A stretch of 64,000 nucleotides of DNA from contig CP070707.1 in assembly GCA_020350205.1 (NCBI GenBank), positions 3,163,563 through 3,227,562 on the forward strand, given 5' to 3'. The position numbers were made by a program, and so were the translations under genes. The number at the start of each line of letters is the position of its first letter. Position 1 is the stretch's first letter. The DNA comes from a bacterium. Lineage in GTDB: Bacteria > Calditrichota > Calditrichia > RBG-13-44-9. Under the pieces are notes generated by a model. It saw only the letters and a program-made list of their open reading frames with translations, was not told the DNA's origin and made no database searches. This document shows positions 1 through 64,000 of the stretch, piece by piece.

Positions 1-33
1 TTTTGACTCACCTTACCTCCGTCTGCTTCCGGG

Positions 34-477
34 TTATTTGTTTATGATAGCGCCTTCATTGATCCAGGTTCGGATAGCAGTTATTTTATTTATACTCAGT
101 GGGGCACGTCCTCTTGGCATCCTGGGAATTCCCATATAATCACTAAGTAATACCAGATAAAGACGGCTTTGATCTGCATTAAAGGCAATTACCACTGGAC
201 CATTTTCGCTGATAAAAGTGGGTGTCAGGGTTTCCAGATCCAAACCGCTGGCAGGTGAACTGCTGGTGTGGCACCCGCTATTTGCACAATCTCTTTGAAA
301 TATGGGTTGGATATGTTCGATGAAACTTAAGTTAGAATCCGGATAGACGATTTCCTGCGGCTCATTCGTACTTTTCTTGCATTGCTGAAAAAGCAGGGTA
401 GTGGCCAGAATCATCAGTAAAATAAGGAACGGGATTCTCTTAAGTGTATTAAAGTTCATTTTATTTATCGCAGGCAT
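34..477 (-). CDS. small secreted lipoprotein with PSCyt1-like cytochrome-c-type domain (atypical C-x4-CH)
   Basis: 147-aa ORF. Hydrophobic N-terminus ends in QQC (lipobox-like). 'IQPIFQRDCANSGCH...GLDLE...GPVV...RMP' resembles the planctomycete-type cytochrome c (PSCyt1) signature, but the Cys spacing is C-x4-CH rather than CxxCH. Confidence 0.4.
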   Translation of the reverse strand: MPAINKMNFNTLKRIPFLILLMILATTLLFQQCKKSTNEPQEIVYPDSNLSFIEHIQPIFQRDCANSGCHTSSSPASGLDLETLTPTFISENGPVVIAFNADQSRLYLVLLSDYMGIPRMPRGRAPLSINKITAIRTWINEGAIINK

Positions 478-587
478 ATAATTTCCTGATATTAAAATGT
501 GAAAGAAAAATTAATTCAAAATTTATAAAATTGTGCCTTATATTTAAAATAATTTATTAGAATTCATCAATTTACCCACGAGCGAAT

Positions 588-2102
588 ATGGCAGAGTCTC
601 CATTATTGAATCAAATGCACAAGATTTTAATTGTTGATGATGAGCCGGCATTCCAGAAATTGATGAAATCGCAGTTGGAAGAGAAGAATTATAAAGTATA
701 TAACTGTCTTGAAAGTGAGGCAGCACTTAAATTAATTGAGGAAATTTCCCCCCATCTGATTTTAATGGATATTATGATGCCGAAGGTGGATGGGTTTTCA
801 TTGATTAAGCGTATAAGAGAGCTGAATTTACGGTATTTTTTACCTATCGTTGTTGTTACTGCCAGGGATAAATCAAAAGAGTTGGCCCATTCTTTGGATA
901 TAGGTGCGGATGATTATATATCAAAACCTTTTGAATTTGATGAGTTGCTGGCCCGGATAAAAAATATGCTTCGTATAAAAAAACTTCAGGATTCCCTACT
1001 TAAAAAAACTGAAGAGGTCAATGAAGCCAATCTTAAAATTAACCATCTGAATCATATTCTCACTGACACCAACAAGGAGCTAAAGAAAAAGGTTTATGAC
1101 CTTCATAATATTTTTGAGATAAGTTTCAAAGTGATGGGACAGACTGAGAAAGACCGGCTGATCAGCACGGCTTTACTCAATGCCTTGGGAATTTTTACGG
1201 CCCGGAGTGCCATGCTGTTGCTATTGGAGCCAGACGATCGAAACGATCTTCAGGTCGCCGAGTCACGGGGATTTCTGGAAGATAAGGTTGATGAATTCTC
1301 AATTCCCCGAGATGATAAAATGGTAAAATATTTGGAATTTATTAAAAAACCGCTCATGCTAAAAGATGTGAACTATGAATTTGAAACTGTTATGCCAACC
1401 TTAGAGCAATTTGGTATCAAGGCATTGGCACCTCTATTTCAAGATGAGGAACTTATTGGTATATTGTGCCTGGGACCCAATGTTTCCAGCCAGGAATATT
1501 CAATTGATATTTTGGAGATGCTGGGTATTCTCACCAATATGTTATCCGTCGCCTTGCAGAATTCTAATCATTTTGAGCAGATTAAGGCCCTTTCCTACAC
1601 TGATGAAATGACTGGGCTTCATAATTATCGTTTTTTCAGCATGCGGCTCAAAGAGGAAATTTCCCGGGCAAAAAGAAATGAAACAAGCCTGTCTCTCCTC
1701 ATTCTGGATGTCGATTATTTCAAGAATTATAATGATGCATTAGGACATCCCGCGGGTGATGAAATATTAAGACAACTGAGTAAAATTCTCAGATCGACTG
1801 TGCGCGATAATGATATTGTGGCAAGATACGGCGGGGAAGAATTTGCCATCATCTTGCCCGCAACAGATGAAACCGGCGCCGGAACACTGGCAGACAGAAT
1901 CAGGACCAAGGTCGAGGAATACGAATTTCCCCATCAGGAAATCCAGCCGAACGGAACACTCACGATTAGCATTGGTATCGCATTATACCCGGATAATGCT
2001 TTTGACGCGGACGATGTTATTGTGGCAGCCGACCGTGCTTTATATTATGCCAAAGAACGTGGCAGAAATCGAGTTGTGCACTTCAAGGAGATCAAAACCT
2101 GA
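588..2102 (+). CDS. response regulator with REC-GAF-GGDEF architecture (diguanylate cyclase)
   Basis: N-terminal receiver (KILIVDDEP...LMDIMMPKVDG...VVVTA) with K at +1 of acidic pocket, a coiled-coil linker, a GAF-like middle, and a C-terminal GGDEF with intact RYGGEEF active-site motif and upstream I-site-like RxxD. The start may instead be the internal M at 615 (MHKILIVDD). Confidence 0.85.
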   Translation: MAESPLLNQMHKILIVDDEPAFQKLMKSQLEEKNYKVYNCLESEAALKLIEEISPHLILMDIMMPKVDGFSLIKRIRELNLRYFLPIVVVTARDKSKELAHSLDIGADDYISKPFEFDELLARIKNMLRIKKLQDSLLKKTEEVNEANLKINHLNHILTDTNKELKKKVYDLHNIFEISFKVMGQTEKDRLISTALLNALGIFTARSAMLLLLEPDDRNDLQVAESRGFLEDKVDEFSIPRDDKMVKYLEFIKKPLMLKDVNYEFETVMPTLEQFGIKALAPLFQDEELIGILCLGPNVSSQEYSIDILEMLGILTNMLSVALQNSNHFEQIKALSYTDEMTGLHNYRFFSMRLKEEISRAKRNETSLSLLILDVDYFKNYNDALGHPAGDEILRQLSKILRSTVRDNDIVARYGGEEFAIILPATDETGAGTLADRIRTKVEEYEFPHQEIQPNGTLTISIGIALYPDNAFDADDVIVAADRALYYAKERGRNRVVHFKEIKT

Positions 2103-2154
2103 TTCGAGGTGTTTAAAACATATTTTAATCGATCATTAGTCCGGATTCAAGAGT

Positions 2155-3288
2155 ATGCGAATTGGACTTGTATGCTATCCCACTTATGGGGGTAGTGGTG
2201 TTGTTGCCACAGAGTTAGGAAAAAATCTGGCGAGACGTGGACACGAAGTTCATTTCATTGCCTACGCCTTACCTTACCGGTTAAGTGAATATTATGAAAA
2301 TGTATTTTACCACGAAGTAAAAGTACTCGATTATCCTTTATTTGAATATCCCCCGTATTCATTAGCTCTGGCCAGTAAAATGGCAGAAATTGCACGTTAC
2401 CAGAATCTGGATCTTTTTCATGTTCATTATGCCATACCCCATGCCATATCGGCATACTTGGCCAAAGAAATGATCAAGGATCATCATCCCATTAAGATAA
2501 TCACCACATTGCATGGCACTGATATAACGCTGGTGGGAAAAGATCAATCCTTTCTTGAAGTTACTCGCTTCAGCATTGAAAAAAGTGATGCCGTCACTGC
2601 GGTTTCTCGTTATTTGCGTGACAAGACCATTGAATTTTTCAACATCGAAAAAAATATCGACGTTATCTATAATTTTATCGAGGAACAGCCGGAACAGAGA
2701 AAGAAATGTGATGAACTCCGACAACGGATTGCGCCCAATGGCGAGAAGATTATCTCCCATTTATCGAATTTCAGGCCGGTGAAACGGGTTGAAGATGTGA
2801 TTGGGGTTGCCTATAAAGTTTTACAGGAAATGCCGGTAAAAGTAATGATGATTGGAGATGGCCCCGAAAGATCAAAAGCCGAAGCACGGGCCAGAGAATT
2901 GAATATTGCTGAACATGTCCAGTTTCTCGGAAAGCAGGATAATGTTTATTTGCTGCTATCTTTGTCCGATGTTTTTATTATGCCCAGCAGTTTGGAAAGT
3001 TTTGGTCTGGCCGCGCTGGAAGCTATGGTATGTGGTATCCCCTGTATTACCAGTAATGCCGGCGGCCTGGTGGAGTTGGTGAGAGAAGGTATTTCAGGTT
3101 TCACAACTGAAGTCGGAGACGTGAATAAAATGGCTGAACATACTTTACGACTCTTGAAAAATCCGAAGCTACACATCAAGTTAGCTCAATCAACTCGTGA
3201 ATATGCTTTAGCCAACTTTCATGTGGATCAGATTATTCCGCAGTATATTGAACTTTATGAGAGAACCATCAACCTGAATCAAACCTAG
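2155..3288 (+). CDS. bshA: GT4 glycosyltransferase, BshA-like (N-acetyl-alpha-D-glucosaminyl L-malate synthase)
   Basis: N-terminus MRIGLVCYPTYGGSGVVATELGKNLARRGHEVHFI, plus TTLHGTDIT, SNFRPVKRV, GDGPE and the C-terminal E-x7-E region (ESFGLAALEAMVCGIPCI). These closely match my recollection of bacillithiol BshA. The assignment rests on motif similarity only. Confidence 0.65.
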   Translation: MRIGLVCYPTYGGSGVVATELGKNLARRGHEVHFIAYALPYRLSEYYENVFYHEVKVLDYPLFEYPPYSLALASKMAEIARYQNLDLFHVHYAIPHAISAYLAKEMIKDHHPIKIITTLHGTDITLVGKDQSFLEVTRFSIEKSDAVTAVSRYLRDKTIEFFNIEKNIDVIYNFIEEQPEQRKKCDELRQRIAPNGEKIISHLSNFRPVKRVEDVIGVAYKVLQEMPVKVMMIGDGPERSKAEARARELNIAEHVQFLGKQDNVYLLLSLSDVFIMPSSLESFGLAALEAMVCGIPCITSNAGGLVELVREGISGFTTEVGDVNKMAEHTLRLLKNPKLHIKLAQSTREYALANFHVDQIIPQYIELYERTINLNQT

Positions 3289-3289
3289 T

Positions 3290-4039
3290 ATGAATGCCAG
3301 CAGATGGTATCATAACTCCCCCGATCGTCCACTCCTTATTGGTCATCGTGGATCTCAACTCATTGAGAAATATCCTGAAAATTCAATTCCGGCCTTTAAA
3401 GAAGCCGTTCAATTAGGTGCCCAGGCGATTGAACTTGACGTTCAGCTTTCGGCAGATCGTAAATTGATGGTTTATCATGACCATACATTATCACGTTTGA
3501 TGGGGATAGACAAAAACCTCCGGAATTTTTCGTGTACCCAATTGAAAAATTTTCGTTTTGTCAATTTGGAAAAAGCAGAAAATATAACCATACCAACTCT
3601 ATCTGAGGTTTTTGAAAGCTTTGGTAATCATATATTTTATAATATTGAAATAAAGTCAGATTTTAAGTCGATTTCCCCTGTTATAAAAGAACTGTATCAA
3701 TGTATTGCGGATTTTAATCTTCAAAACAAGGTTTGGATTTCCAGTTTTGATCCCGTTGTTTTATGGCGCTGGCATCGCAAATATTCCGGAATTTCCCTGG
3801 CATTTCTGTTCGACAAATGGCGGTTTGCGGAAAAATGGATATGTCGGCAGCCGTTTATTGATATTTTGCATCCGGGAATAAATCTGATTTCTCATTTTGA
3901 AGCAATCTCAAATCCCGGAAAAGAAATTTGTTTCTGGACAGTCAATTCGGCTGATGATTTACAAATAATAAAAGGGCTGAATTTACTCGGAATCATTACA
4001 GATAATATTCCGAGTGTAAAACAAATATTCACGGCCTGA
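3290..4039 (+). CDS. glycerophosphodiester phosphodiesterase (GDPD family)
   Basis: LIGHRGS...ENSIPAF...IELDVQLSADRKLMVYHDHTLSRL matches the GDPD catalytic His/Glu/Asp motifs. The start is 2 bp after the bshA-like stop, so the two are tightly coupled. Confidence 0.85.
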   Translation: MNASRWYHNSPDRPLLIGHRGSQLIEKYPENSIPAFKEAVQLGAQAIELDVQLSADRKLMVYHDHTLSRLMGIDKNLRNFSCTQLKNFRFVNLEKAENITIPTLSEVFESFGNHIFYNIEIKSDFKSISPVIKELYQCIADFNLQNKVWISSFDPVVLWRWHRKYSGISLAFLFDKWRFAEKWICRQPFIDILHPGINLISHFEAISNPGKEICFWTVNSADDLQIIKGLNLLGIITDNIPSVKQIFTA

Positions 4040-4331
4040 TCAATAATAATTATCAGCTAGTCTTAATTTTTGACCAGAGAGATAATTACTGGTAATTTTC
4101 TTCCTGGCAGAGAGTGAAAAATTGAATTGTTGGGAATATTTTTCGATTCTATCGATTACCTGTGTATACATTGAGATACGCAGTGAGACATATTTAATGT
4201 CCAGTCAGAGGAACAATCGGACTATTTTTGGGTTTTAATGAATAAACCGATATTGAGTTTGTAGTGGCTTTTTAGTGCAATTTTTATTAAAATCCAACAG
4301 GTTTAATAAAACGGGTGAGGTTGAAGGAGGA

Positions 4332-7300
4332 ATGGACAGAGTAAGATTACTTATCCTGATAATAATCAGTGTTTTTGCCTGCCAGCAAGGTTTTGCTCAG
4401 TTCGGGAAAAATAAAATCCAATATGCCAAATTCGAGTGGCGCTTCATTCAGAGTAAACACTTCGATGTCTACTATTATCCGGGCGCTGAAAAACTTGCAG
4501 AATTTACCGCCGAGGTGGCGGAAGATGCTTATTTGCAGTTGAAACGTGATTATTCTTATGAGATAAAAGAGCGGTTGGTTTTTATTATCTATAAGTCGCA
4601 TAACGACTGGCAGCAGACCAATGTCGTTCTCAGTTATCTGGAGGAGGGAATTGGTGGAGTCACTGAATTATATAAGAACCGTATTGTGGTTCCGTTTGAG
4701 GGATCTTATGAACAATTTCGTCATGTTATACATCACGAATTGGTTCATGGTGTGATGAATGATTTGTTGTACGGCGGATCAATTCAGTCTTTACTGGTGG
4801 GGGAAGTGGTGCCCGTTCCGTTATGGGTTTCGGAAGGTTTAGCGGAATTTGGTTCAACCGGATGGGGCACCCGCACCGATATGATTGTCCGAGATGCGGT
4901 CTTGTCGGATTATATTCCACCGGTTCAATATTTGGAATATATTTTGGTGTATCAGGGTGGCAATTCATTATTCCGATATATTGCGGAAACCTATGGGCGG
5001 GAGAAAATCGGAGAGATTTTGCTCAAAGCCCGGGGAAATGTGGGTTTCCAACAGGTTCTCATTTCGGCAATTGGTCTGGACTATGAGGGTTTAACCGAGA
5101 AATGGCACCGCTGGCTGAAAAAGAACTATGCTCCTGAAGTGAATAACCGTCTCATTCCTAAGGAATTCAGTGAGCAGATGACCTACCATAAAAAATTGAA
5201 GAATTTTCTCAATGTAAGTCCAGCTATTACTCCGCAAGGGGACAAAATTGCCTACATCTCGGATCGATCCGGATATCAGAATATCTATCTCATGTCTGCA
5301 CTGGATGGTCAGGAATTGAGAACCCTTGTTAAGGGTCAAACTTCTGAAAGTTTTGAGGAATTGCATTTTCTCAGACCGGGAATGAGTTTTTCGCCCGATG
5401 GCAGACGACTTGCTTTTACTGCGAAGAGTGGGCAGTGGGATGCGATTTATATTAAAGACATATATACTGGCCGGACGGAGAAACACGTTATAAAAATGAA
5501 TGGTGTATTCACGACCTCCTGGTCTCCCGATGGTAAACGGATGGCTTTTGTAGGAAATAATGATGAAAAGAGTGATATTTTCATCTATGATCTGGAATCA
5601 AAAGAGATCACTGCAGTAACAAACGATCTGTTTACGGATGATCAACCTTCCTGGTCCCCGGATGGTCGTTATCTGGCATTTGTTTCGGATAGAGGTTATT
5701 ATCTTTCCGATAAAAATCTTGCGGATGATTTTAGCATGAGTGGGTACGACTATGAATTTCGGGACATTTATGTTGTTGATCTTGAAACAAGTGAAATTAC
5801 CCGTCATACCAATACCCCCTGGGAGGAAGCCTATCCTATTTTCTCGCCGGATGGAAAAAAACTTGCTTTTACCTCTGACGAAAGCGGGATATTCAATGTC
5901 TATTTTAAAGAGATTGATAGTGGTGATTATTACCCGGTGACGAATATCATGTCCGGAGTGCTTCAAATCCAATGGGATAAAGATGCGAATAAGCTGGTGT
6001 ATTCAACCTTTTATGATGGTGGTTTTGATATATACCTGATCAATAATCCGCTTGAAATGGATCGTCAGGAATTGAAGCTAACAGAGTTTGCCCAAAGCAT
6101 GCGGAATGGAAAATTGCCAATTTATGCTAAAAATTGGTATCCGGCAGAAGATGATGAGAAAAAGGTTGAGAAAGATCCTCAGGAAGAGATGCAGGGCGAG
6201 CAACCGGCAGATTACAGTAATTATGTATTTGGGACCTATCGGCCCCGCCAGGAGAGAAAATCGCCCCGCGAGGTGGAAATTCCTGATTTTAAATTGAAAG
6301 ACGAATTTGGAAATTACAAATCCAGAAAATATAAAATTAAATTTTCACCTGATCTTGTTACAGGTGCTGCCGGTTATAATACATTTTTCGGTTTTCAAGG
6401 TTACACATCTTTTGCTTTCAGTGATTTACTGGGTGATCATCAAATTATGCTGAATGCTTCACTCTGGACCGATCTCCGCAACAGTAATTTTGCGTTGATG
6501 TATTATTATTTAAAAAGACGGGTTAATTATGGTGTAGGCGGATTCCATCTGGTTTATTTATTATCCAATGGATACACGATACTCCGATACCGGAATTATG
6601 GTTTAAACTTTATGGCTTCTTATCCATTGAGCCGCTTCGATCGCTTGGATTTTATGTTTATTTGGTATAATGTGAATCTGGAATATCTTGATTTTGGTAT
6701 TCCGGTGGAGAAAATCAGTGCCTGGCTTCCGGAAATTCAGTATGTTCATGATAATGTTTTGTGGGGATTCAGATGGGGTATCCCCTCACCGGTGAGTGGC
6801 AGCCGCTATAATATTTCTGCACGGTTAAGTCCCAAGTTCAGTGACGTCAACCTGGATTTCCGAACCTTTAAATTTGATTATCGCCGCTATCTGATGCTTA
6901 GTCCTCAGTACCAGTTAGCAGTTCGGGCAACTGCCGGTGCCAGTTTTGGCCGCGATGCCCAGAATTTTTTCCTGGGAGGTATGGATAACTGGATCAATCC
7001 CAAATATAGCTCAGGAGGAAGAAGAGTAAATCGTATCCAGGATGTCTTTTTCTCCGAATTCATCACTCCTTTACGTGGTGCTTTTTATTATGAGCGTACC
7101 GGTAATCGGTTTTTCCTCATCAATAGCGAGTTCCGGTTTCCGCTCGTACAATACCTGCAACTGGGTTTTCCCCCGGTCAGTTTATTCAATGTAAGCGGTG
7201 TTGCCTTCTATGATATTGGCGCAGCCTGGTATCAGCAGGATACCCGCTGGTGGAGTCTGGATGAATTCCGTGGAATATCAAATGGTAAGTTCCAGGATCT

Positions 7301-7433
7301 TATCAGCGGTTATGGTTTAGGTGCCCGTATCTATTTCCTGGGATTTCTGGTCCGTTTCGATGTGGCCTGGCCGTATGATTTTGACAGAACGTATGATCCC
7401 ATATATTACTGGTCTCTGGGTCTTAATTTTTAA
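4332..7433 (+). CDS. outer-membrane multidomain protein: HExxH zinc-metallopeptidase-like domain + TolB-like PD40 beta-propeller + Omp85/bacterial-surface-antigen beta-barrel
   Basis: The ORF is open from 4275. The likely start is the ATG at 4332, directly after AGGAGG, giving signal peptide MDRVRLLILIIISVFACQQGFAQ. An HELVH motif sits about 150 aa in. Four or more PD40-type repeats follow (FSPDGRRLAF, WSPDGKRMAF, WSPDGRYLAF, FSPDGKKLAF). The C-terminal ~350 aa carry Omp85-type motifs (FLGG, LRG, ERTGN, amphipathic beta strands) and the protein ends ...SLGLNF. Confidence 0.75.
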   Translation: MDRVRLLILIIISVFACQQGFAQFGKNKIQYAKFEWRFIQSKHFDVYYYPGAEKLAEFTAEVAEDAYLQLKRDYSYEIKERLVFIIYKSHNDWQQTNVVLSYLEEGIGGVTELYKNRIVVPFEGSYEQFRHVIHHELVHGVMNDLLYGGSIQSLLVGEVVPVPLWVSEGLAEFGSTGWGTRTDMIVRDAVLSDYIPPVQYLEYILVYQGGNSLFRYIAETYGREKIGEILLKARGNVGFQQVLISAIGLDYEGLTEKWHRWLKKNYAPEVNNRLIPKEFSEQMTYHKKLKNFLNVSPAITPQGDKIAYISDRSGYQNIYLMSALDGQELRTLVKGQTSESFEELHFLRPGMSFSPDGRRLAFTAKSGQWDAIYIKDIYTGRTEKHVIKMNGVFTTSWSPDGKRMAFVGNNDEKSDIFIYDLESKEITAVTNDLFTDDQPSWSPDGRYLAFVSDRGYYLSDKNLADDFSMSGYDYEFRDIYVVDLETSEITRHTNTPWEEAYPIFSPDGKKLAFTSDESGIFNVYFKEIDSGDYYPVTNIMSGVLQIQWDKDANKLVYSTFYDGGFDIYLINNPLEMDRQELKLTEFAQSMRNGKLPIYAKNWYPAEDDEKKVEKDPQEEMQGEQPADYSNYVFGTYRPRQERKSPREVEIPDFKLKDEFGNYKSRKYKIKFSPDLVTGAAGYNTFFGFQGYTSFAFSDLLGDHQIMLNASLWTDLRNSNFALMYYYLKRRVNYGVGGFHLVYLLSNGYTILRYRNYGLNFMASYPLSRFDRLDFMFIWYNVNLEYLDFGIPVEKISAWLPEIQYVHDNVLWGFRWGIPSPVSGSRYNISARLSPKFSDVNLDFRTFKFDYRRYLMLSPQYQLAVRATAGASFGRDAQNFFLGGMDNWINPKYSSGGRRVNRIQDVFFSEFITPLRGAFYYERTGNRFFLINSEFRFPLVQYLQLGFPPVSLFNVSGVAFYDIGAAWYQQDTRWWSLDEFRGISNGKFQDLISGYGLGARIYFLGFLVRFDVAWPYDFDRTYDPIYYWSLGLNF

Positions 7434-7462
7434 GGGGTTGACTTAAAATTTACCTTATTAAA

Positions 7463-7492
7463 ACCTGCAGCCCTGTTCTGCAGGTTTTTTTT
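7463..7492 (+). terminator. rho-independent terminator after the large outer-membrane protein gene
   Basis: ACCTGCAG-ccctgtt-CTGCAGGT gives a perfect 8-bp stem, followed by TTTTTTTT. Confidence 0.8.
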
Positions 7493-7802
7493 ATAATAGT
7501 ATTCACCCGGTACATTTTTAAAGGCCGTGTTTTGCGGCTATGGATTTTTTGAACGATACAGCTCCATTTATTATCAAATTAATTTCTGTCGCTAGGACGT
7601 TTACGCTGGAAAACTACGGTGCTATGGGTGGAACATCCGACAGGTAAATAGCGGAAGTTGGAGAGATTTTCTGAGGACATTTTTAGATACATTTCTGTGA
7701 TATTTTATCTGTGACACCCGATAAATTCAGAATTAGTTTTTGATCACAGCTAATCTGCGGCGTATATTTGAAATGAACTCACATACAAATTTGACCAATC
7801 CC

Positions 7803-9191
7803 ATGGTAAAAGTAAAAACTGTTTATATCTGTAATTCCTGTGCTTATGAAACGCCAAAATGGGCAGGTAAATGTCCGGAATGTGGTAGTTGGAACAGTTT
7901 TGAGGAAACTGAAATTAGGCCAAGCCAACAACAGAAGGGGGCGTCACGAGAACATAATTCACCGAGATTACTATCGGAAGGTACCGACACACCTGATATT
8001 CGAATCGTAAGTGGCATCAATGAATTTGACAGGGTTCTGGGGGGTGGTGTTTTTCCGGGATCGGTCTCTTTAATTGCCGGAGATCCCGGTATCGGTAAAT
8101 CGACTCTACTCTTACAGGTCTCCGGAGAGTTTGTTAAAAAGAATAAAAAGGTTTTGTATGTAAGTGCCGAGGAATCTTTCAGACAGATCAGGGGAAGAGC
8201 CAAACGTCTGGAATTGATTGATTTCCCGCTTCCTCTTTTGGTTGAAACAGAACTTGAAGAAATTCTCTTCCAAATTGAACAGCAGGACCCTGATGTGGTA
8301 ATTATTGACTCAATTCAGGCGGTTTTTTCCCAGAACGTATCCGGAGCACCTGGCAATGTAAGTCAGATACGGGAATGTTCCTCCAGGCTTTTCAGGACTG
8401 CCAAGGAAAAGGGGTGGTCACTTTTTCTGGTGGGTCATATTACCAAGGAGGGCAGTATAGCCGGACCTAAAATTTTGGAACATATGGTTGATGTGGTCAT
8501 CTATTTTGAGGGTGATTCCCTGTATCAATATCGAATTTTACGGTCGCTGAAAAATCGCTATGGTCCGACCCATGAGCTTGGTTTATTTCTGATGGATCAG
8601 GAAGGGCTCAAAGAAGTACAAAATCCTTCTCAGCTATTCATCAGCCATACTGAGGAAATCAGAACAGGTGCGAGTATCACTTGCAGTTTCGAAGGTTCCC
8701 GTCCAATTCTTGTTGAGGTTCAAGCACTGGTTTCGCGAACGAATTACGGTATACCCCAAAGAACTGTAAGTGGTTTCGATCAGAAAAAGCTAGCCCTGAT
8801 CCTGGCTATTCTGGAAAAACATTGTGGGCTTAATTTTTCATTTTATGATGTTTTTATTAAAATTGCCGGAGGCTTGAGGATCGATGATCCTGGTATTGAT
8901 TTGAGTATTGCTGCGGCGATTCATTCCAGTTTAGTAAACCAGCCACTGGAAGCAAAAGCGGTATTCATTGGAGAGATTGGTCTGAACGGGGATGTGCGGC
9001 CAGTGAGTCAGATGGACAGGCGGATTGAAGAAGCGGTTAAATTAGGTTTTAACCGTGTTTTTATGCCGGAGATAAATTTGCACAAAATTAAAAAAATTGG
9101 CGTTGATCAAATTCATTCAATTAAAACAATTTCAGCATTGATCAATCAGAAAAACAGTCATCAAAGGACTCGAGTCAGTGAAACTTTATAA
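7803..9191 (+). CDS. radA: DNA repair protein RadA (Sms)
   Basis: N-terminal C4 zinc finger (CNSCAYETPKWAGKCPECGSW), Walker A GDPGIGKST, KNRYG motif (LKNRYGPT) and a Lon-like C-terminal domain. The ORF is open from 7740, but the conserved N-terminus begins at ATG 7803. Confidence 0.9.
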   Translation: MVKVKTVYICNSCAYETPKWAGKCPECGSWNSFEETEIRPSQQQKGASREHNSPRLLSEGTDTPDIRIVSGINEFDRVLGGGVFPGSVSLIAGDPGIGKSTLLLQVSGEFVKKNKKVLYVSAEESFRQIRGRAKRLELIDFPLPLLVETELEEILFQIEQQDPDVVIIDSIQAVFSQNVSGAPGNVSQIRECSSRLFRTAKEKGWSLFLVGHITKEGSIAGPKILEHMVDVVIYFEGDSLYQYRILRSLKNRYGPTHELGLFLMDQEGLKEVQNPSQLFISHTEEIRTGASITCSFEGSRPILVEVQALVSRTNYGIPQRTVSGFDQKKLALILAILEKHCGLNFSFYDVFIKIAGGLRIDDPGIDLSIAAAIHSSLVNQPLEAKAVFIGEIGLNGDVRPVSQMDRRIEEAVKLGFNRVFMPEINLHKIKKIGVDQIHSIKTISALINQKNSHQRTRVSETL

Positions 9192-10107
9192 AAGTTTAAC
9201 ACAAATATTGTTTATCCTGTTGTGCAGTGCCCTCAGTTTCTGGGTTTTGGCCCAGGATACTGAACCGGCAGCTAAATGGCGCATTTCAACTGTTATTGAC
9301 GGAATGGATACGCCTACCGGGGCTTTCCTTAACATCACTGCGATTGATTTAGATTCTGAAGGAAATCTGTACATTTTGGATGGCGGCCGAAATCGGTTAC
9401 TCAAGTATTCAGGTAACGGCCAATTAATGAAAGAAATTGGTGGTTTTGGAAGCAGTCAGGACCGATTTAATGATCCACGCGACCTGGACGCCCATCTTAC
9501 CCTAAATATTTATGTTGCAGATTATAACAATGATCGTATTGTCCTACTGGATACACATCTCAACTATTTAAATGAATTCAAAAGTCTATCCGATGATCTT
9601 TTTTTCTTCGAAATGCCTCTCAGTGTGGCAGTTAACAATCAATATGATCTGTTTATTTTGGAGGACCTTAATAAAAGAATTGTGAAGTATGATCGTTTTA
9701 ATCAACCATCGGCGCAATTTGGTAAGGCGTCGGAGAACCTGGGGCAACTTTTGGGTCCAGCCCAGGTGGCCATGGGATCCAAAAATGAGCTGTTTATATC
9801 GGACCCGATCGCTAAATCCGTTATTGTATTTGATTATCTGGGGAATTTTTTAAACGAGATCTCACATCCGGATTTCATTGAGCCTCGAGGAATTGATGTC
9901 AGTTTGCAGGAACAACTTTTAATTGCAGATCAGAAAGGGAAAAAAGTTTACTTTTATAAAACCAACGGTAAATTATTAGACATCTTGGATCTTGCACCCT
10001 ATAACATAGTACCCACGGATATATCATTGTGGCAACCCAGGGGTAGCAGGCATTCGCAACTTTACCTCTCTTCAGTGGAAAAATGTTACCTGTTGGTAAG
10101 AGAATAG
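9178..10107 (+). CDS. secreted NHL-repeat beta-propeller protein
   Basis: GTG start overlapping the radA end by 14 bp. Signal peptide ILFILLCSALSFWVLAQD. Five to six repeats of the form D..GNLYILD...NRLLKY / IYVADYNNDRIVLLD / LFISDP..KSVIVFD, typical of NHL repeats. Confidence 0.6.
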   Translation: MKLYKSLTQILFILLCSALSFWVLAQDTEPAAKWRISTVIDGMDTPTGAFLNITAIDLDSEGNLYILDGGRNRLLKYSGNGQLMKEIGGFGSSQDRFNDPRDLDAHLTLNIYVADYNNDRIVLLDTHLNYLNEFKSLSDDLFFFEMPLSVAVNNQYDLFILEDLNKRIVKYDRFNQPSAQFGKASENLGQLLGPAQVAMGSKNELFISDPIAKSVIVFDYLGNFLNEISHPDFIEPRGIDVSLQEQLLIADQKGKKVYFYKTNGKLLDILDLAPYNIVPTDISLWQPRGSRHSQLYLSSVEKCYLLVRE

Positions 10108-10333
10108 TATTCTTTTATTGAATTGATTCTTTACCTTTTTCCCAAATTCTCCTGTAAACGACTTCGAAATATAATCCGATATTTGAGGACTCCAGAGCAT
10201 TTGACGGATATCGCAATAAGTCAGGGTTTGATTTCTGACACATATACAAAAAAACACTTTTTTTTACAAGAGAACACATTTTATATTACTTAATTGAATT
10301 TTGAATTAAACATCAGCGAATTGGAGTCAATTT

Positions 10334-11941
10334 ATGAATACATTTATTATAATCATTGCTGCATCACTTATTGGAGTGGTTATTGGGGGCCTTATATACC
10401 ATCTGATGCAGAGCCGGAAAATTTCTGACGCCAGAAAAAAGGCTGAAGAATTGCTGGAAGAAGCACAGAAGAAACAGGAAAAAATGGAGCGAAATGCTTA
10501 TCTGACAGCCAGAGAAAAGTTATATGAAGAAAAAAGCAACTTTATTAAACAGATGAAATCGAAAGAAAATGAATTTAAAAGTCGTGATGACCGGCTTCGT
10601 CAGAAAGAAAAAGAGGTAAGAAAGTTAGGTAATAAATACCAGGAGAAAGATTGGCAGACAGCCAAAAGAGAACAGGAACTCATCCATTGGGAAAAAAACA
10701 TTCGCGATAAAGAAAAAGAAGTGGAGCAGGTGAGAGAGAAGGAACTGTTAAAACTTGAGGAAATGAGTGGTTTAAACCGGGATGAAGCCAAAAAAATGCT
10801 GATTGATTCCATGATTTCACAGGCCAGATCTGAGGCGGCACAATCCCTTCTTGATATTAAAAAGGAAGCAGAAGAGCGGGCCCGCTGGGAAGCTAAAGAG
10901 ATCATGGCATTTGCTATTGAGCGAATGGCTACGGAATACACCATGGAATCTACTCTGATATCGGTGGAATTACCGAATGATGATTGGAAGGGAATCATCA
11001 TTGGTCGGGAAGGACGAAATATTAAGGCCTTTGAAGCTGCGACTGGGGTGAAAGTGATCGTGGACGATACGCCGGAAACAGTGGTTATGTCCAGTTTCGA
11101 TCCGGTAAAGCGGGAAATTGCTCGAATTGCCATGGAAAAACTGATAAAGATTAAAAATATTAATCCAAAAACTATTGAAACAGAAGTTGAGAAAGCTACC
11201 AAGGAGGTTGAAGCAAGTGTTAAGAAAGCTTCGGAAGAAACTTTGCAGGAGCTCAAATTAAAGAACGTCCATCCGGAGATGAGGGAATATCTGGGCCGAT
11301 TAAAATATCGAACCAGTTACGGTCAGAATATTCTTCAGCACTCTAAAGAAGTTGCCTGGCTGGCTGGCGGGATGGCCGCCGAACTGGGCTTAGATGAGGC
11401 ACTTGCCAAACGGGCTGGTTTGTTCCACGACATCGGAAAAGCAGTAAGTGGCGATTCTGAAGGAAGTCACGTTTCCATTGGTGTTGAGCTGGCCACAAAG
11501 TGTGCTGAAGATCCGGTGGTCATAAATTCTATTCTGGCACATCACGAGGAAGCTGAACCGATTTCGCCTATTTCAGTATTGGTAACCGCCGCAGATCGAA
11601 TCAGCGGGGCTCGTCCTGGAGCGCGACGTGAATCTTTGGAGGCCTATGCAGAGCGAATTTCCAAGTTAGAGGAATTGGCGAATTCTTTTGAAGGTGTCGG
11701 AAAAACCTATGCACTTTCTGCAGGTCGGGAAATTCGGGTGATGATCATGCCTGAGAAACTCTCCGATGCAGAAACAAAACTGTTATCTGCAGATATTGCA
11801 CGAAAGATAAAAGAAACTATGGAATATCCTGGTCAGATAAAGGTTACCGTAATTAGGCAAACCGTTGCCAATAGCTTTACCGATGAATTTTTGCCGGGAC
11901 ATAATCAAAAAAAATCAGAAACTGTTCTGAGTGAGGAATAA
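10334..11941 (+). CDS. rny: ribonuclease Y
   Basis: N-terminal transmembrane helix, a long charged coiled-coil, a KH domain (IIGREGRNIKAFE) and an HD domain (HSKEVAWLAG...LFHDIGKA...AHHEE). This is the RNase Y architecture. Confidence 0.85.
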   Translation: MNTFIIIIAASLIGVVIGGLIYHLMQSRKISDARKKAEELLEEAQKKQEKMERNAYLTAREKLYEEKSNFIKQMKSKENEFKSRDDRLRQKEKEVRKLGNKYQEKDWQTAKREQELIHWEKNIRDKEKEVEQVREKELLKLEEMSGLNRDEAKKMLIDSMISQARSEAAQSLLDIKKEAEERARWEAKEIMAFAIERMATEYTMESTLISVELPNDDWKGIIIGREGRNIKAFEAATGVKVIVDDTPETVVMSSFDPVKREIARIAMEKLIKIKNINPKTIETEVEKATKEVEASVKKASEETLQELKLKNVHPEMREYLGRLKYRTSYGQNILQHSKEVAWLAGGMAAELGLDEALAKRAGLFHDIGKAVSGDSEGSHVSIGVELATKCAEDPVVINSILAHHEEAEPISPISVLVTAADRISGARPGARRESLEAYAERISKLEELANSFEGVGKTYALSAGREIRVMIMPEKLSDAETKLLSADIARKIKETMEYPGQIKVTVIRQTVANSFTDEFLPGHNQKKSETVLSEE

Positions 11942-11946
11942 TTTCA

Positions 11947-12405
11947 ATGCCTAATTTTTCCCCAGAATCTCTGCATGCACTCTACATGGCTATTCAAAAT
12001 GAACTGGATACCGTTCAAATTTATGAACATATGCTGAATCACGTGACGGATTCACGTGCCCGAGAGGTATTGCACCGGCTTATCGTTGAAGAACATAACC
12101 ATGAACAGAGCATCAAGAAAAAAATTGAAGTGGGGGGAGGCAATCCCTCCCCACCGGAAATTCAGGTAGATGCCGTTGATTTTCCTGATCGTGATTCCTT
12201 GCTGCAATTGGAACTGGCAAACTGTACCGTGGGCGAATTAGTCAATCTGGCCATCGAAAATGAGCAAATGAGCCGAGATTTTTATAAAATTCAGCATGAT
12301 CGGTCCCAAAATCCAGAGGTGAAAGAAATATTCAAATGGTTGTGGGAGGAAGAAGAGCAGCATATCAAAAATTTAAAAATGGAATACGGAACCTACCTCA
12401 TTTAA
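11947..12405 (+). CDS. ferritin-like / rubrerythrin-family diiron protein (no rubredoxin domain)
   Basis: 152 aa with two E..H half-sites (VEEHNHE and EEEEQHIKN) in helical context, typical of the rubrerythrin/ferritin-like fold. Confidence 0.5.
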   Translation: MPNFSPESLHALYMAIQNELDTVQIYEHMLNHVTDSRAREVLHRLIVEEHNHEQSIKKKIEVGGGNPSPPEIQVDAVDFPDRDSLLQLELANCTVGELVNLAIENEQMSRDFYKIQHDRSQNPEVKEIFKWLWEEEEQHIKNLKMEYGTYLI

Positions 12406-12641
12406 CATCACTTCAATCGGATTTCCTGCTTAAAAATCTAATGAGTTATATTACCTGGTTTTTAAACATTATTCCCATAAAATTAAACCCGTGCCTCTTG
12501 AAAAGCTGTGCTGCCAGATCAGTATAGCTTAATACCTGTCAGTAATTATAAATCAAATCGCTTGTCTGTGAACCGAAATTTCACTTACAAAAAATCAAAT
12601 TTTATATTATATTCTTACAAGACTCCAGGAAATAAGAATAC

Positions 12642-13475
12642 ATGCCTGATGAAAAATTGATTTTTCGAAAAGCAAGTGTCGCCGGTTCCTTCTATTCACG
12701 TGATAAGCTGATTCTCGAACGTGAGTTAAGCATGCTTCTTGAAGCGGCACCTCTGGTCGATATTTCCGGAAAAATCCGTGCCATCATTGTTCCCCACGCC
12801 GGGTATCTGTACTCGGGTGGTGTCGCAGCAAGGGCATACAGCCAGATATTAAATCAAAATTATAAAAAAGTGATTATTATTGCACCCAGTCATGAGAACG
12901 AATTCGAATATTCGAGCATTTTTAATGGTGCGGGTTACACCACGCCATTTGGTCAGTTATCGGTTGATAAGGTTTTAGCAGAGAAATTAAGTAGCATCTC
13001 GGATTTTGTCCGGATGTCAGAAATTGGCCACAGCGCCCAGGAACATGCCATTGAAGTTCAACTGCCATTTTTGCAATCCTGCCTGGGAAAATTTCAGATT
13101 ATTCCCATCGCGATGGGGGCTCAGACTGAAGAGCAAATTGAGGCCCTCACCACTGTTCTCTGCAAGATATTACCGGTAGATGATACATTGCTTGTCGCCA
13201 GTACAGATCTTTCTCATAATCATCCGCATGAAAGGGCCAAACAGAAGGATCAGATTGCGGTTGATGCAATTGATGCTTATGATGAAGCCATGTTGTGGCG
13301 GGAAATTCAGGAAGGCCAGATCGAAATGTGTGGCTATGGTCCGACAATTGTCGCCATGAAAACCGCGCGTCATATGGGTTCGAAAGAATCCCGGGTTCTG
13401 CTCTATCGAGACTCCGGTGATATTAGTGGGAATTATTCGAGTGTGGTTGGTTACCTTTCTGCAATTATTTTTTAG
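12642..13475 (+). CDS. AmmeMemoRadiSam system protein B (MEMO1 family)
   Basis: IIVPHAGYLYSGGVAA is the signature MEMO motif. Length is 277 aa. It lies adjacent to an AMMECR1 gene. Confidence 0.85.
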   Translation: MPDEKLIFRKASVAGSFYSRDKLILERELSMLLEAAPLVDISGKIRAIIVPHAGYLYSGGVAARAYSQILNQNYKKVIIIAPSHENEFEYSSIFNGAGYTTPFGQLSVDKVLAEKLSSISDFVRMSEIGHSAQEHAIEVQLPFLQSCLGKFQIIPIAMGAQTEEQIEALTTVLCKILPVDDTLLVASTDLSHNHPHERAKQKDQIAVDAIDAYDEAMLWREIQEGQIEMCGYGPTIVAMKTARHMGSKESRVLLYRDSGDISGNYSSVVGYLSAIIF

Positions 13476-13644
13476 TTGAACAGCTGGGTATACGGCTAAG
13501 AGACAGCGTTCAGATTTTTGAAAAATACCGTAAGACAAAGATTTACTCTGTCAATTTTTTGGACTATGCTGGATAATAAATATTATGCTGAACAGACTGT
13601 TATTCTTTATATTTTTATTTATCTGGATAGTGAAAGGATCGACT

Positions 13645-14226
13645 ATGCAAGATTCCCCCTCCGGCCCCATTGTCGGCCTTAATGACCAGGAAAAAATTTA
13701 TCTTCTGAACCTGGTGAGAACCACCATTGTGACTGTTTTAGAAACCGGTGAACTGCCAGAGACAAAACCTGTTTCTGAGAAGATGAAAGAAAAGTACGGG
13801 GTTTTTGTGACATTGCATAAAGAGGGTAATTTGCGGGGTTGTATTGGGTATATTGAAGGCTTGGATCAGCTCTATAAATCCGTTATGAGTATGGCAAAAT
13901 CGGCAGCTTTTCAGGATCCACGGTTTCCTCCGGTTGAAATGAAAGAGGTTGACCGACTGGAAATTGAAATTTCAGTACTATCCCCGATCAAGAAAATTGG
14001 ATCGGTTGATGAAATTCAGGTGGGAAAGCATGGATTGATTATACAGCAAGGTCCTTTCCGGGGTTTACTTTTACCTCAGGTCGCGACCGAATGGGGATGG
14101 GACAAACAACAATTTTTGGAACAGACCTGCCGGAAGGCGGGATTATCAACTGATGCATGGAAAAATACTGACACCGATATTTATATTTTCTCTGCAGAAA
14201 TTTTCAGTGAAAATGAATTTGATTGA
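13645..14226 (+). CDS. AMMECR1-domain protein (AmmeMemoRadiSam system protein A)
   Basis: LRGCIGYIEG (CxGxxG-type AMMECR1 core) and the conserved C-terminal half. The ORF is open from 13585, but that N-terminal hydrophobic stretch is atypical for AMMECR1. The ATG at 13645 is preceded by AAAGGA. Confidence 0.75.
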   Translation: MQDSPSGPIVGLNDQEKIYLLNLVRTTIVTVLETGELPETKPVSEKMKEKYGVFVTLHKEGNLRGCIGYIEGLDQLYKSVMSMAKSAAFQDPRFPPVEMKEVDRLEIEISVLSPIKKIGSVDEIQVGKHGLIIQQGPFRGLLLPQVATEWGWDKQQFLEQTCRKAGLSTDAWKNTDTDIYIFSAEIFSENEFD

Positions 14227-14250
14227 AAATTTTTAATTGATTTTTTCCTT

Positions 14251-14420
14251 AGCTCCGAAAATGTTTTTCTATAAGTCATTCCGACCAAAGCGAATGAAGT
14301 GAGCGAAACGGAAGAATCTATAGAAATTGGAAAAATTTTTTCCCGCTAAGCGGGACTCAAAATGACAAAAATTTGTAATTATAAAAAGTATATTTATTTG
14401 GAGCCGTATTCTTCGGAGCT
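14251..14420. repeat. MITE-like 170-bp element bounded by perfect 9-bp inverted repeats (AGCTCCGAA ... TTCGGAGCT)
   Basis: Terminal inverted repeats at 14251-14259 and 14412-14420. Inside are a GTCATTCCG motif (14276) and a perfect hairpin TCCCGC-taa-GCGGGA (14341-14355). The element has no coding capacity and lies between the AMMECR1 and LemA genes. Confidence 0.45.
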
Positions 14421-14545
14421 TGGGCAATAATCATAAATTTTTGTTCATAATCTCACTTTTATAACTTAAATTTCCCTGAAAATTATGACAGTGATGGTCG
14501 ATAAATGTGCTTTAGTCTGACATTGAATAGAGGAAGGAAAGAATA

Positions 14546-15151
14546 ATGGGTAAAATGGCAAAGATCCTGATAGGTTTAGGAATTTTGGTGATCGTGGTTA
14601 TTTTAATTGCAAGCTGGTTATTTGGCATACGAAATAATATGGTAACCCTTGAAGAAGGGATTAATAGTAGTTGGGCGCAAGTTCAGAATCAATATCAGCG
14701 CAGATATGATTTAATACCTAATCTGGTTGAAACTGTCAAGGGTTTTGCAAGTCAGGAAAAGGATGTTCTTTTGGGGGTTACCGAAGCGCGAGCCAAGGCT
14801 GGCGGTGTTATGAATATATCCCCGCAAACCCTGGAAGATCCACAGGCATTTGCCCGTTTTCAGGAAGTACAGGCCGGCTTAGGAGCGGCATTGCAGAGAT
14901 TACTGGTGGTCGTAGAACGTTACCCGGATCTAAAATCCAATCAAAATTTTCTAACCCTTCAGGCTCAACTCGAAGGTACGGAAAATAGAATAGCGGTCGA
15001 ACGCCGAAGATTTAATGAAGAGGTACAGGCATATAATAGTTATATTCGCAAGATACCACAAACTTTTGTGGCCAGCCTTTTCGGATTCCAATCCAAGGCT
15101 TATTTTCAGGCAGTTGCTGAGGCGGAGCAAGCACCTCAGGTGGAATTCTGA
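14546..15151 (+). CDS. LemA family protein
   Basis: N-terminal transmembrane helix, then MVTLEEGINSSWAQVQNQYQRRYDLIPNLVETVKGFA...VTEARA, matching the LemA consensus. Confidence 0.85.
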   Translation: MGKMAKILIGLGILVIVVILIASWLFGIRNNMVTLEEGINSSWAQVQNQYQRRYDLIPNLVETVKGFASQEKDVLLGVTEARAKAGGVMNISPQTLEDPQAFARFQEVQAGLGAALQRLLVVVERYPDLKSNQNFLTLQAQLEGTENRIAVERRRFNEEVQAYNSYIRKIPQTFVASLFGFQSKAYFQAVAEAEQAPQVEF

Positions 15152-15248
15152 TTAAGTTAGGACTCCGAAATAATAAATATATTTTGTTTTTAAACAATCA
15201 GGTAGGGTGACAAAGCCTGGGTATTTGCTGCATTAAGATTATCGCGGA

Positions 15249-16382
15249 TTATTCCAGAAATTGGTTTTTCCGGGTCTCCTGCAAGAGATTGTTAATGATG
15301 TATTTATAATCACCCGGCCGATGACGTGTCCATTCCCGTTGTCTGAAGTAACTGGGTCCTTTACTGATAATTTCTGGAATTATGGACAGGTAAGGAATGG
15401 ACTCCTCATAGGCAGAGTTTTTTGAAAATTCCAGTAATTCTTCATAGAGGGTACATACCACTCTTTTCATTTTATGAGTTTTTCCTTTTTTATTCATAAT
15501 GACTTCACCCTGTGTCCCATACCGGGCTGCACGCCACTTGTTTTCCTCCAGAATCCAGCGTTCCAGGCGTGGATTTTTCCCATTTTTTTCAAATTCATCA
15601 CTGAATTTAATGACCAGCAGGTAAATCAGAGCGGTTAAGGCCATATTTTCTTTTAACGTAGGCATGGCGTCACAAACCCGGATTTCTAAAGTGCCAAAAA
15701 TAGGATGAGGGCGAATATCCCACCATAAATCTCTGACGGTATCAATTGAATTTGATCTGATGAGATTTTCCACCAGTTCACTATATGCTTTCCAGTTTTT
15801 AAAGTAGTAGGGAATTCCGGCATTAGGAAGTTCTTCGAATATTTTAATACGGGTTGTGGCTAACCCGGTATCAAAGCCATTCCAGAAGGGAGAACTGGCG
15901 GACAGAGCGATCAGATGGGGGATATAATTGGTAAGCCGATTCATAACATATATTGCCTTATCGGCATTATTTACCCCGATGTGAACATGCAGTCCAAAAA
16001 TAAGGAATTGTCTGACCGGCCATTGAATTCTGTGCAACAAATTCAGGTATCGTTCTTGTTTGGTAATTTCCTGCTGCTGCCAATTGGAAAAAGGGTGACA
16101 TCCTGAGATCAGTATATCCATCTCATGCTGGTCCGCGATTTCCTGAATAATGCTTAGATTTTGGGTGAGATTTTCTTCTACCTGTTTAAGTGTCTCACAT
16201 ACCGGGGTATTAATTTCAATTGTTGAGTTAAAAAGTTCCGGTTTGAACAAAACCTCGCCGGACAGCTGGGATAAAACTATTCCAGCTCCCGGTACCAGTT
16301 CTCCGGTACGCTTGCTAATCGTCTGAACTTCCAGTTCAATTCCGATGGTTGTATGAGAGGCCGCATTAAAATTTATATACAT
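15249..16382 (-). CDS. carboxylate-amine ligase, glutamate-cysteine ligase family 2 (YbdK-like)
   Basis: TIGIELEVQ near the N-terminus, then GCHPFSNWQQQ...ERY, FGLHVHIGV, ALSASSPFW and WWDIRPHP.FGTLEIRVCD. These align with the YbdK/GCS2 consensus. Confidence 0.75.
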   Translation of the reverse strand: MYINFNAASHTTIGIELEVQTISKRTGELVPGAGIVLSQLSGEVLFKPELFNSTIEINTPVCETLKQVEENLTQNLSIIQEIADQHEMDILISGCHPFSNWQQQEITKQERYLNLLHRIQWPVRQFLIFGLHVHIGVNNADKAIYVMNRLTNYIPHLIALSASSPFWNGFDTGLATTRIKIFEELPNAGIPYYFKNWKAYSELVENLIRSNSIDTVRDLWWDIRPHPIFGTLEIRVCDAMPTLKENMALTALIYLLVIKFSDEFEKNGKNPRLERWILEENKWRAARYGTQGEVIMNKKGKTHKMKRVVCTLYEELLEFSKNSAYEESIPYLSIIPEIISKGPSYFRQREWTRHRPGDYKYIINNLLQETRKNQFLE

Positions 16383-16461
16383 AGTGTACAGTGTGATATT
16401 TTAAGAATGTGGGGAAAATAATAATAAAAGTGGGATGATAAAGCAAGTAAAACAGCTGGGT

Positions 16462-17490
16462 TTAATATTTTTTTAGTCTGTCATTCACAACATTCAGCAT
16501 GATTGACTTGGCACGGTTGGGGAGGAAAGCGCTTTTAAAACCATCCATGATCATGGATTTAATATCATCCAGGTTAAGGTTCAGATGTTTGGCGATTAAG
16601 TAGTATTCATTGGTTAGAGTGGTATCCGAGATCAAACGATTATCGGTATTTATAGTAACCCGTAGTCCGTAATCGTAATATAAGCGTAATGGATGGCTTT
16701 CGTATGATTTTGCGGCCTGGGTCTGGATATTGCTGGTGAAGCAAATCTCAAGGGGTATCCGGTGGTCATTCACATAATTCAGAAGGTCTCCATCTTCATA
16801 AAGTCGAGTACCATGCCCAATCCGGTGCGCTCCGCAATCATGGATCGCCTGATGAATACTTTCCGGTCCGAATGCTTCGCCGGCGTGAGCGGTGGTATTG
16901 ATATTATTTTTACGTATGAGTGAAAATGCCGCTTTATGATCTTTTGCCGGATAACTTTCCTCCTGACCAGCCAAGTCGAATCCTACCACTCCTTTATTTT
17001 TGTATGCCACCGAGAGCTCGGCCAGCTTAAGGGAGGTTTCCGGGTTGATATTCCTCATCCCGCAGATAATGATTCCGGTTTTTATGTTGAATTTTTTCTC
17101 GGCCTTTTCTAATCCCTCCAGGACGGCATCAACGATGGTGGTGAGTTTCAATCCTTTACGAATATGCAGAATAGGGGAGAACCGCACCTCCATATACCAG
17201 ATATTTTCCTCTGCAGCATCTTCCGCTAATTCGTAAGCTACCCGGAAAAGCGCATCGGTTTCCTGCAAAACGGAAAGGGTAATGTCGAATCCCTGCAGAT
17301 ATTCATTTAGATTATGGCAGTTTTTTCCGCTTTCGACTATTTTCTTTAATTCATCCGGATCGAAAGATGGCAGTTCAAGCGCATATTTTTTTGCGAGTTC
17401 AATTAGGGTGGGAATCCGTACACAACCGTCCAGATGTACATGTAAGTCTGTTTTAGGAAGTTCCCGAATCAAGTCTAACGGTATTTCCAT
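16462..17490 (-). CDS. add: adenosine deaminase
   Basis: DLHVHLDGCVR metal-binding motif; downstream motifs TAHAGE and a TIM-barrel amidohydrolase layout; length 342 aa. Confidence 0.85.
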   Translation of the reverse strand: MEIPLDLIRELPKTDLHVHLDGCVRIPTLIELAKKYALELPSFDPDELKKIVESGKNCHNLNEYLQGFDITLSVLQETDALFRVAYELAEDAAEENIWYMEVRFSPILHIRKGLKLTTIVDAVLEGLEKAEKKFNIKTGIIICGMRNINPETSLKLAELSVAYKNKGVVGFDLAGQEESYPAKDHKAAFSLIRKNNINTTAHAGEAFGPESIHQAIHDCGAHRIGHGTRLYEDGDLLNYVNDHRIPLEICFTSNIQTQAAKSYESHPLRLYYDYGLRVTINTDNRLISDTTLTNEYYLIAKHLNLNLDDIKSMIMDGFKSAFLPNRAKSIMLNVVNDRLKKY

Positions 17491-17531
17491 ATCGATGTTT
17501 TTTTTGAGATTGTCAACTGATCATTCAGAAG

Positions 17532-18293
17532 TTACTCCGGTTCATCAGTATTTTTATCCGGTTTTTTGATTGATTCTACTTCACCCGGGATTTCCTCATC
17601 CTTGCTATCTGGTTTCGGGCTGCCTTGGCCAGTGCCGGTTTTTTTCAAAGGGGATATGGTGGTTTTCCCTTCCTGACGCATCTGATCCATACGTTGTTCG
17701 GCTAATTGAGCCCATTCAGTTCCGGAAAAACGGTACATGGTTGACTGGTATGCCAACGCAGCCTGATCGTAATTATCCATTTTCAACTCAAGCTCACCAA
17801 TCTGGAATTGGGCGTAAGATTTAGCCTCCGCATCATCACTATTGGGATAGTCAATGGCTTTTTTATAGTACTCGATTGCTTTTTGGTAATCTTCCCCCTC
17901 TCTGGAAATACCCGCTTCTTTGCTGTAAGCGGCTGTCACTTCATAATATCTGGCCATTTCGTTATAAATCTCCGGAACTCTGCTCGGCACCATATTTTCG
18001 CGAATCAGGTTGTATAATAAACTGAATCCACGTTCAAATTCACCCATATTATTATATGCACGGGCCATGCCCAGCACTGCACTGATATATTCTCTACTGG
18101 TTGGATATCGGTTATAAATTATTTCATAGGCTTCGATGGCATCATCCATATTGCCCTGAGCGTAGGACTTGTTTGCTTTTTCCAGAAGCTGGGGAGGTTC
18201 TAAGCCTTCCATTGATTTTACGGCCGCTTCCTTTTTGCTGCAACTCCCGGCGATGATCAGAATAAATACCATAAAAATGGAAACACTCTTCAT
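17532..18293 (-). CDS. TPR-repeat lipoprotein (BamD-like)
   Basis: Signal peptide with lipobox IIAGSCS, several TPR-like helical pairs, and an acidic low-complexity C-terminal tail. Its size and architecture resemble BamD/YfiO. Confidence 0.45.
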   Translation of the reverse strand: MKSVSIFMVFILIIAGSCSKKEAAVKSMEGLEPPQLLEKANKSYAQGNMDDAIEAYEIIYNRYPTSREYISAVLGMARAYNNMGEFERGFSLLYNLIRENMVPSRVPEIYNEMARYYEVTAAYSKEAGISREGEDYQKAIEYYKKAIDYPNSDDAEAKSYAQFQIGELELKMDNYDQAALAYQSTMYRFSGTEWAQLAEQRMDQMRQEGKTTISPLKKTGTGQGSPKPDSKDEEIPGEVESIKKPDKNTDEPE

Positions 18294-18314
18294 GTTAACC
18301 TCCTTCGATATAGT

Positions 18315-19628
18315 CTACACACTGTTGATTCGCTTTATAAGATTCTGGATAGCTTTCCATGAATCTTTTATGATGGTTTCCTCATGGTAAGGTTGAAGTT
18401 GCTGGTTTTTGACTTTCCATTCTCCATTTACCATGACATGCAGGACCTCTGAAGACTTAGCTGAATAGACAATTTGAGAATAAATATCATCGGCAGGAAT
18501 ACAATGGACTTTACGAAGATCCATAACGACTAAATCTGCCTTTTTACCGACCTCAAGACTTCCAATCTGCTTTGCCAGGCCCAGGCTTTGTGCCCCCCCC
18601 AGTGTTGCCATGTCAAAAATCATTTTTGCTGAGGTTGATTTCACGCCTTTTATCGGTTTTTGAATGAGTGCGGCCAAACGCATTTCATTCAGTATATCCA
18701 GATTGTTATTACAAGCCGCCCCATCCGATCCCAGGCTCACATTTATCCCTCGGGAGATAAATTCAGGGACCGGAGCAAATCCTGAACCTAATTTAAGGTT
18801 CGCTGAGGGACAATGTAAAACATTAATATTATAATCTGCTAACATTTGAATTTCTACCTCAGAAACCCAGATACAGTGGGCCAGGCATAGGCGCGACGAT
18901 GCGAGGTCATTTTTTATAAAAAATTCCACATTTGAATACCCGGTTATTTCCTTCACGATATGCCATTCTTTTTTGTTTTCAGAGGCGTGAGAGTGAATGA
19001 TTAAATCATAATCCTGGGACAGTTTTTTAACCTGTTTCCACAGCGCTGAACTGCAGGAGGGAACAAACCGCGGTGCCAGGGCATACTGAATTCTTCCGCC
19101 TTCGGTATGATGCCACTTTTTAATTAATGCTTCGGTTTGATTAATAATAACCGTTTTGCTTTGTTTATATGGCTGTTCACCGCTATCCATCATAACCATT
19201 CCACTGAATCCCCGAATTCCGCTGGCGGCCATTTCTTCGAAAATGATCTCCTGGTGTTGGGCAATACCCATATCCAGTATAGAAGTGGTACCGTTTAACA
19301 ACATTTCTGCCAGACCCAATTGAACGGAGGCTCTTAGCGATTCGGCATCATGAGCCATCTCAAAGGGCCAGATATGATCCTGCAGCCATTCCATTAACTC
19401 CAAATCGTCCGAGAGATTGCGAAATAGGGTTTGGCATAAATGGACGTGTGATTGAATAAAGCCGGGGATTACAACCAGATTATCGAGCAGAAATACGTGG
19501 TGGTTTGAATTTTCTATGGTTGGGGAAATTTTTGTGATCCGGTCATTTTCGATCAGAATATCACCGGTAAAAATATCAGCTGCAGGATTTTGAGTGACTA
19601 TGAGACCGTTCTTAAGTAGAATACCCAT
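18315..19628 (-). CDS. amidohydrolase of the chlorohydrolase/MtaD-guanine deaminase family
   Basis: PGFIQSHVHLCQTLFRN (HxH metal site) and later HASE / AHC motifs; 437 aa. It sits next to adenosine deaminase on the same strand. Confidence 0.7.
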   Translation of the reverse strand: MGILLKNGLIVTQNPAADIFTGDILIENDRITKISPTIENSNHHVFLLDNLVVIPGFIQSHVHLCQTLFRNLSDDLELMEWLQDHIWPFEMAHDAESLRASVQLGLAEMLLNGTTSILDMGIAQHQEIIFEEMAASGIRGFSGMVMMDSGEQPYKQSKTVIINQTEALIKKWHHTEGGRIQYALAPRFVPSCSSALWKQVKKLSQDYDLIIHSHASENKKEWHIVKEITGYSNVEFFIKNDLASSRLCLAHCIWVSEVEIQMLADYNINVLHCPSANLKLGSGFAPVPEFISRGINVSLGSDGAACNNNLDILNEMRLAALIQKPIKGVKSTSAKMIFDMATLGGAQSLGLAKQIGSLEVGKKADLVVMDLRKVHCIPADDIYSQIVYSAKSSEVLHVMVNGEWKVKNQQLQPYHEETIIKDSWKAIQNLIKRINSV

Positions 19629-19951
19629 GGGATTATCATTTTTCCTTTAAACCTCAAGAATTTAGGAGTTTGTGCAATCTTAATCAAGTGAAAATCCAAC
19701 CCCGGTTGGAGCCTAATGTTTTAAATGAGTCCGTCTCCAGGAAATACTTTTGATCACTCTTCACCCAGATGGAATTCAGACTTGATGAATATCGAAGACT
19801 CTGCCTCGGGAAAATCCTTAAATTGAGTGGGCAATGCAGGCACTTTTCACGTTTGACCAAGAGCAAAAAGTAGAATTATTGAGGAATTGAGAATATGGCC
19901 TATAGTTTATAAAATTGCTCATGAAACAGATTGGAAGTCGGGATTCCCTGA

Positions 19952-20455
19952 TTAAGGATATTTTTCTATAAAATCACCAAGGGAAAAATATTTTCGATTG
20001 AACAGGATAAGAGGATTCTGTTGACTATTCTGCTCCTGATTAACCACTTCTCCGATAAACAGCGTATGGTCACCGGCCGTGAGATGATTTACCAATCGGC
20101 ACTCGAAGGTAGCTAAACACCCTCTGAGTAAAGATGCTTTGATCTGATGAGCCGGTTTTTTTGCCTGTTTGAAAGGGGCTAAACTCCATTTTTGATTGTG
20201 TGAACCGGACAGAGTTCCGGCCAGCGTTGCCATTTCTCTTTGGGTTTCGGACAATACCAGAATAGCGAACTCCCTACTCCGAAGGAGCAGATCATGAGAA
20301 TAGCGTAATGGACTAACTGAAACCATCAGAAGCGGGGGCTTTCTCGACAGTGCACTGACCCAGGACATGGTCGCAATATTTTCATGCTCTCCGTCTGAGG
20401 TTGACAATAAAGTGACAGGGTGTACTAGGTTTTGAGAGTAAGAAATTGTTTTCAT
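19952..20455 (-). CDS. flavin reductase-like (FMN-binding split barrel) protein
   Basis: P.TLLST.DG..N.ATMSW...S.KPP...VS, then GSHNQKW, AGDHTLFIGEV, matching the flavin-reductase-domain consensus. Confidence 0.65.
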   Translation of the reverse strand: MKTISYSQNLVHPVTLLSTSDGEHENIATMSWVSALSRKPPLLMVSVSPLRYSHDLLLRSREFAILVLSETQREMATLAGTLSGSHNQKWSLAPFKQAKKPAHQIKASLLRGCLATFECRLVNHLTAGDHTLFIGEVVNQEQNSQQNPLILFNRKYFSLGDFIEKYP

Positions 20456-20754
20456 AATACCTCCACGATTCTACATCAAATTTGTCTGCATTGTAGTGAC
20501 TTCAGCCATACATTATTAAATCCAATCAATTTCCAGAGCCGCCAATGGGTTAATATATAATTATCTTCTCGGTGGTCGACATAAAGAAAAATTTTATATA
20601 TCCTTTTCAGAAAGATCGGCGTTGCTCTGGGAACTATTCTTAAAACGACTTGCTCAAATCCTCTCTGAATATGTAAATTATTAGCTTAAAAATTATTTGA
20701 AAAATGTAAAAATAGTAATAAATAATATAAATTTAAATCGCTTTATAGCTCTAG

Positions 20755-21765
<1,011 letters not shown>

Positions 21766-21830
21766 AAGAAATCTTTTAAATCCCCCGTAAATAATTGCGG
21801 GGGATTTGACCATAAAATTGGAAATGAGCC

Positions 21831-23027
21831 ATGGGGAAACTTTCTATTGATCACTTAGAAATGCAGGGAAAAAATGTCTTGGTGCGAGTCGATTTTAATG
21901 TTCCACTGGATGAGAATCAAAATGTGAGGGATGATTTTCGGATTCGTGCCGCACTCCCTACGATTCAAAAAATTATAAGGGATGGAGGACGGGCAATACT
22001 TTGCTCTCATTTGGGACGTCCCAAAGGGAAACCTGTGGCCACTATGAGTCTCAAACCGGTGGCAGAAAAACTGGCTCAGTTATTGGGAAAGCCAGTAAAT
22101 TTTACAACGGATTGTATTGGCCCGAAAGTATCACAATTAAAAAAATCGTTGCAGGACGGCGATGTCATGCTGCTGGAAAATCTGCGGTTTTATGCTGAAG
22201 AAGAGGCTAATGACCCTGACTTTGCCCGTTCTCTGGCAGAGAACTGTCAGCTATACGTGAATGATGCATTTGGCAGCGCCCACCGAGCCCATGCTTCCAC
22301 GGAAGGTGTTACAAAGTATTTTAGGAAATCTGCCGCTGGTTATCTGATGGAAAAAGAGTTGAAATATCTTGGGGATACCCTTGAAAAACCAGAGCGCCCA
22401 TTCGTAACTATTTTGGGGGGAGCAAAAATCTCGGGCAAAATTGATGTCATCAGTCATCTTCAAAATAAGGCAGACTATTTGCTGATCGGTGGAGGAATGA
22501 TTTTTACTTTTTACAAGGCGCAGGGTAAAGAAATCGGGAAATCATTACTTGAAGAAGATCGGCTGGAAATGGCAAAGGATATTTTACAAAATTTCCAATC
22601 GTCACGATGTAAACTTGTTCTTCCGGAGGACGTACTCATTACAGATAAAGTTGAATCCGGAGCCCGAACCCAGGTTGTTGATGTCGATGATATTCCCGCT
22701 GAGGGGATAGGAGTTGATATTGGTCCAAAAACAATTGATACATTCAGCGGGATTTTGAAAAATTCCAGAGCCATCGTCTGGACTGGTCCCATGGGTGTAT
22801 TTGAGATTCCCGAATTCGCAAAAGGTACTGAAAATGTTGCTCGGCTGCTAGCTGACCTGACTGCGCAGGGTGTTACCACCGTTGTGGGCGGAGGTGATTC
22901 TGCAGCGGCTGTGAAAAAGTTTAAACTGACTGATCAACTCAGCCATGTTTCAACCGGCGGGGGCGCTTCACTGGAATTCCTGGAAGGGAAATTATTACCG
23001 GGTGTTGCCGCTCTGACGGATGCCTGA
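21831..23027 (+). CDS. pgk: phosphoglycerate kinase
   Basis: VLVRVDFNVP, CSHLGRP and GGGAKISGKIDVI signatures. It follows gap. Confidence 0.95.
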   Translation: MGKLSIDHLEMQGKNVLVRVDFNVPLDENQNVRDDFRIRAALPTIQKIIRDGGRAILCSHLGRPKGKPVATMSLKPVAEKLAQLLGKPVNFTTDCIGPKVSQLKKSLQDGDVMLLENLRFYAEEEANDPDFARSLAENCQLYVNDAFGSAHRAHASTEGVTKYFRKSAAGYLMEKELKYLGDTLEKPERPFVTILGGAKISGKIDVISHLQNKADYLLIGGGMIFTFYKAQGKEIGKSLLEEDRLEMAKDILQNFQSSRCKLVLPEDVLITDKVESGARTQVVDVDDIPAEGIGVDIGPKTIDTFSGILKNSRAIVWTGPMGVFEIPEFAKGTENVARLLADLTAQGVTTVVGGGDSAAAVKKFKLTDQLSHVSTGGGASLEFLEGKLLPGVAALTDA

Positions 23028-23109
23028 GAACAGGACAGGTCCGATAAAGAAGGTCAATATTATCTCGATTAAAAGAAAATTCTGAAAATTTCCAATGAAA
23101 GGAAATCCC

Positions 23110-23880
23110 ATGAGACGTAAGATAATTGCCGGCAATTGGAAAATGTATAAAACCAATTCAGAAGCTCTGAATCTGGTTAAAAAATTAAACATCCGGTTGA
23201 AGAAAAAACCTGCCAAAAAAAGTCAGGTGGTTATCTTTCCTCCTTTTACGGCCCTGTCCTCCATTTCGCAAGAACTGAAAAAATCCAAGATTCAAGTTGG
23301 CGCTCAAAATTTATTCTGGGAAACTGAGGGTGCCTATACTGGAGAGATCTCTGCCGCAATGATTAAAAGCACCGGCGCAAAGTGGGTACTTATTGGACAT
23401 AGTGAAAGACGGCAATATTTCAAGGAGGAAGAAAAAGTAATCAATCGCAAAATAAAACTGGCACTTCAAAATAAACTTAAAGTCATCTTGTGTGTTGGGG
23501 AGACCCTGGAGTTACGCCAGCAAAATTTAACCAAAGATATCATTCTGAATCAGGTTGAATGGGGATTAAAAGGTCTAAAACCGGTTCATCTTCAAGATTT
23601 GGTTATCGCTTACGAACCGGTATGGGCTATCGGTACCGGTAAAACTGCAACCCCGAATCAGGCTCAGGAGATACATAACTTCCTGCGCGAAATTCTGGAT
23701 GCTTTGGTAGGGGGGGATATGGGGCAAAAGATGACACTTCTATATGGTGGCAGTGTAAAGCCGGAGAACGCTGCGGGATTGTTTTCTCAGCCTGATATTG
23801 ATGGTGCTCTGGTGGGTGGGGCCTGCCTGGATCCGGTCAGTTTTTCAAAAATCATTGAGGCCGGCGAAAAAACATTTTAG
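23110..23880 (+). CDS. tpiA: triosephosphate isomerase
   Basis: IIAGNWKM, IGHSERR, AYEPVWAIGTGKTA and GGSV motifs. The ORF is open from 23095, but the conserved N-terminus begins at ATG 23110. Confidence 0.95.
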   Translation: MRRKIIAGNWKMYKTNSEALNLVKKLNIRLKKKPAKKSQVVIFPPFTALSSISQELKKSKIQVGAQNLFWETEGAYTGEISAAMIKSTGAKWVLIGHSERRQYFKEEEKVINRKIKLALQNKLKVILCVGETLELRQQNLTKDIILNQVEWGLKGLKPVHLQDLVIAYEPVWAIGTGKTATPNQAQEIHNFLREILDALVGGDMGQKMTLLYGGSVKPENAAGLFSQPDIDGALVGGACLDPVSFSKIIEAGEKTF

Positions 23881-24111
23881 ATCTGAATTCAAAGAAAATG
23901 ATTTTGATCATTTTTATAATGTTAGACTTCTGATAAAATCAGAACAAACATATTAAAATCACCCCTGTTTTACTAATCGTCTCGAATCTCTCAAATCATC
24001 AATAGATGAAAATACCACAGGAACGAAAACAAATTTTAGCGCGTTTGATGATTCAACTGTTGTAATCTGGAAATATTAGATGGATATTTCATTTAAATTT
24101 AGAAAATATAA

Positions 24112-25509
24112 ATGATAGACATTTTAGACATAGAAAAAATGAGCATTGCTGAAGCCTTAAAAATTAAACCGGGCAGCAAACTCATCAGTATCAATCAGAA
24201 GCCAATCAATGATATGCTTGATTATCGGTTTTATAATTCTGGGGAAGAATTGGAGGTATTGATTGAACAGGAAGGGGAACAAATTTTATTTGAGATTGAA
24301 AAGGAATATCAGGAAGATCTTGGCTTCATCCTGGAAGATCTCAAAATGCGAAAATGCGGGAATAAATGTGTCTTCTGTTTTGTGCATCAAAATCCAAAGG
24401 GATTACGAAAAACCCTCTATTTTAAGGATGAGGATTATCGGTTTTCTTTTTTATATGGTCATTACGTAACCCTATCCAATACCCGCCAGGAGGACCTGGA
24501 TCGAATCGTTGAGCAGCGACTGACACCTCTTTATATTTCGGTTCATGCGACCGATCCTGAATTGCGTAAGTATCTTCTGGGTATTAAGTACGAAGATAGA
24601 CTGCTTGAGAAAATCGACTTTTTAACACGTCATGATATTGAACTGAACTGTCAAATTGTATTATGTCCGGAACTCAATGACGGGCCGCAGCTCGATCGAA
24701 CAATTTCTGATTTAAAACATTTTTATCCAGCAATACGTTCGGTGGCAATTGTTCCGGTGGGTTTAACCCGGCACCGCCGTAACCTTCCTCAGCTCAAGCC
24801 GGTGACCCGGCAATATAGCCTGGAACTGATGGAAAAAATAAATCGAAAGCGCCAGGAGCTATTCAAAGAATTGGGAAGTTCATTCATCTATCTTTCCGAT
24901 GAGTTTTATATTCGCACTACCCGGCTTATACCAGACAATGAATACTATGAGGGATTTTACCAGTTGGAAAATGGCGTGGGCTTGACCCGAGACCTCCTGA
25001 GCCGTTTTCGGGCTGAGTATCCTGAAATTCTTAAATTGAAACCCAGTATGAACCTGACTCTGGTGAGCGCCAAGCTAGGTGCAGCAGCGCTTAAAAAATA
25101 TTTTATGCCGGCGTTCTCTAAAATTCCGGGTTTAAATCTCAAACTCTATCAAGTGGCGAATTACTTTTATGGGACTTCGATTGTAGTAGCAGGATTATTG
25201 GTTGGCCGTGATATTTTTAACCATCTGAAAAATAAGCAACTTGGAGAATATATTATTCTTCCGCCCCGGGTGTTAAATCATGATGGTGTTTTTCTGGATG
25301 ACTGGACGGTGGATGAATTGGAGGCAAGATTACAACGGAAAATATTCATCTTTCCGGATAGTTTTTTGAAATTATTTAAAAATATTACGGCAACTGAACA
25401 GATGTCGGATAAAGAAAAGGCGAGGAAAATTAGGCACTCCGGACCCTCCCTGTATGTGGCCGAACATATGAAAAGCGATGAGGAGTTGTTTGAAAAAGCA
25501 ATTCAATAA
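24112..25509 (+). CDS. PDZ-like + radical-SAM (CxxxCxxC) DUF512-type protein
   Basis: A PDZ-like N-terminal ~70 aa, then CGNKCVFCF (C-x3-C-x2-C radical SAM cluster motif), with a ~370-aa remainder. It is immediately upstream of der, as is common for DUF512. Confidence 0.55.
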   Translation: MIDILDIEKMSIAEALKIKPGSKLISINQKPINDMLDYRFYNSGEELEVLIEQEGEQILFEIEKEYQEDLGFILEDLKMRKCGNKCVFCFVHQNPKGLRKTLYFKDEDYRFSFLYGHYVTLSNTRQEDLDRIVEQRLTPLYISVHATDPELRKYLLGIKYEDRLLEKIDFLTRHDIELNCQIVLCPELNDGPQLDRTISDLKHFYPAIRSVAIVPVGLTRHRRNLPQLKPVTRQYSLELMEKINRKRQELFKELGSSFIYLSDEFYIRTTRLIPDNEYYEGFYQLENGVGLTRDLLSRFRAEYPEILKLKPSMNLTLVSAKLGAAALKKYFMPAFSKIPGLNLKLYQVANYFYGTSIVVAGLLVGRDIFNHLKNKQLGEYIILPPRVLNHDGVFLDDWTVDELEARLQRKIFIFPDSFLKLFKNITATEQMSDKEKARKIRHSGPSLYVAEHMKSDEELFEKAIQ

Positions 25510-25550
25510 ACTTTGTATTCAGATTGAAGAAAGATAGCAGGAAAGATACT

Positions 25551-26870
25551 ATGAATCTTCCGGTTGTTGCAATTATAGGTCGACCGAATGTTGGGAAATC
25601 TACCCTTTTCAATCGAATTATTAAAAAAAGGGAAGCAATTGTTGATGATCAACCCGGGGTAACCCGCGACCGCCTATATGCTCAGACCGACTGGTGCGGC
25701 CAATCTTTTTTACTGGTAGATACCGGCGGATATCTTCCTCAGGCTACAGAGGAAATGGATGTTGCCATTCGCGAGCAGGTGGAAATTGCCATTGAGGAAG
25801 CAGACATCGTTCTCTATATCGTTGATCGGACAACGGGTATCACCGATTGGGATGTTGATATTTCGAATAAGCTGAAAAAAGCAAATAAGCCTCTCTTACT
25901 GCTGGTAAACAAAGTTGACCATGAATTAATGGAAGCCGATGAATATGATTTTTATAACCTGGGACTGGGAGATCCCATCGGAATTTCCGCCATTCAGGGT
26001 CGTAAGATCGGCGACATGCTGGATTTATTGATCCCGCATTTAAAAAAGGTGCCCCTGATATCCCCGCTGGATGATGCCATTAAGCTGGCAATTATTGGTC
26101 GGGAAAATGTAGGAAAATCGTCTTTCGTGAATACTTTGCTTGGTCAGAGCCGCCTGATTGTCACAACTATTCCGGGAACGACACGTGATCCCATTGATTC
26201 AGAATTGAATTATCAGAACCGCAAATATCTGTTAATTGACACCGCGGGATTGAAACGAAAGACCAAAGTTAAAGAGAATGTACTTTTTTACAGTCACCTC
26301 AGAACTCTCCGGAGTCTCCAGCGGGCCGATGTGGTGATTTATTTTCTGGATGCAAACGATGGTCCTACCCGCCAGGATATGCGGATTGTACAGGAAGCCA
26401 TGAAACAAAAAAAAGGCATGGTTATCGCCATTAATAAATGGGATTTGATTACCAAAGATGACAAGACCATGAAGGTCTGGGAAGAAGCATTGAGAGAGAA
26501 ACTGGGACTCTATAACTTTATCCCTCTGGTATTCACATCAGTTTTGCATAAGCAAAGGCTTTATAAGTTGTTAGATGAAGCCACGCGTGTTTATGAAGAA
26601 CTTTTTAAACAGGTCCCCACCCATGAGCTTAATGAATTTCTGCTTCCGATTATCAAACAAACCAGTCCACCGTCAAGTCAGGGGAAAGAAATTAAAATCA
26701 ACTATATCACCCAGATTAAAAACAATCCACCCCTGTTCGGTTTTTTTTGTAATTTTCCGAAATTGATTGGTGAAAATTACCGAAGGTTTCTGGAACGTAA
26801 AATTCGACAGCAATGGGGATTTATCGGTGTGCCGATCACAATTGTTTTTAAAGCCAAACATAAAAAATAA
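25551..26870 (+). CDS. der: ribosome-associated GTPase Der (EngA)
   Basis: Two tandem GTPase domains (GRPNVGKSTLFN; GRENVGKSSFVN, DTAG twice, NKVD/NKWD) plus a KH-like C-terminus. The ORF is open from 25524, but the conserved start is ATG 25551. Confidence 0.9.
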   Translation: MNLPVVAIIGRPNVGKSTLFNRIIKKREAIVDDQPGVTRDRLYAQTDWCGQSFLLVDTGGYLPQATEEMDVAIREQVEIAIEEADIVLYIVDRTTGITDWDVDISNKLKKANKPLLLLVNKVDHELMEADEYDFYNLGLGDPIGISAIQGRKIGDMLDLLIPHLKKVPLISPLDDAIKLAIIGRENVGKSSFVNTLLGQSRLIVTTIPGTTRDPIDSELNYQNRKYLLIDTAGLKRKTKVKENVLFYSHLRTLRSLQRADVVIYFLDANDGPTRQDMRIVQEAMKQKKGMVIAINKWDLITKDDKTMKVWEEALREKLGLYNFIPLVFTSVLHKQRLYKLLDEATRVYEELFKQVPTHELNEFLLPIIKQTSPPSSQGKEIKINYITQIKNNPPLFGFFCNFPKLIGENYRRFLERKIRQQWGFIGVPITIVFKAKHKK

Positions 26871-26924
26871 ATCATCGGGCATCCGGGAAAGGTGGTTTTT
26901 CATCTAACTTAAAGTGCTGGATTC

Positions 26925-28631
26925 ATGAATTTGCGCTCTCTTATGAAAAGGATCTATCAAAAATCAATTCAGGTTTCAAGGATTCTCCTGATAATTTCAG
27001 GATCTATAATCATTTTAAATATGAATCTTTTTGCCCAATGGCAGATGCGTTCACCCTATATCATTACGGAAAACACCGCTCCTCGGCACAAGTGTGGTTT
27101 TCCTTTTATGTTAGAAGCATATTTCTCTGCCAATCGCGACCTTTATGAACATCTGCAACTATTTAAAATGACTTCAACGCAATTTGATTCAGTCATTTTT
27201 TCACCTTCCGGAAAATTCAAGATTTATTATAAGGTTGAGGGAATTCATGCTATTCCTGATTACGATCGGGACCTGAATGGTACACCTGATTACCTTGAAT
27301 TTGTTGGCCAGTCATTCGATCGGGCCTGGGAGATTGAAATTGACTCACTGGGTTTTAATCCGCCGCGAGATTCAAGCGGATATTTTCGAGAAGTATATCC
27401 GGTTTATTGCAGACTTCTCAGGGATTATGGCCTGACGACCTTGATTTATGACATCCCCTCACTTCCCGGGCACAACTTTGTTACCTACACTGAAATAAAT
27501 ATCAATTATAACTTTGTGACTTATCCGGGTGTCACTGATCCCATTGTACGGGATAGTATGGCTATAGCCATCACCGCTGCCCATGAATTCAATCATGCCA
27601 TTCACAGTGGTTATCGAATCTGGGTGGAGAATAATAATGCTCTTGATTTGTGGTTCATTGAAAGTTCTGCTACTTATATGGAGGAGGTGGTTTGTCCTGA
27701 CGTCAACGATTACGTGCAATATCTGGATTATTATTTTCAGAGAACCAATCAGCCGTTTGATCAGTCGAGTGGCGGATTGGAGGACTATGGCAAAGTTGTT
27801 TTGGAAATTATGCTGGGAGAACGCTATTTCCCTCAGATTGTGAGATATACCTGGGAAGAAATCCTGGAATATCGTGCCTTACCCGCACTGGAAAATGTGC
27901 TTCAATCCCTGCAAACAAGTTTTGCGGCAGAATTCAGCCTGTTATCTGCCTGGCTATATTTTACAAATGAAAGATCTGTGTCGGGTCGTTATTTCCCGGA
28001 TGGGGACCTCTTTCCCAGTCCGCGATTCAAAGCAGCGGCAGCTGTACAGGAGAGAAAAACGGTCTTAATAAACGATTCGCTGCCAGGAAACTCATTTCAG
28101 TGGTATTTTTCCTCGCTAGAAGCAGAGACAGCTATTCAGTTATATTTAAAAGCTCTGAAAGGATCGGTTGCCAGTGATCTAAATGTCACGCTGATCCCTC
28201 CACCAGGGATTGAATTTATTCAATTTCACGCTTCCATATCAACACCGATTGAAATCGCTTCCGGTCAAACAGGAATACCGTTTGGAGTTGTAAATATGGA
28301 TATGAATGGTGGCGAATTTTATCCGTTTGAAATGATTTCTAATCCGATGAAACTGGCTTCCGCTCCCGATATCCGGGTTTATCCTCAACCTTTTTTATTG
28401 TCAAATTCCCAGGAGTATCTTCATTTTGATCAGTTACCTGAGAATGCAAATCTGTCAATTTTTAACAGTCAGGGTGACCATGTTATTACCTTGACAGGGA
28501 ATCCGGGTGACCAACGTGTGATTTGGGACTTGAAAAGTTCGCGCGGAAAACGTATAGGAAGCGGTGTCTACATGTACTATGTGAATTCCCCGGCGTTACA
28601 GTATCAGGGTAAATTTGTGGTGATTTATTGA
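26925..28631 (+). CDS. secreted zinc metallopeptidase (HExxH) with type IX secretion C-terminal sorting domain
   Basis: N-terminal signal/TM. HEFNH (HExxH) at about residue 220. The C-terminal ~80 aa (RVYPQPF...GSGVYMYYV...GKFVVIY) match the Por/T9SS C-terminal-domain consensus. Confidence 0.7.
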   Translation: MNLRSLMKRIYQKSIQVSRILLIISGSIIILNMNLFAQWQMRSPYIITENTAPRHKCGFPFMLEAYFSANRDLYEHLQLFKMTSTQFDSVIFSPSGKFKIYYKVEGIHAIPDYDRDLNGTPDYLEFVGQSFDRAWEIEIDSLGFNPPRDSSGYFREVYPVYCRLLRDYGLTTLIYDIPSLPGHNFVTYTEININYNFVTYPGVTDPIVRDSMAIAITAAHEFNHAIHSGYRIWVENNNALDLWFIESSATYMEEVVCPDVNDYVQYLDYYFQRTNQPFDQSSGGLEDYGKVVLEIMLGERYFPQIVRYTWEEILEYRALPALENVLQSLQTSFAAEFSLLSAWLYFTNERSVSGRYFPDGDLFPSPRFKAAAAVQERKTVLINDSLPGNSFQWYFSSLEAETAIQLYLKALKGSVASDLNVTLIPPPGIEFIQFHASISTPIEIASGQTGIPFGVVNMDMNGGEFYPFEMISNPMKLASAPDIRVYPQPFLLSNSQEYLHFDQLPENANLSIFNSQGDHVITLTGNPGDQRVIWDLKSSRGKRIGSGVYMYYVNSPALQYQGKFVVIY

Positions 28632-28735
28632 TTTATACTGAGGCGAGAGATAAAAGATTTTTTAGCTGTGATTTGAATTATATCGGGTAGGTATTTATTT
28701 TAAGAGTTAACAAAAAAACAGAAGATTAATGGAGT

Positions 28736-29392
28736 TTGATGGAACTCATATTTGTTGCGCTAATGATAAGTTTTCTTTCCCTGGACATCACCATAGCATT
28801 TCAGGTGTTGATTTCCAGTCCAATATTCAGTGGTCCATTGATTGGATGGGCTTTGGGGGATGTAAGTCTGGGATTCGAACTTGGTTTTCTGTTTCAACTG
28901 CTCTGGTTAAGTAAGATCCCGGCCGGTGCCTATATTGTACCGGAGGGTAATATTGCCAGTATGATTGCCGTTGCCCTGGTGATTCTTTTAAAGGGATCCG
29001 GTTTCCCGAATACTACCCTGATGCTGGTTTTTGTTGAAGCGATATTCATAAGCTACCTGGGAGCACTGTTAACTTTATTTTATCGAAAATTAAACGGGAA
29101 AATTTTTAATCGAATGATGAAAGAGGTTGAATTGATCCATTTTAACATTATGTTGATTTTGGAAGTTGGAAGCACTCTCATTTATTTTACGGCCGTTTTC
29201 TTCTTAACGTATGTCAGCTTGATGTTGACTCTTGCATTTTTACCGGTTCTCATTCAGGCGATTGGTTCGCTGTTTGAGAATCAGTTTGTTATTGTAAAAC
29301 CTGTAATACTGGGGATTGGATTAGCATCGGTTTATCCTATTTTGCGCGAAGTACTCCAAAAAGTGTCGGGGAGAAGCTTTGAGAAAAGTTAA
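28736..29392 (+). CDS. PTS mannose-family EIIC-like membrane component
   Basis: Polytopic membrane protein with similarity to ManY/AgaC-type IIC (LGDVSLGFELGFLFQLLWLSKIPAGAYIVPEG...IAVALVI). It overlaps the next gene by 14 bp. Confidence 0.6.
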   Translation: MMELIFVALMISFLSLDITIAFQVLISSPIFSGPLIGWALGDVSLGFELGFLFQLLWLSKIPAGAYIVPEGNIASMIAVALVILLKGSGFPNTTLMLVFVEAIFISYLGALLTLFYRKLNGKIFNRMMKEVELIHFNIMLILEVGSTLIYFTAVFFLTYVSLMLTLAFLPVLIQAIGSLFENQFVIVKPVILGIGLASVYPILREVLQKVSGRSFEKS

Positions 29393-30167
29393 TAAGCCGG
29401 AAAATTCCATTAAAATTACCAAATGGGATCTTTTTAAAGTTTTTTTGACCAGTTTCTTTATGCAGGCAGTCTGGAATTTTAGAAGTTTGATCAGTGTCGG
29501 TTTCAGTATCTGCTTTTTTCCCATACTGGGAAAATTATGTGAGACGCCGGAGATGAAACGTGATTTTTTTCAGAGACACTTGAAATTTTTTAATGCACAT
29601 CCTTACTTCGCTTCATTTGCACTGGGTGTCTCGATTCGTCTGGAAGAAATGCGAGTTGCGGGAGAATCGGGAGTCACTGAGACAATTGATCGCTTGAAAA
29701 CGCTTTTAATCAGTCCCTTGGGAGCTGTCGGTGACCGTCTCTTTTGGGCAACCATAAAACCGGCGGCTTTAATTTTTGGAATGGTTGGAATTCTGATTTC
29801 GTCATCAGTTTGGATGAAACTTGTGTTTATCGTAGTCAGTTTCCTTTTGTATAATATACCCCATTTCTATTATCGCTATGAAGGGATAATTGAGGGCTAT
29901 AATCATCCCCATGATATTCATCGTTTCATCAGTCAGCAACGATTTGAGTTATTGAGAAAATTTTATGGTTATCTCCTGCTCTTTGGTATTTTAGCTTTCA
30001 TTTTAATTTATATCTTTACCCTGGTTCAATCCGATTTGGTATATATGGTATTTTTTATCCTGGCGACAGTCTATGCATTTATTTTTAACCGTTTATCGAA
30101 TAATTTTTATGTGGTTACATTAGGTACATTTTTGTTTTTTCTTCTGGCATCTGTACTATTTTTATAA
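29379..30167 (+). CDS. PTS mannose-family EIID-like membrane component
   Basis: ITKWDLFKVFLTSFFMQAVWNFRSLISVGFSICFFPIL closely matches the ManZ/IID N-terminal consensus (DI..VF.RS...Q.SWN.ERMQ.LGF); multiple C-terminal TM helices. Confidence 0.65.
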   Translation: MRKVNKPENSIKITKWDLFKVFLTSFFMQAVWNFRSLISVGFSICFFPILGKLCETPEMKRDFFQRHLKFFNAHPYFASFALGVSIRLEEMRVAGESGVTETIDRLKTLLISPLGAVGDRLFWATIKPAALIFGMVGILISSSVWMKLVFIVVSFLLYNIPHFYYRYEGIIEGYNHPHDIHRFISQQRFELLRKFYGYLLLFGILAFILIYIFTLVQSDLVYMVFFILATVYAFIFNRLSNNFYVVTLGTFLFFLLASVLFL

Positions 30168-30198
30168 AGGTCACTTTTTCCATGACATTTTATCGATT

Positions 30199-30465
30199 AT
30201 GATCAAAAAAGAACTGAAAATAAAAAATAAAACTGGATTACATGCCAGGCCGGCGGCTCTTTTGGTAAAAACCACCGGCAAGTTCAAATCGGAGATATTT
30301 ATATCCAAGGATGGATATAAAGTCAATGGTAAAAGTATCATGGGAGTGATGACCCTGGCAGCAGAATCAGGAAGTTTGATTGAGGTCTTTATTGACGGGC
30401 CGGATGAGGATGAGGCTATGACGGCCTTGGAAGACTTGATTGAAAATAAGTTTTATGAAGATTAA
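30199..30465 (+). CDS. ptsH: phosphocarrier protein HPr
   Basis: 88 aa. GLHARPAA around the phosphorylatable His and KSIMGVMTLAA with the regulatory Ser region. The fold-typical length is right. Confidence 0.85.
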   Translation: MIKKELKIKNKTGLHARPAALLVKTTGKFKSEIFISKDGYKVNGKSIMGVMTLAAESGSLIEVFIDGPDEDEAMTALEDLIENKFYED

Positions 30466-31133
30466 TTATTACCCCCCCTACAAATATCCGTAAAAAAAGT
30501 CAGTTGCTCAGCTGTTTCGTTTCGGAATGAGTATTTTGACTCAAGTGGAATTTGACTGAGTTCTCTGTTTCTATTGAAGATACCCCTTATCTTTTCCGAA
30601 ATATCTTAAAGACGATTTATACTGAAACCTACCGTGCCACCGGATTTGATTACTTTAAAAGCAACCCATTTTCTGACACTTCAATCTACACTTTCGCCGA
30701 TTTTCAACAGATATGCAGGAAAATTCGACACAAACAGCTTTTTCAGGTCCATGTTTGAAATGTTATATCATTAGTAAAAACAATAAAATAACAAAGCATT
30801 TTTTCTCTCGAAAAAGTCGGCATTCAATTTGCTAATCAATAAATGGAGTGTGATTTCCATCACCTTTTAAGGGCAGCAACTTTTTTGAGGTGAGGCATCT
30901 TGTGAGGTGTGATCATTGATTATCATTGAAAAGGAACACAATCCAGTGGAGGAAAAGAAAGGTCTGATGATTCTTGATGAAGGTTAACATCACTGCTTGA
31001 AGGGTTGCATTTCCAGCAAGAAATTTTACTTTTGAGGGTAGCAGGGGTGAGTTAAAATATTTAAAAAAAATTAATGATTAGCTGGATTTTATCCGAAGAT
31101 TTATAAATATGTCAAAGTGATAGGAAGTGCATC

Positions 31134-32327
31134 ATGAGAAAAGAAGATATCAAAATTCTGGTTGTTGAGGATGAAGAAATTATTCGTATGATGTTTAAAC
31201 AATCATTTTCTAACTGGGGATTTAAAGTTAATACAGCCGAGAATGGGAAAGACGCCCTAGAAAAATGTCAGCAGGGTTTTTTTAACATTGTTGTTACTGA
31301 TCTGAATATGCCGGTGATGGATGGTATGGAGTTGTTAAAGAGACTAAAATCGAAATGGCCTTATCAGGAGGTCATCGTTGTAACCGGATATGCCACCATT
31401 GAATCTGCCATAGAGGCGATGAAACTTGGTGCCTACGATTTTATCCTGAAACCAGTAAATTTTGACCATGTGCAGTTTATCATAAACAAATTGTTCACCA
31501 AAATCAGGGCGGAAGCAGAAAATGAACAATTGCGTGAAGTAAACACGCAATTGATGGAACTGAATGATATGAAAGATAAATTCCTGTACATTACCAATCA
31601 TGAAATCCGCACCCCTTTGACGATTATTAAAGGTTATATTGATGTATTACGAGGACTGATCTCCAATCCTGGTAATGAGGTTACTGAAACCCTCACCATT
31701 CTTGAGGATACTACCGCGGAATTAAATGAGCTGGTAGACCGGATGCACCTTCTGAAATCTCTGGAATTAGGAGAGATTGAACGAGATCATGATTTATTAG
31801 ATCTTAAGGATGTTTTAAGCAAAGTTTACCGGGAGCTGGGCAGCCTGTTTAAGCTAAGGAATATAGATTTGCGGGCAATGGTTGATAAGAAACCACTTTT
31901 TGTAACGGGCGATTATCGGCAGGTCCGGCTTTTGATGCGGGAATTACTCCATAATGCACTTAAATTTACACCTGACAAGGGCAGTGTAATCGTAAAACTT
32001 GAATTTAAAAACGATCAGATCCAATACTCCGTAAAAGACAGCGGCGTAGGTATCCCATATGATAAACAAAAATTAGTATTTGACAGATTTTATGAAATTC
32101 AGGATGTGGTAAATCACCGTTCTTCCAAAAAAGATTTCATGGGCGGAGGTTTGGGTATTGGATTGAGTATGGTAAAGGAAATTGTGGAAGGAATGAAAGG
32201 AAAGATAGAACTGGTGAGCGAACCCGGGCAAGGATCTCTATTCAGGATTACACTTCCTTATACGCAACCACAGAAAAAGACCGCCATACCGGCCCCCACT
32301 CCCGTGCAGTCTGTGACAAAAGAGTGA
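31134..32327 (+). CDS. hybrid response-regulator / sensor histidine kinase (REC-HisKA-HATPase)
   Basis: N-terminal receiver (ILVVEDEE...VVTDLNMPVMDG...VVTGY), H-box ITNHEIRTPLT, and ATPase G-boxes DSGVGIP and GGGLGIGLSMV. There is no sensory or transmembrane region. Confidence 0.85.
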   Translation: MRKEDIKILVVEDEEIIRMMFKQSFSNWGFKVNTAENGKDALEKCQQGFFNIVVTDLNMPVMDGMELLKRLKSKWPYQEVIVVTGYATIESAIEAMKLGAYDFILKPVNFDHVQFIINKLFTKIRAEAENEQLREVNTQLMELNDMKDKFLYITNHEIRTPLTIIKGYIDVLRGLISNPGNEVTETLTILEDTTAELNELVDRMHLLKSLELGEIERDHDLLDLKDVLSKVYRELGSLFKLRNIDLRAMVDKKPLFVTGDYRQVRLLMRELLHNALKFTPDKGSVIVKLEFKNDQIQYSVKDSGVGIPYDKQKLVFDRFYEIQDVVNHRSSKKDFMGGGLGIGLSMVKEIVEGMKGKIELVSEPGQGSLFRITLPYTQPQKKTAIPAPTPVQSVTKE

Positions 32328-32553
32328 TGTTGCACGATATTGCAGTGACTTTTTAGTTTTTTGTTGTGAAAATTCTATCCTTATTTATTTCATTATCTTA
32401 CAAAACTTCAATCTTTTTCTGCTTCTAAGTTTCTATTTTAGTCGAGCTCCAATATCTTCTTGTACACTTCTTCGGTAAATAATTACCAAATATTAAGTCT
32501 TGACATTTTTTGGAGTTTATGTTAATATGCAATGGGAATGAGAGAATATCTCT

Positions 32554-33831
32554 ATGCGTACCCTTCTTATCTTACTTTGTTTTTCTTCAGTATTAGTTTT
32601 CGCACAGGAAACTTCCAAAGTACATATTCTAACCTATAATGGCGTGATCAATCCGGTTGCCACAGATGTTATTCACTCGGCTATTCAGCAAACTGAGGAG
32701 GAGGGTGGAGAATGTCTAATTATTGAATTGGATACACCGGGTGGTTTGATGAAATCCATGCAGGAAATTGTTAAGGACATTTTGTCATCTCCCGTACCGG
32801 TGGTGGTTTATGTGGCACCCTCAGGATCGCGATCGGGATCTGCAGGAGTTTTTATCACCTATGCCGCCCATGTGGCAGCGATGGCCCCGGGAACTAATAT
32901 TGGGGCTGCACATCCGGTTAATCTTCAAGCTGCCGCGGATACCAGTGAAACCATGATGGAAAAGATTACCAATGATGCTGTTGCTTTCATTCGGAGTATT
33001 GCGGAAAAACGGGGACGAAATGAAGATTGGGCAGAAAAGTCGGTGAGAGAGAGCGCTTCCATCCCGGCCAGTGAGGCGCTGGAGTTAAAAGTCATTGATT
33101 GTATGGTTCCCAGCCTGGATAGCCTGCTTTCCTGGCTGGACGGTAGAGAGTATGAGGTTCTGGAAGGTAAAAAAACCTTGAAAACCAGAAATGCTATAAA
33201 AATAAGTATAGAGCTTTCCTGGCGGCTTAAATTGCTCAATGTAATCAGCGATCCGAATATTGCGTATATTTTGTTATTGATCGGTATCTATGGAATCTTC
33301 TTCGAGCTCTATAATCCCGGCTCCATTCTACCGGGTGTGGTTGGTGGAATCTCATTAATCTTGGCTTTTTACGCCCTGCATACCCTACCGGTAAATTATG
33401 CAGGTTTGCTGCTAATTCTATTTTCAATTATCTTATTTGTCGCAGAAATAAAGATACCCAGTTATGGAATGTTAACCGTTGGAGGCGTTGTGTCCTTAGT
33501 TTTAGGATCTATTATGTTGTTTAAAGATTCCATGCCCTTTATTCAGGTATCCTGGAAAGTGATTTTATTTGCAACGGTTATTACCACTATATTCTTTTTA
33601 TTTGCTATCGGACTCGGAATTCGGGCTCAGCGTCGCAAACCCGTGACGGGACAGGAAGGCTTGATTGGTGAGATAGGGGAGGCAGCGGGGGATTTTGTAA
33701 AGGGTAAAGGACAGGTGTCAGTTCACGGGGAGATTTGGGAAGCATTTAGTCAGGAAAAGATTAAAAAAGGGGATCCGATTCAGGTTGTCTCCATTGAAAA
33801 TCTTAAAATTATAATAAAAAAAGTGACCTAA
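32554..33831 (+). CDS. NfeD-family membrane-bound serine protease (ClpP-like domain + TM + OB-fold)
   Basis: Signal peptide, a ClpP-class N-domain ([33 protein letters not shown]), several TM helices and a C-terminal OB-like domain. It is paired with the SPFH gene downstream. Confidence 0.8.
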
Positions 33832-33847
33832 AGCTGGAGGAAAACCT

Positions 33848-34597
33848 ATGCCTTATTTTGCCACCGTGGTTATTTTAATATTATTACTCTTGGCCAGTGC
33901 GATCCGAATTTTGAGGGAATATGAACGTGGTGTTATCTTTAGATTGGGGCGTTTAATAGGTTCCAAAGGACCCGGAATCATCATTCTGATTCCGATTGTT
34001 GATCGAATGATAAAAATCAGCTTGAGAACCGTTGTAATGGATGTCCCCCCACAGGATGTGATTACTCGTGATAATGTCAGTATTCAGGTGAATGCAGTTA
34101 TTTATTTCAGGGTTCTGAATCCGGAGAAGTCCGTGGTCGAAGTAGAAAATTATTTATTTGCTACCTCACAACTGTCTCAAACCACCTTGCGGAGTATTGT
34201 GGGACAGGTGGAGTTGGATGAACTTCTGGCGCAGCGAGACAAAATTAATAAGGATTTGCAGCAAATCATCGACAAACATTCTGATCCTTGGGGGATAAAA
34301 GTTTCGCTAGTGGAAATTAAGCATATCGATCTACCGATCGAAATGAAAAGGGCAATGGCCAGGCAAGCAGAAGCGGAACGGGAAAGGCGTTCCCGGGTTA
34401 TCAATGCAGAAGGTGAATACCAGGCTGCCACGAAACTGCAGATGGCTGCTGAAATTATCAATCAATATCCAGTAGCCCTGCAACTACGATTCTTACAAAC
34501 CCTCGCCGAGGTGGCATCGGAAAACAATTCTACCACAATTTTTCCGGTACCCATCGACTTGTTTACACACTTCATGAAGGGTGGAAAAAAGGAATAG
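33848..34597 (+). CDS. SPFH/band-7 (stomatin-like) protein
   Basis: N-terminal TM anchor, [30 protein letters not shown] and the stomatin signature region, then a C-terminal coiled-coil with AEAEREA repeats. Confidence 0.85.
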
Positions 34598-34633
34598 CAA
34601 TTCGACTCACACCCTTAAATGTAGTTTGCAGAA

Positions 34634-34663
34634 AATAGCAGAGATTATACTCTGCTATTTTTT
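34634..34663 (+). terminator. rho-independent terminator after the NfeD-stomatin pair
   Basis: ATAGCAGAG-attata-CTCTGCTAT gives a perfect 9-bp stem, followed by TTTTTTT. Confidence 0.8.
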
Positions 34664-35014
34664 TATGACTTTTTAATTCTGTTGATTTTTAATATCCCCT
34701 TTCGTATTATCTATGAGATAAAAGTAACAAATTCGATGAATGTATTTATATTATCGCGTTCGGTGTTTAAAGTTATGAATATTAGTTAGTTAATTTAAGA
34801 GATAGATTCAAATTATCACTCCAACTGTTGGACATTATATTTTCAAAGATCCATATTTTAAATGAGCTCGCGTGATTATTTTCATTTAAATTACAATTTT
34901 ATCAGATTAACCAGTGAGATAGATCCGATATAAGAAACTGATGCACATCATTGAATGTCTAAATAAATTCATCATTATCTTGGAAAATTTGTGATTTAAT
35001 AGTTCGGAGGACTC

Positions 35015-36373
35015 ATGAAAGAAGCAAAAGTCAGCAAAGAAGAACTTCTTAAAAAAGCCAACAAACCTGCTGAAGATGCCATGCGTTTGCACCCCTTTTA
35101 TCGTGGAAAAATCGAGATTATTCCCAAATCGCATGTTTGGGGTATGGAAAGTTTTGGGGTTTGGTATACGCCGGGAGTCGCTGCCCCCTGTAAAGAAATT
35201 CAAAAGAATCCCGATATGGTATTTCAATATACCAATAAGTGGAATACCATTGCTGTGATTTCGGATGGGACCCGTGTTTTGGGCTTGGGAGATATCGGAC
35301 CAGAAGCGGGACTTCCGGTTATGGAAGGTAAAGCCCTGCTGTTCAAATATCTGGGTGGTGTTGACGCTTTCCCATTGACTCTGGATACCAAAGACCCCGA
35401 TGAAATTATAAAAACTGTTCTGCTCCTTCAGCCCGGATTAGGGGGTGTAAATCTGGAAGATATCGCACAACCAAAATGTTTTCATGTATTAGATACCTTA
35501 CGTGAGAAAGCCCGGATCCCGGTTTGGCATGATGATCAGCAGGGAACTGCAGCGGTGACGGCAGCCGGATTGATCAATGCCCTCATTATGGTGAAGAAAA
35601 AAATAAATGAGGCCAAGATTGCTATGGTAGGAGCCGGTGCTTCCAATATTGCTATTTCCAGAGTAATTATCAAGGCGGGGGTGGATCCAAAAAATATCGT
35701 TATGGTGGATTCCAAAGGTATCCTGAACATGGCCCGTGATGATATTAAAAACAGTAATTATAAGGAAAAATGGCACATGTGCCAAATTAGCAATAAGAAG
35801 CAGGTGAAGGGTGATATTCCCGAGGCTATGGAAGGTGCGGATGTACTCATCGCACTCTCTAAACCCGGACCGGATACGATCAAGAAGGAATGGATTTCAA
35901 GAATGGCTGATGATGCGGTGGTTTTTGTCTGCGCAAATCCGATTCCGGAAATCTGGCCCTGGGAGGCTAAAGAAGCCGGTGCCAGAATTGTCGCAACCGG
36001 CCGGTCAGATTTTCCCAATCAGGTGAATAATTCACTGGGATTTCCGGGAATCTTCCGCGGCACCCTGGATGTGATGGCTAGAACCATTACGGATGAAATG
36101 TGTATTGCAGCGGCCAAAGAACTGGCGAAAACAGCCGAGGATAAGGGTTTGCATGAAGACTACCTGATTCCCACCATGGAAGATTGGGAAGTATTCCCCC
36201 GGGAAGCAGCAGCAGTGGGTATGATGGCAATTGAACAGGGCGTTGCCCGCCTGAAAATGAGCCGCAAAGAGTTGTTGCAAACCGCTGAAACCATCATTAA
36301 AAAATCCCGTGACGAATCCCAGATGATGATGGAAGAAGGCTTCATTGCTGCACCTCCGGGAATTGAACTGTAG
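35015..36373 (+). CDS. NAD(P)-dependent malic enzyme (short prokaryotic form)
   Basis: [28 protein letters not shown] and NAD-binding GAGASNIAI motifs; 452 aa; AGGA RBS. Confidence 0.9.
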
Positions 36374-36643
36374 CTATAAGAATACACGGGGGGCATTGTA
36401 AATGATGCTCCCCTTCAATTTGATAAATTTTCTTCAGATTTTATACGGCGTCGCTATCCTACCTTCTCAACTTCTTCTGGTTTATACCGGAGATTTACTT
36501 CTGCGCCTACCTCAGATGAGATAGTTTCAAGACAGATATGATCTATTTGTATTTTTTTTGATTAGTGCAGTTTATCCCTGAAATTTGTTTTATTTATCCA
36601 TTCACATCATTTGATTTTTTCATCTGCCGGATGTAAATTATGA

Positions 36644-37015
36644 ATGGGTATACAGGAGCCTGAGATGCCTACGATTTTAATTGCTGCAGACAAAATGACC
36701 ACCAAATATCCCTTCCTGAAAGAAATTTCTGCTTTGGGACATGAAGTGGTATTAACCTCCCTGGGTACTGAAGCAATGAAAGTGGCACAGCGTAAAACTC
36801 CGGATCTCGTTATCCTGGATATTGATGTTCCGGGGGAAAGTGGCTTTGATTTTTTACAGGATTTTCTGGAGGATTGGCCGGATAAACCGGTGATCATTCA
36901 TTCTGCCTATTCACACTACAAAGAACATTTCATGAGTTGGGTGGCTGCCGATTTTATTATAAAATCGACTGATTTTACAAATTTGAAAAAAGCGATCCTA
37001 AACGTATTAAAATAA
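36644..37015 (+). CDS. single-domain response regulator receiver (CheY-like)
   Basis: About 120 aa with the acidic pocket (ILIAADK), a phospho-acceptor-like VILDIDVPG and a downstream KP motif (DKPVIIHSA). The likely start is ATG 36665 (MPTILIAAD). Confidence 0.5.
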   Translation: MGIQEPEMPTILIAADKMTTKYPFLKEISALGHEVVLTSLGTEAMKVAQRKTPDLVILDIDVPGESGFDFLQDFLEDWPDKPVIIHSAYSHYKEHFMSWVAADFIIKSTDFTNLKKAILNVLK

Positions 37016-37285
37016 TCTCCCGTTCACTTTCTACAATGGCATCCCGAAAATCTTTCCTTTCCCTTAGATGTGTTACTTTTGACTGCTATTTTTTACCTCC
37101 CCATCTCTGTTTCAGACAATTAGCTCGATTATGTGAATGATGGTGTATCTGTGATTTCTAAGTTATGATGATGGGAGATCGCATAAACCAGCTTTTGGTT
37201 ATATAGGAACATTGTTTAAAATATTATAAATCTTGATAATTTTATCACCAGTTAATAAATTTCATTTATTCCCGGAGAATGATCG

Positions 37286-38185
37286 ATGATTAAAAACTTT
37301 TCCCAACTTGTAAACCAGGTTAAGGCTTCACAAAATAATAAGATAGCAGTTGCAGTTGCTCAGGATGCAGATGTTTTAGAGGCCCTGGAAAAGGCGAGGA
37401 AGGCAGATCTTACTGATGCCATTCTGGTGGGGGATCGAAAAAAAATTGTTCGAATTGCCAGCATGAAGAAGATTGATATTAATCGGTATGAGATTATTCA
37501 TGTTGTGGAAGAGGAAATAGCTGTAAAAACAGCTGTGGATCTGGTTCGGAAGGGGAATGCGGATATATTAATGAAAGGGCTCTGTTCTACGGCCACTTTA
37601 ATGAAAGCAGTTTTGGACAAAACGGAAGGTCTGAGACGAACAGGACTTCTTTCACACCTGGCCATTTTTGAAATTAAAACCTATCCAAAACTCATTCTCA
37701 TGTCCGATGCCGCGTTGAATATTGCGCCAACTTTGGAGGAGAAAATTGCTATAATCGAAAATGCAGTTTCTGCAGCGCGTAAGTTGGATATTACAAATCC
37801 CAAGGTAGCCATGATTACTGCCGTGGAAAAGATCAATCCGGAAAAGATGCCTGCAACTGCAGATGCGGCTGTCATTGCGAAAATGGCCGAACGGGGTCAA
37901 ATTAAAGGTGCGGTTATTGATGGACCATTAGCACTGGACAATGCATTTTCCAAAAAATCGTGCGAAATCAAGGGGATTAAGTCAAGTGTTGGTGGACACA
38001 CGGATATTGCCATTGTTCCCAATATCGAGAGCGGAAATATATTCTATAAGCTGATGAGTTATCTCGCCGGCGCGAAAACCGCCGGTATCATAATAGGAGC
38101 AAAAGTCCCTATCGTGCTCACCTCACGGGCAGATTCTGATGAAACAAAATTTTTGTCCATTGCAGCCGCTGCGAAAGTATGCTGA
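37286..38185 (+). CDS. ptb: phosphate butyryltransferase
   Basis: Near-colinear similarity to clostridial Ptb (KIAVAVAQD...ILVGD, MKGL.STATL, SHLAIFE, NPKVAMITAVEKINPEKMP, DGPLALDNAFS, IVPNIESGNIFYK, VLTSRADS). Confidence 0.9.
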   Translation: MIKNFSQLVNQVKASQNNKIAVAVAQDADVLEALEKARKADLTDAILVGDRKKIVRIASMKKIDINRYEIIHVVEEEIAVKTAVDLVRKGNADILMKGLCSTATLMKAVLDKTEGLRRTGLLSHLAIFEIKTYPKLILMSDAALNIAPTLEEKIAIIENAVSAARKLDITNPKVAMITAVEKINPEKMPATADAAVIAKMAERGQIKGAVIDGPLALDNAFSKKSCEIKGIKSSVGGHTDIAIVPNIESGNIFYKLMSYLAGAKTAGIIIGAKVPIVLTSRADSDETKFLSIAAAAKVC

Positions 38186-38199
38186 GCAAAGGAATCGGT

Positions 38200-39273
38200 A
38201 TGAATCAACCTCACATTTTGGTGATTAATCCCGGATCAACCTCTACCAAAGTTTCGCTTTTTGAAGGCGAGACAGAATTATTCACATATGCCATTGAACA
38301 CAAATTAGAAGACCTGGCCAGATTTAACAAAGCTTCCGATCAGGATCTGTATCGTATGGAATTTATTATAAGCCATCTGCAGAAAGAAAAAGTTGATGTG
38401 AAACAGATCAAAGCTATTGTAGGTAGAGGCGGACTGTTGAAACCCATAGAGGGAGGGACCTACCGGGTGAATCAGGAAATGGTGGCTGATCTGAGGCGGG
38501 GTGTTCAGGGGGATCATCCCAGTAATTGCGGTGGTTTGATAGCGTATACACTATCTAAGAGTCTGGATTGTGAAGCGTTTATTGTTGACCCGGTGGTGGT
38601 GGACGAACTGCAGGATCTGGCACGTTTATCCGGAATGCCACTTATCCGGCGCCGCAGTATCTTCCATGCATTGAATCAAAAAGCGGTTGCCAGGCAGGCT
38701 GCACACCGCCTGAAAAAGAAATACCATGAAGTCAATGTAATTGTCGCGCATCTGGGAGGTGGCATTACCGTGGGAGCACATCAGCAGGGGAGGGTAATTG
38801 ATGTGAATAATGGCCTGGATGGGGATGGTCCCTACTCTCCGGAACGTTCCGGAGGGGTACCGGTGGGAGACCTGGTAAAAGCCTGTTTCTCTGGAGAGTA
38901 TACAATGGCTGATATGAAGAAACTTGTCACCGGTCACGGCGGGGTGGTGGCTTATCTGGGAACCCGGGATATGAAACAAGTTGAAGAACAGGTGAAGGCG
39001 GGTGACAAGGATTATCGCCAGATTTATGAGGGATTGGCATATCAGGTAGCAAAAGAAATCGGTGCGTGTGCGTGCGTTTTAAAAGGTGTAGTCGATGCGA
39101 TTTGCATTACCGGGGGATTAGCCTTTTCAGATATTTTAAATGACTGGATTGAAGACCGTGTGAAATGGATTGCCCCGGTGATGGTTTATCCCGGTGAAGA
39201 GGAGATGAAAGCGTTAGCTCTGGGCGCATTGCGGGTATTGGAGGGAGAAGAACTGGCGAAAACTTATTCTTAA
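38200..39273 (+). CDS. buk: butyrate kinase
   Basis: ILVINPGSTSTKVSLFEG N-terminal ASKHA motif, and HLGGGITVGA and ITGGLA motifs typical of Buk/acetate-kinase fold enzymes. It is coupled to ptb. The ORF is open from 38179, and the ATG at 38200 removes the overlap. Confidence 0.9.
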   Translation: MNQPHILVINPGSTSTKVSLFEGETELFTYAIEHKLEDLARFNKASDQDLYRMEFIISHLQKEKVDVKQIKAIVGRGGLLKPIEGGTYRVNQEMVADLRRGVQGDHPSNCGGLIAYTLSKSLDCEAFIVDPVVVDELQDLARLSGMPLIRRRSIFHALNQKAVARQAAHRLKKKYHEVNVIVAHLGGGITVGAHQQGRVIDVNNGLDGDGPYSPERSGGVPVGDLVKACFSGEYTMADMKKLVTGHGGVVAYLGTRDMKQVEEQVKAGDKDYRQIYEGLAYQVAKEIGACACVLKGVVDAICITGGLAFSDILNDWIEDRVKWIAPVMVYPGEEEMKALALGALRVLEGEELAKTYS

Positions 39274-39301
39274 TTTGTTTAAACCCTTTAGAGGAAAAGG
39301 T

Positions 39302-39517
39302 ATGGAAGTAACCATCAAAGTACCGGATATGACCTGTGATCATTGTAAAATGACTATAGATAAAGCACTTAAAGGTGTTGCCGGAGTGACGGAAGTTCAG
39401 GTACTGCTTACGGAACATTGGGTTAAGGTATCCGGAAAGTCGGAAGTAAATCGAGTAATTCAGGCTATTCAATCCGCAGGATATACGGCCGAGGAAATTG
39501 TAAATTTAAAGCCGTAA
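39302..39517 (+). CDS. heavy-metal-associated (HMA) domain metallochaperone, CopZ-like
   Basis: MTCDHC (GMxCxxC-type metal-binding loop) in a ~70-aa ferredoxin-like layout; GAGGAAAAGG RBS before ATG 39302. Confidence 0.8.
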   Translation: MEVTIKVPDMTCDHCKMTIDKALKGVAGVTEVQVLLTEHWVKVSGKSEVNRVIQAIQSAGYTAEEIVNLKP

Positions 39518-39582
39518 TCAGGTATGATTAAGTTAGATCAGTTTTTTAATTATTCATGTGAAAAATATCTTTACAGGAGTTT

Positions 39583-40758
39583 ATGATGTATCCCCGTATG
39601 ATGAATGAAAATATTTTTGCAGTGGGTGCGTTTGATTGGGATCGAACCTTATTTGATGCCCTGATTCCGCTTCCTTACGGAACTACCTACAACGCTTATT
39701 TGATAAAGGGATCAAAAAAAACCGTTCTTATAGACACAGTTGACCCTTCGAAGCTTGCCGTTTTAAAAAGGAATCTTAATAATTTGAATATTGATAGACT
39801 TGATTATATCATTTCGAATCATGCAGAGCAGGATCACTCCGGTTCAATTCCCGAAATACTGAATCTTTATCCTATGGCCAGACTGTTAACCGGTAAAAAG
39901 GGACAGGATATGCTGTTACCACTGCTGGATATTTCGCCGGAGAGAATTCAGGTTGTGGAAGACCGGGAGATCTTATCGTTAGGTGATAAAACGCTTCAGT
40001 TTATTTTTGCACCCTGGGTTCACTGGCCGGAAACCATGTTTACTTTTGCGGTCGAAGACAAAATTCTATTCAGCTGTGATCTGTTTGGTGCCCATCTGGC
40101 CAGCAGTGAATTATTTGCCTCAAAAAATGAAAACACTTTACAGGAGGCTAAGCGCTACTATGCAGAAATCATGATGCCTTACGGAGGGCGGATTGTCAAA
40201 CATCTGGAAACACTGCAAAATTATGACATAAAAACTATTGCACCCAGTCATGGACCGGTCTATGATCACCCGGAACAGATCATGAGCGCGTATCACGAAT
40301 GGGTAACCGGAGATCTTAAAAATGAAGTCGTAATTATTTATGTCACCATGCATGGCAGTACGGAACAGTTGGTCTTCAGATTGACAGATGAGTTAGTGAA
40401 GAGAAATATTTCAGTTACCCCATTTAACACAGTGACTGCGAGCCTGGGAGATCTGGCGCTTTCGCTGGTGGATGCAAAGACGGTAATCCTTGGGTCACCA
40501 GCCTATCTCATGGGTGCCCACCCCAACCTTATTTACGCGGCCTACTTGATTAATACTTTAAAACCCCGGACTCAAAATGTTGGAATTATAGGATCCTTCG
40601 GATGGGGAAATAAAATGGTAAATCAGTTGACTGATATGCTGAAAGATCTCACAGTCGAATATTTACCCCCCTTGCTAGTCAAGGGGAATCCCCGGCAACA
40701 GGATTATCTCGATCTCGTTGCTTTGGCAGAAAAAATTCAGCAGGTGCATCAATCGTGA
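39583..40758 (+). CDS. flavodiiron protein (FprA/ROO type: metallo-beta-lactamase-like diiron domain + flavodoxin domain)
   Basis: Diiron ligand motif HAEQDH, further H/D ligands downstream, and a C-terminal flavodoxin-like domain (VIIYVTMHGSTEQL); 391 aa. Confidence 0.8.
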   Translation: MMYPRMMNENIFAVGAFDWDRTLFDALIPLPYGTTYNAYLIKGSKKTVLIDTVDPSKLAVLKRNLNNLNIDRLDYIISNHAEQDHSGSIPEILNLYPMARLLTGKKGQDMLLPLLDISPERIQVVEDREILSLGDKTLQFIFAPWVHWPETMFTFAVEDKILFSCDLFGAHLASSELFASKNENTLQEAKRYYAEIMMPYGGRIVKHLETLQNYDIKTIAPSHGPVYDHPEQIMSAYHEWVTGDLKNEVVIIYVTMHGSTEQLVFRLTDELVKRNISVTPFNTVTASLGDLALSLVDAKTVILGSPAYLMGAHPNLIYAAYLINTLKPRTQNVGIIGSFGWGNKMVNQLTDMLKDLTVEYLPPLLVKGNPRQQDYLDLVALAEKIQQVHQS

Positions 40759-40790
40759 TTGATAAAACCTTATTTGGAAAGGAGATAAAT

Positions 40791-42137
40791 ATGGCATCAA
40801 CAAAAATTGTCCTCTGTATAGTATTTTTCTTGGTGGCATATTCCCACTCTCAGGATCTTCCAGCAGGTGAAGAGGCTTTGGGTACTAAAAAGTATGAACA
40901 GTATGAAAGTCCGACTGTTTGTAAGAGCTGCCATGATAATTTCTATGAGCAATGGAAACAGGCTATGATGTCTCAGGCTTATACTCATCACTGGGATGAG
41001 ATTGAATACTTTAAATTGGCCGTTCCCCATGCAGAGAAGGATGAAAAGGTTGCCGGAGTTAAAGCGGGATGTAACGGTTGTCATGCTCCCATGGCTTTCA
41101 TGGCCGGTATAGTTCCCCCACCTAAACCAGAAGAAAATACGCGTGCGAATGAATCAGTTGCTTGTGATATCTGCCATACGATAATAGGATTTAAAGGAGA
41201 TATTCCTCATAATTTTAATTACATCTCGAATCCAGGAAGAACGAAATACGGTCCGAAACCAGGACTCTCCTCTCCACATCATGATACAGAGTATAACGAA
41301 TTTATTACTCAGTCAGAATTCTGTGGAACCTGTCATAATGAAATGAGTCCTTATGGGGTGTGGGTCAAAGCGACGCAGCTTGAATGGAAAGAGGGACCAT
41401 ATGCCAAAGAGGGAGTCCCCTGCCATCAATGTCATATGCCCAAGGCCAAAGGAAAGAATGCCAAAATGGCTAAGGAAGATATCGTTGCACAACATTTGTT
41501 CCATGGCGCCCATGACCCTGGGAAATTGGCCAGTGCTATTGAATTGAGAATGAATCCTCTGGAAAGAGAAGTCCCCTATGATGGAGTAGTATCTCTCAAT
41601 GTTCAACTTTTCAGTGCTAAACCGGGACACAAGTTCCCGACGGGCTCGGTTGAGGATCGAATTGTCTGGTTACATGTAACCGCAACTGATGCCGAAGGAA
41701 AAAGCTACCACCTGCCGGTGGACAAAAAAAGTTTTGCAGGTGAGGAATATACCATAGCGTCGGATGTATTGGCCTACCAGGATATGGGGATCGCATTGAA
41801 TGATCCCAATTTTCCCGGTGTGCAGCGGGATGGGGTGCCTATTGGGGACCGTATCTTCCGGATGCCTTATTTCGACCCGCAGGGCCGGATGACAATTCAA
41901 CAATGGAATACTAAATCTTTTGGAGTGGATTATCGGATCGGTCCCCGTGAGACGAAAATCGAAACTTTTACCTGGCAGTTACCTGATGATATAGCCCTTG
42001 GAAAAGTACATTTCACCGCAGAATTGAATTATAGCAAACTTGTTAAGCCAGTGGCTGACTTTTTAAAGGTTCCTGCAGAAGAAAGTGAAACGATATTAAT
42101 AAACAAGACAAATACCTGGGTTGAAGTATACGACTAA
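40791..42137 (+). CDS. periplasmic pentaheme c-type cytochrome with ~225-aa non-heme C-terminal domain
   Basis: AAGGAG RBS before ATG 40791. Signal peptide MASTKIVLCIVFFLVAYSHSQ. Five CxxCH motifs (CKSCH, CNGCH, CDICH, CGTCH, CHQCH) lie in the first ~235 residues; the remainder has no heme motif. There is no CxxCK, so it is not a canonical NrfA. Confidence 0.8.
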   Translation: MASTKIVLCIVFFLVAYSHSQDLPAGEEALGTKKYEQYESPTVCKSCHDNFYEQWKQAMMSQAYTHHWDEIEYFKLAVPHAEKDEKVAGVKAGCNGCHAPMAFMAGIVPPPKPEENTRANESVACDICHTIIGFKGDIPHNFNYISNPGRTKYGPKPGLSSPHHDTEYNEFITQSEFCGTCHNEMSPYGVWVKATQLEWKEGPYAKEGVPCHQCHMPKAKGKNAKMAKEDIVAQHLFHGAHDPGKLASAIELRMNPLEREVPYDGVVSLNVQLFSAKPGHKFPTGSVEDRIVWLHVTATDAEGKSYHLPVDKKSFAGEEYTIASDVLAYQDMGIALNDPNFPGVQRDGVPIGDRIFRMPYFDPQGRMTIQQWNTKSFGVDYRIGPRETKIETFTWQLPDDIALGKVHFTAELNYSKLVKPVADFLKVPAEESETILINKTNTWVEVYD

Positions 42138-42150
42138 AAGGAGAAATACC

Positions 42151-43377
42151 ATGCTCAAAAACTTTATTTATATTTTAATATTGATCGTTACTATTTTATT
42201 CATAGCATTGTTTCCGGAGGATGCAGAAGCCATCCCGGCTTTTGCCCGCAAATATAAAGTATCCTGTACTACCTGCCATGCTCCAATACCTAAACTAAAA
42301 CCCTATGGGGCAGAGTTTGCCGGCAACGGCTTTGTGATTCCCGAGGAAGAAAAAGAACGTGACTATATTACTGCAGGTGATAGTCTGCTCTGGCTTAACA
42401 GGAATTTTCCGATTGCCGTGAGATTTGATGCCTATGGGGTATATGATGATAAGGCACCCGTAGAAAACGATTTACAGCTTCCCTGGGGAGTGAAATTGCT
42501 TTCCGGCGGAAATTTGTATAAAAACATAGGGTATTATTTCTATTTTTACCTTTCAGAAAGGGGAGAGGTCGCCGGCATTGAGGATGCCTATATCCACTTT
42601 AATAATATATTTAATACCAATCTTGATGTGATGGTCGGTCAGTTTCAAACCTCCGACCCCCTGCTGAAAAGGGAATTACGTCTTACCTTTGAGGATTATA
42701 CCTTCTATACCAAACGGGTCGGTTTCTCGAAAATCAATCTAACCTACGATCGTGGTATCATGATGCCCTATACAATCGATAAAACCGGTACCGACCTGGT
42801 ATTCTTGGTGGTTAATGGTGCTGGAATCGGGGATGCCGGGGAGGATCGTAAATTTGATGATGATAAATTTAAAAATTATGGATTTAGAATCAACCAGGCT
42901 GTTGGTGAGTTTGCCAGTATCGGCGCTTTTATTTATTACGGAAGAGAGAGGGTTACAGATACTCTGGGTGTCAATGATAATGAAGTGACCTACATTGGCC
43001 CAGATGTCAATTTGACCGTAGGTAAATTCGAACTTACCGGACAGTACCTGTTACGTAAGGATACGAATCCATTGTTTATACCCAGTGCAGAGTCGAAGAA
43101 CACCTCCGCAATCATTGCTGAGATTATCTTTGCTCCTAAAAAAGAACGCTCCCGTTACTACTTCACATTCTTATATAACTGGGTAGATTCTGATCTCAAA
43201 GAAGAGGATTTTGCACCTCTCGCTCCTTATTTTGAATTCAATTCCCTGCAATATCATACCGCGACCTTGAACTGGACTTACGAGTTGGCGCGGAATCTAC
43301 GTTTTCTGGTGGAATTAACCCGGGATATTGAGCTGGAAGCGAACCGTGGGGTTCTGGGAATAGTCAGTGCGTTCTAG
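42151..43377 (+). CDS. outer-membrane beta-barrel protein with single N-terminal CxxCH heme motif (Cyc2-like fused cytochrome-porin candidate)
   Basis: AAAGGAG RBS immediately after the upstream stop, with ATG at 42151. Signal peptide MLKNFIYILILIVTILFIALF. The mature N-terminus is AFARKYKVSCTTCHAPIPKLKPYG, with one CTTCH. The ~360-aa rest shows an alternating amphipathic beta-strand pattern and ends ...LGIVSAF (terminal Phe). Confidence 0.6.
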   Translation: MLKNFIYILILIVTILFIALFPEDAEAIPAFARKYKVSCTTCHAPIPKLKPYGAEFAGNGFVIPEEEKERDYITAGDSLLWLNRNFPIAVRFDAYGVYDDKAPVENDLQLPWGVKLLSGGNLYKNIGYYFYFYLSERGEVAGIEDAYIHFNNIFNTNLDVMVGQFQTSDPLLKRELRLTFEDYTFYTKRVGFSKINLTYDRGIMMPYTIDKTGTDLVFLVVNGAGIGDAGEDRKFDDDKFKNYGFRINQAVGEFASIGAFIYYGRERVTDTLGVNDNEVTYIGPDVNLTVGKFELTGQYLLRKDTNPLFIPSAESKNTSAIIAEIIFAPKKERSRYYFTFLYNWVDSDLKEEDFAPLAPYFEFNSLQYHTATLNWTYELARNLRFLVELTRDIELEANRGVLGIVSAF

Positions 43378-43656
43378 TCGATAGCATGGATTATCAGAGA
43401 ATGGGTTAGGAGCTTTACGGAATCTGGAAGCAGTTGTGAACATTGAATATTTAAGATATAAATCTCTTAAGGTTGTATGATGTGAAGCCTCCGAATTAAT
43501 TCGGGGGCTTTCATTAGAGGAAAATCCCGGCCTGGCTCTAGAAAAATCCAATCCCCTCATATAAAGTGTAACCCAAATTCACCTTTAGCATCTTATATTA
43601 CATATATATCTACAAAAACACCCATACAGTAAGATTTCCGGAGGATAAGTTTTAAC

Positions 43657-44673
43657 ATGAAAAGATTTTTATTAATTCTTATATCTACTGCAATTACCTC
43701 GAATGCCTGGGCCCAGAACGATTCATTGCTATTTGACAACAATATTGTGATTGTAGGAGAAATAAAAAATCTGAATCGAGGGATTATTACCATTGAAACA
43801 GAGTTCAGTGACAGCGACTTCAAAATTGAATGGAATAAAGTAAAAGAAATTTATGGTACCCAGGAATATATTATTACGTTATCCGATGGAAATCGTTTAA
43901 AAGGTTCCATATCGACCGATCCCTCCGAAAAGTCAAAAGTAATAATTAGTGATGCTTATCAGACTTTGGCTGTTAGCTTGAATAACGTGGTTTTCATGAA
44001 ACCATTGGAAGAAGGATTCCTGCAAAAATTGAGTGCCTCAGTGGATCTGGGATTCAATTTAACCAAAGCCAATAATTTAAGACAGCTATCTCTGCGCAGT
44101 AAGGTTGGCTATTTGACCAACAGATGGAGTACCGATGGATTTCTGGATATTACGCGCAGTGACCAGGACAGTATTGCTGCCACCCGGAGAACGGATGCTT
44201 CGGTGGGATTTAACTACTTCCTGGGGAAACGATGGTTTGCTTTTATTTCATCAAAGTTTCTGCAAAGCGATGAGCAGAAACTGGAACTCAGGGCGACTCC
44301 GCTAATCGGTATCGGAAATTATTTCATCCAAACCAATTCAATGTATTGGGCACTTGTGGGGGGTATTGCCAGAACGATTGAGTTTTATACCGATCCGACT
44401 ATCGAAGACAGGAGCAGCAGCGAAGCAAATTTGGGAACCGAGTTAAACTTGTTCGATATGGGTGATTTAGGTTTGGTGACGACTTTGGCGGTCTATAGAA
44501 GTCTCAATGAAGGGGACCGAATTAGGGCTGACTTTAAGTTCGATATCAAATACGATCTTCCACTCGATTTTTATATCAGACTCGGCTATACTCATAATTT
44601 CGACAATCAACCGGTGGAAGGCGCTTCCCGAAACGACTGGGATTTATCGATGACTTTTGGGTGGGAACTGTGA
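43657..44673 (+). CDS. outer-membrane beta-barrel protein (DUF481/YdiY-like)
   Basis: Signal peptide ISTAITSNAWAQ, a ~100-aa N-terminal globular region and then alternating-polarity strands through to the C-terminus. Similarity to DUF481 is by pattern only. Confidence 0.4.
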   Translation: MKRFLLILISTAITSNAWAQNDSLLFDNNIVIVGEIKNLNRGIITIETEFSDSDFKIEWNKVKEIYGTQEYIITLSDGNRLKGSISTDPSEKSKVIISDAYQTLAVSLNNVVFMKPLEEGFLQKLSASVDLGFNLTKANNLRQLSLRSKVGYLTNRWSTDGFLDITRSDQDSIAATRRTDASVGFNYFLGKRWFAFISSKFLQSDEQKLELRATPLIGIGNYFIQTNSMYWALVGGIARTIEFYTDPTIEDRSSSEANLGTELNLFDMGDLGLVTTLAVYRSLNEGDRIRADFKFDIKYDLPLDFYIRLGYTHNFDNQPVEGASRNDWDLSMTFGWEL

Positions 44674-44906
44674 TTATCGGAAACCGTAAGATAACCTGAA
44701 ATCCTGTCTGTGACCGCCTGAGTTTCCAGCAATTGTAAACCACTATATGCTCATCTCTCCGAAACTGAAAGAGCAAGGCTCTCTGGTGTTTCGAAGTTTG
44801 AATTTATGATTTTTTGAATAGGGTTAACAAAAATAGTTGCTATATCCAATTAGGCTCAGTATTATATTTATCTATTATTATTCCTTACATATGATGGAGG
44901 TCCATT

Positions 44907-46265
44907 TTGAAAAAAATATTACTGTTCATTTTGATTTTCCTAATGACGGTTGAGCTTTCTCTTGCACAGGATAATCCTGAGGAACCGTCAGATCCTGTGG
45001 CACCCAAACGGATAGATTTAGCAATTGCTGAAGTGATGGCCAGTAATTTTGTAGCCTGGGCCGGTGCCCGTTATCTTCGGGAGGATAATTACTCTTTTTT
45101 GATCAGCTGGCAATCGGTTGAGGACAATCTCCGCCATGGTCTGGAGTGGGATCCCAATAATTTTGGCACAAATTTTCTTAACCACCCCTATCAGGGCAGT
45201 ACCTATTTTAATGCTGCCCGGACTAATGGTATGAGTTTCTGGGAATCAACCCCCTTTACTTTCGCAGGAAGTTACATGTGGGAAGTCTTTATGGAGCGCG
45301 AATATCCCGCCTACAATGACCTGGTTACCACCACCTGGGGAGGCGTGGCCCTGGGGGAGATATTGTTTCGATTTTCTGAAAATGTATTGGATGACCGCGC
45401 CCGGGGAGGTTCGCGGGTCTGGCGTGAGACGGCCGGCTTTTTGTTAAACCCAGTGGGTGGAGTTAATCGTATTATCAAAGGTGATATGTTCACGACCAGA
45501 TCTTCGGTTAATCATATTAGACGACCCTTCAATGGTTACATCGCGGTCGGTGGGCGTGGTAACCTGGAAGGATCGGATGCTGAAGATAGTAGATTAAGTC
45601 CCTCGTTTCAACTGACCGGTCATTATGGTAAGCCGTTCGAACCCAAATCAAAAATTAAGCCGTATGATTTCTTTGCCTTCCGTTTATGGACCAGTAAGCG
45701 AGATACCTTGAGAAGCACCGTGATTACTGCCTGGGGTACCCTGTTTGGTAAGCAATATGACAGGGAGAATGGGCAGAAACACCTGCTGAGTATTTCCCAG
45801 AATTATGACTATTATAATGCTCAGATTTTCACGATCGGGGCTATGGCTTTTACGACCAATCTATTGTCAAATTGGCCGCTGGGAAAAGGATTCCGCCTGA
45901 TTACGAATCCTGCACTGGGATTTATTGCATTGGGAGCGGGTAATAATGAATACGTAACCTCCTATCAGGGTCGAAATTATAATTTTGGCTGGGGGGCGCG
46001 TGGTAAATTTGAGTTCCTGGTTGAACATCAAAAGTTCGGCAGGATTCTGGGAGATTACAATTATTTCAGTCTCTATACCCGGGAAGGTGCACCGGGTGTA
46101 GACCGATTACATGTCTTTGATGTCAATTACATGATTAAGATATGGCGGCAACTGGGTATTGGAGTTGAGTATTTCTATTATTACCGAAATGCCCATTATA
46201 AAAATGATCCTGACGTCAGAAAGCACCTGAAAGGATTGAGAGGTCTCTTCTCTCTGGAATTTTAA
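44907..46265 (+). CDS. DUF3943-family secreted/outer-membrane protein
   Basis: Signal peptide, then W..DNLRHGLEWDPNNFGTNFLNHPYQGSTYFNAAR; the N..HPY.G..YF core is the DUF3943 signature seen in Bacteroidota-group proteins. The C-terminus is beta-rich and ends SLEF. Confidence 0.55.
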   Translation: MKKILLFILIFLMTVELSLAQDNPEEPSDPVAPKRIDLAIAEVMASNFVAWAGARYLREDNYSFLISWQSVEDNLRHGLEWDPNNFGTNFLNHPYQGSTYFNAARTNGMSFWESTPFTFAGSYMWEVFMEREYPAYNDLVTTTWGGVALGEILFRFSENVLDDRARGGSRVWRETAGFLLNPVGGVNRIIKGDMFTTRSSVNHIRRPFNGYIAVGGRGNLEGSDAEDSRLSPSFQLTGHYGKPFEPKSKIKPYDFFAFRLWTSKRDTLRSTVITAWGTLFGKQYDRENGQKHLLSISQNYDYYNAQIFTIGAMAFTTNLLSNWPLGKGFRLITNPALGFIALGAGNNEYVTSYQGRNYNFGWGARGKFEFLVEHQKFGRILGDYNYFSLYTREGAPGVDRLHVFDVNYMIKIWRQLGIGVEYFYYYRNAHYKNDPDVRKHLKGLRGLFSLEF

Positions 46266-46295
46266 AAGATTTATCAATCAAAAAAGAGGACTATC

Positions 46296-46931
46296 ATGAA
46301 AGCATATCTTTTTATTATAATCACTATCATTCTGATGATCTCTTCTCGGGCGATCTCACAACGGGTAGAAATTGCATTAATGACCGGTTATCAGATGGGA
46401 GGTATACTGGATGAGACCACGCAACAGGAGGGGATTTTCACCCCGGGTGACGCACTGGGTCTCACCGCTTCGGGTAATTTCGGAGTCATGCTTGATATCC
46501 GTTTGGCAAAGAAAGCGTTCCTGGAACTTTCAATAGACCGCCAGCCGACCAACCTGAATTATCATGAAGCTCCGGATGGAGAAATTTCCCGCTCTATGAA
46601 AATTAATGTAGATTATTACCAGGCAGGTATTATCTATGACTGGTCCTCCAGCTATCTTCGACCTTTTTTTGGATTGGCGATTGGTCTGGTACATTTGGCA
46701 CCGGATGAAAATCTGGATAGCGAGACACGACTAAACTTCTCCCCTTTAATGGTCGGCGTCAAAACCTATGCCAGTAAATATTTCGCTTTTCGGTTACATG
46801 CCCGTCTGCTGATCAGCGATGCTCCTGAAAAAATCTATTTTAAGGATACGGACGGAGAAGGTTTCTATCATGAAAAAAGTACCTTTATGACCCAGATACA
46901 GTTTGGGGTGGGCATGGTGCTGTCACTTTAG
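46296..46931 (+). CDS. small outer-membrane beta-barrel protein (OmpA-like barrel/porin-family fold)
   Basis: 211 aa with a signal peptide and eight or more amphipathic beta strands of alternating hydrophobicity. Confidence 0.45.
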   Translation: MKAYLFIIITIILMISSRAISQRVEIALMTGYQMGGILDETTQQEGIFTPGDALGLTASGNFGVMLDIRLAKKAFLELSIDRQPTNLNYHEAPDGEISRSMKINVDYYQAGIIYDWSSSYLRPFFGLAIGLVHLAPDENLDSETRLNFSPLMVGVKTYASKYFAFRLHARLLISDAPEKIYFKDTDGEGFYHEKSTFMTQIQFGVGMVLSL

Positions 46932-47212
46932 AAATTAAAGGAAGATTCAAGATATAGAATTTGAGATTCGAGGGGGGCATGCATCAAGATAGAAAATAAA
47001 AAATGAACTACTATATATTTAATTTCTCTAATCCTACGATTTACCATATTATGTCGGTATTTTTCCACATCTTTAATCTGAAATATTGCAGCATAATTTT
47101 TTAGACAAAAATTTAATCAGCACGAATAATTTATTTTATAAATTTTTTATGCCATACTAACCAGCTCGAAATTTAGGATTCACGTTTAAAAATATACCGA
47201 AGGAAATTAATA

Positions 47213-50200
47213 ATGCGCATTTATTTTATTCTTCTGCTTATTCTCACCTATTTTGCCCAGGCCCAGGAAGTTCTTCCGCCCAGTGATGGCGGTTTCACAA
47301 AATCTATGGGGCAACCTCAGATATACAAACCGTACATCGGTTTTTCGCTGGGACACAGTTATCCGGCGGTGGATGATAAATTAATTGCCCAGTTCAGGTT
47401 AGGCGTGTACCGGGATTTAATGAATCCCATGTACAGTGTACTGGGTATTTCCGCGGAAGGGTATATAGGGAGTCTTCGCACTAATGAAGATTTTGGATTC
47501 CGGGCGATGATTGAAATGCCTGCATTACGACTGGCAGGCGGACTTGATTACAATTATGAAGTTGAGCGTCTTGATTTTATCCTTCGGATAACAGCTGCGG
47601 TGAGGCGGGGAGGTATTTTTGGAAGGGGGACTGACCTGCGCCTTGAATGGTTACCGGCGCGAGGAAATACCTATAATCTGGGAATCGGAATACCTATTTT
47701 CCAACCTAATCGCGGAAAAACCCGCCCTAAAAGGGACTATGTCAGACTCACAGCCCCTAAACCACCACAAATTCCGAAGGTGCCTGGTATTCCGGCCTTG
47801 GAGGAAGCTCTCAATAATATCCGTGAAAGTGCCCGCTGGATTAATCGGCTTACCACACCCTATTATGATTATGCAGGGGCCGATCCCTTTGCCGCGATTG
47901 CTGACTCCATGAAAGCACTAAAAAAACATTTGAATTCCCGTAATATCAATTTCCCGAATGGCAGGAACAGTGAAGCAGAGGTTCGCTTTTTCCATCAGGA
48001 ACTGGAGCGCGCATTTTCAATGGCAATTTTGGGCGAGTCGCTGGTGATGGGAGAGTCGGTTAATGAGGGTAGAGAGGTTGCGGCACAGGCAAGAAATATT
48101 ATTCTGGAGAGAATATTATATCCCTATAACCGTTTACTTGGTCAGAAAAAAAATAGTGATTCCATATTGGAGTTTGCCAAAACAGCCCGCGGTAAGATGG
48201 CTCGCTGGATGACACAATCTGATGTAATTCCACCTGAAAGAATTGATGCAGTCCGTTATGTATTCCAGGAAATTATAGCAATTATCGAAGAAAATCGTGC
48301 CTATTCAGCCAAAATCTGGAAGGATTCCAGACTGGTATGGCTTCCCCTGCAATATGCGCTTCTCCCAGAGCAGCATGACAGTCAGCAAGAGCTGGATAAA
48401 ATTATTGAGGGTGCCACCGGTCAGCGATTTACTGAGGGGAATAAAATCTGGTATATCATTAATGAAGAGTTTCAATATGAGGTGGCTCGACAGATCCATG
48501 CTGCCCGTGACTATCATATATTATGGATTCATGATATTGATGCGTTTGATGCGGGTGGAGACCCCGACACACTTACTTTTCTGCAGATCAAGGATTCCTA
48601 TTTTCAGGCTATGATAGACCGAATCAGAGAATATGACGATACCGGCAAACTTCCCGTTTTTATGATTTTTCTGGATCAGTTTTTTTATCAGGCCAATAAA
48701 ACTCGAACCTGGATGAGGTTGTTAGAAAAACCCCTGACCTATAGTCTCAAGTTATCCGACAAATCCATGGAACAAGCGCTGACGGAAAAACTGACAGAAC
48801 TGCGCCGAGCAATCAATAGGTCGAAACTGTTGCAGGCGGAGATTCAGGAATACGGGGAAGAATGGCTGCATAACCTGATAAAGGTCCACGTGAATATTAC
48901 CAATCCGGCGGATATCTCATTCTGGAGCAGGGGTATCCTTCCCATACTTGGAACCCCCGATCTGATTTCCCGGGATCATCGCAAAATATCATTTTATGAC
49001 GTTTCGGAGGAGGATCCTTACCAGGGTGTCATGATGATTGGGGGTATGGGTATCGGAGAACATTATGCTGGCCCAACCTGGGATGACCGCGGTATACTCG
49101 TCCAGGGTCCTGCCGCACTTGATTTAAAATATGCGGCCAGGCAACTTCTGCTGGATCAAGGATTTGAAGAACAGGAAATTCCCTATCCGTTGCAAATAAG
49201 ATCTAAAGCGAGTGATTATGCAAGGGCGGTGCAGGATACAATTCGAGTCTGGAGTAAAAAAGGATTCACCCTGGCAAAAGTAAAGCAATTACATAATCAA
49301 ACCGGTTATCATCCCAAAATGGTCAGCGTTGCCAATGCAGTGATGTATTCATTAATGCCCCGGCGAACCTTTCAGATTATTCCGGATAGTTTATGGGATA
49401 GTGATTTCTGGTTGGCCATTCTTCTCGGTAATTCTTTACGGGGAGGCTGGATAAGCATTCAGGCACCGGCTCTGGAAAATGCTCCCAGTGCCGGTTTTCC
49501 TCAAATGTCCCGAACCCAGGAGTTGTTGGCCCGGCATGTAGTGATCCAGGAGATATTGTCAGAAGAGATTGAAGCAGCAGGGGGAATGTTCAGAGCAACA
49601 TTATACAACCCGGATGAGGATGTGGCCGATTTTGCCGGACAACTGAAAGAGTTTAAACATCGTTTCGAGAGTGACAAAAATTTACAGGAACTTTTTCCAT
49701 TTCATCCTTCCATATACCGTATGTTGGACAGTATGATCCAGGTATTAAGTGAACAGCAAATCGCTTATCTGTCCTCTGACGCCGTGGTGAGAAAACCAAA
49801 ACTCCACGCAAAAATTAATTTGTTCGCTTCTCTGGATGTGGTCCGTGATTTATTGATCATGCCTGAGTTTGCCTCGGTTTTCAAGTCTTATATACTGCAG
49901 CGAGTTGCTCAGGCCACAGAATATGGAGAAGTCGGAAATGTCAGGGAAAAAGCAGAGAAATTTTTACAGGTAGCCAGAGACTGGGTTATAAAATATCGGG
50001 ATAATACACCCCAGGAGGACCTGGAAAAGTTGGTATTTTATTTTAAAGTGGGAACCATGAATCAGAATTATCGCAGTAAAGTGTTCGATGGAGAAGCGGT
50101 GGTATTAATATCGGGGGTCTATAGTATTTATGGTTTAATGGATATGATTTTCCGAATCGGTTTAACCACACCGATAGAAGACCTGGAAACTTTAGAGAAA

Positions 50201-50263
50201 CATCTTCCCCAGTATGGGGGTACGAAAAGAGCTATTGGTCGCTGGATTCGAACCACACTCTAG
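47213..50263 (+). CDS. large secreted protein of unknown function (1016 aa)
   Basis: Signal peptide MRIYFILLLILTYFAQAQ, then a beta-rich first ~170 aa and a ~840-aa mixed alpha/beta remainder. I recognised no confident family. A weak PLD-like pair (HAKINLFASLD ... GTMNQNYRS) has non-canonical spacing. Confidence 0.6.
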   Translation: MRIYFILLLILTYFAQAQEVLPPSDGGFTKSMGQPQIYKPYIGFSLGHSYPAVDDKLIAQFRLGVYRDLMNPMYSVLGISAEGYIGSLRTNEDFGFRAMIEMPALRLAGGLDYNYEVERLDFILRITAAVRRGGIFGRGTDLRLEWLPARGNTYNLGIGIPIFQPNRGKTRPKRDYVRLTAPKPPQIPKVPGIPALEEALNNIRESARWINRLTTPYYDYAGADPFAAIADSMKALKKHLNSRNINFPNGRNSEAEVRFFHQELERAFSMAILGESLVMGESVNEGREVAAQARNIILERILYPYNRLLGQKKNSDSILEFAKTARGKMARWMTQSDVIPPERIDAVRYVFQEIIAIIEENRAYSAKIWKDSRLVWLPLQYALLPEQHDSQQELDKIIEGATGQRFTEGNKIWYIINEEFQYEVARQIHAARDYHILWIHDIDAFDAGGDPDTLTFLQIKDSYFQAMIDRIREYDDTGKLPVFMIFLDQFFYQANKTRTWMRLLEKPLTYSLKLSDKSMEQALTEKLTELRRAINRSKLLQAEIQEYGEEWLHNLIKVHVNITNPADISFWSRGILPILGTPDLISRDHRKISFYDVSEEDPYQGVMMIGGMGIGEHYAGPTWDDRGILVQGPAALDLKYAARQLLLDQGFEEQEIPYPLQIRSKASDYARAVQDTIRVWSKKGFTLAKVKQLHNQTGYHPKMVSVANAVMYSLMPRRTFQIIPDSLWDSDFWLAILLGNSLRGGWISIQAPALENAPSAGFPQMSRTQELLARHVVIQEILSEEIEAAGGMFRATLYNPDEDVADFAGQLKEFKHRFESDKNLQELFPFHPSIYRMLDSMIQVLSEQQIAYLSSDAVVRKPKLHAKINLFASLDVVRDLLIMPEFASVFKSYILQRVAQATEYGEVGNVREKAEKFLQVARDWVIKYRDNTPQEDLEKLVFYFKVGTMNQNYRSKVFDGEAVVLISGVYSIYGLMDMIFRIGLTTPIEDLETLEKHLPQYGGTKRAIGRWIRTTL

Positions 50264-50630
50264 AAAAACCTTTCACTAATAAATCAGTAATTCGACATGG
50301 ATATTAGACACGGGAGACAGGAGACCGGATAACAGGGTGATTGAAATGGTTTTTTTAAATGTTGAACCTGAGCTAATTTCAGTTTAATAAAATGGTATCT
50401 TTTTAGAATAATATCATCCTGAATAAGCCATATTGTCTTCTCCCGTCGGGGACACAGTCAGAGAACATGCTGGTAATAAGCAGACGACAGGACTTATTTC
50501 CTTCGGAACAATAATTGCCTGATAAATTTTTGGATCTGCGAAAATCTGTTTTTTTCTTCGTCAACTGTGTCCTATTTTACACTCCCAAAATTTTCATTTA
50601 ATTCGGTTTCACGAATACTTGAGGAATAAT

Positions 50631-51356
50631 GTGAATGATAATAAAGTTGCCTTAATCACCGGAGCCAGTCGCGGAATTGGTCGAGCCATCGCCCTGAAAT
50701 TTGCAAAAGAGGGAATAGCAGTGGCACTGACCGCCAGGGATGAATCGCAAATGAAAAACGTGTCCGATGAAATATCTGCGTTGGGAGGAATTCAGCCCCT
50801 GGAAATTCCGGCGGATCTGCGAGATATCTCTCAGATTCCTGCCATTTCAAAACGGGTAATCAATGAATGGGGCCGGATCGATATTCTGGTGAATAATGCA
50901 GGGCTGGGATATTTAAAACCTTTTCTGGAAATCAAGCCTGAAGAATTTCAGGAAATGCTGGATGTCAATCTGCGAGCCTTGTTTTTGCTGACTCAGGATG
51001 TTCTTCCCCATATGATTGAAAGGAGAACCGGAAATATTGTGAATATTGCTTCATTGGCAGGTAAAAATGGCTTTAAAACCGGAACCGGTTATGCAGCCAC
51101 CAAATGGGCCTTGAGAGGTTTTGCCCAGTGTCTGATGTTAGAGGTTCGCGAATATGATATAAGGGTAATCACAATTTTTCCGGGATCCGTTGAAACAGGA
51201 TTTGGCAGCGGTGGTGTGTCTCCGACCGGTACCCCCAGTCAGAATAAGATTCAGTCTGTCGACATCGCGGAGACCGTCTATCTGGCAGTAAATATGCCAG
51301 ACCGCACCATGCTGAGTGAGATTGATATGCGTCCCAGTAATCCGGCAAAAAAATAG
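50631..51356 (+). CDS. short-chain dehydrogenase/reductase (SDR) family oxidoreductase
   Basis: TGASRGIGRAIA cofactor motif, NNAG, and catalytic S...YAATKWA (YxxxK). The ORF is open from TTG 50619; GTG 50631 follows a GAGGA RBS. Confidence 0.8.
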   Translation: MNDNKVALITGASRGIGRAIALKFAKEGIAVALTARDESQMKNVSDEISALGGIQPLEIPADLRDISQIPAISKRVINEWGRIDILVNNAGLGYLKPFLEIKPEEFQEMLDVNLRALFLLTQDVLPHMIERRTGNIVNIASLAGKNGFKTGTGYAATKWALRGFAQCLMLEVREYDIRVITIFPGSVETGFGSGGVSPTGTPSQNKIQSVDIAETVYLAVNMPDRTMLSEIDMRPSNPAKK

Positions 51357-51478
51357 CTTTGGAGGCGGTCTGATTTTTTGATTTGCGGAAGGTTTAGTAA
51401 ATGTAAGTATGTACTTTGTTATTCATATGAGAAAAGCACCCGAGAACACCAGGAACGAAAAGAAATAAGGAGGCTAGC

Positions 51479-51934
51479 ATGTTAAAAGTAGGTGATAAAG
51501 CACCCGATTTTAAAGTACTCTCGGATCAGGGGAAAGAGGTAACTTTATCTCAGTTCCTTGGAAAAAAAGATGTGATCCTTTATTTTTATCCCAAAGATAA
51601 TACCAGCGGCTGTACCAAGGAAGCTTGTTCCTTTCGGGATAATATGCCCCGGTTTGACACCAAAAAGGCCGTGGTCTTGGGAGTAAGTCCCGATAGTGTT
51701 AAATCTCATCAGGGTTTTATCCAGAAGCAAAATCTCAATTTCAATCTGTTAAGCGATCCCGAACATAAAGTGGCGGAAGCCTATGGTGCCTGGGGTGAAA
51801 AAAGTATGTATGGGAAAAAATACATGGGTATTTTACGCTCTACTTTTATTATCGGCAAAGACGGAACCATTAAAAAAGTCTATGAAAAGGTAAAACCGGA
51901 GGGGCATGCCGAGGAAGTTTTACAGGCGCTGTAA
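51479..51934 (+). CDS. bcp: thiol peroxidase Bcp (peroxiredoxin Q type)
   Basis: LYFYPKDNTSGCTKEACSFRDN with peroxidatic and resolving Cys in GCT...C arrangement; 151 aa; AAGGAGG RBS. Confidence 0.85.
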   Translation: MLKVGDKAPDFKVLSDQGKEVTLSQFLGKKDVILYFYPKDNTSGCTKEACSFRDNMPRFDTKKAVVLGVSPDSVKSHQGFIQKQNLNFNLLSDPEHKVAEAYGAWGEKSMYGKKYMGILRSTFIIGKDGTIKKVYEKVKPEGHAEEVLQAL

Positions 51935-52088
51935 AATTCCTTTCACAGTTTATACCCGTACTTTAATTATTCAGTTGTGGATGCAGGTCGGGTTATTGCT
52001 GTATACTGTAGGCAGTTCAGTTAGCATGAACTAATTTAGAAATTTATTTATTAATTCCAATTTTGTACCAATTAAGAGTGTTTCAGGA

Positions 52089-52826
52089 GTGACCAAGAAA
52101 TCAGACAGTGAGATGTTATCGATTGTCAGGGGGAAAATCAAAGAGGGGGCAAATTCCGAGCTCTCGCTTACCCGTCCCTTTGTATCCCTCTCCTTTGCTC
52201 AAAGCCTGGATGGGAGTATCTCTCTGCATCCTTCAGCCCCGGTCAGATTAAGCAATATTCATTCGCAAAGTTTTACGCACAGTTTACGTGCCATCCATAA
52301 TTCGATTCTCATCGGTATCGGTACCCTTCTTGCTGACGATCCCCAGCTTACTGTACGTCTGGTTTCGGGGGAAGATCCTATACCGGTAGTGGTGGATAGC
52401 CATCTTCGTTTTCCGACTCATTCCAAGCTGTTGCGGAAAAACACGATCAAACCATGGATCGCCTGCACGTCTGAAATAAGTGATGGGAAAGTTGACATTA
52501 TCCAGAAAAGTGGTGGAGAGATAATTCCCTTGCCGGCTTTATCCAATGGATGGGTCAATTTATCTTCGCTGATGCAACATCTTCATGATAGAGGTATTCG
52601 CTCGGTGATGGTTGAGGGGGGTGCCCGTATTATCACCAGTTTTTTACGGGAGAGACTGGCGGACCAGATTATTCTGACGATTGTCCCGATGATTCTGGGG
52701 GGATTTCGGGGAGTGCGGGAGCTTGAAAACATCGTCTCCCCCTTTATTACAAATCTTAAAAATATAAATTATGAACTGATCCAGGATAATCTGATTGTCC
52801 GGGGTGATCTTAATTATCAGGTATGA
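52089..52826 (+). CDS. stand-alone RibD C-terminal-type (DHFR-fold) pyrimidine reductase
   Basis: RPFVSLSFAQSLDGSIS matches the RibG/RibD reductase-domain N-terminal consensus (P.V.LK.A.SLDG.I); Rossmann-like remainder (MVEGGARI). No deaminase domain is present. It uses a GTG start. Confidence 0.6.
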   Translation: MTKKSDSEMLSIVRGKIKEGANSELSLTRPFVSLSFAQSLDGSISLHPSAPVRLSNIHSQSFTHSLRAIHNSILIGIGTLLADDPQLTVRLVSGEDPIPVVVDSHLRFPTHSKLLRKNTIKPWIACTSEISDGKVDIIQKSGGEIIPLPALSNGWVNLSSLMQHLHDRGIRSVMVEGGARIITSFLRERLADQIILTIVPMILGGFRGVRELENIVSPFITNLKNINYELIQDNLIVRGDLNYQV

Positions 52827-53875
52827 TGAAAACCCAGAAACTTTTTTTTGAAAAAAAGAAGACCATTGTAATTCACGAGGAAAGATTGGGATCTCCGGGT
52901 CCCGGGCAGGTCCTGGTTGAGGCGAAGTATTCAGCAATCAGTACCGGTTCCGAAATGGTATTGTTCCGCGGTGATTTCCCGGAGGGGATGACCACTGATA
53001 TGTCGCTCAATTCCCTGGCAGGAGTCATGAAATACCCGCTTTCTTATGGTTATGCACTGGTGGGGAAGGTTATTGAAATTGGAAAAAATACAGATCCGGA
53101 ATGGCTGGATAAAAGTGTCTTTTTGTTTCATCCGCATCAGTCATATATCGTGGTTCCTCAGACCGAACTTTTCCTCATCCCTCCGGATCTCAATGAGAAA
53201 AATGCGTTATTTCTTCCCAATATGGAAACTGCCATCGGATGTGTTATGGATGCGGCGCCGCTTCTGGGAGAAAATGTTGTCATTTTTGGACAGGGAGTCG
53301 TGGGTCTTCTGACAACATCCGTGCTGGCAAAATATCCCTTGAATCGGCTAGTTGCGGTAGATCCGTTGGAGAAAAGAAGGATAACCGCAAAAAATATCGG
53401 GGCGAATGCTGTATTCGATCCAGGAGATAAAAATTTTTTTGACGAAATTCACGATATGTTTCGTTCGAAGACACATCTAACAGATCAGCAAAGTGGTCCT
53501 GATCTCATATTTGAAATGTCCGGAAATCCAGAGGTTTTAAATACGGCTATTTCTATTGCCGGTTATCATAGCCGTATTATCGTTGGATCTTGGTATGGAA
53601 CGAAAACCGCCCATTTGAACCTGGGTGATAGATTTCATCGGAATCGGCTGCGGATTATCAGCAGCCAGGTGAGTACCATTCAGCCAGACTTACGGGGACG
53701 CTGGAATAAGGAAAGGCGGATGGAATTGGTATGGTCATGGTTGAAGCAGGTCACTCCTTCGAGATTGATTACCCATTACATTCCATTTTCCGAGGCACAA
53801 TCTGCTTATGCCTTGTTGGATGAACAGCCGGAGCAAGCCTTACAGGTTGTTTTGACATATGAAGGGAGAACCTAG
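52823..53875 (+). CDS. medium-chain dehydrogenase/reductase (MDR) family oxidoreductase, non-classical Zn site
   Basis: GroES-like N-domain, then GYALVGKV in place of the GHE..G motif, and Rossmann VVIFGQGVVGLL. It overlaps the upstream gene by 4 bp and abuts the next. Confidence 0.65.
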   Translation: MMKTQKLFFEKKKTIVIHEERLGSPGPGQVLVEAKYSAISTGSEMVLFRGDFPEGMTTDMSLNSLAGVMKYPLSYGYALVGKVIEIGKNTDPEWLDKSVFLFHPHQSYIVVPQTELFLIPPDLNEKNALFLPNMETAIGCVMDAAPLLGENVVIFGQGVVGLLTTSVLAKYPLNRLVAVDPLEKRRITAKNIGANAVFDPGDKNFFDEIHDMFRSKTHLTDQQSGPDLIFEMSGNPEVLNTAISIAGYHSRIIVGSWYGTKTAHLNLGDRFHRNRLRIISSQVSTIQPDLRGRWNKERRMELVWSWLKQVTPSRLITHYIPFSEAQSAYALLDEQPEQALQVVLTYEGRT

Positions 53876-54252
53876 TGTATACAGTGACTGTAATCCGGGA
53901 TTTTATGGCACAACATTATTTAATTGGTGGTGACTGGGGAGATGAAAACAACTGGCATACCCATCATTATGAGGTTGAGGTACAGCTGCAGGGTAAACAG
54001 CTGGATCGGCATGGGTATCTGGTCGATATTGTTGAAATAGAAGACGCTCTGAGCCAGGTAATCTGGTATTTCAAAGACAAAACTCTGAATGAATTACCGG
54101 AATTTAATCAGCTAAATCCCAGCATCGAACATTTTTCCCGAATCATAGGTGAAATGTTTGCCCGGAAAATTTCCACACAAAATTTGACTGCCCTGGTTCT
54201 CAAGTTATGGGAACATGAAGCCGCCTGGGCATCCTATACATTGAAATTTTAG
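53875..54252 (+). CDS. 6-pyruvoyl-tetrahydropterin synthase/QueD-fold protein lacking the catalytic Cys
   Basis: 125 aa. FMAQHYL and NNWHTHHYEVEV reproduce the QueD/PTPS zinc-His layout (H...HxH), but the position of the catalytic Cys (C-x3-HGH) is occupied by Glu (DENNWHTHH). Confidence 0.6.
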   Translation: MYTVTVIRDFMAQHYLIGGDWGDENNWHTHHYEVEVQLQGKQLDRHGYLVDIVEIEDALSQVIWYFKDKTLNELPEFNQLNPSIEHFSRIIGEMFARKISTQNLTALVLKLWEHEAAWASYTLKF

Positions 54253-54354
54253 ATAGGTATTTTCCCGGCTATTTATGTCTGAGCAAATGATGATGTTTCC
54301 TTAGATATATGAATGTTTATGCATGTCTGTTTATAATTTTAAGATATAATCAAA

Positions 54355-55383
54355 ATGAAATTCCAATTCTTCCTGCCAGATATTTTAGATTTTCCCACCG
54401 GCGGTAATATATTTAACCAGCATTTCATGCAACAACTGGCCCGATCTCACGAAGTAGATCAGATCATTGTATCACCAAAAAAAAAGGTTAATATACCAGA
54501 CACAGTAGAACTGGAAACCGATACCTGTTGGCTGATCGATAGCCTGTTAACAGGTCATCAGGAATTAATTAAAAGTATAGCGGACATCAATATTTCGTAT
54601 GGGAAATGGCTGTTGGTCCATTATCTGAATATGCTGGATCCCGCCCATGCGTCTGGTCCTGATACCGATGAAGAGAGGAAGAATTTAGCTCACTTCGACG
54701 GCTATATTGTAACCAGCCGGTATTCGAAAAATCAATTGATGAATAACGGAATTCCCGCAAGAAATATTGTTGTCATTCAACCGGGAATCAATGAAAGATT
54801 TTTGGTAAGACGCAAGCCCCGCATAGTCGTACAGTTACTCACGGTCTCCAGCATTTTCCCCGGGAAAGGTTTGTTGGAATTTCTGAAGGTTCTGGAGAAT
54901 CTGTCCGATTTACCCTGGCAATGGATTCTGATAGGTGCGGACGAGCTTGATCCTGAATTTACAGCGGAGTTTTTACGACACATCGGCAGCAGCCGTTTGA
55001 AAAATCGTATCCAGATTCTGGGACCGCTTTCTCAGGTTAGCCTTTTTCAGATCTATAAGCAGAGTGATATATTTGTGCTGAATTCGCGATTTGAGTCCTG
55101 CAGTATGGTTACCATGGAAGCTATGAGTTTTGGATTGGCCATTCTGGCGAACGAGGTGGGAGGATTGCCGGAATTGGTGCAATCTCAGGAGAACGGTTAT
55201 CTGGTTCCGCCGGGAGATAGAGATCAGTTTAGCGAAGTTTTAAGGAAGTTGATCTCCAAACCTGATTTGCGAATCTCACTGGGAGAAAAAGCATTCCATA
55301 GCAGCCGTTCTTTTCCGAGTTGGCCGCAATGTGCGAAAAAATTTTTAAAATTTTTAGAATCTCACCCAACACCGCAGACATAA
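54355..55383 (+). CDS. GT4-family glycosyltransferase
   Basis: N-terminal DFPTGGNIFNQHFMQQLARSHEV and the C-terminal GT-B donor domain with E-x7-E (ESCSMVTMEAMSFGLAILANEVGGLPELV). Confidence 0.75.
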   Translation: MKFQFFLPDILDFPTGGNIFNQHFMQQLARSHEVDQIIVSPKKKVNIPDTVELETDTCWLIDSLLTGHQELIKSIADINISYGKWLLVHYLNMLDPAHASGPDTDEERKNLAHFDGYIVTSRYSKNQLMNNGIPARNIVVIQPGINERFLVRRKPRIVVQLLTVSSIFPGKGLLEFLKVLENLSDLPWQWILIGADELDPEFTAEFLRHIGSSRLKNRIQILGPLSQVSLFQIYKQSDIFVLNSRFESCSMVTMEAMSFGLAILANEVGGLPELVQSQENGYLVPPGDRDQFSEVLRKLISKPDLRISLGEKAFHSSRSFPSWPQCAKKFLKFLESHPTPQT

Positions 55384-55499
55384 CGGACTTATAATTAAAA
55401 TATCCGATGGTATGTGCAAATTCAAGCATCTTAAATTTTTGGTGTTGTTTGTATCATGAAATCTTTAATATAAAAATAAATTAAATTATATTTTTTGAA

Positions 55500-56210
55500 A
55501 TGATTCATACTGAAAAAACTGTCCGCAGCTGGTTCGATCAACTTTACAAGCAAAAGCAGCTCAAAAGTATGCGCCAAATTGATGCGTATACTGTTTATCT
55601 GGATCACCTGGAGGTGGAACCAGAGAAAAAATTCCTTGACATTGGATGCGGACCGGGTTTGCTTCTGAAAACTGCCCGGGCGAGAGGGCTGCAAACCTAT
55701 GGTATTGATCTTTCCCCGCAAGCGATTTCCCTGGCTTCTCAAACCTCCCCTGATTCTCAACTACAGGTAGGGAATGTTACCCAAATCTCCTACCCGGATA
55801 AAAGCTTTGATTATATCACCTGTATTGGTGTTTTAGAGCATTTTCTGGAAATGGACAAATCCATCAGTGAATTGAAACGTATTGCGAAAGATGATGCGCG
55901 TTATTGCATAATGGTTCCTAATTCCCGTACACTATACTGGAAAATTTCAGAAAGATTCAGCCGTACCCATCGTGAGAGCAATGAAAATGCCCGAAGTTTG
56001 CAAGAATGGCAAGATTTATTTTCCCATTATGAGTTTAAGATCCGGGTGGTTCATCGAGATGACTGGCAGATCCGAAAATTTTTTATTATCTTGGGTTTGG
56101 GCACGTTTCCGCAACTCACGGCATTTGTTAAAAAGATACTCTGGAAAATCATCCCTTTAACTTTTGCCCATCAGTTTATCTTTATTTTGGAAAAGAAAAA
56201 CCATGTCTGA
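55500..56210 (+). CDS. class I SAM-dependent methyltransferase
   Basis: Motif I FLDIGCGPGLL, motif post-I YGIDLS, and the conserved acidic/hydrophobic motif II (ITCIGVLEH). Confidence 0.75.
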   Translation: MIHTEKTVRSWFDQLYKQKQLKSMRQIDAYTVYLDHLEVEPEKKFLDIGCGPGLLLKTARARGLQTYGIDLSPQAISLASQTSPDSQLQVGNVTQISYPDKSFDYITCIGVLEHFLEMDKSISELKRIAKDDARYCIMVPNSRTLYWKISERFSRTHRESNENARSLQEWQDLFSHYEFKIRVVHRDDWQIRKFFIILGLGTFPQLTAFVKKILWKIIPLTFAHQFIFILEKKNHV

Positions 56211-57069
56211 GCGTAAATCATCATCGGATACCCGACTGTCAGAACTGTACGAAAATCTCTCCCGCTATTCATACAATATAAACCGGTTAAAAGGTAAATC
56301 CCGTTTTACCATGCACAAACCGTTACAGATTCCTGCTGAAGTCCAACACCTTTATGTGGACAAGGATAAATCAAATTATTTGGATGACCTGGTGTTAATC
56401 GAGGCAGGTTTACCGGAAAATCCTCGGGTGCTGGATGCCGGATGCGGATTTGGGGGATCCATATTCCGCTGGAATCATCTCAGACCCGGTATATACCATG
56501 GTATGACCCTGAGCAACTATCAGAAGAGTATTGCCTTGAGAGAGGCGCAGCGTCGCGGGGTGAGCGCAAATTGTATGTTTTATGTACAGAACTATTTGGA
56601 GCCGATCAACATCAAATATCATGGGATAATAGCCATTGAATCTCTTATTCACAGTTCGGATCTTAATGCTACTTTGTCAAATTTTACTCAGGCATTGCTT
56701 CTGAAAGGTAAACTGGCCATCGTCGATGACATGTCTCGGGATGAACAAGTACGTCATGAAGAAGACTACCAATTGTTGAAGGATTACTGGTATTTAACAG
56801 ATATCCCTTCCGAAATGGACTATGTTGAGCTTCTGGGAAAAAACAATTTGAAAATTATCTCTAATCTGGATTTAACCCCACAGATTCGTTTCAATTCGGA
56901 TCGATTACTGAGTCAGAAAATAAGAAGAACGAAATTTCTTTTGCGCCTCATGCCCATCAAATCTTTGAGGATCTTTCTGAGAACACATCTGGGGGGCTTT
57001 GCTTTACAAAAATTATATAATAAAGGAATGATGAAATATCAGCTTATAGTTGCACAGAAGGAATCTTAA
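56203..57069 (+). CDS. class I SAM-dependent methyltransferase
   Basis: ATG 56203 overlaps the upstream stop (ATGTCTGA). Motif I VLDAGCGFGGS, HGMTLS, and IIAIESLIH. The ORF is open from 56164. Confidence 0.7.
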   Translation: MSERKSSSDTRLSELYENLSRYSYNINRLKGKSRFTMHKPLQIPAEVQHLYVDKDKSNYLDDLVLIEAGLPENPRVLDAGCGFGGSIFRWNHLRPGIYHGMTLSNYQKSIALREAQRRGVSANCMFYVQNYLEPINIKYHGIIAIESLIHSSDLNATLSNFTQALLLKGKLAIVDDMSRDEQVRHEEDYQLLKDYWYLTDIPSEMDYVELLGKNNLKIISNLDLTPQIRFNSDRLLSQKIRRTKFLLRLMPIKSLRIFLRTHLGGFALQKLYNKGMMKYQLIVAQKES

Positions 57070-57821
57070 ATTTTGTCTGCTCTCAAAATAATGCCGCCCT
57101 GTAAAAAATGTAAACCTATCAGTTTTCCTATTAAATCCAACCTGCCTAGAAAACTCCCCCAGTATTTGGACATGTCCCCCCGCGGAATAAAGCTCCAATA
57201 TTCAGTCTGAATCCTATTGAATCCGGATTCGGTAAACAGCGCCTTTAATTCAGATGCAGGCAGAAACAGATCGGTTGATAGATGGCGCGTGGAATATCCA
57301 AATAAAGGGGCGATCAGGCGATACCATATATATTTACCATTGGGGGTCATGAGTATTATTCTTCCTCCCGGTTTGAGAACCCGATAAAATTGCCTGACGA
57401 CTTTGGTCTTTTCCAGCATGTGCTCGAAGGCACCAATACACATCACCAGATCTACACAACTGTCTTCTATGGTTTTTAATTCCTGCGCATAATCTACCTG
57501 AAATTGCAGCTTGTCGGCATGAGGTGATTCATTCCGTGCTTTCTGGGCGGATTCAATCATGTTCCGGGAAAAATCCACCCCGATGCCGTATTTAATAACA
57601 GGGGCGATATAGTACAGGTGATGACCATTTCCACATCCCACATCCAGAACCACATCCTGAGTATTCAGGTGACCCAACTTATGCAGCTGTTCCATTCGAT
57701 ATTGCAACAGTCGGCCTGAATCTCCGTGGGCTTCCCGATATTCCGGGGCTGTTTCCTCAAAAAACTGCCGAATATCGCTTTCAGAATTACATTGACGGGT
57801 CTGTAGTTTTTTTGATGTCAT
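57066..57821 (-). CDS. class I SAM-dependent methyltransferase
   Basis: Motif I VLDVGCGNGHH, YGIGVDFS and MCIGAFEHM. The ORF is open to 57935, but starting at the internal Met (MTSKKLQ, 57821) avoids overlap with the upstream gene. Confidence 0.7.
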   Translation of the reverse strand: MTSKKLQTRQCNSESDIRQFFEETAPEYREAHGDSGRLLQYRMEQLHKLGHLNTQDVVLDVGCGNGHHLYYIAPVIKYGIGVDFSRNMIESAQKARNESPHADKLQFQVDYAQELKTIEDSCVDLVMCIGAFEHMLEKTKVVRQFYRVLKPGGRIILMTPNGKYIWYRLIAPLFGYSTRHLSTDLFLPASELKALFTESGFNRIQTEYWSFIPRGDMSKYWGSFLGRLDLIGKLIGLHFLQGGIILRADKI

Positions 57822-57825
57822 ATTA

Positions 57826-59643
57826 CTATTTAATATTTGAGATTGAAATTCCGCTTTGTAGATACCGGGGCAGGCTTTTTTCGGAAGTATAATGCTGACT
57901 GAGTAATCGAACCAATAAGGAGTAGATACCTTCATGCCGCATTGTACTCGGTTGCTCCGGGTTCAGCAATAACCCTGTGGAAAATCCATACTCCTGTAAT
58001 GAAAATAGAAATTCCTGGTCCTGAGAGATGACATGAAGGGGGGTAGCAAAACTGGGATTTTCCTCTGTTATAATGGGAGGTTGATGATCTCCCAGTATGA
58101 CAATGATACTGTTAGGATTGATTTCATTCAGAATGAAATCCCGGATCATTTTAATTTCATAAATCATATGCTCCAGATATTCATTAATGCCGGTGCCGGT
58201 AGAAATGTTTAATTTAAAAGTTTCCTGAAGTTTTTCAGAAGTGTGCTGATATTTTTCCTGTAGTTGTGCACGGTTTATGGCTTGGATATCACGCCAGTTT
58301 TCCGCATAGGGGGGGAGATCTAACCAGGGAGAATGTGAACTAACCGTGAGAAAAAACAGAAAGCAGGGTTTCCCTGCTTTTTGCAGAAATTTTTCATTGG
58401 CATAATTCAGGCTGTATTGGTCTGGAATATTCCTGAAACCAAAAGCCGGGCCGTCAAAATCCAAATCCTCAAAATTGATCAGTGTTTGATATTGATAAAA
58501 TTTTTCATAACTGTTCATGGAAAATCCCGGTCTTACCCGGTTCAGCGGTTGTAATGCAAAAGTATGGTATCCTTGTATATTAAAGAAATGAACCATGTGA
58601 GGATAATTGCGTGTACGGTTGATCAAAAATGAATATACAGCTTCGTCTTTAATATGGATGCCGGTGATAAAGGATCCCATTGTAAGCCAGGAACGACCAC
58701 CAAAAATGGGGGCTTCGCTGAAAGTGCTGTATGCGTTCCACCTTTCTCCGGATAGCGTATCTTCTACACTTTTCATCCAGTGAGTGTATACTTCTCGGCT
58801 CTGGGGATGATCCAGCAGAATTCTACCATAGGATTCCACCAAAAAGATATAGATATCCGGCCGTTGTTCAAGCCGGATGTTGCGGTAATGATAATAGGTT
58901 GAATCTGCTGGAGAATCTGTTATACTATGCAGAAAACTGCGCAGTTTAAATGATTTTTCAACAGTGCTCACGATTTTTGGACTTATCCAGTGGATGGTGG
59001 TACGATAATCACTAAAATTGAACCAGAGGTTATTGATTATGATAATGAATCCTATTGAAATTCCAATTATCATGAATTTTCGGGAATGCATAAACCGCCT
59101 GAATCCGTCGCGAATGCCATGAAACAGAAAGGGAATGACTGAGAATACAATCCCTAAAATCAACACCACCAGCATCATTTCGAAGAGCTTTTTGGTTAAG
59201 GAAATATCAATGATCAGGTAAAATGCCCCTTTGAGTAACATGAGATCGTTGTATAAAATTGGCGGTTCGCCGAATAGCAGAATCATGAGATTGTGATAAA
59301 TCTGAAAAGTGAGTAGAAAAATATAACTGCCGGTTATAAATCGATAGATCCAGGCGGACCAGTTAAGTTTAAGACTAACGAACAAAAGAACCAGTATGAG
59401 ATAGTATTCCGCTATCAGCCTGAAGAAATCCTGATTCTCGCGGCGCAGGAAAAAAAGCAAGGTATCGTACCATCCCCGCGGTGCATCCAGCGGGGGAAGG
59501 GGAATCCAGGAAACCTGGGCCGGAGAGAATAGCGTCTGGGGCAGAAAAAGGAGGATGTTGAGTAAAATCAGGGAGAACCAGAAGAAGACCGGATTTTCCT
59601 TCAGCTGGGATAGAAATCGTTTCAGTTTTTGGAGTGAATCCAT
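57826..59643 (-). CDS. membrane-anchored alkaline-phosphatase-superfamily transferase (LtaS/MdoB-like sulfatase-fold)
   Basis: About 5 N-terminal TM helices, then an extracytoplasmic ~400-aa domain with TVSSHSPW and ILGDHQPP motifs reminiscent of LTA-synthase/phosphoglycerol-transferase enzymes. Confidence 0.5.
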   Translation of the reverse strand: MDSLQKLKRFLSQLKENPVFFWFSLILLNILLFLPQTLFSPAQVSWIPLPPLDAPRGWYDTLLFFLRRENQDFFRLIAEYYLILVLLFVSLKLNWSAWIYRFITGSYIFLLTFQIYHNLMILLFGEPPILYNDLMLLKGAFYLIIDISLTKKLFEMMLVVLILGIVFSVIPFLFHGIRDGFRRFMHSRKFMIIGISIGFIIIINNLWFNFSDYRTTIHWISPKIVSTVEKSFKLRSFLHSITDSPADSTYYHYRNIRLEQRPDIYIFLVESYGRILLDHPQSREVYTHWMKSVEDTLSGERWNAYSTFSEAPIFGGRSWLTMGSFITGIHIKDEAVYSFLINRTRNYPHMVHFFNIQGYHTFALQPLNRVRPGFSMNSYEKFYQYQTLINFEDLDFDGPAFGFRNIPDQYSLNYANEKFLQKAGKPCFLFFLTVSSHSPWLDLPPYAENWRDIQAINRAQLQEKYQHTSEKLQETFKLNISTGTGINEYLEHMIYEIKMIRDFILNEINPNSIIVILGDHQPPIITEENPSFATPLHVISQDQEFLFSLQEYGFSTGLLLNPEQPSTMRHEGIYSLLVRLLSQHYTSEKSLPRYLQSGISISNIK

Positions 59644-60326
59644 ACCAGGTCTCTTCCGAATGAATAAAGTAACAAAATTGTGGCAATCACCACTGCGGGT
59701 TTATATAACCAGGGTACAGGAAGAAAAGCAGCCAATAGAACGCCGATGACATAAACAAAGATATAACGGCCCCATTTGAATCGTCTTTCTTTCTTGTCCC
59801 GTTCTCCCAGAATGAATAAATAAACAATGAAAAGGTAGCGAAGCAAACCTAAAATAACTGTCCAGGGCCATAATAAGGATTTCAAGATGGCTATCATGAC
59901 CCAGATGTGAAGGAAATAAGCGTCGGTTTCTTTATCAAAATATTCTCCGAACATTGAAGATTCATTTCGATCTCGGGCCAGCATCCCGTCCAGGCCGTCT
60001 GCAATCAGAATAATAAGACCGAAACCGGCGATAAAAATGTTTGGAATTTTCAGGTAAAAAAGGGCAGTGACTGAAATTAGGAAAAGACGACCGAAAGTGA
60101 GTAAGTTGCCCAGACCAAAACGGGTGGTGGGAGTCCATTGATTTTTCTCTCTGAGTACAAGGAATAAAAAAGAGAAATTTCCAATTAACACCAGCAAAAG
60201 CAACGAATGGGTGATAAAACTGATTAACGTTGCGATTAAAATGAGTACCGCATGGAGATTGGTCCAATTGCGAAATCGGTTCCCCATGTGTTGATCCTGT
60301 GATGAAAAGCTATGTTTATTCATCAT
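59622..60326 (-). CDS. CDP-alcohol phosphatidyltransferase family protein
   Basis: DGLDGMLARDRNESSMFGEYFDKETDAY fits D-G-x2-A-R-x8-G-x3-D-x3-D exactly; polytopic membrane protein; 234 aa. Confidence 0.8.
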   Translation of the reverse strand: MMNKHSFSSQDQHMGNRFRNWTNLHAVLILIATLISFITHSLLLLVLIGNFSFLFLVLREKNQWTPTTRFGLGNLLTFGRLFLISVTALFYLKIPNIFIAGFGLIILIADGLDGMLARDRNESSMFGEYFDKETDAYFLHIWVMIAILKSLLWPWTVILGLLRYLFIVYLFILGERDKKERRFKWGRYIFVYVIGVLLAAFLPVPWLYKPAVVIATILLLYSFGRDLVWIHSKN

Positions 60327-60367
60327 TTTTAACTTGAATTAATTTAACTGATTCATGATGGGAATAA

Positions 60368-61207
60368 TTAAAATCCGAGTGTCATAAAGGTAATACCCAC
60401 CAGAATCCCAAAGATTACATTGAAGCTTTTGATGACCAAGGAGTTTTTTACGGAATAGGATAAAAGCGGAATCAGTCCATGCCCGTTTTGGATGATAGAG
60501 GAAGTCAACAGTACACTGAACGGGATTAGTCCATCGCTGAACATGAAAACAAAAATAAACTGCGGTGCTACATCCGGAATCAAACCCACCAGAACAGCCA
60601 GTAAAAGTACCAACTGAGGGTGGGCGCTGACGAAACCCCGCAGATCAAAATAGTGTTCGCCCAGGTGAACAAACCAGATGGCCAGGAAGGTCCAGATGAA
60701 GATACGCCATATATGTTTTTTTAAAATATGAGACCAGAGGTGTTCTCTGAGATAATGTTTGAAGGAAGTTTCATCCCGGTGGTATACGATATCTTCGCAT
60801 TCACATTTATCATCTATTTTAAATAAGCGGATAATAAAATCGGTGATATAAGCGAAAAAAATTCCCAATCCAACCAGGAGCAGGTGCAGAATCAGGGCAG
60901 TTTTTGGAAAGAGGGCAAACATTAAGAGTGCTGCTTCACCGGTGGTGGCGATCATGCCGCCTACAATCGCTCCCATGGTCAGATAACCGTGCATGTACAG
61001 TGAGACATTCATATAACTTCCCATACATCCCGGGGTAAGACCCAAAAGCCCGGCCACTGTATATTGTTTCATTTTACTATCGGCAATCCAGGAGGGTAAA
61101 CGTCCACGGGTTCGGACATCCAACCAGTCAATAATCACCATCATAACAAAAACCAGGCCGGTAATCTGCAGGGCATGCAGGATAATGTCGGGTTCAAATA
61201 GACTCAT
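60368..61207 (-). CDS. polytopic membrane protein of unknown function
   Basis: 279 aa with about 8 predicted TM helices and a central Cys/His-rich cytoplasmic loop (DDKCECEDIVYHRDETSFKHYLREH). It is co-directional with the lipid-type genes upstream. Confidence 0.5.
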   Translation of the reverse strand: MSLFEPDIILHALQITGLVFVMMVIIDWLDVRTRGRLPSWIADSKMKQYTVAGLLGLTPGCMGSYMNVSLYMHGYLTMGAIVGGMIATTGEAALLMFALFPKTALILHLLLVGLGIFFAYITDFIIRLFKIDDKCECEDIVYHRDETSFKHYLREHLWSHILKKHIWRIFIWTFLAIWFVHLGEHYFDLRGFVSAHPQLVLLLAVLVGLIPDVAPQFIFVFMFSDGLIPFSVLLTSSIIQNGHGLIPLLSYSVKNSLVIKSFNVIFGILVGITFMTLGF

Positions 61208-61474
61208 CAGCTGTGTCTTCTAATTTATATGGGTTCAACTTTAGATGATTCCGGATAGATTTCGTTACGATTTTCCATTTACTGAGATCAAACTTCAGAT
61301 GAGTTCAACGGATTTATCGAACAGAAAAAATTAGCATGATCCCAAACCATTTCAAAGTCATTTAATCAATAACAATTCTGCTACTGCAAAATATTATCAT
61401 GTTTGTAACTTTAGCAGGATTTTATCGTCCTACTAAAGATTACACACATAACACTTATTCAAAAGGAGAAGCAT

Positions 61475-63487
61475 ATGAAATACCGCAGAACAATTTGGTT
61501 TCATGGTGTGCTGGTTTTGGCTTTTGCCGCGGTCATTGTAACTGCAGGTCAATTTGGAATTCTTTTTGCCCAAGAAAATGAGGTGGCTGAATTCAGGACA
61601 TATTGTGAGGAAGGACTTGTTGAAGCACGTCAGCTTTTTCAAAAACTGGAACAATATGAGGGACCAAAAACTGTAAAAACCGTGCTTGAGCCGTTGAACG
61701 AAATCTGGATCACGATGGATCATCCTGGCAATCTCTCCGGATTATATCAATCAGTTCACCCTGATCCCGAAATGCGTGCAGTGGCTGAAGAATACGATCA
61801 GAAATTCTCAAAGCTGGTAACCGAAATTAAAATGTCCCGTCCGCTTTATGATGCTGTATCGCAGGTGGATATATCCACTGCAGATCCCAAGACTCGTCGT
61901 TTTGTTGAAAAAACCCTGTTGAATTTCAGACGAGCCGGCGTGGACAAAGATCCTCAGACGCGGGAAAAGATAAAAACATTGCAGGAAGAATTAGTGATCA
62001 TCGGTCAGGATTTTGAAAAGAATATAAGGGAGGATGTGCGCTCCATTCAATTGAACTCGGTCGCTGATTTAAAGGGTCTGCCGGAGGATTTTATTCAATC
62101 CCATCAGCCCGATGCTGACGGGAAAATTAACATCACAACCGATTATCCGGATTATTTGCCTTTTATCAGCTATGCCGAATCGGATGAATATCGCTTCGAA
62201 TTATATAAAAAATATCGATCCCGTGGTCATCCCCAGAATGAGGAAGTTCTGAAAAATATGCTGCAGAAAAGATACGAACTGGCGCAGCTGCTGGGCTATG
62301 ATACTTATGCGGACTATGTCACAGAAGATAAGATGATCAAAAATCCGCAAGCCGCGCAGGATTTCATCAATAAAGTAGCCGATGCGGCTGATTCACGCGC
62401 AAAAGAAGAATACACCGCTTTGCTCAATCGGTTGCAGCAGGATATGCCGGAGGCGGAAAAAGTGACGCCCTGGCAGAAAACCTATCTGGCAGAACTGGTG
62501 AAAGCCGAATCTTTCGATATCGACTCCCGGGAGGTGCGCAAGTATTTTCCTTATGATCGGGTGAAGGAAGGATTATTCGACCTGACTTCCCAGATGTACC
62601 AGGTTACCTATAAAAAAGTCGATACCACCGTCTGGCATCCGAGTGTTGAAGTCTATGAAATTTGGGACGAAACTGGCCTGGTGGGTAAATTCTATCTGGA
62701 CATGCATCCCCGTAAAGATAAGTATAAACACGCCATGATGACCGAAGTGGTCTGTGGTATTCAAGGTCAGACTGCACCGGAAGCCGCGCTGGTATGTAAT
62801 TTCCCGGGTGGGGATGACAGCGATGGCTTGATGCAGCATGATCAGGTGGGGACATTTTTTCATGAGTTCGGACATCTCTTACACCACATTTTTGGTGGAC
62901 ATCAACCCTGGATGAATATAACCGGCATCACTACAGAGTGGGATTTTGTGGAAACACCTTCGACGTTGTTTGAGGAGTGGATCTGGAATGCCGACATTTT
63001 GAAGACTTTTGCGGTGAGTCCTGCGGGGCAGACCATTCCGGATGAGCTAATCCGGAAAATGAACCGGGCGCGGCTGTTTAATGAAGGTCTGGGCATCAAG
63101 CAACAGATGTTTTATGCCGCGATATCCTTAAACTTTTATAATCGGGATGCGGTCTCCTTCGATCCGCTTCAGAAAGTGATCGAGTTACAAAGCAACTACA
63201 CTCCCTTTCAATATGTTGACGATACCTATATGCACCTCTCTTTCGGCCATTTGTATGATTATTCCGCTATTTATTACACCTACATGTGGTCCGAAGTCAT
63301 TGCCAAGGACCTCTTCAGCGTTTTTCAGGCAGGTGGTCTGAAGAACCCGGGGGTGGCGGTTAAATATCGAAAAACAATTCTGGATCCCGGAGGCTCAAAA
63401 GAGGCAGCGAGAATGGTGAAGGAATTTCTGGGACGGGACTACTCCTTTGAAGCATTCAAGAATTGGCTGAACGGAGACAATATATAA
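61475..63487 (+). CDS. M3-family zinc metallopeptidase (oligopeptidase A / dipeptidyl carboxypeptidase-like)
   Basis: FHEFGHLLHH HExxH motif with the downstream E ligand region (FVETPSTLFEEW); 670 aa; signal/TM at the N-terminus. Confidence 0.85.
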   Translation: MKYRRTIWFHGVLVLAFAAVIVTAGQFGILFAQENEVAEFRTYCEEGLVEARQLFQKLEQYEGPKTVKTVLEPLNEIWITMDHPGNLSGLYQSVHPDPEMRAVAEEYDQKFSKLVTEIKMSRPLYDAVSQVDISTADPKTRRFVEKTLLNFRRAGVDKDPQTREKIKTLQEELVIIGQDFEKNIREDVRSIQLNSVADLKGLPEDFIQSHQPDADGKINITTDYPDYLPFISYAESDEYRFELYKKYRSRGHPQNEEVLKNMLQKRYELAQLLGYDTYADYVTEDKMIKNPQAAQDFINKVADAADSRAKEEYTALLNRLQQDMPEAEKVTPWQKTYLAELVKAESFDIDSREVRKYFPYDRVKEGLFDLTSQMYQVTYKKVDTTVWHPSVEVYEIWDETGLVGKFYLDMHPRKDKYKHAMMTEVVCGIQGQTAPEAALVCNFPGGDDSDGLMQHDQVGTFFHEFGHLLHHIFGGHQPWMNITGITTEWDFVETPSTLFEEWIWNADILKTFAVSPAGQTIPDELIRKMNRARLFNEGLGIKQQMFYAAISLNFYNRDAVSFDPLQKVIELQSNYTPFQYVDDTYMHLSFGHLYDYSAIYYTYMWSEVIAKDLFSVFQAGGLKNPGVAVKYRKTILDPGGSKEAARMVKEFLGRDYSFEAFKNWLNGDNI

Positions 63488-63516
63488 CTCATTAAGTAAT
63501 AACCGGCTTATTATAA

Positions 63517-63553
63517 ATCCCGCGCGCTGTGTTTCAGGTGCGGGATTTTTTAT
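63517..63553 (+). terminator. rho-independent terminator after the M3 peptidase gene
   Basis: ATCCCGC...GCGGGAT GC-rich stem of 7+ bp with an internal loop, followed by TTTTTT. Confidence 0.7.
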
Positions 63554-63575
63554 TATATCAGAATGGTCCACCCTT

Positions 63576-63768
63576 GTCATTCCCGAATGTTTCAGTCGGC
63601 TTCTCATCCGGCTTTAGACGGAGGATCTACTTATGTCCCTCCCTGGAGCCTGGTTCCTCCCGAAGGGACCACTTTGTGGCCTCAATCCCTGACGGGACGA
63701 TAGTAAACACCCAACCTGTCATTCCCGCAATCCCCCAAACTTTCATCCCCGAATGTTTCTGTCGGGGA
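63576..63768. repeat. two degenerate direct copies of a GTCATTCCCG...CCCGAATGTTTC(A/T)GTCGG hairpin-containing unit
   Basis: Copy 1 runs 63576-63600 and copy 2 runs 63718-63768. Copy 2 carries a ~23-nt internal duplication and a clean CCCCGA-9nt-TCGGGG hairpin. Both are in non-coding DNA after the peptidase terminator, and they share the GTCATTCC(C)G head with the 14276 element. Confidence 0.4.
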
Positions 63769-64000
63769 TCTATTTTATAAAAAAATACCAAAGATGGGAT
63801 CAGGATCACAAAAACAAAGGATTTTCTCAATATTTTAGGATATATTTTGTATTCGAGGAAGTTCATCTTTAACTTCCTCTTCCCAGTTTAAGGATCATGA
63901 CCATAGGAAAGTGTGTCCAGTGGCTTATATCTATCTCATTATTTCGATAAACATGGCGATTGCCTCCTTTATCATGATTCAGCATCGTAACAAAATGGTT

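Follow-up and report, generated by a model that had tools for sequence, protein, structure and literature searches.

Few enzymes of the Gram-negative outer membrane (OM) are known (PagP, PagL, LpxR, OMPLA, OmpT, joined in 2026 by the lipoprotein ClsO), and glycerophospholipid head-group chemistry was long held to take place at the inner membrane only. ClsO, a cardiolipin synthase exposed on the OM surface of Acinetobacter baumannii and further Proteobacteria, is recognized by a lipobox Cys signal, by its pair of canonical HKD motifs and by similarity to ClsC in BLAST, and it sets a precedent for cardiolipin synthesis by a PLD-family enzyme at the OM (Herrera et al., PNAS 2026, PMC12846801). 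A second body of work concerns the YfiM-Griddle Lipocone proteins (DUF3943), which are predicted to modify OM lipid head groups and have already been linked to OMP barrels and to lipoprotein synaptojanin-like phosphoesterases, the latter association having been credited with 'a less clear functional role'; the same study describes HKD-Cls plus synaptojanin-like proteins as a conserved lipid module (PMC12419801).

In the 64-kb stretch of DNA that we analyzed (hereafter the window), a complete gene on the + strand (47213..50263, stop codon included) codes for a 1016-aa protein that is a divergent member of the PLD (HKD) superfamily fused to an apparent eight-stranded OM barrel anchor, which we refer to as barrel-PLD. 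The ORF has an ATG start in the ORF listing and was judged real; an identical NCBI entry (100%) exists from a MAG ('hypothetical protein JSW33_13515 [bacterium]'), and the long, well-formed reading frame with a signal peptide that the initial annotation had described is borne out by the ORF listing and by 58 homologues. A look-up of contigs encoding the exact protein gave no record, and a promoter and terminator scan around the gene did no better than on shuffled sequence.

We found at least 434 homologues of ~1020 aa. The family amounts to about 1000 clusters (963 at 50% identity, with representatives at E<=1e-3), mainly from Gemmatimonadota, Krumholzibacteriota and allied diderm phyla, and not from Proteobacteria. 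Conservation was assessed on 58 aligned homologues (A1) and on the 35 most divergent full-length representatives (A4, 24-40% identity). The 80 family loci that were fetched all came from MAGs. This large conserved family is invisible to current annotation: among the matches listed, all named NCBI members are 'hypothetical', and three of the 120 listed homologues carry the JGI label 'cardiolipin synthase-like'. Neither Pfam nor NCBIfam gives a match at threshold for the protein, its single lobes or its homologues, the native protein has nothing at E<=1 against Pfam PLDc/PLDc_2, and searches of all PDB sequences with the family (phmmer and profile hmmsearch) returned chance matches alone (E >= 0.09). 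At the level of sequence, it was thus correct to say that the protein has no recognizable family.

Nevertheless, the protein belongs to the PLD superfamily, an assignment from which the initial annotation had refrained. Structure matches to the predicted model cover both lobes of the two-lobe alpha/beta PLD fold with its pseudo-twofold symmetry, lobe N at aa 403-660 (48419..49192, +) and lobe C at aa 680-1016 (49250..50260, +), where a sub-threshold PLDc_2 signal also emerges after in-silico deletion of an insertion (below); an hhalign comparison of the two lobes revealed no sequence trace of internal duplication. Lobe N holds a canonical first motif of the HxK(x)4D type, R587-D-H589-R-K591-I-S-F-Y-D596 (48971..49000, +, from alignments and verified in the translation), in which H589, K591 and D596 are invariant in both the 58 and the 35 divergent sequences. 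This motif was absent from the initial account. It is followed by G611-M-G613-I-G615-E-H-Y (49043..49066, +), a non-canonical stand-in for GSxN with G613 and G615 invariant and G611, E616, H617 and Y618 at least 90% conserved.

Three patches had been singled out earlier as conserved, and all three are indeed present and conserved. However, the first of them, W438-I-H440-D441 (48524..48535, +, translation verified), probably does not form a catalytic motif of its own. It sits where the second strand of lobe N (residues 434-438) ends, and the start of that lobe (GNKIWYIIN...ILWIHD) aligns weakly to residues 3-49 of ClsB, at the beginning of the ClsB PLD domain. It may instead be the equivalent of PLD 'region I'. 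W438, H440 and D441 are invariant in the 58 homologues, and H440 and D441 are so in the 35 divergent representatives as well.

The other two patches are the halves of a second HKD motif. The HxK half, H865-A-K867 (49805..49813, +, from alignments and verified in the translation), has its His and Lys invariant in both sets, while the motif Asp, four residues past the Lys, is replaced by A872 (Ala or Ser in the family). It is separated by a helical insertion of ~68 residues (aa 874-941; 49832..50035, +; helices 874-881, 886-902, 910-930 and 934-937 in the AF2 model) from G947-T-M-N950-Q-N-Y-R954-S ... D959-G-E961 (50051..50095, +), which corresponds to the GSxN..RS..DGE half. All homologues have the insertion, at similar length and with variable sequence except for a conserved P884. 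In the second half, G947, N950, R954, G960 and E961 are invariant and S948, S955 and D959 at least 90% conserved in the 58 homologues, and of these, G947 and N950 show no variation in the 35 divergent ones either. The second motif is therefore not contiguous, and retains H865, K867, G947, S/T948 and N950. The splitting of PLD-like elements had been seen correctly in the initial annotation, with 79 residues lying between K867 and G947, and the check that it proposed, on the HAK His and the GTMN Asn, came out in favor of a real active site, since both are invariant in the 58 and the 35 homologues. What it took as a reason against PLD is an insertion into the second motif of a protein whose first motif is canonical.

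Consistently, when the insertion is removed in silico, a PLDc_2 match appears over HxK..GSxN (E 0.027; 14.8 bits where the cut-off is 27), and weak PLDc_2 matches of 13.9-15.7 bits are found at the GSxN element of two homologues (P0065 and P0010). The 1016-aa protein stays below the Pfam gathering threshold for PLDc/PLDc_2, a shortfall that lies with the sequence models and not with the fold. Accepted superfamily members also vary their second motif, as with HKN in Tdp1. A Tyr variant of the HKD motif occurs in ClsD (PMC12846801).

With no canonical GSxN in lobe N and no motif Asp in lobe C, catalytic competence is likely rather than certain. It is very improbable that the protein is a catalytically inactive PLD-fold scaffold, as FAM83 and arguably poxvirus F13 are, that tethers the OM to periplasmic partners or has a structural role. 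Pseudo-enzymes of this fold typically miss one or both His, whereas here both His, both Lys, N950, D596 and E961 show little or no variation across about 1000 clusters down to 24% identity, the mark of an active site that has been kept.

The protein starts with a Sec-type signal peptide (aa 1-17; 47213..47263, +), MRIYFILLLILTYFAQA followed by Q, with predicted cleavage between AQA and Q. Read by eye, the same n/h/c-region layout ending in A-x-A before Q is present in 58/58 aligned homologues, and no lipobox Cys is conserved across them. The mature N-terminus carries a conserved PPxxGGxTxSxGQP segment (aa 19-37; 47267..47323, +), in which P23 and P35 are invariant and G26, G27 and G33 at least 90% conserved in the 58 homologues, and which would lie on the periplasmic side, adjoining the catalytic body. 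Next comes the barrel (aa 38-161; 47324..47695, +), then a linker with a conserved QPxxGxTRPxxD and a Pro-rich stretch (aa 162-193; 47696..47791, +; G168 and R171 invariant, T170 and P172 at least 90% conserved in the same 58 sequences) that has no regular secondary structure in the AF2 model. Between this linker and lobe N, the model shows an all-helical domain (aa 194-402; 47792..48418, +) for which we could not detect any structural or sequence relative.

Eight strands are modelled by AF2 within residues 38-161, in agreement with the earlier impression of a beta-rich, barrel-like N-terminus. Per-column hydropathy over 58 sequences indicates that each strand is two-faced (mean KD +0.95 to +3.5 versus -0.96 to -1.8), with conserved charged and Gly residues on the polar face and W48, Y113, W146 and F154 on the hydrophobic one; this predicted pattern is that of the amphipathic eight strands of integral OM barrels. 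The segment also resembles solved OM barrels by Foldseek, at marginal E-values, and its profile aligns weakly by hhalign with that of the adjacent small OMP (E 0.002, probability 14%). Searching 31 barrel segments against Pfam beta-barrel OMP families gave no match at E<=1, and in Pfam they produced two chance-level matches, each from a single member, to KOW6_SPT51-2 (E 0.12) and OEP (E 0.4). From these data, the N-terminal barrel resembles an integral OM anchor, and the enzyme is therefore most likely tethered to the OM and facing the periplasm, the periplasmic orientation of its catalytic body following from the general rule for even-stranded OMPs. Its earlier description as secreted or extracellular is thus probably wrong.

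Eight-stranded OM barrels include enzymes (PagL and PagP) and anchors (OmpA, OmpX, NspA, OmpW and OprF-N). With respect to typical OMPs, the loop pattern of barrel-PLD is reversed: its presumed extracellular loops are unusually short (2-6 residues), whereas its periplasmic turns are long and conserved. Moreover, its appendage is an enzyme of 850 residues and not a peptidoglycan-binding domain. A lipid-hydrolyzing enzyme covalently fused to an OM barrel, as predicted here, recalls the type Vd proteins PlpD and FplA, where a patatin-like lipase is joined to a POTRA domain and a 16-stranded Omp85-type barrel and the passenger is secreted. However, type Vd fusions have a patatin passenger first and the barrel last, while barrel-PLD has the barrel first and an HKD enzyme after it. 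We also considered autotransporter-like secretion of the enzyme, and dropped it because an eight-stranded barrel is unable to translocate a folded domain of 850 residues.

Like ClsO, barrel-PLD is predicted to be a PLD/HKD enzyme exported past the inner membrane, attached to the OM and performing energy-independent head-group chemistry. However, ClsO is a lipoprotein of about the size of ClsC, surface-exposed and proteobacterial, whereas barrel-PLD combines a Sec signal peptide (AxA then Q; no Cys is conserved across the 58 homologues) with a predicted integral barrel and periplasmic orientation, belongs to Gemmatimonadota and allied phyla, and adds a 200-residue helical domain and a split, non-canonical second HKD motif. 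The features that define ClsO are thus not those of barrel-PLD, nor did we detect sequence similarity to Cls proteins: homology to Cls (COG1502) does not extend across both PLD domains, and the family profile aligns to E. coli ClsB over 42 residues at the lobe start, at a sub-significant level (hhalign E 0.03, probability 1.6%). Compact two-lobe PLDs of solved structure (vaccinia F13, 9fhk; a bacterial PLD, 7e0m; PssA, 3hsi and 8yr5; Streptomyces PLD, 2ze4; P. aeruginosa PldA, 7v53) share 10-14% sequence identity with it; they have no OM barrel, while barrel-PLD has the ~68-residue insertion in its second HKD motif and GxGxGEHY in place of GSxN. A literature search for a barrel-anchored PLD or a cardiolipin synthase of Gemmatimonadota returned nothing.

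The gene lies on the same strand as an 'OM island' that begins with a DUF481 OM protein (43657..44673, +; Pfam E 4.7e-20), a homologue of which adjoins the barrel-PLD gene in one locus (L073), making this link weak. Directly upstream are a DUF3943 (YfiM-Griddle Lipocone) protein of 452 aa ending in LFSLEF (44907..46265, +; Pfam E 8.9e-38) and a small OMP-barrel-like protein of 211 aa with a signal peptide and weak NCBIfam OMP-barrel matches (46296..46931, +). DUF3943 homologues (E 1e-47 to 1e-55) are also found near the barrel-PLD gene in five loci (L007, L008, L009, L011 and L015), and homologues of the small OMP in L001/L006, L069 and L033. Of the family loci, 37 are non-redundant and have 8 kb or more of flank; among these, 15 have an EEP (synaptojanin-like) gene within a few kb, 5 have DUF3943 and 3 have the small OMP, and the arrangements are convergent, divergent or co-directional. 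None of the three neighbours is seen in over half of the loci whose flanks are good. Many EEP neighbours have lipobox-like sequences at their N-termini, and their profile aligns full-length to YbhP (E 1.3e-16). This is reminiscent of ClsB-YbhP(-YbhN) in E. coli, where an HKD enzyme is likewise genetically coupled to an EEP-family phosphoesterase. However, ClsB and YbhP are cytoplasmic or associated with the inner membrane and have no signal peptides, whereas barrel-PLD and its EEP partners are predicted to be exported. An EEP HMM run over the whole 64-kb window found no EEP gene, so that the EEP linkage of barrel-PLD is drawn from homologous loci.

This gene context favors a lipid substrate over a nuclease role. 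The initial annotation had proposed a hydrolase or nuclease; a lipid-acting enzyme agrees with the neighbours, and the nuclease half of the proposal is less favored by them. We regard it as distinctly unlikely that barrel-PLD is a nuclease of the PLD family, tethered to the OM or periplasmic and comparable to Nuc/NucT, Zucchini or PLD3/4, degrading incoming or scavenged DNA or RNA for nutrition or defence, with the EEP lipoprotein as a second nuclease or a phosphatase. It is rather unlikely, too, that it is a PLD-type phosphotransferase or hydrolase acting on phosphodiester-linked molecules of the envelope other than bulk glycerophospholipids (polysaccharides anchored by phospholipid or polyprenyl phosphate, phosphodiester-linked LPS or lipid A decorations, or lipid carriers) and attaching or releasing surface polymers at the OM. 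The large helical domain and the insertion in the second motif, neither of which is seen in simple phospholipases, could accommodate a bulky head group, and genes for a GT4 glycosyltransferase and for a membrane protein of the sulfatase family follow a few kb downstream in the window. However, unrelated redox and riboflavin genes separate these two from the barrel-PLD gene, no glycan-pathway gene recurs beside the family across the 84 loci examined, and we know of no PLD-family precedent for envelope-polymer chemistry. Glycosyltransferases do occur among Griddle partners (PMC12419801).

Our preferred reading, to which we give an even chance, is that barrel-PLD, anchored in the OM and facing the periplasm, acts as a phosphatidyl transferase or hydrolase, analogous to the lipoprotein ClsO but with a barrel as its anchor. 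After Sec export, the N-terminal eight-stranded barrel would anchor the enzyme in the OM, with the helical domain and the ~610-residue catalytic body hanging on the periplasmic side. By analogy with all characterized HKD enzymes, H589 and H865 would meet across the lobe interface; one His would attack the head-group phosphodiester of a glycerophospholipid, most simply in the inner leaflet of the OM, giving a phosphatidyl-histidine intermediate, while the other would protonate the leaving group and K591, K867 and N950 would hold the phosphate. The intermediate could be resolved by water, yielding phosphatidic acid, or by a second alcohol in a transphosphatidylation, for example producing cardiolipin from PG/PE. 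Such chemistry is feasible in the periplasm because HKD enzymes need no nucleotide energy. Going beyond the motif invariance, the predicted PLD fold, the predicted barrel with its transmembrane-type pattern and the gene linkage, this scheme infers the membrane insertion of the barrel, the periplasmic orientation, the lipid substrate and the outcome as transferase or hydrolase. The lipoprotein EEP (synaptojanin-like) phosphoesterase, the DUF3943/YfiM-Griddle Lipocone and the small OMPs would probably be its partners in an OM head-group remodelling module.

Whatever its reaction, the predicted fusion of a PLD-type core to an OM barrel characterizes a family without a Pfam domain, and our seed alignment and motifs may help its annotation (RDHRK ... 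D ... GxGxGEHY in lobe N; HxK-[about 70-80 aa]-GSxNxxYRS-x3-DGE in lobe C). More tentatively, and with less than an even chance of being right, we propose a new class of integral OM enzyme: an HKD phosphatidyltransferase on its own eight-stranded barrel, making cardiolipin or swapping head groups in Gemmatimonadota, Krumholzibacteriota, Zixibacteria and related phyla, with lipoprotein EEP and YfiM-Griddle Lipocone as a dedicated module. If true, this would provide a catalytic partner for the YfiM-Griddle Lipocone and the lipoprotein synaptojanin-like phosphoesterase, and would represent a new anchoring solution for enzymes of this kind. It would also be an independent, convergent counterpart of proteobacterial ClsO, extending OM lipid synthesis and remodelling to poorly studied phyla and making extracytoplasmic phospholipid synthesis widespread among diderms. 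Our results suggest that in some little-studied bacterial phyla, phospholipid head groups are remodelled at the outer membrane itself.

The gene considered here, which we call barrel-PLD, lies at 47213..50263 (+) of the window as an uninterrupted ORF of 1016 aa with an ATG start, and the ORF listing of the window exactly reproduces the coordinates and length of the initial annotation. Its product is identical to a protein from a metagenome-assembled genome (MAG) deposited at NCBI as 'hypothetical protein JSW33_13515 [bacterium]', encoded on a 4.06-Mb contig. The earlier view that it belongs to no recognisable family is correct at the sequence level, since searches with the protein against Pfam, NCBIfam and all PDB sequences (phmmer), and with the family profile against PDB sequences, gave chance-level matches only.

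An AlphaFold2 model built from an alignment of 58 homologues (A1, 39-79% identical to the query) is of high confidence along its whole length (mean pLDDT 91, pTM 0.91, no segment below 50). The top Foldseek matches to this model in the PDB are PLD-superfamily enzymes only (probability 1.00 over ~650 alignment columns), namely phosphatidylserine synthase PssA (E 4e-8), human PLD1/PLD2, Streptomyces PLD, PLD3/4 and Moritella PLD. As all of these belong to the same superfamily, residues ~403-1016 are modelled as a two-lobe PLD fold, with lobe N at aa 403-660 and lobe C at aa 680-1016, and we consider it nearly certain from fold and motifs that barrel-PLD is a member of the PLD superfamily. It nevertheless falls outside the curated sequence families, showing neither Pfam PLDc/PLDc_2 nor Cls/COG1502-level homology, and no residual sequence similarity was detected between lobe N and lobe C.

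In lobe N, R587-D588-H589-R590-K591 followed by D596 are invariant in A1 and form a textbook HxK(x)4D motif, downstream of which G611-x-G613-x-G615-E-H-Y replaces GSxN. The second motif is split into two halves, HxK at 865-867 and GSxNxxYRS...DGE at 947-961, separated in A1 by an insertion of 68-80 residues (874-941 in barrel-PLD, a bundle of four short helices in the model), and its Asp position is occupied by Ala or Ser. These coordinates were confirmed by translation, and in the model the HxK elements directly precede strands 592-595 and 868-873, while GSxN comes after strand 942-947. Deleting the insertion in silico yields a sub-threshold PLDc_2 match across both motif halves (E 0.027; 14.8 bits, cut-off 27), and two homologues give comparably weak PLDc_2 matches on the GSxN half.

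The initial annotation had singled out three patches, WIHD, HAK and GTMNQNYRS, and all are indeed conserved in A1, with W438, H440, D441, H865, K867, G947, N950 and R954 invariant; the first HxK(x)4D motif (R587..D596) was absent from its list. Among the 35 most divergent full-length representatives (alignment A4, 24-40% identity), H589, K591, D596, G613, G615, H865, K867, G947 and N950 are still invariant, together with N410, H440, D441, D452, K702, W728, D977 and R132. The His of HAK (H865) and the Asn of GTMN (N950), whose loss in homologues was to count against the earlier proposal, are therefore unchanged in both alignments. An inactive scaffold is at odds with catalytic residues that are all invariant, and this possibility seems very improbable. 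Concerning WIHD, the only alignment of the family profile with E. coli ClsB (E 0.03) covers 42 residues where lobe N begins and places 'GNKIWYIIN...ILWIHD' opposite ClsB 'GNKIQLLEN...ETFIWFED'; this short alignment suggests that WIHD may correspond to PLD 'region I', the second, conserved strand of the lobe, and not be a catalytic motif in its own right.

All 58 members of A1 carry a Sec-type signal peptide ending in A-x-A|Q, and no conserved lipobox was found in any of them. A conserved PPxxGGxTxSxGQP segment follows, then eight antiparallel strands within residues 38-161 of the model. Per-column hydropathy over the alignment shows every strand to be two-faced (mean Kyte-Doolittle +0.95 to +3.5 versus -0.96 to -1.8). 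Residue identity is variable on the hydrophobic face, which has the aromatics W48, Y113, W146 and F154 at strand ends, and the polar face bears the near-invariant E82, Y84, G86, D93, G95, R97, G110, D112 and R143. Transmembrane barrels have a conserved polar interior and a variable, lipid-facing hydrophobic exterior, whereas soluble barrels show the opposite. Residues 19-185 modelled separately (pLDDT 84, pTM 0.72) match OmpA, OmpX, NspA, PagP and designed transmembrane barrels in Foldseek, at marginal E-values (2e-3 to 2e-2) and TM-scores of ~0.5; no barrel segment matched the Pfam beta-barrel outer membrane protein (OMP) families, and the small OMP encoded next to barrel-PLD shows only weak similarity. 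Residues 38-161 very probably constitute an integral 8-stranded outer-membrane anchor.

Even-stranded OMPs have both termini in the periplasm, and a domain of 850 residues cannot pass through a barrel of eight strands, so the enzyme body should face the periplasm. Loops on the presumed outer side are very short (2-6 residues); on the presumed periplasmic side the turns are long, and their sequence is conserved (e.g. R132-R-G-G-x-x-G-x-G139). The high pTM suggests that, in the model, the barrel is rigidly docked onto the remainder of the protein.

A word-indexed search found at least 434 homologues, nearly all ~1020 aa with full-length coverage and nearly all devoid of a precomputed Pfam domain. 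The NCBI names shown are 'hypothetical protein' without exception, and 'cardiolipin synthase-like' is a JGI label on three homologues among the matches listed. When the profile was run exhaustively against 1.84 billion representatives clustered at 50% identity, 963 clusters matched at E<=1e-3, 438 of them at E<=1e-30; full-length representatives include the N-terminal region in the profile match or are equally long there. A few members, P0168 (1275 aa), P0217 (1081 aa) and P0206 (1054 aa), have 90-290 additional residues before the barrel region, which could be mis-called starts or an added domain. Species-representative genomes contain 372 loci with a relative, the best GTDB one being only 58% identical to barrel-PLD, whose source genome is absent from that set. 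The 80 loci that we fetched all come from MAGs of diderm lineages, mostly Gemmatimonadota, the remainder being Krumholzibacteriota, Eisenbacteria, Zixibacteria, Aminicenantes, Desulfobacteraceae, Fibrobacteraceae, Nitrospirales and one Akkermansiaceae bin.

In the window, barrel-PLD is preceded by three genes on its own strand. The first codes for a DUF481 OMP (43657..44673, +), and the second (44907..46265, +) for a 452-aa DUF3943 (YfiM-Griddle Lipocone) protein (Pfam E 8.9e-38) that has a signal peptide and whose C-terminus (...GLFSLEF) is OMP-like; its residues 184-452, after the Lipocone domain, are probably a fused OMP barrel, an arrangement already known from this family. The third codes for a 211-aa OMP-barrel-like protein with a signal peptide (46296..46931, +; weak TIGR04565 and TDE1717-like matches, E ~0.01-0.05), 281 bp from barrel-PLD. 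The genes further downstream (SDR, peroxiredoxin, riboflavin and others) show no obvious connection.

Directly upstream of this OMP island, three tightly packed, overlapping genes (39583..43377, +) code for an ODP/metallo-beta-lactamase-family protein (391 aa), a multihaem cytochrome c (460 aa, with Cytochrome_C554 and MtrC-like matches) and a 418-aa protein without Pfam match; they look operon-like and could together be a unit for electron transfer outside the cell or in the periplasm. Adjacent phosphate acetyl/butyryl-transferase and acetate/butyrate-kinase-family genes (37286..39273, +, 7-nt overlap) point to a fermentative acyl-phosphate pathway. About 7.5 kb downstream of barrel-PLD, a 605-aa protein (57826..59643, -) has a C-terminal sulfatase-family domain (aa 329-526) after a ~300-aa N-terminal region, the LtaS/EptA/OpgB-like architecture known from membrane phosphoglycerol or phosphoethanolamine transferases, and could thus be a further enzyme acting on head groups in the envelope; its ORF shares 110 nt with the next one (57066..57935), and its annotated start is therefore probably too far upstream. 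The window (1..64000) contains no tRNA or tmRNA genes, and the predominance of + strand genes and the steadily climbing cumulative GC skew are consistent with one replichore.

We clustered all ORFs of 83 homologous loci and the window. The commonest neighbour of barrel-PLD is an EEP (Exo_endo_phos) protein (23 loci), many with lipobox-like N-termini, although no EEP gene occurs within the 64-kb window. When redundancy is removed and a flank of at least 8 kb is required, 37 loci remain, of which 15 have EEP, five DUF3943 and three the small OMP. In five Gemmatimonadales loci DUF3943 homologues adjoin the EEP lipoprotein genes beside barrel-PLD. The gene order in Gemmatimonadales is barrel-PLD(+), 185-aa ORF(-), EEP(-), DUF3943(-); a different clade has EEP(-) and a 220-aa ORF(-) diverging from barrel-PLD(+), with the small OMP downstream, and small-OMP homologues recur close to barrel-PLD in loci L001/L006, L069 and L033. 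The persistence of linkage through these differing arrangements argues for functional association. Three families without Pfam match, c7 (~185 aa; L007, L008, L009, L011, L026, e.g. L009:9121-9675 -), c13 (~220 aa, e.g. L001:7208-7867 -) and c4 (~548 aa, e.g. L001:11077-12723 -), the last two in L001, L069 and L029, are found repeatedly next to, or in between, barrel-PLD and EEP genes and may be further parts of the same module.

The E. coli K-12 annotation confirms a ybhP(EEP)-clsB(HKD)-ybhN operon, and the EEP neighbours give full-length alignments with YbhP (E 1.3e-16). They are just as close to exonuclease III, and Tdp2 and sphingomyelinases are also matched, so that, judged by sequence, this likeness is generic EEP similarity. 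A tethered PLD-type nuclease would be compatible with the capacity of EEP proteins to be nucleases and with fold scores that do not discriminate between nuclease and lipid enzyme, but the rest of the gene context is lipid- and outer-membrane-themed, and we regard a nuclease as quite improbable.

DUF3943 corresponds to the YfiM-Griddle Lipocone, predicted to act on outer-membrane lipid head groups, nearly always joined to OMP barrels by fusion or linkage, and often found with a lipobox-containing synaptojanin-superfamily (EEP) phosphoesterase, an association deemed functionally unclear (Burroughs and co-authors, eLife 2025, PMC12419801). The same study describes a conserved module that couples a synaptojanin-like phosphatase either to an HKD cardiolipin synthase or to a Wok Lipocone, and its supplementary tables list no HKD protein among the Griddle partners, as would be expected if the barrel-PLD family escapes profile libraries. 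The Lipocone proposals, and also the unexplained helical domain and insertion, hint at substrates elsewhere among the envelope molecules with phosphodiester links, for instance lipid-anchored glycans; we hold this to be rather unlikely.

All our functional statements on barrel-PLD are computational. The best-supported reading, which we give an even chance, is an outer-membrane-anchored, periplasm-facing HKD enzyme acting on glycerophospholipid head groups; our confidence in the lipid substrate and the periplasmic orientation is even to slightly better. Such an enzyme would act on the phosphodiester-linked head groups of glycerophospholipids in the outer membrane, cleaving them off or swapping them via a phosphatidyl-histidine intermediate, the outcome being either hydrolysis to phosphatidic acid or transfer to give cardiolipin or another head group. 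HKD phosphatidyl-histidine chemistry requires no ATP or CDP-activated donor and therefore suits the periplasm. A precedent for PLD-type lipid synthesis beyond the inner membrane is ClsO, a ClsC-like lipoprotein that makes cardiolipin at the outer membrane in Acinetobacter and other Proteobacteria (Herrera et al., PNAS 2026, PMC12846801). However, ClsO is defined by a lipobox, canonical dual HKD motifs and similarity to ClsC, and barrel-PLD lies outside this definition.

Literature searches for a barrel-anchored PLD or a Gemmatimonadota cardiolipin synthase returned no description, and we found none published of the barrel-PLD architecture, i.e. a signal peptide, an 8-stranded OM barrel, a helical domain, lobe N (HKD plus GxGxGEHY) and lobe C (HxK, helical insertion, GSxN). 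If our reading is true, barrel-PLD would represent a new type of integral outer-membrane enzyme and would fill the HKD gap in the gene set predicted to remodel outer-membrane lipids; the recent ClsO concept, too, would reach further phyla.

Follow-up and report, generated by a model that had tools for sequence, protein, structure and literature searches.

The stretch of DNA analysed here (the window, 64,000 nucleotides) carries six same-strand open reading frames at positions 52089-57069, which ORF and domain searches assign to a RibD_C-type reductase, an MDR-family dehydrogenase, a protein of the PTPS fold, a GT4 glycosyltransferase and two SAM methyltransferases. Overlaps of 4 bp and then 1 bp link the first three genes, consistent with an operon. 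An earlier note on this DNA had described the same gene content and folds, and both the ORFs and the domain calls hold. Its limits for the cluster were drawn too narrowly, however, as they leave outside a convergent gene for a CDP-alcohol phosphatidyltransferase.

In related genomes, where the earlier note had suggested looking, synteny of the neighbourhood extends over several phyla and two domains. Among 86 related loci, most carry RibD_C, MDR, PTPS and GT4 genes on one strand in identical order, in Chloroflexota, Calditrichia, Binatia, Desulfobacterota and one Firmicute (Cohnella). Because the order recurs on one strand in most of these multi-phylum loci, the arrangement goes far beyond chance and is not a chance juxtaposition. 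Counting only loci with sufficient flanking sequence, MDR is found in 64/75, RibD_C in 48/65 and GT4, following PTPS, in 63/70, with a methyltransferase downstream in 47/64. The window cluster is one copy of a widespread, never-characterised pathway that extends from Streptomyces to salt-loving archaea.

The first gene (52089..52826, + strand) encodes a stand-alone RibD_C-type ribosylaminopyrimidine reductase (Pfam RibD_C, 2e-40), which scores 147.3 bits against TIGR00227, slightly below the cut-off of 150.15. Its top PDB matches are the true pyrimidine reductases 7LRH and 2AZN, and it shares its fold with both the archaeal/fungal Rib7 (ArfC) and the bacterial RibD/RibG enzymes. The catalytic and ribosyl-phosphate-binding residues are conserved as well: S55, R67 and E176 are found in all 53 cluster homologues, and D83 in all but one (52/53). 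In contrast, the position of Lys151 in BsRibG is occupied by Ser, Thr or Ala, and those of Asp33 and Arg36 in MmRib7 by Ser/Ala plus a hydrophobic residue. Chen et al., in 2018, reportedly assigned Lys151 to bacterial 2-oxo recognition and Asp33/Arg36 to archaeal 2-amino recognition. We predict that the cluster reductases form a third specificity class, bearing neither the bacterial nor the archaeal signature. The enzyme is therefore not a canonical RibD C-domain, the explanation that the earlier note had set against its own proposal, and unlike the riboflavin RibD/RibG setting the cluster has no deaminase domain or gene and its operon is not a riboflavin operon.

A GCH-II gene is fused or adjacent in 47 of the 86 loci (36/55 after flank correction), often as a GCH-II::RibD_C fusion protein of 430-505 aa, and Cohnella has RibD_C-MDR-PTPS-GCH-II as a single block. 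By their residues these are genuine GCH-IIs: the Zn ligands Cys54/65/67, Tyr105 and Arg128 are each kept in at least 46 of the 47 copies, and most copies are about 50% identical to E. coli RibA. The fusion to RibD_C implies that the GCH-II product is the reductase substrate. The earlier note had suggested a search for a nearby GTP cyclohydrolase gene, and we see one in these relatives, but GCH-II is absent from the 64-kb window.

The second gene (52823..53875, + strand) encodes a zinc-less MDR-family NAD(P) dehydrogenase, BchC-like or polyol-dehydrogenase-like (ADH_zinc_N, 5e-12). There is no ADH_N match, residues 1-139 contain no Cys, and the top NCBIfam matches, PRK10083 and BchC, both score far under their cut-offs. 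The motifs SA.S.GTE, YGY, LPN.ETA, GSWYG.K and RW.K.RR are kept in 72 homologues, archaeal ones included, and the window protein shares 41% identity with its Natrialba homologue and 31% with that of Streptomyces. In one locus (L083) MDR and PTPS are fused in a protein of 494 aa.

The third gene (53875..54252, + strand; Pfam PTPS, 1e-25) encodes a PTPS-like protein that is sister to PTPS-IV/SCO6650. Its T-fold is confirmed by an AF2 model (pLDDT 95.8), for which Foldseek gives a TM-score of 0.92 to 3D7J (rmsd 1.5 Å) compared to 0.80 for E. coli QueD; 3D7J, which is SCO6650, is also the best PDB sequence match (9e-16). With QueD and the other PTPS-I, PTPS-II and PTPS-III proteins (COG0720) it has in common the Pfam family and fold, as well as equivalently placed metal-binding His residues and, near the C-terminus, the Glu anchor for a 2-amino-4-oxo ring, here conserved as a Glu-x7-Tyr motif. 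However, it reaches only 48 bits against QueD TIGR03367 (cut-off 89) and falls short of the NCBIfam thresholds for QueD and PTPS. The diagnostic motifs CxxxHGH, CxxxxxHGH and ExxHGH of PTPS-I-III (PMC5041015) are all missing, replaced by E-x3-H-T-H (E24-N-N-W-H28-T-H30), in which Glu occupies the position of the QueD Cys and the His triad is kept; the catalytic Asp-His pair becomes Asp-Lys. H14, E24, N25, H28, H30, D68 and E113 are invariant in subfamily alignment A1. No queC/E/F, folE or folK gene was found among the cluster neighbours and no FMN, THF or preQ1 riboswitch was detected in the window or in 10 related loci, in line with the earlier observation that riboflavin and queuosine operon context is lacking; the riboswitch result also speaks against housekeeping regulation.

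The GT4 gene (54355..55383, + strand; Glycos_transf_1, 6e-27) encodes a retaining glycosyltransferase with MshA and BshA as top PDB matches. Among the cluster GT4s it is divergent: the canonical ones share 36% identity across domains, but it reaches only 25-27% with them. The class I SAM methyltransferase MT1 (55500..56210, + strand; Methyltransf_11, 2e-20), a lineage-specific decoration enzyme, has no homologues outside L001, L002 and L007, which are close relatives within Calditrichia. MT2 (56164..57069, + strand), another SAM methyltransferase, gives weak Methyltransf_31/CMAS matches and probably starts at the ATG at 56203, its L001 homologue being 288 aa long; it is 27% identical (1e-18) to the 'c11' methyltransferase that lies between MDR and PTPS in some Anaerolineales clusters. 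MT1 and MT2 are lineage-specific replacements for the usual single methyltransferase of about 300 aa. As both the GT4 and the methyltransferases depart from the usual set, the product of this lineage may be a variant one.

The convergent operon, on the - strand, includes three genes. MT3 (57066..57935; Methyltransf_11, 1e-20) is a SAM methyltransferase and a probable accessory, with its true start likely at Met39; it is syntenic only in L001, where the homologue has 251 aa, and L007. The polytopic membrane protein at 57826..59643 has a hydrophobic N-terminal half and a sulfatase-fold domain (Pfam Sulfatase, 9e-09, residues 329-526), and is likewise syntenic in L001 and L007 only. Its architecture resembles LtaS/EptA-like phospho-headgroup transferases, and it may serve in such a role as a lineage-specific accessory. 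The CDP-alcohol phosphatidyltransferase (59622..60326; Pfam CDP-OH_P_transf, 3e-17) belongs to a cluster-associated subgroup and itself falls under every NCBIfam equivalog cut-off. The motif D..DG..AR...G...D...D is invariant in the cluster enzymes; the window protein and the Chloroflexi and haloarchaeal copies also share LGL.RYLF and F.RD(W/L)V, and identity to the Streptomyces copy is 30%. Copies linked to the cluster were found in Chloroflexi, Calditrichia, Binatia, Syntrophales, Natrialbales and Streptomyces, with variable position and strand in haloarchaea, Syntrophales and Streptomyces. Among bacterial loci with adequate flanks, 12/43 have the gene within about 7 kb, where by our own rough estimate chance would give roughly 2-3%. 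In Bacteria and Archaea alike this transferase is conserved as part of the system, and the co-occurrence of a dedicated enzyme in both domains points to a phosphodiester-linked, probably lipid-anchored product. Further membrane or lipid partners are seen across loci, namely LPG_synthase_TM, DUF7475 and a PlsC-type acyltransferase, alongside the LtaS-like protein of the window. The transferase gene is nearby in only about one quarter to one third of loci, and its family can also make soluble phosphodiesters.

The closest solved structure to the window T-fold protein, the uncharacterised PTPS-IV protein SCO6650 of Streptomyces coelicolor (PDB 3D7J), lies in a locus of the same architecture. The SCO6648-6655-type locus encodes a CDP-alcohol phosphatidyltransferase, MDR, PTPS-fold protein, GT4, methyltransferase-like protein and GCH-II, plus LPG_synthase_TM, and its MDR, GT4 and CDP-alcohol phosphatidyltransferase are each pairwise homologous to their window counterparts. 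Whereas the window subfamily has G.EN.WH(S/T)H and a complete His triad, PTPS-IV carries FGPAQ..HGA and lacks the Glu24 equivalent and the third His. In the Streptomyces GCH-II, Met replaces Tyr105, which the GCH-IIs of the window's relatives keep, and its gene lies beside one of the creatininase family; according to Spoonamore and Bandarian, such a GCH-II is said to be a formamidopyrimidine-producing variant with a deformylase. No RibD_C was found within 9 kb in the Streptomyces locus. Given these absences, neither a zinc-dependent step nor a cluster-encoded reductase is universal. Four archaeal loci (L087, L090, L093 and L094) consist of MDR-PTPS-GT4 with or without methyltransferase, CDP-alcohol phosphatidyltransferase and DUF7475, and lack both RibD_C and GCH-II. 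This fits the native archaeal riboflavin route, which reduces before it deaminates and so supplies DARIPP (PMC3403918; PMC8305020, ArfA/ArfB/ArfC table).

Given the synteny, the non-canonical reductase and the GCH-II genes of relatives, the earlier suggestion of a non-housekeeping route to a glycosylated or methylated GTP-derived heterocycle is a reasonable reading. Its assumption that the PTPS fold signals GCH-I and H2NTP input probably does not stand: the fusion or adjacency of GCH-II to RibD_C, the fusion of MDR to PTPS and the gene order indicate that both folds most likely serve one GCH-II-initiated route, rather than GCH-I plus GCH-II. We tentatively propose, at a likelihood a little short of even, that the operon and its convergent partner encode a pathway building a decorated heterocycle from the product of GCH-II and not of GCH-I. 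The early steps are moderately well supported. GCH-II, in this organism presumably the housekeeping RibA encoded elsewhere in the genome, would yield 2,5-diamino-6-ribosylamino-4(3H)-pyrimidinone 5'-phosphate (DARPP), and the dedicated RibD_C would reduce its ribosyl to a ribityl group ahead of any deamination, giving the 2-amino compound DARIPP, otherwise not made by bacteria. The zinc-less MDR may then oxidise a ribityl hydroxyl, most simply the C2'-OH; reduction and oxidation together would be the net equivalent of the GCH-I Amadori step, and the product could close with the 5-amino group to 7,8-dihydroneopterin 3'-phosphate. The metal-binding T-fold protein, with MDR, might hold the 2-amino-4-oxo ring through Glu113 while the side chain is reworked. 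GT4 would add a sugar and the methyltransferases would methylate. Finally, the cluster-specific CDP-alcohol phosphatidyltransferase would form a phosphodiester between this compound, or its glycoside, and a CDP-activated partner, CDP-diacylglycerol being the likeliest, to give a membrane-anchored conjugate. The typical complete order in relatives (GCH-II, RibD_C, MDR, PTPS, GT4, MT) is colinear with these proposed steps, and the GCH-II::RibD_C and MDR::PTPS fusions join consecutive ones. Reducing first and oxidising afterwards is a circuitous way to an Amadori-type product, and MDR could alternatively be a reductase that works downstream of the T-fold enzyme, like sepiapterin reductase. There is reportedly a precedent for a pterin from the GCH-II rather than the GCH-I product in the chlamydial GCH-I bypass of Adams et al. 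(2014), in which RibA plus TrpF lead to dihydroneopterin phosphate. The logic is that proposed here, but the chlamydial route uses an isomerase for a direct Amadori rearrangement and leads on to folate, whereas here a reductase and a dehydrogenase would achieve the same net change and the product would be glycosylated and methylated.

Pterin glycosides are known as cyanobacterial biopterin glucoside and cyanopterin, tepidopterin of Chlorobium and solfapterin of Sulfolobus, and halopterins provide a soluble phosphodiester precedent. A soluble pterin glycoside could be made here by the classical logic, with GCH-I or archaeal MptA supplying dihydroneopterin (tri)phosphate, a PTPS-like enzyme forming a 6-acyl-tetrahydropterin, MDR acting as a sepiapterin-reductase analogue, GT4 and methyltransferase decorating, and the DHFR-like-fold RibD_C keeping the pterin reduced; the CDP-alcohol phosphatidyltransferase would be unrelated, or make a soluble phosphodiester as in halopterins. 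Dihydroneopterin (tri)phosphate is the substrate of every PTPS-fold enzyme characterised, and in BH4 synthesis, too, a reductase comes after PTPS (PMC5041015). Only MDR-PTPS-GT4 forms a universal minimal core, archaea dispensing with RibD_C and GCH-II, and the GT4 resembles the small-molecule enzymes MshA and BshA. We nevertheless consider this unlikely, as it leaves unexplained a genuine GCH-II fused to RibD_C or inside the operon in 47 loci, and the retention by RibD_C of pyrimidine-reductase ribosyl-phosphate-binding and catalytic residues. Moreover, the recurrent neighbours in related loci include no GCH-I gene, and the link to a CDP-alcohol phosphatidyltransferase with common subgroup motifs spans two domains.

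It seems more doubtful still that GCH-II and RibD_C supply ribitylaminopyrimidine for riboflavin or FO/F420, the T-fold protein taking over a step otherwise missing and the GT4, methyltransferase and CDP-alcohol phosphatidyltransferase genes being neighbours for other reasons. PTPS-IV neighbourhoods are already known to contain GTP_cyclohydro2 and RibD_C (AGeNNT), RibD_C almost reaches the TIGR00227 cut-off, and unpublished work cited by Zallot et al. 2016 (PMC5041015) ties PTPS-IV to the synthesis of F420, an end product other than the proposed conjugate. However, PTPS is followed by GT4 and then methyltransferase with the frequencies given above, both riboflavin-type specificity signatures are missing from RibD_C, and the FMN riboswitch is absent from the loci searched. 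No deaminase, lumazine synthase or FO synthase was found among the annotated recurrent neighbour clusters, and the archaeal clusters lose exactly the riboflavin-like genes while retaining MDR-PTPS-GT4.

Very improbable is a lipid head group that, like aminopentanetetrol (APT), is an aminopentitol, for which the metal-dependent T-fold enzyme would free the 5-phosphoribitylamine chain of DARIPP from the pyrimidine, followed by N- or O-methylation by the methyltransferases and lipid attachment by the CDP-alcohol phosphatidyltransferase. In its carbon, nitrogen and phosphate skeleton the APT head group matches ribitylamine 5-phosphate; it occurs in mono-, di- and tri-N-methyl and O-methyl forms (PMC6423904), would suit a window with three methyltransferases, a CDP-alcohol phosphatidyltransferase and an LtaS-like protein, and is mentioned in nine papers of which none concerns its biosynthesis, but APT lipids are reported from Methanomicrobiales and Aquificae rather than cluster-bearing lineages (in PMC6423904, 1/13 strains, a Methanomicrobiales member, and none of the Natrialbales strains), the universal MDR and GT4 are left without a role, and GTP would be a wasteful source of a C5 amino-alcohol.

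The proposed lipid-linked conjugate also finds a parallel in phosphatidylinositol-mannoside and mycothiol-type logic. In common are a PgsA/PIP-synthase-like CDP-alcohol phosphatidyltransferase and an MshA/PimA-like GT4, joined in some loci by a PlsC-type acyltransferase. Here the alcohol is something other than inositol, and inositol-phosphate synthase is absent; unlike in those systems, the candidate alcohol-forming enzymes are those of the GTP pathway and the T-fold.

The six plus-strand genes at 52089-57069 stand as the earlier note described them, with every domain call supported by Pfam and NCBIfam. They encode a RibD_C protein (245 residues, 52089-52826, Pfam 2e-40), an MDR-family dehydrogenase (350 residues, 52823-53875), a PTPS-fold protein (125 residues, 53875-54252, Pfam 1e-25), a GT4 glycosyltransferase (342 residues, 54355-55383, Glycos_transf_1 6e-27), the class I methyltransferase MT1 (236 residues, 55500-56210) and a second methyltransferase, MT2, with a weaker match (56164-57069). 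The first three genes overlap successively by 4 bp and then 1 bp. The start of MT2 is probably the ATG at 56203, since the homologue in L001, a Calditrichia locus (L001-L095 denote homologous loci in other genomes), has 288 residues. None of the six proteins reaches a curated equivalog cut-off in NCBIfam. Abutting the cluster on the minus strand is a convergent operon with a third methyltransferase, MT3 (57066-57935), a polytopic sulfatase-fold protein of LtaS/EptA-like architecture (57826-59643), a CDP-alcohol phosphatidyltransferase (59622-60326, Pfam 3e-17) and, as its last gene, an ArsP-type permease (ArsP_2/arsenic-efflux type, 60368-61207; NCBIfam NF037962, 129 bits against a cut-off of 100). 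The synteny of the permease gene is kept in close Calditrichia relatives. A promoter and terminator scan gave the same counts as shuffled sequence.

Upstream of the cluster are unrelated housekeeping genes or genes without a known role. One plus-strand run (37286-43377) holds a phosphate acetyl/butyryl-transferase, an acetate-kinase-family protein, an ODP-type metallo-beta-lactamase-fold protein, a multihaem cytochrome c (c554/MtrC-like) and a 418-residue protein without a family. A 1016-residue ORF (47213-50263, plus strand) matches no Pfam family at E ≤ 1e-5, and 5' of it are a 211-residue ORF without a match and DUF3943 and DUF481 proteins.

When one genome per GTDB species was scanned, at least 577 genomes proved to carry a relative of the PTPS-like protein. 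The best 80 of these loci belong to Chloroflexota, Calditrichia, Binatia, Desulfomonile and other Desulfobacterota, Phycisphaeraceae and the cultured Firmicute Cohnella silvisoli. For neighbour counts, six-frame ORFs of 86 loci were searched with the window proteins and the neighbours were clustered; gene frequencies were then corrected by counting only loci with sufficient flank. So corrected, the MDR gene is present in 64 of 75 loci, GT4 in 63 of 70, RibD_C in 48 of 65, a methyltransferase of about 300 residues after GT4 in 47 of 64, GTP cyclohydrolase II (GCH-II) in 36 of 55, the small membrane protein DUF7475 in 18 of 64 and the CDP-alcohol phosphatidyltransferase in 12 of 43. The uncorrected figures for RibD_C and GCH-II are 53-62 and 47 of the 86 loci, respectively. 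The same-strand order RibD_C, MDR, PTPS, GT4 is repeated in most of the 86 loci and is kept across several phyla, so the synteny that the earlier note had proposed to look for in related genomes does exist. Because the arrangement is conserved, we reject chance juxtaposition of the cluster genes.

The PTPS-like protein belongs to the PTPS/QueD superfamily (PF01242, 1e-25, 90.6 bits against a cut-off of 22.4). Its AlphaFold2 model (pLDDT 95.8) has a T-fold, with TM scores of 0.8-0.92 against 3D7J, 4NTK and 1GTQ. The model is closest to SCO6650 of Streptomyces coelicolor (TM 0.92, rmsd 1.5 Å), with a lower score for E. coli QueD (TM 0.80), and SCO6650 is also the nearest solved structure by sequence (9e-16). 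The protein had been called Cys-less, correctly: in the motif E24-N-N-W-H28-T-H30, Glu24 stands at the position of the QueD catalytic Cys. The CxxxHGH motif of QueD (PTPS-I) is absent, TIGR03367 (QueD) scores 48.2 bits and does not reach its cut-off of 89.25, and no queC, queE or queF was found among the window neighbours, the Pfam-annotated related contexts or the annotated recurrent neighbours. Nor does the protein fit the other named classes by motif. The PTPS-II motif CxxxxxHGH (PMC5041015) is absent, and no Cys lies N-terminal to the His pair in an alignment of the window subfamily, which is itself very strongly conserved. The PTPS-III motif ExxHGH is likewise absent, the subfamily having Glu at -4 from the first His, Asn at -3 and a pair of the form H-T/S-H. 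Where PTPS-IV carries its FGPAQ signature (PMC5445326), the window subfamily has W-G-x-E-N. In closest similarity, with SCO6650 as best PDB match, and in neighbourhood the subfamily does agree with PTPS-IV, near which GTP_cyclohydro2 and RibD_C have been seen before (PMC5445326).

At E ≤ 0.001, database searches give about 6,900 homologues of the protein, and at 50% identity (E ≤ 1e-30) its family groups into 54 clusters. The nearest named homologues are from Calditrichia MAGs (73-74% identity), followed by many from Chloroflexota (62-66%), which makes an uncultured member of Calditrichota the probable source of the window; an exact-sequence look-up of the GTG-start version returned no record. 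A member of the same subfamily in Legionella wadsworthii (L089:10001-10378, WP_031565402.1) is annotated as QueD, probably wrongly. It is solitary, with no partner genes within 10 kb, and therefore not all members of the T-fold family are part of the system.

The RibD_C protein retains the features of a pyrimidine reductase, and its best PDB relatives are true enzymes of that kind. Residues S55, R67 and E176 are kept in 53 of 53 cluster homologues and D83 in 52 of 53; these residues, which serve ribosyl phosphate binding and catalysis, agree with the reference enzymes. TIGR00227 is narrowly missed (147.3 against 150.15) and TIGR01508 is not reached (117.9 against 186.45). Chen and colleagues reportedly found in 2018 that Lys151 of B. 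subtilis RibG recognises the 2-oxo substrate and Asp33/Arg36 of M. mazei Rib7 the 2-amino one. These ring-specificity residues are absent from the window protein, which has S35, S59 and F62; across the cluster family the Lys151 position holds S, T or A, and the Asp33/Arg36 positions hold S/A and L/M/F/Y. Because both signatures are missing, and given the synteny, we reject the alternative raised in the earlier note, that the reductase is a canonical RibD C-domain split from its deaminase.

A tblastn search found no GTP cyclohydrolase within the 64-kb window. In related loci, however, the gene that the earlier note had proposed to look for is present, and the 47 GCH-II copies occur as an N-terminal fusion to RibD_C (430-505 residues), as a gene directly upstream or, in Cohnella, directly after PTPS. 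The fusions come from many Chloroflexota and also from Binatia; examples are L003:4098-5453 and L017:7554-8942, and others are in L012, L025, L026, L028, L031, L037, L041, L044, L053, L055, L060, L063-L067, L072, L073 and L082. Each catalytic residue of GCH-II (three zinc Cys, Tyr105 and Arg128) is kept in at least 46 of the 47 copies, most of which share about 50% identity with E. coli RibA, and the cluster enzyme should therefore make DARPP, the ribosylaminopyrimidine phosphate. A second type of fusion joins MDR to the PTPS-like protein in a single 494-residue ORF of a 'delta proteobacterium' MAG (L083:8897-10381); the GT4 that follows it is seemingly in two ORFs, possibly through a frameshift or assembly error. 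The two enzyme folds for GTP-derived heterocycles had suggested two separate inputs. The two fusions, together with the order GCH-II, RibD_C, MDR, PTPS, GT4, methyltransferase, instead favour consecutive parts of a single route, for which GCH-II, not GCH-I, is likely the entry point.

The dehydrogenase departs from the zinc-dependent MDR alcohol dehydrogenases both in the catalytic ligands and in the structural Cys4 loop. It gives no ADH_N Pfam hit and has no Cys in residues 1-139, which makes classical catalytic or structural zinc binding impossible; the conserved motifs S.GTE and YGY replace the zinc-ligand motifs. The glycosyltransferase has the Glycos_transf_1 C-terminal domain and matches MshA and BshA in the PDB, none of the matches listed being named a pteridine glycosyltransferase. 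It is merely 25-27% identical to canonical cluster GT4s (L040:10393-11496 and L093:9385-10494), which share 36% identity with each other across Bacteria and Archaea. MT1, MT3 and the sulfatase-fold gene are common to the window and its closest Calditrichia relatives (L001, L002, L007) only, and MT2 is homologous to a methyltransferase whose gene separates MDR from PTPS in some Anaerolineales. The divergent GT4, along with MT1 and MT2 in place of the usual methyltransferase, suggests that the product may be decorated differently in this Calditrichia lineage. In two Chloroflexi loci (L004:5727-7553 and L006:3722-5674) a phage-integrase-family gene lies between the cluster GT4 and the methyltransferase; L005 is otherwise identical and lacks it, suggesting recent insertion of a mobile element inside the operon.

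An exhaustive profile search and cluster look-ups extend the family to haloarchaea, namely many Natrialbales, Halorussus, Halorubrum luteum, Halalkalicoccus and Halopenitus. Natronorubrum bangense (L087) and Natrialba (L093) share the arrangement DUF7475, CDP-alcohol phosphatidyltransferase, MDR, PTPS, GT4, methyltransferase; Halorussus (L094) has MDR-PTPS-GT4-methyltransferase and an archaeal MAG (L090) has MDR-PTPS-GT4. RibD_C and GCH-II are absent from all four of these archaeal loci. The archaeal riboflavin route reduces before it deaminates and hence makes DARIPP, the ribityl but still 2-amino form (PMC3403918; ArfA/ArfB/ArfC, PMC8305020). The archaeal gene pattern is what would be expected if the MDR and T-fold proteins act on DARIPP, reduced but not deaminated; bacteria deaminate first, so that a private reductase would be needed, and the presence of a private RibD_C in bacteria but not in archaea is thereby accounted for. 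A supposedly conserved ORF of about 200 residues 5' of the haloarchaeal clusters was discarded, as the two candidates are unrelated and have no family matches.

The Streptomyces version of the system (L095) comprises a CDP-alcohol phosphatidyltransferase, MDR, PTPS-IV, GT4, a methyltransferase-like protein, LPG_synthase_TM, a creatininase-family protein and GCH-II. Its MDR, GT4 and CDP-alcohol phosphatidyltransferase are homologous to the window counterparts, and from this shared architecture we conclude that the window cluster is a variant of the same system. The window variant differs from the SCO6650-type locus in the full His triad of its T-fold protein, in its private RibD_C and in its tailoring enzymes. 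In L095 the Tyr105 position of the GCH-II (L095:13119-14608) is occupied by Met ('LRAMALQ'), and its gene adjoins the creatininase-family gene, a pairing reminiscent of archaeal ArfA/ArfB, where a formamidopyrimidine intermediate is formed and then deformylated. SCO6655 reportedly produces FAPy, and SCO6650 reportedly lacks zinc. The structure of SCO6650, released in 2008, is still labelled "uncharacterized protein"; it carries the FGPAQ signature of PTPS-IV, and its best 120 matches are nearly all from Streptomyces and at least 91% identical.

The CDP-alcohol phosphatidyltransferase gene lies beyond 52089-57069, the span treated in the earlier note, and belongs to the system. Its product has the family motif D(x)2DG(x)2AR(x)8G(x)3D(x)3D, and residues D110, D113, G114, A117, R118, G127, D131 and D135 are invariant in an alignment of such proteins. 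The best equivalog, pgsA, scores 28.3 bits against 109.1, leaving the PgsA, PIP synthase and PssA cut-offs unreached, and the Natrialba and Chloroflexi cluster copies likewise fall under every equivalog cut-off. An N-terminal extension and the motifs LGL.RYLF and, at the C-terminus, F.RD(W/L)V are common to the window, Chloroflexi and haloarchaeal copies. Such a gene accompanies the core in Chloroflexota, two Calditrichia lineages, Binatia, Syntrophales (in the Syntrophales-like contig L092 it is divergent from RibD_C-MDR-PTPS-GT4-methyltransferase), Natrialbales and Streptomyces, and the variation in its position and strand speaks for selection and not for synteny by descent. Other recurrent partners are also of membrane or lipid type (DUF7475, LPG_synthase_TM and a PlsC-type acyltransferase), and the window has its LtaS-like protein. 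Together these point to a phosphodiester-linked end product that is probably lipid-anchored; soluble phosphodiesters are also among the products of this enzyme family, so the lipid linkage is an inference.

These observations can be arranged into a putative pathway. GCH-II would convert GTP to DARPP, and RibD_C with NADPH would reduce this to DARIPP. The MDR enzyme may then oxidise the ribityl C2'-OH, which with the preceding reduction would amount to the net Amadori rearrangement that takes place inside GCH-I, and condensation of the 2'-ketone with the 5-amino group could then yield 7,8-dihydroneopterin 3'-phosphate. The T-fold protein, which we tentatively place after MDR, would either aid ring closure or rework the side chain. 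Its predicted metal ligands are His14/His28/His30 and its likely base is Glu24; Asp68-Lys69 replaces the Asp-His pair, and the putative ring anchor is Glu113 of a Glu-x7-Tyr motif. The MshA/BshA-like GT4 would glycosylate the product and the methyltransferases would methylate it, after which the CDP-alcohol transferase would form a phosphodiester. The genes present, their order, the fusions and the conserved residues are observed directly, whereas the oxidised position, the pterin character of the product, the sequence of the MDR and T-fold steps and the attachment to lipid are inferred. Against this scheme, the Streptomyces locus has no RibD_C nearby, the Streptomyces T-fold protein is one metal ligand short, and the chemistry is roundabout. 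The general idea of a GTP-derived metabolite has withstood its own refutation tests, but its logic now becomes that of a single GCH-II route with the CDP-alcohol transferase included.

In its most specific form the proposal is tentative: it is possible, if on balance unlikely, that a GCH-I-independent pteridine (made by GCH-II, reductase, dehydrogenase and T-fold protein) is glycosylated and methylated and then joined by the CDP-alcohol transferase to diacylglycerol or archaeol, as a lipid class not previously known that would range from Streptomyces and Chloroflexota to haloarchaea and would give SCO6650 and PTPS-IV a function. A classical pterin-glycoside pathway, from GCH-I through PTPS and a reductase to the glycosyltransferase, would account for the universal MDR-PTPS-GT4 core; we consider it doubtful, as it leaves unexplained both the GCH-II fusions and the ribosyl-binding residues of the reductase. 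Supply of riboflavin or F420 precursors is improbable, even though it agrees with the one statement on PTPS-IV function, cited only as unpublished, that it is "involved in F420 synthesis" (PMC5041015): GT4 and the methyltransferase are near-universal, the annotated recurrent neighbours include no deaminase, lumazine synthase or FO synthase, a riboswitch scan of the window and 10 related loci found no FMN element (nor THF or preQ1), and the archaeal gene pattern does not fit. An aminopentanetetrol-type lipid head group is chemically attractive, since its skeleton matches that of ribitylamine 5-phosphate and methylated forms are known (PMC6423904), but we demoted it to a very slight chance, as the lipid is reported from taxa other than the cluster carriers and the reading gives MDR and GT4 no role.

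We found no functional study of PTPS-IV, PTPS-V or the SCO6648-6655 system in the searchable literature. We regard the system as a form of GTP-derived pteridine or cofactor-type biosynthesis, with a substantial chance that it is categorically new, namely one that yields a GTP-derived lipid head group by a second pterin route. An orphan T-fold family is now tied to a defined set of six to nine genes and its pathway linked to a dedicated CDP-alcohol transferase and membrane proteins, so that a vague "PTPS paralogue of unknown function" becomes a concrete pathway open to test. If the proposal is true, pterins would have a second route in biology, and the lipids possibly a new class; a soluble product, too, would be a new cofactor-like metabolite of very broad phylogenetic range.

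A reduced form of the core is seen in Cohnella silvisoli NL03-T5, a possible experimental host, where RibD_C-MDR-PTPS-GCH-II occurs without GT4 (L068:6838-11152). This core adjoins a divergent gene with an NRPS condensation domain and may feed another product.

Follow-up and report, generated by a model that had tools for sequence, protein, structure and literature searches.

Membrane-anchored enzymes of the alkaline phosphatase superfamily, among them LtaS/LtaP, EptA/MCR-1/EptC, OpgB, GacH and BcsG, transfer a phospho-alcohol from a phospholipid to an acceptor in the cell envelope. PgsA and PIP synthase yield phosphatidyl-(polyol phosphate) products, and MprF combines a synthase domain with a flippase domain for lysyl-phosphatidylglycerol. 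Pterin glycosides are made in cyanobacteria and Chlorobi by a PTPS-family enzyme and a pteridine glycosyltransferase; the known pathways begin at GTP cyclohydrolase I, and their products are soluble and cytoplasmic. Light and singlet oxygen induce homologues of the genes described here, Dshi_4166–4170 on a 72-kb chromid of Dinoroseobacter shibae (PMC4373377), a hint that is the sole experimental finding on the system.

The 64-kb stretch analysed here (the window) carries a conserved unit of three genes, encoding a CDP-alcohol phosphatidyltransferase (the CDP-OH enzyme), a membrane transferase resembling LtaS and EptA (Sulf) and a class I methyltransferase. Genomic context suggests, with somewhat less than even confidence, that these genes belong to a larger conserved system of some ten genes, in which they would supply the membrane half and a convergent operon at 52089–57069 the soluble half. 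The system as a whole seems to attach a GTP-derived, pterin-like compound to a phospholipid and to hand it on to the cell envelope. In the reading we favour, to which we give a probability of roughly 45%, a GTP-derived pterin-like glycoside would be coupled to diacylglycerol phosphate and translocated, after which an outward-facing enzyme with a serine nucleophile would transfer or trim it. A literature search found no published description of a CDP-OH/Sulf/PTPS system of this kind. Cultured bacteria, among them Agrobacterium tumefaciens, have full copies, which leaves the system open to experimental testing.

Minus-strand genes

The initial annotation proposed a cluster of four minus-strand genes for making and modifying an unusual polar lipid or a lipid-linked polymer. 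All four are present as open reading frames where it placed them, and Pfam supports the assignments to methyltransferase, sulfatase-fold and CDP-OH_P_transf families. The CDP-OH enzyme (59622..60326; PF01066, 64 bits) probably starts at M14 (position 60287, 221 aa), the start used in the depositor's annotation of a 100%-identical cluster. Its motif, DGLDGMLARDRNESSMFGEYFDKETD, is exact, as had been claimed, and is the sole such motif in the window. The gene overlaps that of Sulf (57826..59643; PF00884, 35.5 bits) by 22 nt, a genuine overlap that is kept in relatives. A second apparent overlap, of 110 nt between Sulf and the UbiE-like class I methyltransferase associated with the membrane pair (57066..57821; Methyltransf_11, 74.6 bits), is an artefact of longest-ORF calling. 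The reading frame extends to 57935, but translation almost certainly begins at M39, whose ATG at 57821 lies 4 nt past the Sulf stop: relatives have 250–256 residues, and alignments with fused homologues begin at residue 1 of the resulting 251-residue form.

By sequence, the CDP-OH enzyme is a member of a compact separate subfamily and not a housekeeping PgsA. It passes none of the curated equivalogs, scoring four to ten times below each cut-off (28.3 bits for PgsA, against 109.1), and no score comes near the cut-off for PmtA, Pcs, PgsA or PssA. Its two best matches, both weak, are to PgsA and archaetidylinositol-phosphate synthase, enzymes that act on phosphorylated polyols. The subfamily gave 1,624 matches at E ≤ 1e-3 among 1.84 billion representative proteins, and a sequence search of solved structures found no relative (E of 0.67 to CHPT1). 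In other organisms the enzyme is fused to Sulf, to a methyltransferase of the minus-strand type, to a GT4 glycosyltransferase (P0385) or to LPG_synthase_TM, an MprF-type flippase-like domain. The CDP-OH–Sulf fusions (811–864 aa) run end to end in the gene order of the window, and those with the methyltransferase, in seven representative clusters, carry a domain 35–48% identical over its full length to the minus-strand enzyme. These fusions indicate that the three proteins act together. The initial annotation had named a PgsA-clade enzyme with unconserved neighbours as the outcome that would speak against it; the opposite was found on both counts, since the enzyme lies outside the PgsA equivalog and its neighbours are conserved with it or fused to it, and a dedicated cluster is thus well supported.

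The fourth gene (60368..61207) had been described as an eight-helix protein with a CECEDIVYH loop. The reading frame exists and encodes an ArsP_2-family permease, which lies above both curated cut-offs (PF11449, 113 bits; NF037962, 'arsenic efflux protein', 129.3 bits against 100); its orthologues conserve the loop as xECxx[IVL][IV]YHxDE, with the first cysteine of CEC varying. Among 80 species loci, the permease is linked only in Calditrichota (four of six loci, against none of the other 74). It also occurs on four metagenome contigs (L001–L004) and is absent at the loci of Caldithrix abyssi (L093) and a member of the Fidelibacterota (L005). It is therefore a lineage-specific neighbour outside the core, possibly serving as a translocator.

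An ArsM-like methyltransferase paired with an ArsP-type efflux permease, with unrelated lipid genes beside them, would make the locus one of arsenic or organoarsenical detoxification. The permease score and weak matches of the methyltransferase to ArsM models (about 41–56 bits) fit this, but the ArsM cut-offs are 240–575 bits, the methyltransferase is kept with or fused to the CDP-OH enzyme in lineages without ArsP_2, linkage of the permease is confined to Calditrichota, and no arsR, arsC or arsB was found among the neighbours scanned against Pfam (39.6–63.5 kb). An arsenic role of the methyltransferase is effectively ruled out, and we give this explanation a very small probability.

Convergent operon and conservation across lineages

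Contrary to the initial proposal, the functional unit is not the set of four minus-strand genes; it takes in the whole plus-strand operon. The methyltransferases of this operon had been drawn into the picture; its remaining genes had been left unconnected. The first encodes a RibD_C-type pyrimidine reductase without a deaminase domain (52089..52826; PF01872, 139 bits), which scores 147.3 bits against TIGR00227 (cut-off 150.15) and has genuine riboflavin-pathway reductases as its best solved relatives (7lrh, 103 bits; 2azn, 95 bits). In 19 of the 80 species loci a RibD_C gene is found no more than 10 kb from Sulf. It is followed by a medium-chain (MDR) polyol-type dehydrogenase (52823..53875; ADH_zinc_N, 46 bits), which weakly resembles BchC, threonine dehydrogenase and galactitol-1-phosphate dehydrogenase. 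In related loci this gene always stands between RibD_C and PTPS. The PTPS/QueD-family T-fold enzyme (53875..54252; PF01242, 90.6 bits) falls below the QueD equivalog (48 against 89 bits) and belongs to a subtype that keeps the zinc site: H14, H28, H30 and E113 are retained, and the catalytic cysteine is replaced by glutamate. A GT4 glycosyltransferase (54355..55383; Glycos_transf_1, 94.7 bits) comes after PTPS in nearly all loci, and in Rhodothermales, Paracoccus and Dinoroseobacter it is found with only the membrane module; it is the element common to both modules.

Two class I SAM methyltransferases complete the operon. The first (55500..56210, 236 aa; Methyltransf_11, 73.9 bits), a putative accessory decoration enzyme, is conserved in Calditrichota and Fidelibacterota loci and missing in Chloroflexota. 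The second (56164..57069), with weak class I matches, probably starts at M14 (position 56203, 288 aa); its orthologues have 288–289 residues, with distant ones in Cytophagales loci, and its stop shares 4 nt with the stop of the convergent minus-strand methyltransferase, an overlap also present on one related contig (L001).

The operon travels with the membrane genes in Calditrichota, Fidelibacterota, Bacteroidota, Chloroflexota, Alphaproteobacteria and Gammaproteobacteria, in differing orders and orientations, and with GTP cyclohydrolase II added in several lineages; these added copies retain the canonical tyrosine and the zinc cysteines, and in one locus (L094) the cyclohydrolase is fused to RibD_C. 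The CDP-OH enzyme adjoins Sulf in 38 of the 80 loci (35 of 56 outside Caldilineales, where 24 loci have Sulf relatives with almost no linked partners). At least one of RibD_C, ADH and PTPS is encoded less than about 10 kb from Sulf in 22 of the 80; these belong to Calditrichota, Fidelibacterota, Bacteroidota, Chloroflexota and one deltaproteobacterial MAG, with differing orders and orientations, and in two of the loci (L050, L082) Sulf lies between ADH and PTPS. Complete annotated blocks are found in Peteryoungia, on pAt of A. tumefaciens and in Thiodictyon. Recurrence across phyla and as gene fusions places the arrangement far beyond chance. Adjacency might otherwise be mere synteny inherited among related genomes, as it is for the unrelated flanks (M3 peptidase, AhpC, SDR), which are also syntenic in the closest relatives; the fusion proteins, and the return of the gene set in other orders and orientations in distant phyla and on proteobacterial plasmids, rule this out and leave it a negligible probability.

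The two modules also occur apart. Some Chloroflexota (L094, L096) have the soluble module with no membrane module within 10 kb, and Rhodothermales and Zixibacteria have the CDP-OH enzyme, Sulf and the methyltransferase, which follows Sulf there as in Calditrichota and Fidelibacterota, but neither RibD nor PTPS over the same distance. The modules may therefore be separable, and the alcohol used by the CDP-OH enzyme could differ from the pterin-like compound. In Rhodothermales, GT4 accompanies the three membrane genes. This separate occurrence agrees with the proposal that the minus-strand genes by themselves produce a head group that is N-methylated (PE/PC-like) or glycerophospho-substituted, or an LTA-like polymer, beside an unrelated pterin-glycoside pathway of RibD, PTPS and GT4, as do the fusions that put the methyltransferase at the membrane enzyme and the resemblance of Sulf to LtaS. 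We regard it as quite improbable, however, because the modules are linked and rearranged in at least six phyla or classes, including the loci with Sulf between ADH and PTPS, and in Rhizobiaceae and Thiodictyon make up one divergent or convergent block, while the PmtA, Pcs, PgsA and PssA equivalog scores are not approached. Methyltransferases are missing from Chloroflexota and some proteobacterial versions, so methylation is non-essential to the system. The N-methylated amine or glycerophosphate head group suggested initially finds no support; the conserved partners point to a GTP-derived moiety of pyrimidine or pterin type. No cytidylyltransferase, riboswitch or regulator pointing to a ligand was found. 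In Paracoccus and Dinoroseobacter an NMT1/THI5-type ABC importer replaces the biosynthetic module, which suggests that the head-group precursor can be imported.

Proposed pathway and role of Sulf

The substrates throughout, the acceptor and the order of steps four to seven are those that we infer from the gene content. First, the ring of GTP would be opened by GTP cyclohydrolase II, encoded in the cluster elsewhere and here presumably supplied by the housekeeping copy. Second, the RibD-type reductase, predicted to act in the soluble module, would reduce the ribosyl side chain, with the 2-amino group retained because the deaminase is absent. Third, the MDR dehydrogenase and PTPS-like enzyme would reshape the side chain to give a pterin-like or diaminopyrimidine polyol, which, fourth, would be glycosylated by GT4 and decorated by the methyltransferases. 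Fifth, the CDP-OH enzyme would couple this alcohol to diacylglycerol phosphate from CDP-diacylglycerol. Sixth, the lipid would reach the outer leaflet, elsewhere by way of the MprF-type flippase-like protein and here perhaps through the ArsP_2 permease. Seventh, Sulf, facing outwards, would transfer the phospho-head group onto an acceptor in the envelope, which might be a glycolipid or a periplasmic glucan.

The catalytic domain of Sulf is preceded by a multi-helix N-terminal membrane domain of about 230 residues with many invariant polar residues, as in EptA and LtaS, and E270, S318, H437, D519 and H520 are invariant. A charge-bias calculation gave a positive-inside pattern compatible with an N-in/C-out topology. 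Sulf has no sequence match in the PDB, even with a family profile, and no NCBIfam family is assigned to it; its nearest folds are all transferases that take phospho-alcohols from lipids, the structure of LtaS being most similar, so that the label 'LtaS-like' is borne out. In the reading we favour, Sulf would be an outward-facing phospho-alcohol transferase.

Alternatively, within the same pathway, the CDP-OH enzyme would make a phosphatidyl-(polyol phosphate) from which Sulf strips the terminal phosphate, the new phospholipid staying in the bilayer. A polyol 5'-phosphate is what the GTP cyclohydrolase II/RibD route gives, the two best equivalog matches point the same way, consecutively acting enzymes are commonly fused, and the serine nucleophile and metal site fit hydrolysis equally well. 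The fold neighbours and the EptA/LtaS-like N-terminal domain nevertheless argue against a hydrolase, and a simple phosphatase has no need of flippase-like partners or an outward-facing catalytic domain, although PgpB also faces outwards; we consider hydrolysis unlikely.

Comparison with known systems

The closest solved structure to the PTPS-like protein is that of SCO6650 from Streptomyces coelicolor (PDB code 3d7j), an orphan PTPS homologue. Its signature IAHS..FGPAQ.LHGAT is common to the PTPS-like subtype of Bacteroidota, Fidelibacterota and Proteobacteria, which likewise lacks the third zinc ligand, whereas the protein of the window keeps all three zinc histidines. SCO6650 is not known to catalyse the PTPS reaction, and its neighbourhood includes a GTP cyclohydrolase II paralogue, SCO6655, which has methionine in place of the canonical tyrosine and gives a formamidopyrimidine; the cluster-linked cyclohydrolases differ from SCO6655 in having that tyrosine. 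A SCO6650-type gene on a Streptomyces plasmid is a lone gene.

The D. shibae operon matches the window in its CDP-OH enzyme (35% identity), Sulf (23%, with all signature motifs kept) and GT4 (27% over the full length) and also includes a flippase-like gene. Its locus has the NMT1-type importer and a cytochrome b561 in place of the RibD and PTPS genes and adjoins mdoGH; because the homology is distant, its product need not match that of the window.

As in the pterin glycoside pathways, a PTPS-family enzyme is directly followed by a group-1 glycosyltransferase, but the partners here are GTP cyclohydrolase II, a RibD-type reductase and membrane phosphotransferases. The pairing of a full-motif CDP-OH_P_transf enzyme with a cytoplasmic GT4 recalls PgsA/Pgp and the PIP synthase and PimA of the phosphatidylinositol mannoside pathway, although the present enzyme is far below every equivalog cut-off and its subfamily stands apart. 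The CDP-OH enzymes of Chloroflexota and Proteobacteria are fused to LPG_synthase_TM or encoded next to it; the window has no LPG_synthase_TM gene. Such a pair would, like MprF, make a special lipid and then flip it; unlike in MprF, the synthase is a CDP-alcohol transferase and not an aminoacyl-tRNA-dependent one.

Sulf shares with the LtaS/EptA group the multi-helix N-terminal membrane domain and, by its predicted topology, the outward-facing catalytic domain, as well as the metal-ligand glutamate, hydroxyl nucleophile and Asp-His pair, all invariant in Sulf. Identity to the group is 8–17%, and the nucleophile is serine, as in BcsG, and not threonine. The known members of the LtaS/EptA group draw on housekeeping PG or PE, whereas Sulf is paired or fused with its own dedicated CDP-alcohol phosphatidyltransferase.

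Results and discussion

Gene boundaries and identity of the CDP-alcohol transferase

The four minus-strand ORFs that the initial annotation had grouped as a lipid head-group cluster were all recovered in place: a class I SAM methyltransferase (MT; Pfam; 57066–57935 as the longest ORF), the sulfatase-fold membrane protein Sulf (57826–59643; PF00884, 35.5 bits, covering the C-terminal two thirds only), a CDP-alcohol phosphatidyltransferase (CDP-OH; 59622–60326; Pfam PF01066, 64 bits) and the permease ArsP_2 (60368–61207; Pfam PF11449, 113 bits). The nearest named relatives are from Calditrichia. The overlapping boundaries described for these genes hold in part. The 22-nt overlap between CDP-OH and Sulf is kept in relatives, but the 110-nt overlap between the methyltransferase and Sulf is an artefact of the ORF start, since the methyltransferase most likely begins at M39 (ATG at 57821) and comprises 251 aa. 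This ATG sits 4 nt past the TAG of the preceding Sulf gene, relatives are 250–256 aa in length and fused homologues align from residue 1 of the M39 form. CDP-OH probably starts at M14 (221 aa), matching the depositor's annotation of a 100%-identical cluster.

The perfect CDP-alcohol motif attributed to CDP-OH is exact and is the sole copy in the 64 kb window: DGLDGMLARDRNESSMFGEYFDKETD fits D-x2-D-G-x2-A-R-x7-12-G-x3-D-x3-D. The protein contains several hydrophobic segments and falls within the PF01066 superfamily (cut-off of 22 bits), and scores below the NCBIfam equivalogs for PgsA (TIGR00560, 28.3 versus 109.1 bits; NF008090, 20.2 versus 304), PssA (20.5 versus 107), phosphatidylinositol phosphate (PIP) synthase (18.7 versus 170), archaetidylinositol-phosphate synthase (27.2 versus 180) and ClsA (19.0 versus 240). 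Every PgsA cut-off is thus missed by far, and a housekeeping PgsA, the assignment that, together with unconserved neighbours, would have undone the original proposal, can be set aside. A sequence search of the PDB with CDP-OH gave no solved relative. When 1.84 billion representative proteins were scanned in full with HMMER, only 1,624 relatives appeared at E ≤ 1e-3, and CDP-OH therefore represents a compact subfamily that does not extend to the bulk of PgsA, PssA and Pcs.

Several of these relatives are gene fusions. CDP-OH and Sulf occur as single proteins of 811–864 aa in Rhodothermales and others; in one representative cluster (P0042), residues 18–228 correspond to CDP-OH (37% identity) and residues 289–828 to Sulf (34%), in the gene order of the window. 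Seven clusters are fusions of CDP-OH with a methyltransferase whose domain aligns over its full length with the minus-strand methyltransferase (35–48% identity) and only partially with the plus-strand methyltransferase at 55500–56210 (21–28%). One GT4+CDP-OH fusion and several fusions with LPG_synthase_TM, an MprF-type flippase-like domain, were also found, so that every partner gene is somewhere fused to CDP-OH. The core trio of methyltransferase, Sulf and CDP-OH (57066–60326) is a functional unit.

Fold and catalytic residues of Sulf

Sulf (605 aa), whose homologues share contigs with CDP-OH homologues, has a catalytic domain whose fold, among members of the alkaline phosphatase superfamily, comes closest to LtaS/EptA, and full-length MCR-1 and EptA align with it over 369–383 residues. 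No NCBIfam family covers the protein, the generic PF00884 being the only family match; a family profile had no PDB sequence match at E ≤ 1, and no identical record turned up for the window's protein in an exact-match look-up. Residues E270, S318, D408, H437, D519 and H520 are invariant in 34 of 34 family sequences and fit the LtaS/EptA layout of a metal-binding Glu, a Ser nucleophile ∼45 residues on and a C-terminal Asp-His pair. By spacing, E270, S318, H437, D519 and H520 presumably correspond to E255, T300, H416, D475 and H476 of LtaS. A formylglycine-dependent sulfatase was rejected: the nucleophile context, FGGRSWLTMGS, carries no C/S-x-P-x-R signature. The AlphaFold2 model (pLDDT of 81.6) has six N-terminal helices, one of them weakly hydrophobic, and the family-wide K+R/D+E charge bias would fit a protein with its N-terminus inside, five transmembrane helices, one interfacial helix and the catalytic domain on the outside.

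The main rival account makes Sulf a hydrolase, not a transferase. Its LtaS/EptA-like fold, together with the pairing and fusion with CDP-OH, is the basis on which we infer a lipid-dependent phospho-alcohol transferase, which would take a phospholipid as donor and pass the phospho-alcohol to an acceptor.

Conservation of the gene neighbourhood

Linkage was counted over 80 loci from species-representative genomes, using genome-scan patterns from an 18-sequence alignment and iterated profile searches to call linked genes (plain tblastn misses the divergent Chloroflexota CDP-OH). A CDP-OH of the window's subfamily lies beside Sulf in 38 of the 80 loci (35 of 56 without Caldilineales, many of these 56 being truncated at contig ends), and RibD_C, ADH (an MDR dehydrogenase) or PTPS is near Sulf in 22. 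Co-occurrence of CDP-OH with its neighbours is borne out for Sulf, MT and GT4, which are linked or fused to it across genomes. The unit itself needs to be redrawn: rather than four minus-strand genes, the system runs across the convergent plus-strand operon (52089–57069; RibD_C, ADH, PTPS-like, GT4 and two methyltransferases) and leaves ArsP_2 outside.

In close relatives, Fidelibacterota and Caldithrix abyssi, the core trio converges on methyltransferases (one only in C. abyssi), GT4, PTPS, ADH and RibD_C; Fidelibacterota, with 41% identity in Sulf, add GTP cyclohydrolase II (GCHII) to this set. The order is altered in Cytophagales, Saprospiraceae and Bacteroidales, with GCHII-RibD_C-ADH-PTPS-GT4 still within 10 kb. 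In Anaerolineae and Chloroflexia the genes all run in one direction as a single operon, in which CDP-OH and LPG_synthase_TM are fused or paired, and two loci (L050 and L082) place Sulf between ADH and PTPS. The complete set forms one block on annotated replicons of three cultured bacteria, Peteryoungia desertarenae, Agrobacterium tumefaciens Yub001 (pAt) and Thiodictyon syntrophicum, the first of which reads sulfatase, flippase-like, MT, CDP-OH, RibA, ADH, PTPS-like, GT4, MT, RibD and cytochrome b. A locus found from its PTPS-like gene (L095) contains PTPS, GT4, LPG_synthase_TM and CDP-OH. In two others (L094 and L096) the soluble module has no membrane genes within 10 kb, indicating that this branch can exist by itself; GT4, present in L096 only of these two, is found with either module. 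At least 481 species genomes, from Calditrichota, Fidelibacterota, Bacteroidota, Chloroflexota and Alpha-, Gamma- and 'Delta'-proteobacteria, encode relatives. Matches on Streptomyces plasmids were lone genes and uninformative, and a record from Indioceanicola is unannotated.

Some loci depart from these arrangements. In L096 a PlsC-type acyltransferase (6068–7018) lies directly upstream of GCHII-RibD_C-ADH-PTPS-GT4-MT, at a locus without the CDP-OH/Sulf pair. Cytophagales (Fulvivirgaceae, Agaribacillus) have two tandem Sulf paralogues before CDP-OH (L008, 8097–11761; L083, 8150–11700). The 24 Caldilineales loci (in the range L030–L087) contain Sulf relatives of 27–29% identity with almost no CDP-OH, PTPS or GT4 within 10 kb; either their function is paralogous or the system is dispersed.

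The fourth minus-strand gene was described as a Cys/His-loop membrane protein. The loop, CECEDIVYH, is present and partly conserved, only xECxx[IVL][IV]YHxDE being kept, but the protein belongs to the ArsP_2 family (PF11449, cut-off of 32.5 bits; NF037962 'arsenic efflux protein', 129.3 bits versus a cut-off of 100, with the whole profile covered) and is not a core member. It adjoins the trio in four of six Calditrichota species loci, in metagenome contigs L001–L004 and in none of the 74 other loci, and is missing from the C. abyssi and Fidelibacterota loci. ArsP_2 is thus not core to the system. A reading as arsenic detoxification was rejected; the neighbours scanned (39.6–63.5 kb) include no arsenic-resistance genes (arsR, arsC, arsM).

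Enzymes of the soluble module

The solved proteins closest to RibD_C are true pyrimidine reductases; RibD_C itself falls just below the TIGR00227 domain cut-off (147.3 versus 150.15 bits) and below the archaeal reductase equivalog (117.9 versus 186.45 bits). No deaminase domain was found anywhere in the clusters. RibD_C proteins of Bacteroidota and Fidelibacterota (L008, 20101–21066; L005, 14880–15803) are 307–321 aa in length, with an N-terminal extension of ∼115 aa that matched no NCBIfam model, perhaps a degenerated deaminase or else a novel domain. Cluster-linked copies of GCHII retain both the zinc cysteines and a Tyr; this Tyr is reported by Spoonamore et al. in 2006 to mark the canonical, diaminopyrimidine-forming enzyme. 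In L094 GCHII is fused to RibD_C in a 451-aa protein (4098–5453). This locus also has ADH and PTPS separated by a large PAS/GAF sensor kinase.

The PTPS-like protein of the window (53875–54252) belongs to the PTPS/QueD family (COG0720; PF01242, 90.6 bits) and scores below the QueD equivalog (TIGR03367, 48.2 versus 89.25 bits). Aligned with Escherichia coli QueD, the protein has the zinc-binding His triad (H14, H28, H30) and the pterin-anchoring Glu (E113) and lacks the catalytic Cys-Asp-His triad: Glu takes the place of the Cys, and Asp-Lys that of the Asp-His. Among solved structures the orphan SCO6650 is the nearest. Comparison of the window with L008, L014, L027, L032 and others distinguished two subtypes: a zinc-triad form (H...HxH) in the window, other Calditrichota and Chloroflexota, and an SCO6650-like form ('IAHS..FGPAQ.LHGAT') without the third His in Bacteroidota, Fidelibacterota, Proteobacteria and Streptomyces. 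Glu replaces the catalytic Cys in both, and both occur in the same cluster context. The one paper found to mention SCO6655 did so in an expression table only.

Proteobacterial versions and physiology

In Paracoccus yeei and Dinoroseobacter shibae, CDP-OH, Sulf, (flippase-like) and GT4 genes are accompanied by an NMT1/THI5-type ABC importer that replaces the biosynthetic genes; NCBIfam gives no substrate for its binding protein. All three D. shibae proteins (CDP-OH, Sulf and GT4) are clear homologues of those of the window. The genes Dshi_4166–4170 (membrane protein, sulfatase, transferase and cytochrome b561) are up-regulated in light and count among the genes of the singlet-oxygen response, and D. 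shibae without its 72 kb chromid loses light-dependent survival under starvation (PMC4373377). This transcriptome result is the only experimental datum on the system. Cytochrome b561-type genes lie in or beside the proteobacterial versions (L097, 13055–13582; L100, 12011–12544; L101, 11528–12085; L092, 6916–7473; L090, 7035–7580); the D. shibae copy (NF008566, 51 bits) is co-induced by light. The window has no visible counterpart, but next to its plus-strand operon lies an AhpC gene. The recurring cytochrome b561 and flanking AhpC fit a redox or antioxidant role, without establishing it. At 50619–51934, immediately upstream of RibD_C, lie an SDR (adh_short, 200 bits) and this AhpC/TSA peroxiredoxin, a synteny restricted to the closest relatives (L001 and L003).

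The periplasmic glucan genes mdoG/mdoH (D. shibae; L092, 3783–6832) or mdoH (Methylosinus trichosporium OB3b; L099, 6079–7881) directly adjoin the membrane or soluble module, and for this reason the acceptors might conceivably include periplasmic glucans.

Other features of the window and loci include an ODP/metallo-β-lactamase-fold protein followed by a multihaem cytochrome (Cytochrome_C554/MtrC-like; 39583–42137) and an ORF of 1,016 aa that Pfam leaves unmatched at E ≤ 1e-5 (47213–50263). Riboswitch/Rfam scans, run on the window and on six loci, gave no relevant RNA; a PYLIS_3 match just over the gathering score in a Chloroflexia MAG (L063, 7164–7262, minus strand; 44.1 versus 38 bits) is probably spurious. 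Promoter and terminator predictions were no more numerous than in shuffled sequence.

Proposed function and comparison with known systems

The order GCHII, RibD_C, ADH, PTPS, GT4 is nearly invariant, suggesting a sequence of steps, and from this order we infer a possible chemistry for the soluble branch. GTP would be opened to 2,5-diaminopyrimidinone ribosyl phosphate and the ribosyl reduced to ribityl; a polyol dehydrogenase would then re-oxidize the side chain, permitting ring closure to a dihydropterin, which the T-fold enzyme would remodel before GT4 adds a glycosyl group. In the membrane half, phosphatidyl transfer from CDP-diacylglycerol would be followed by flipping and outward transfer of a phospho-alcohol.

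Taken as a whole, the system may specify a new class of envelope lipid or lipid-donated substituent with a redox-active, GTP-derived pterin-like glycoside as head group, a reading to which we give roughly one chance in five. Such a head group would be made without GTP cyclohydrolase I, via GCHII, a RibD-type reductase, a polyol dehydrogenase and the PTPS-like protein; the dedicated CDP-alcohol transferase would link it to diacylglycerol phosphate for flipping, and the LtaS-like enzyme would pass it on to the outer envelope or to periplasmic glucans, where it might shield against photo-oxidative stress, with Proteobacteria possibly re-reducing it through the co-clustered cytochrome b561. If true, this would define a new constituent of the envelope in phyla that are dominant in the environment, explain the singlet-oxygen-induced operon of a model marine phototroph and give a role to the orphan SCO6650 family, a PTPS paralogue with a structure solved in 2008 and no function. 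Complete copies in A. tumefaciens, Peteryoungia, Dinoroseobacter and C. abyssi make the proposal directly testable.

Searches of the literature for the combined components of the cluster found no description of the system, an absence that is not conclusive as subscription journals lay mostly outside the coverage; the D. shibae transcriptome study alone was relevant, and a paper on Chlamydomonas SAK1 matched the terms by chance. The enzyme families are already known. What appears to be new is that an LtaS/EptA-like enzyme is paired with a donor-lipid synthase dedicated to it, and that this pairing is coupled to a GTP-derived branch. The head group apparently derives from a branch of the reactions by which riboflavin and pterin synthesis begin, and we know of no lipid with such a head-group source. 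Each membrane step has a familiar model: PgsA and PIPS for phosphatidyl transfer from CDP-diacylglycerol, MprF for lipid flipping and LtaS, EptA and OpgB for the outward transfer of a phospho-alcohol. To our knowledge, all characterized enzymes of the LtaS/EptA/OpgB type use bulk housekeeping phospholipids; the system described here would be a widespread case in which the transferase is served by a synthase specific to its donor lipid, the two often being fused.
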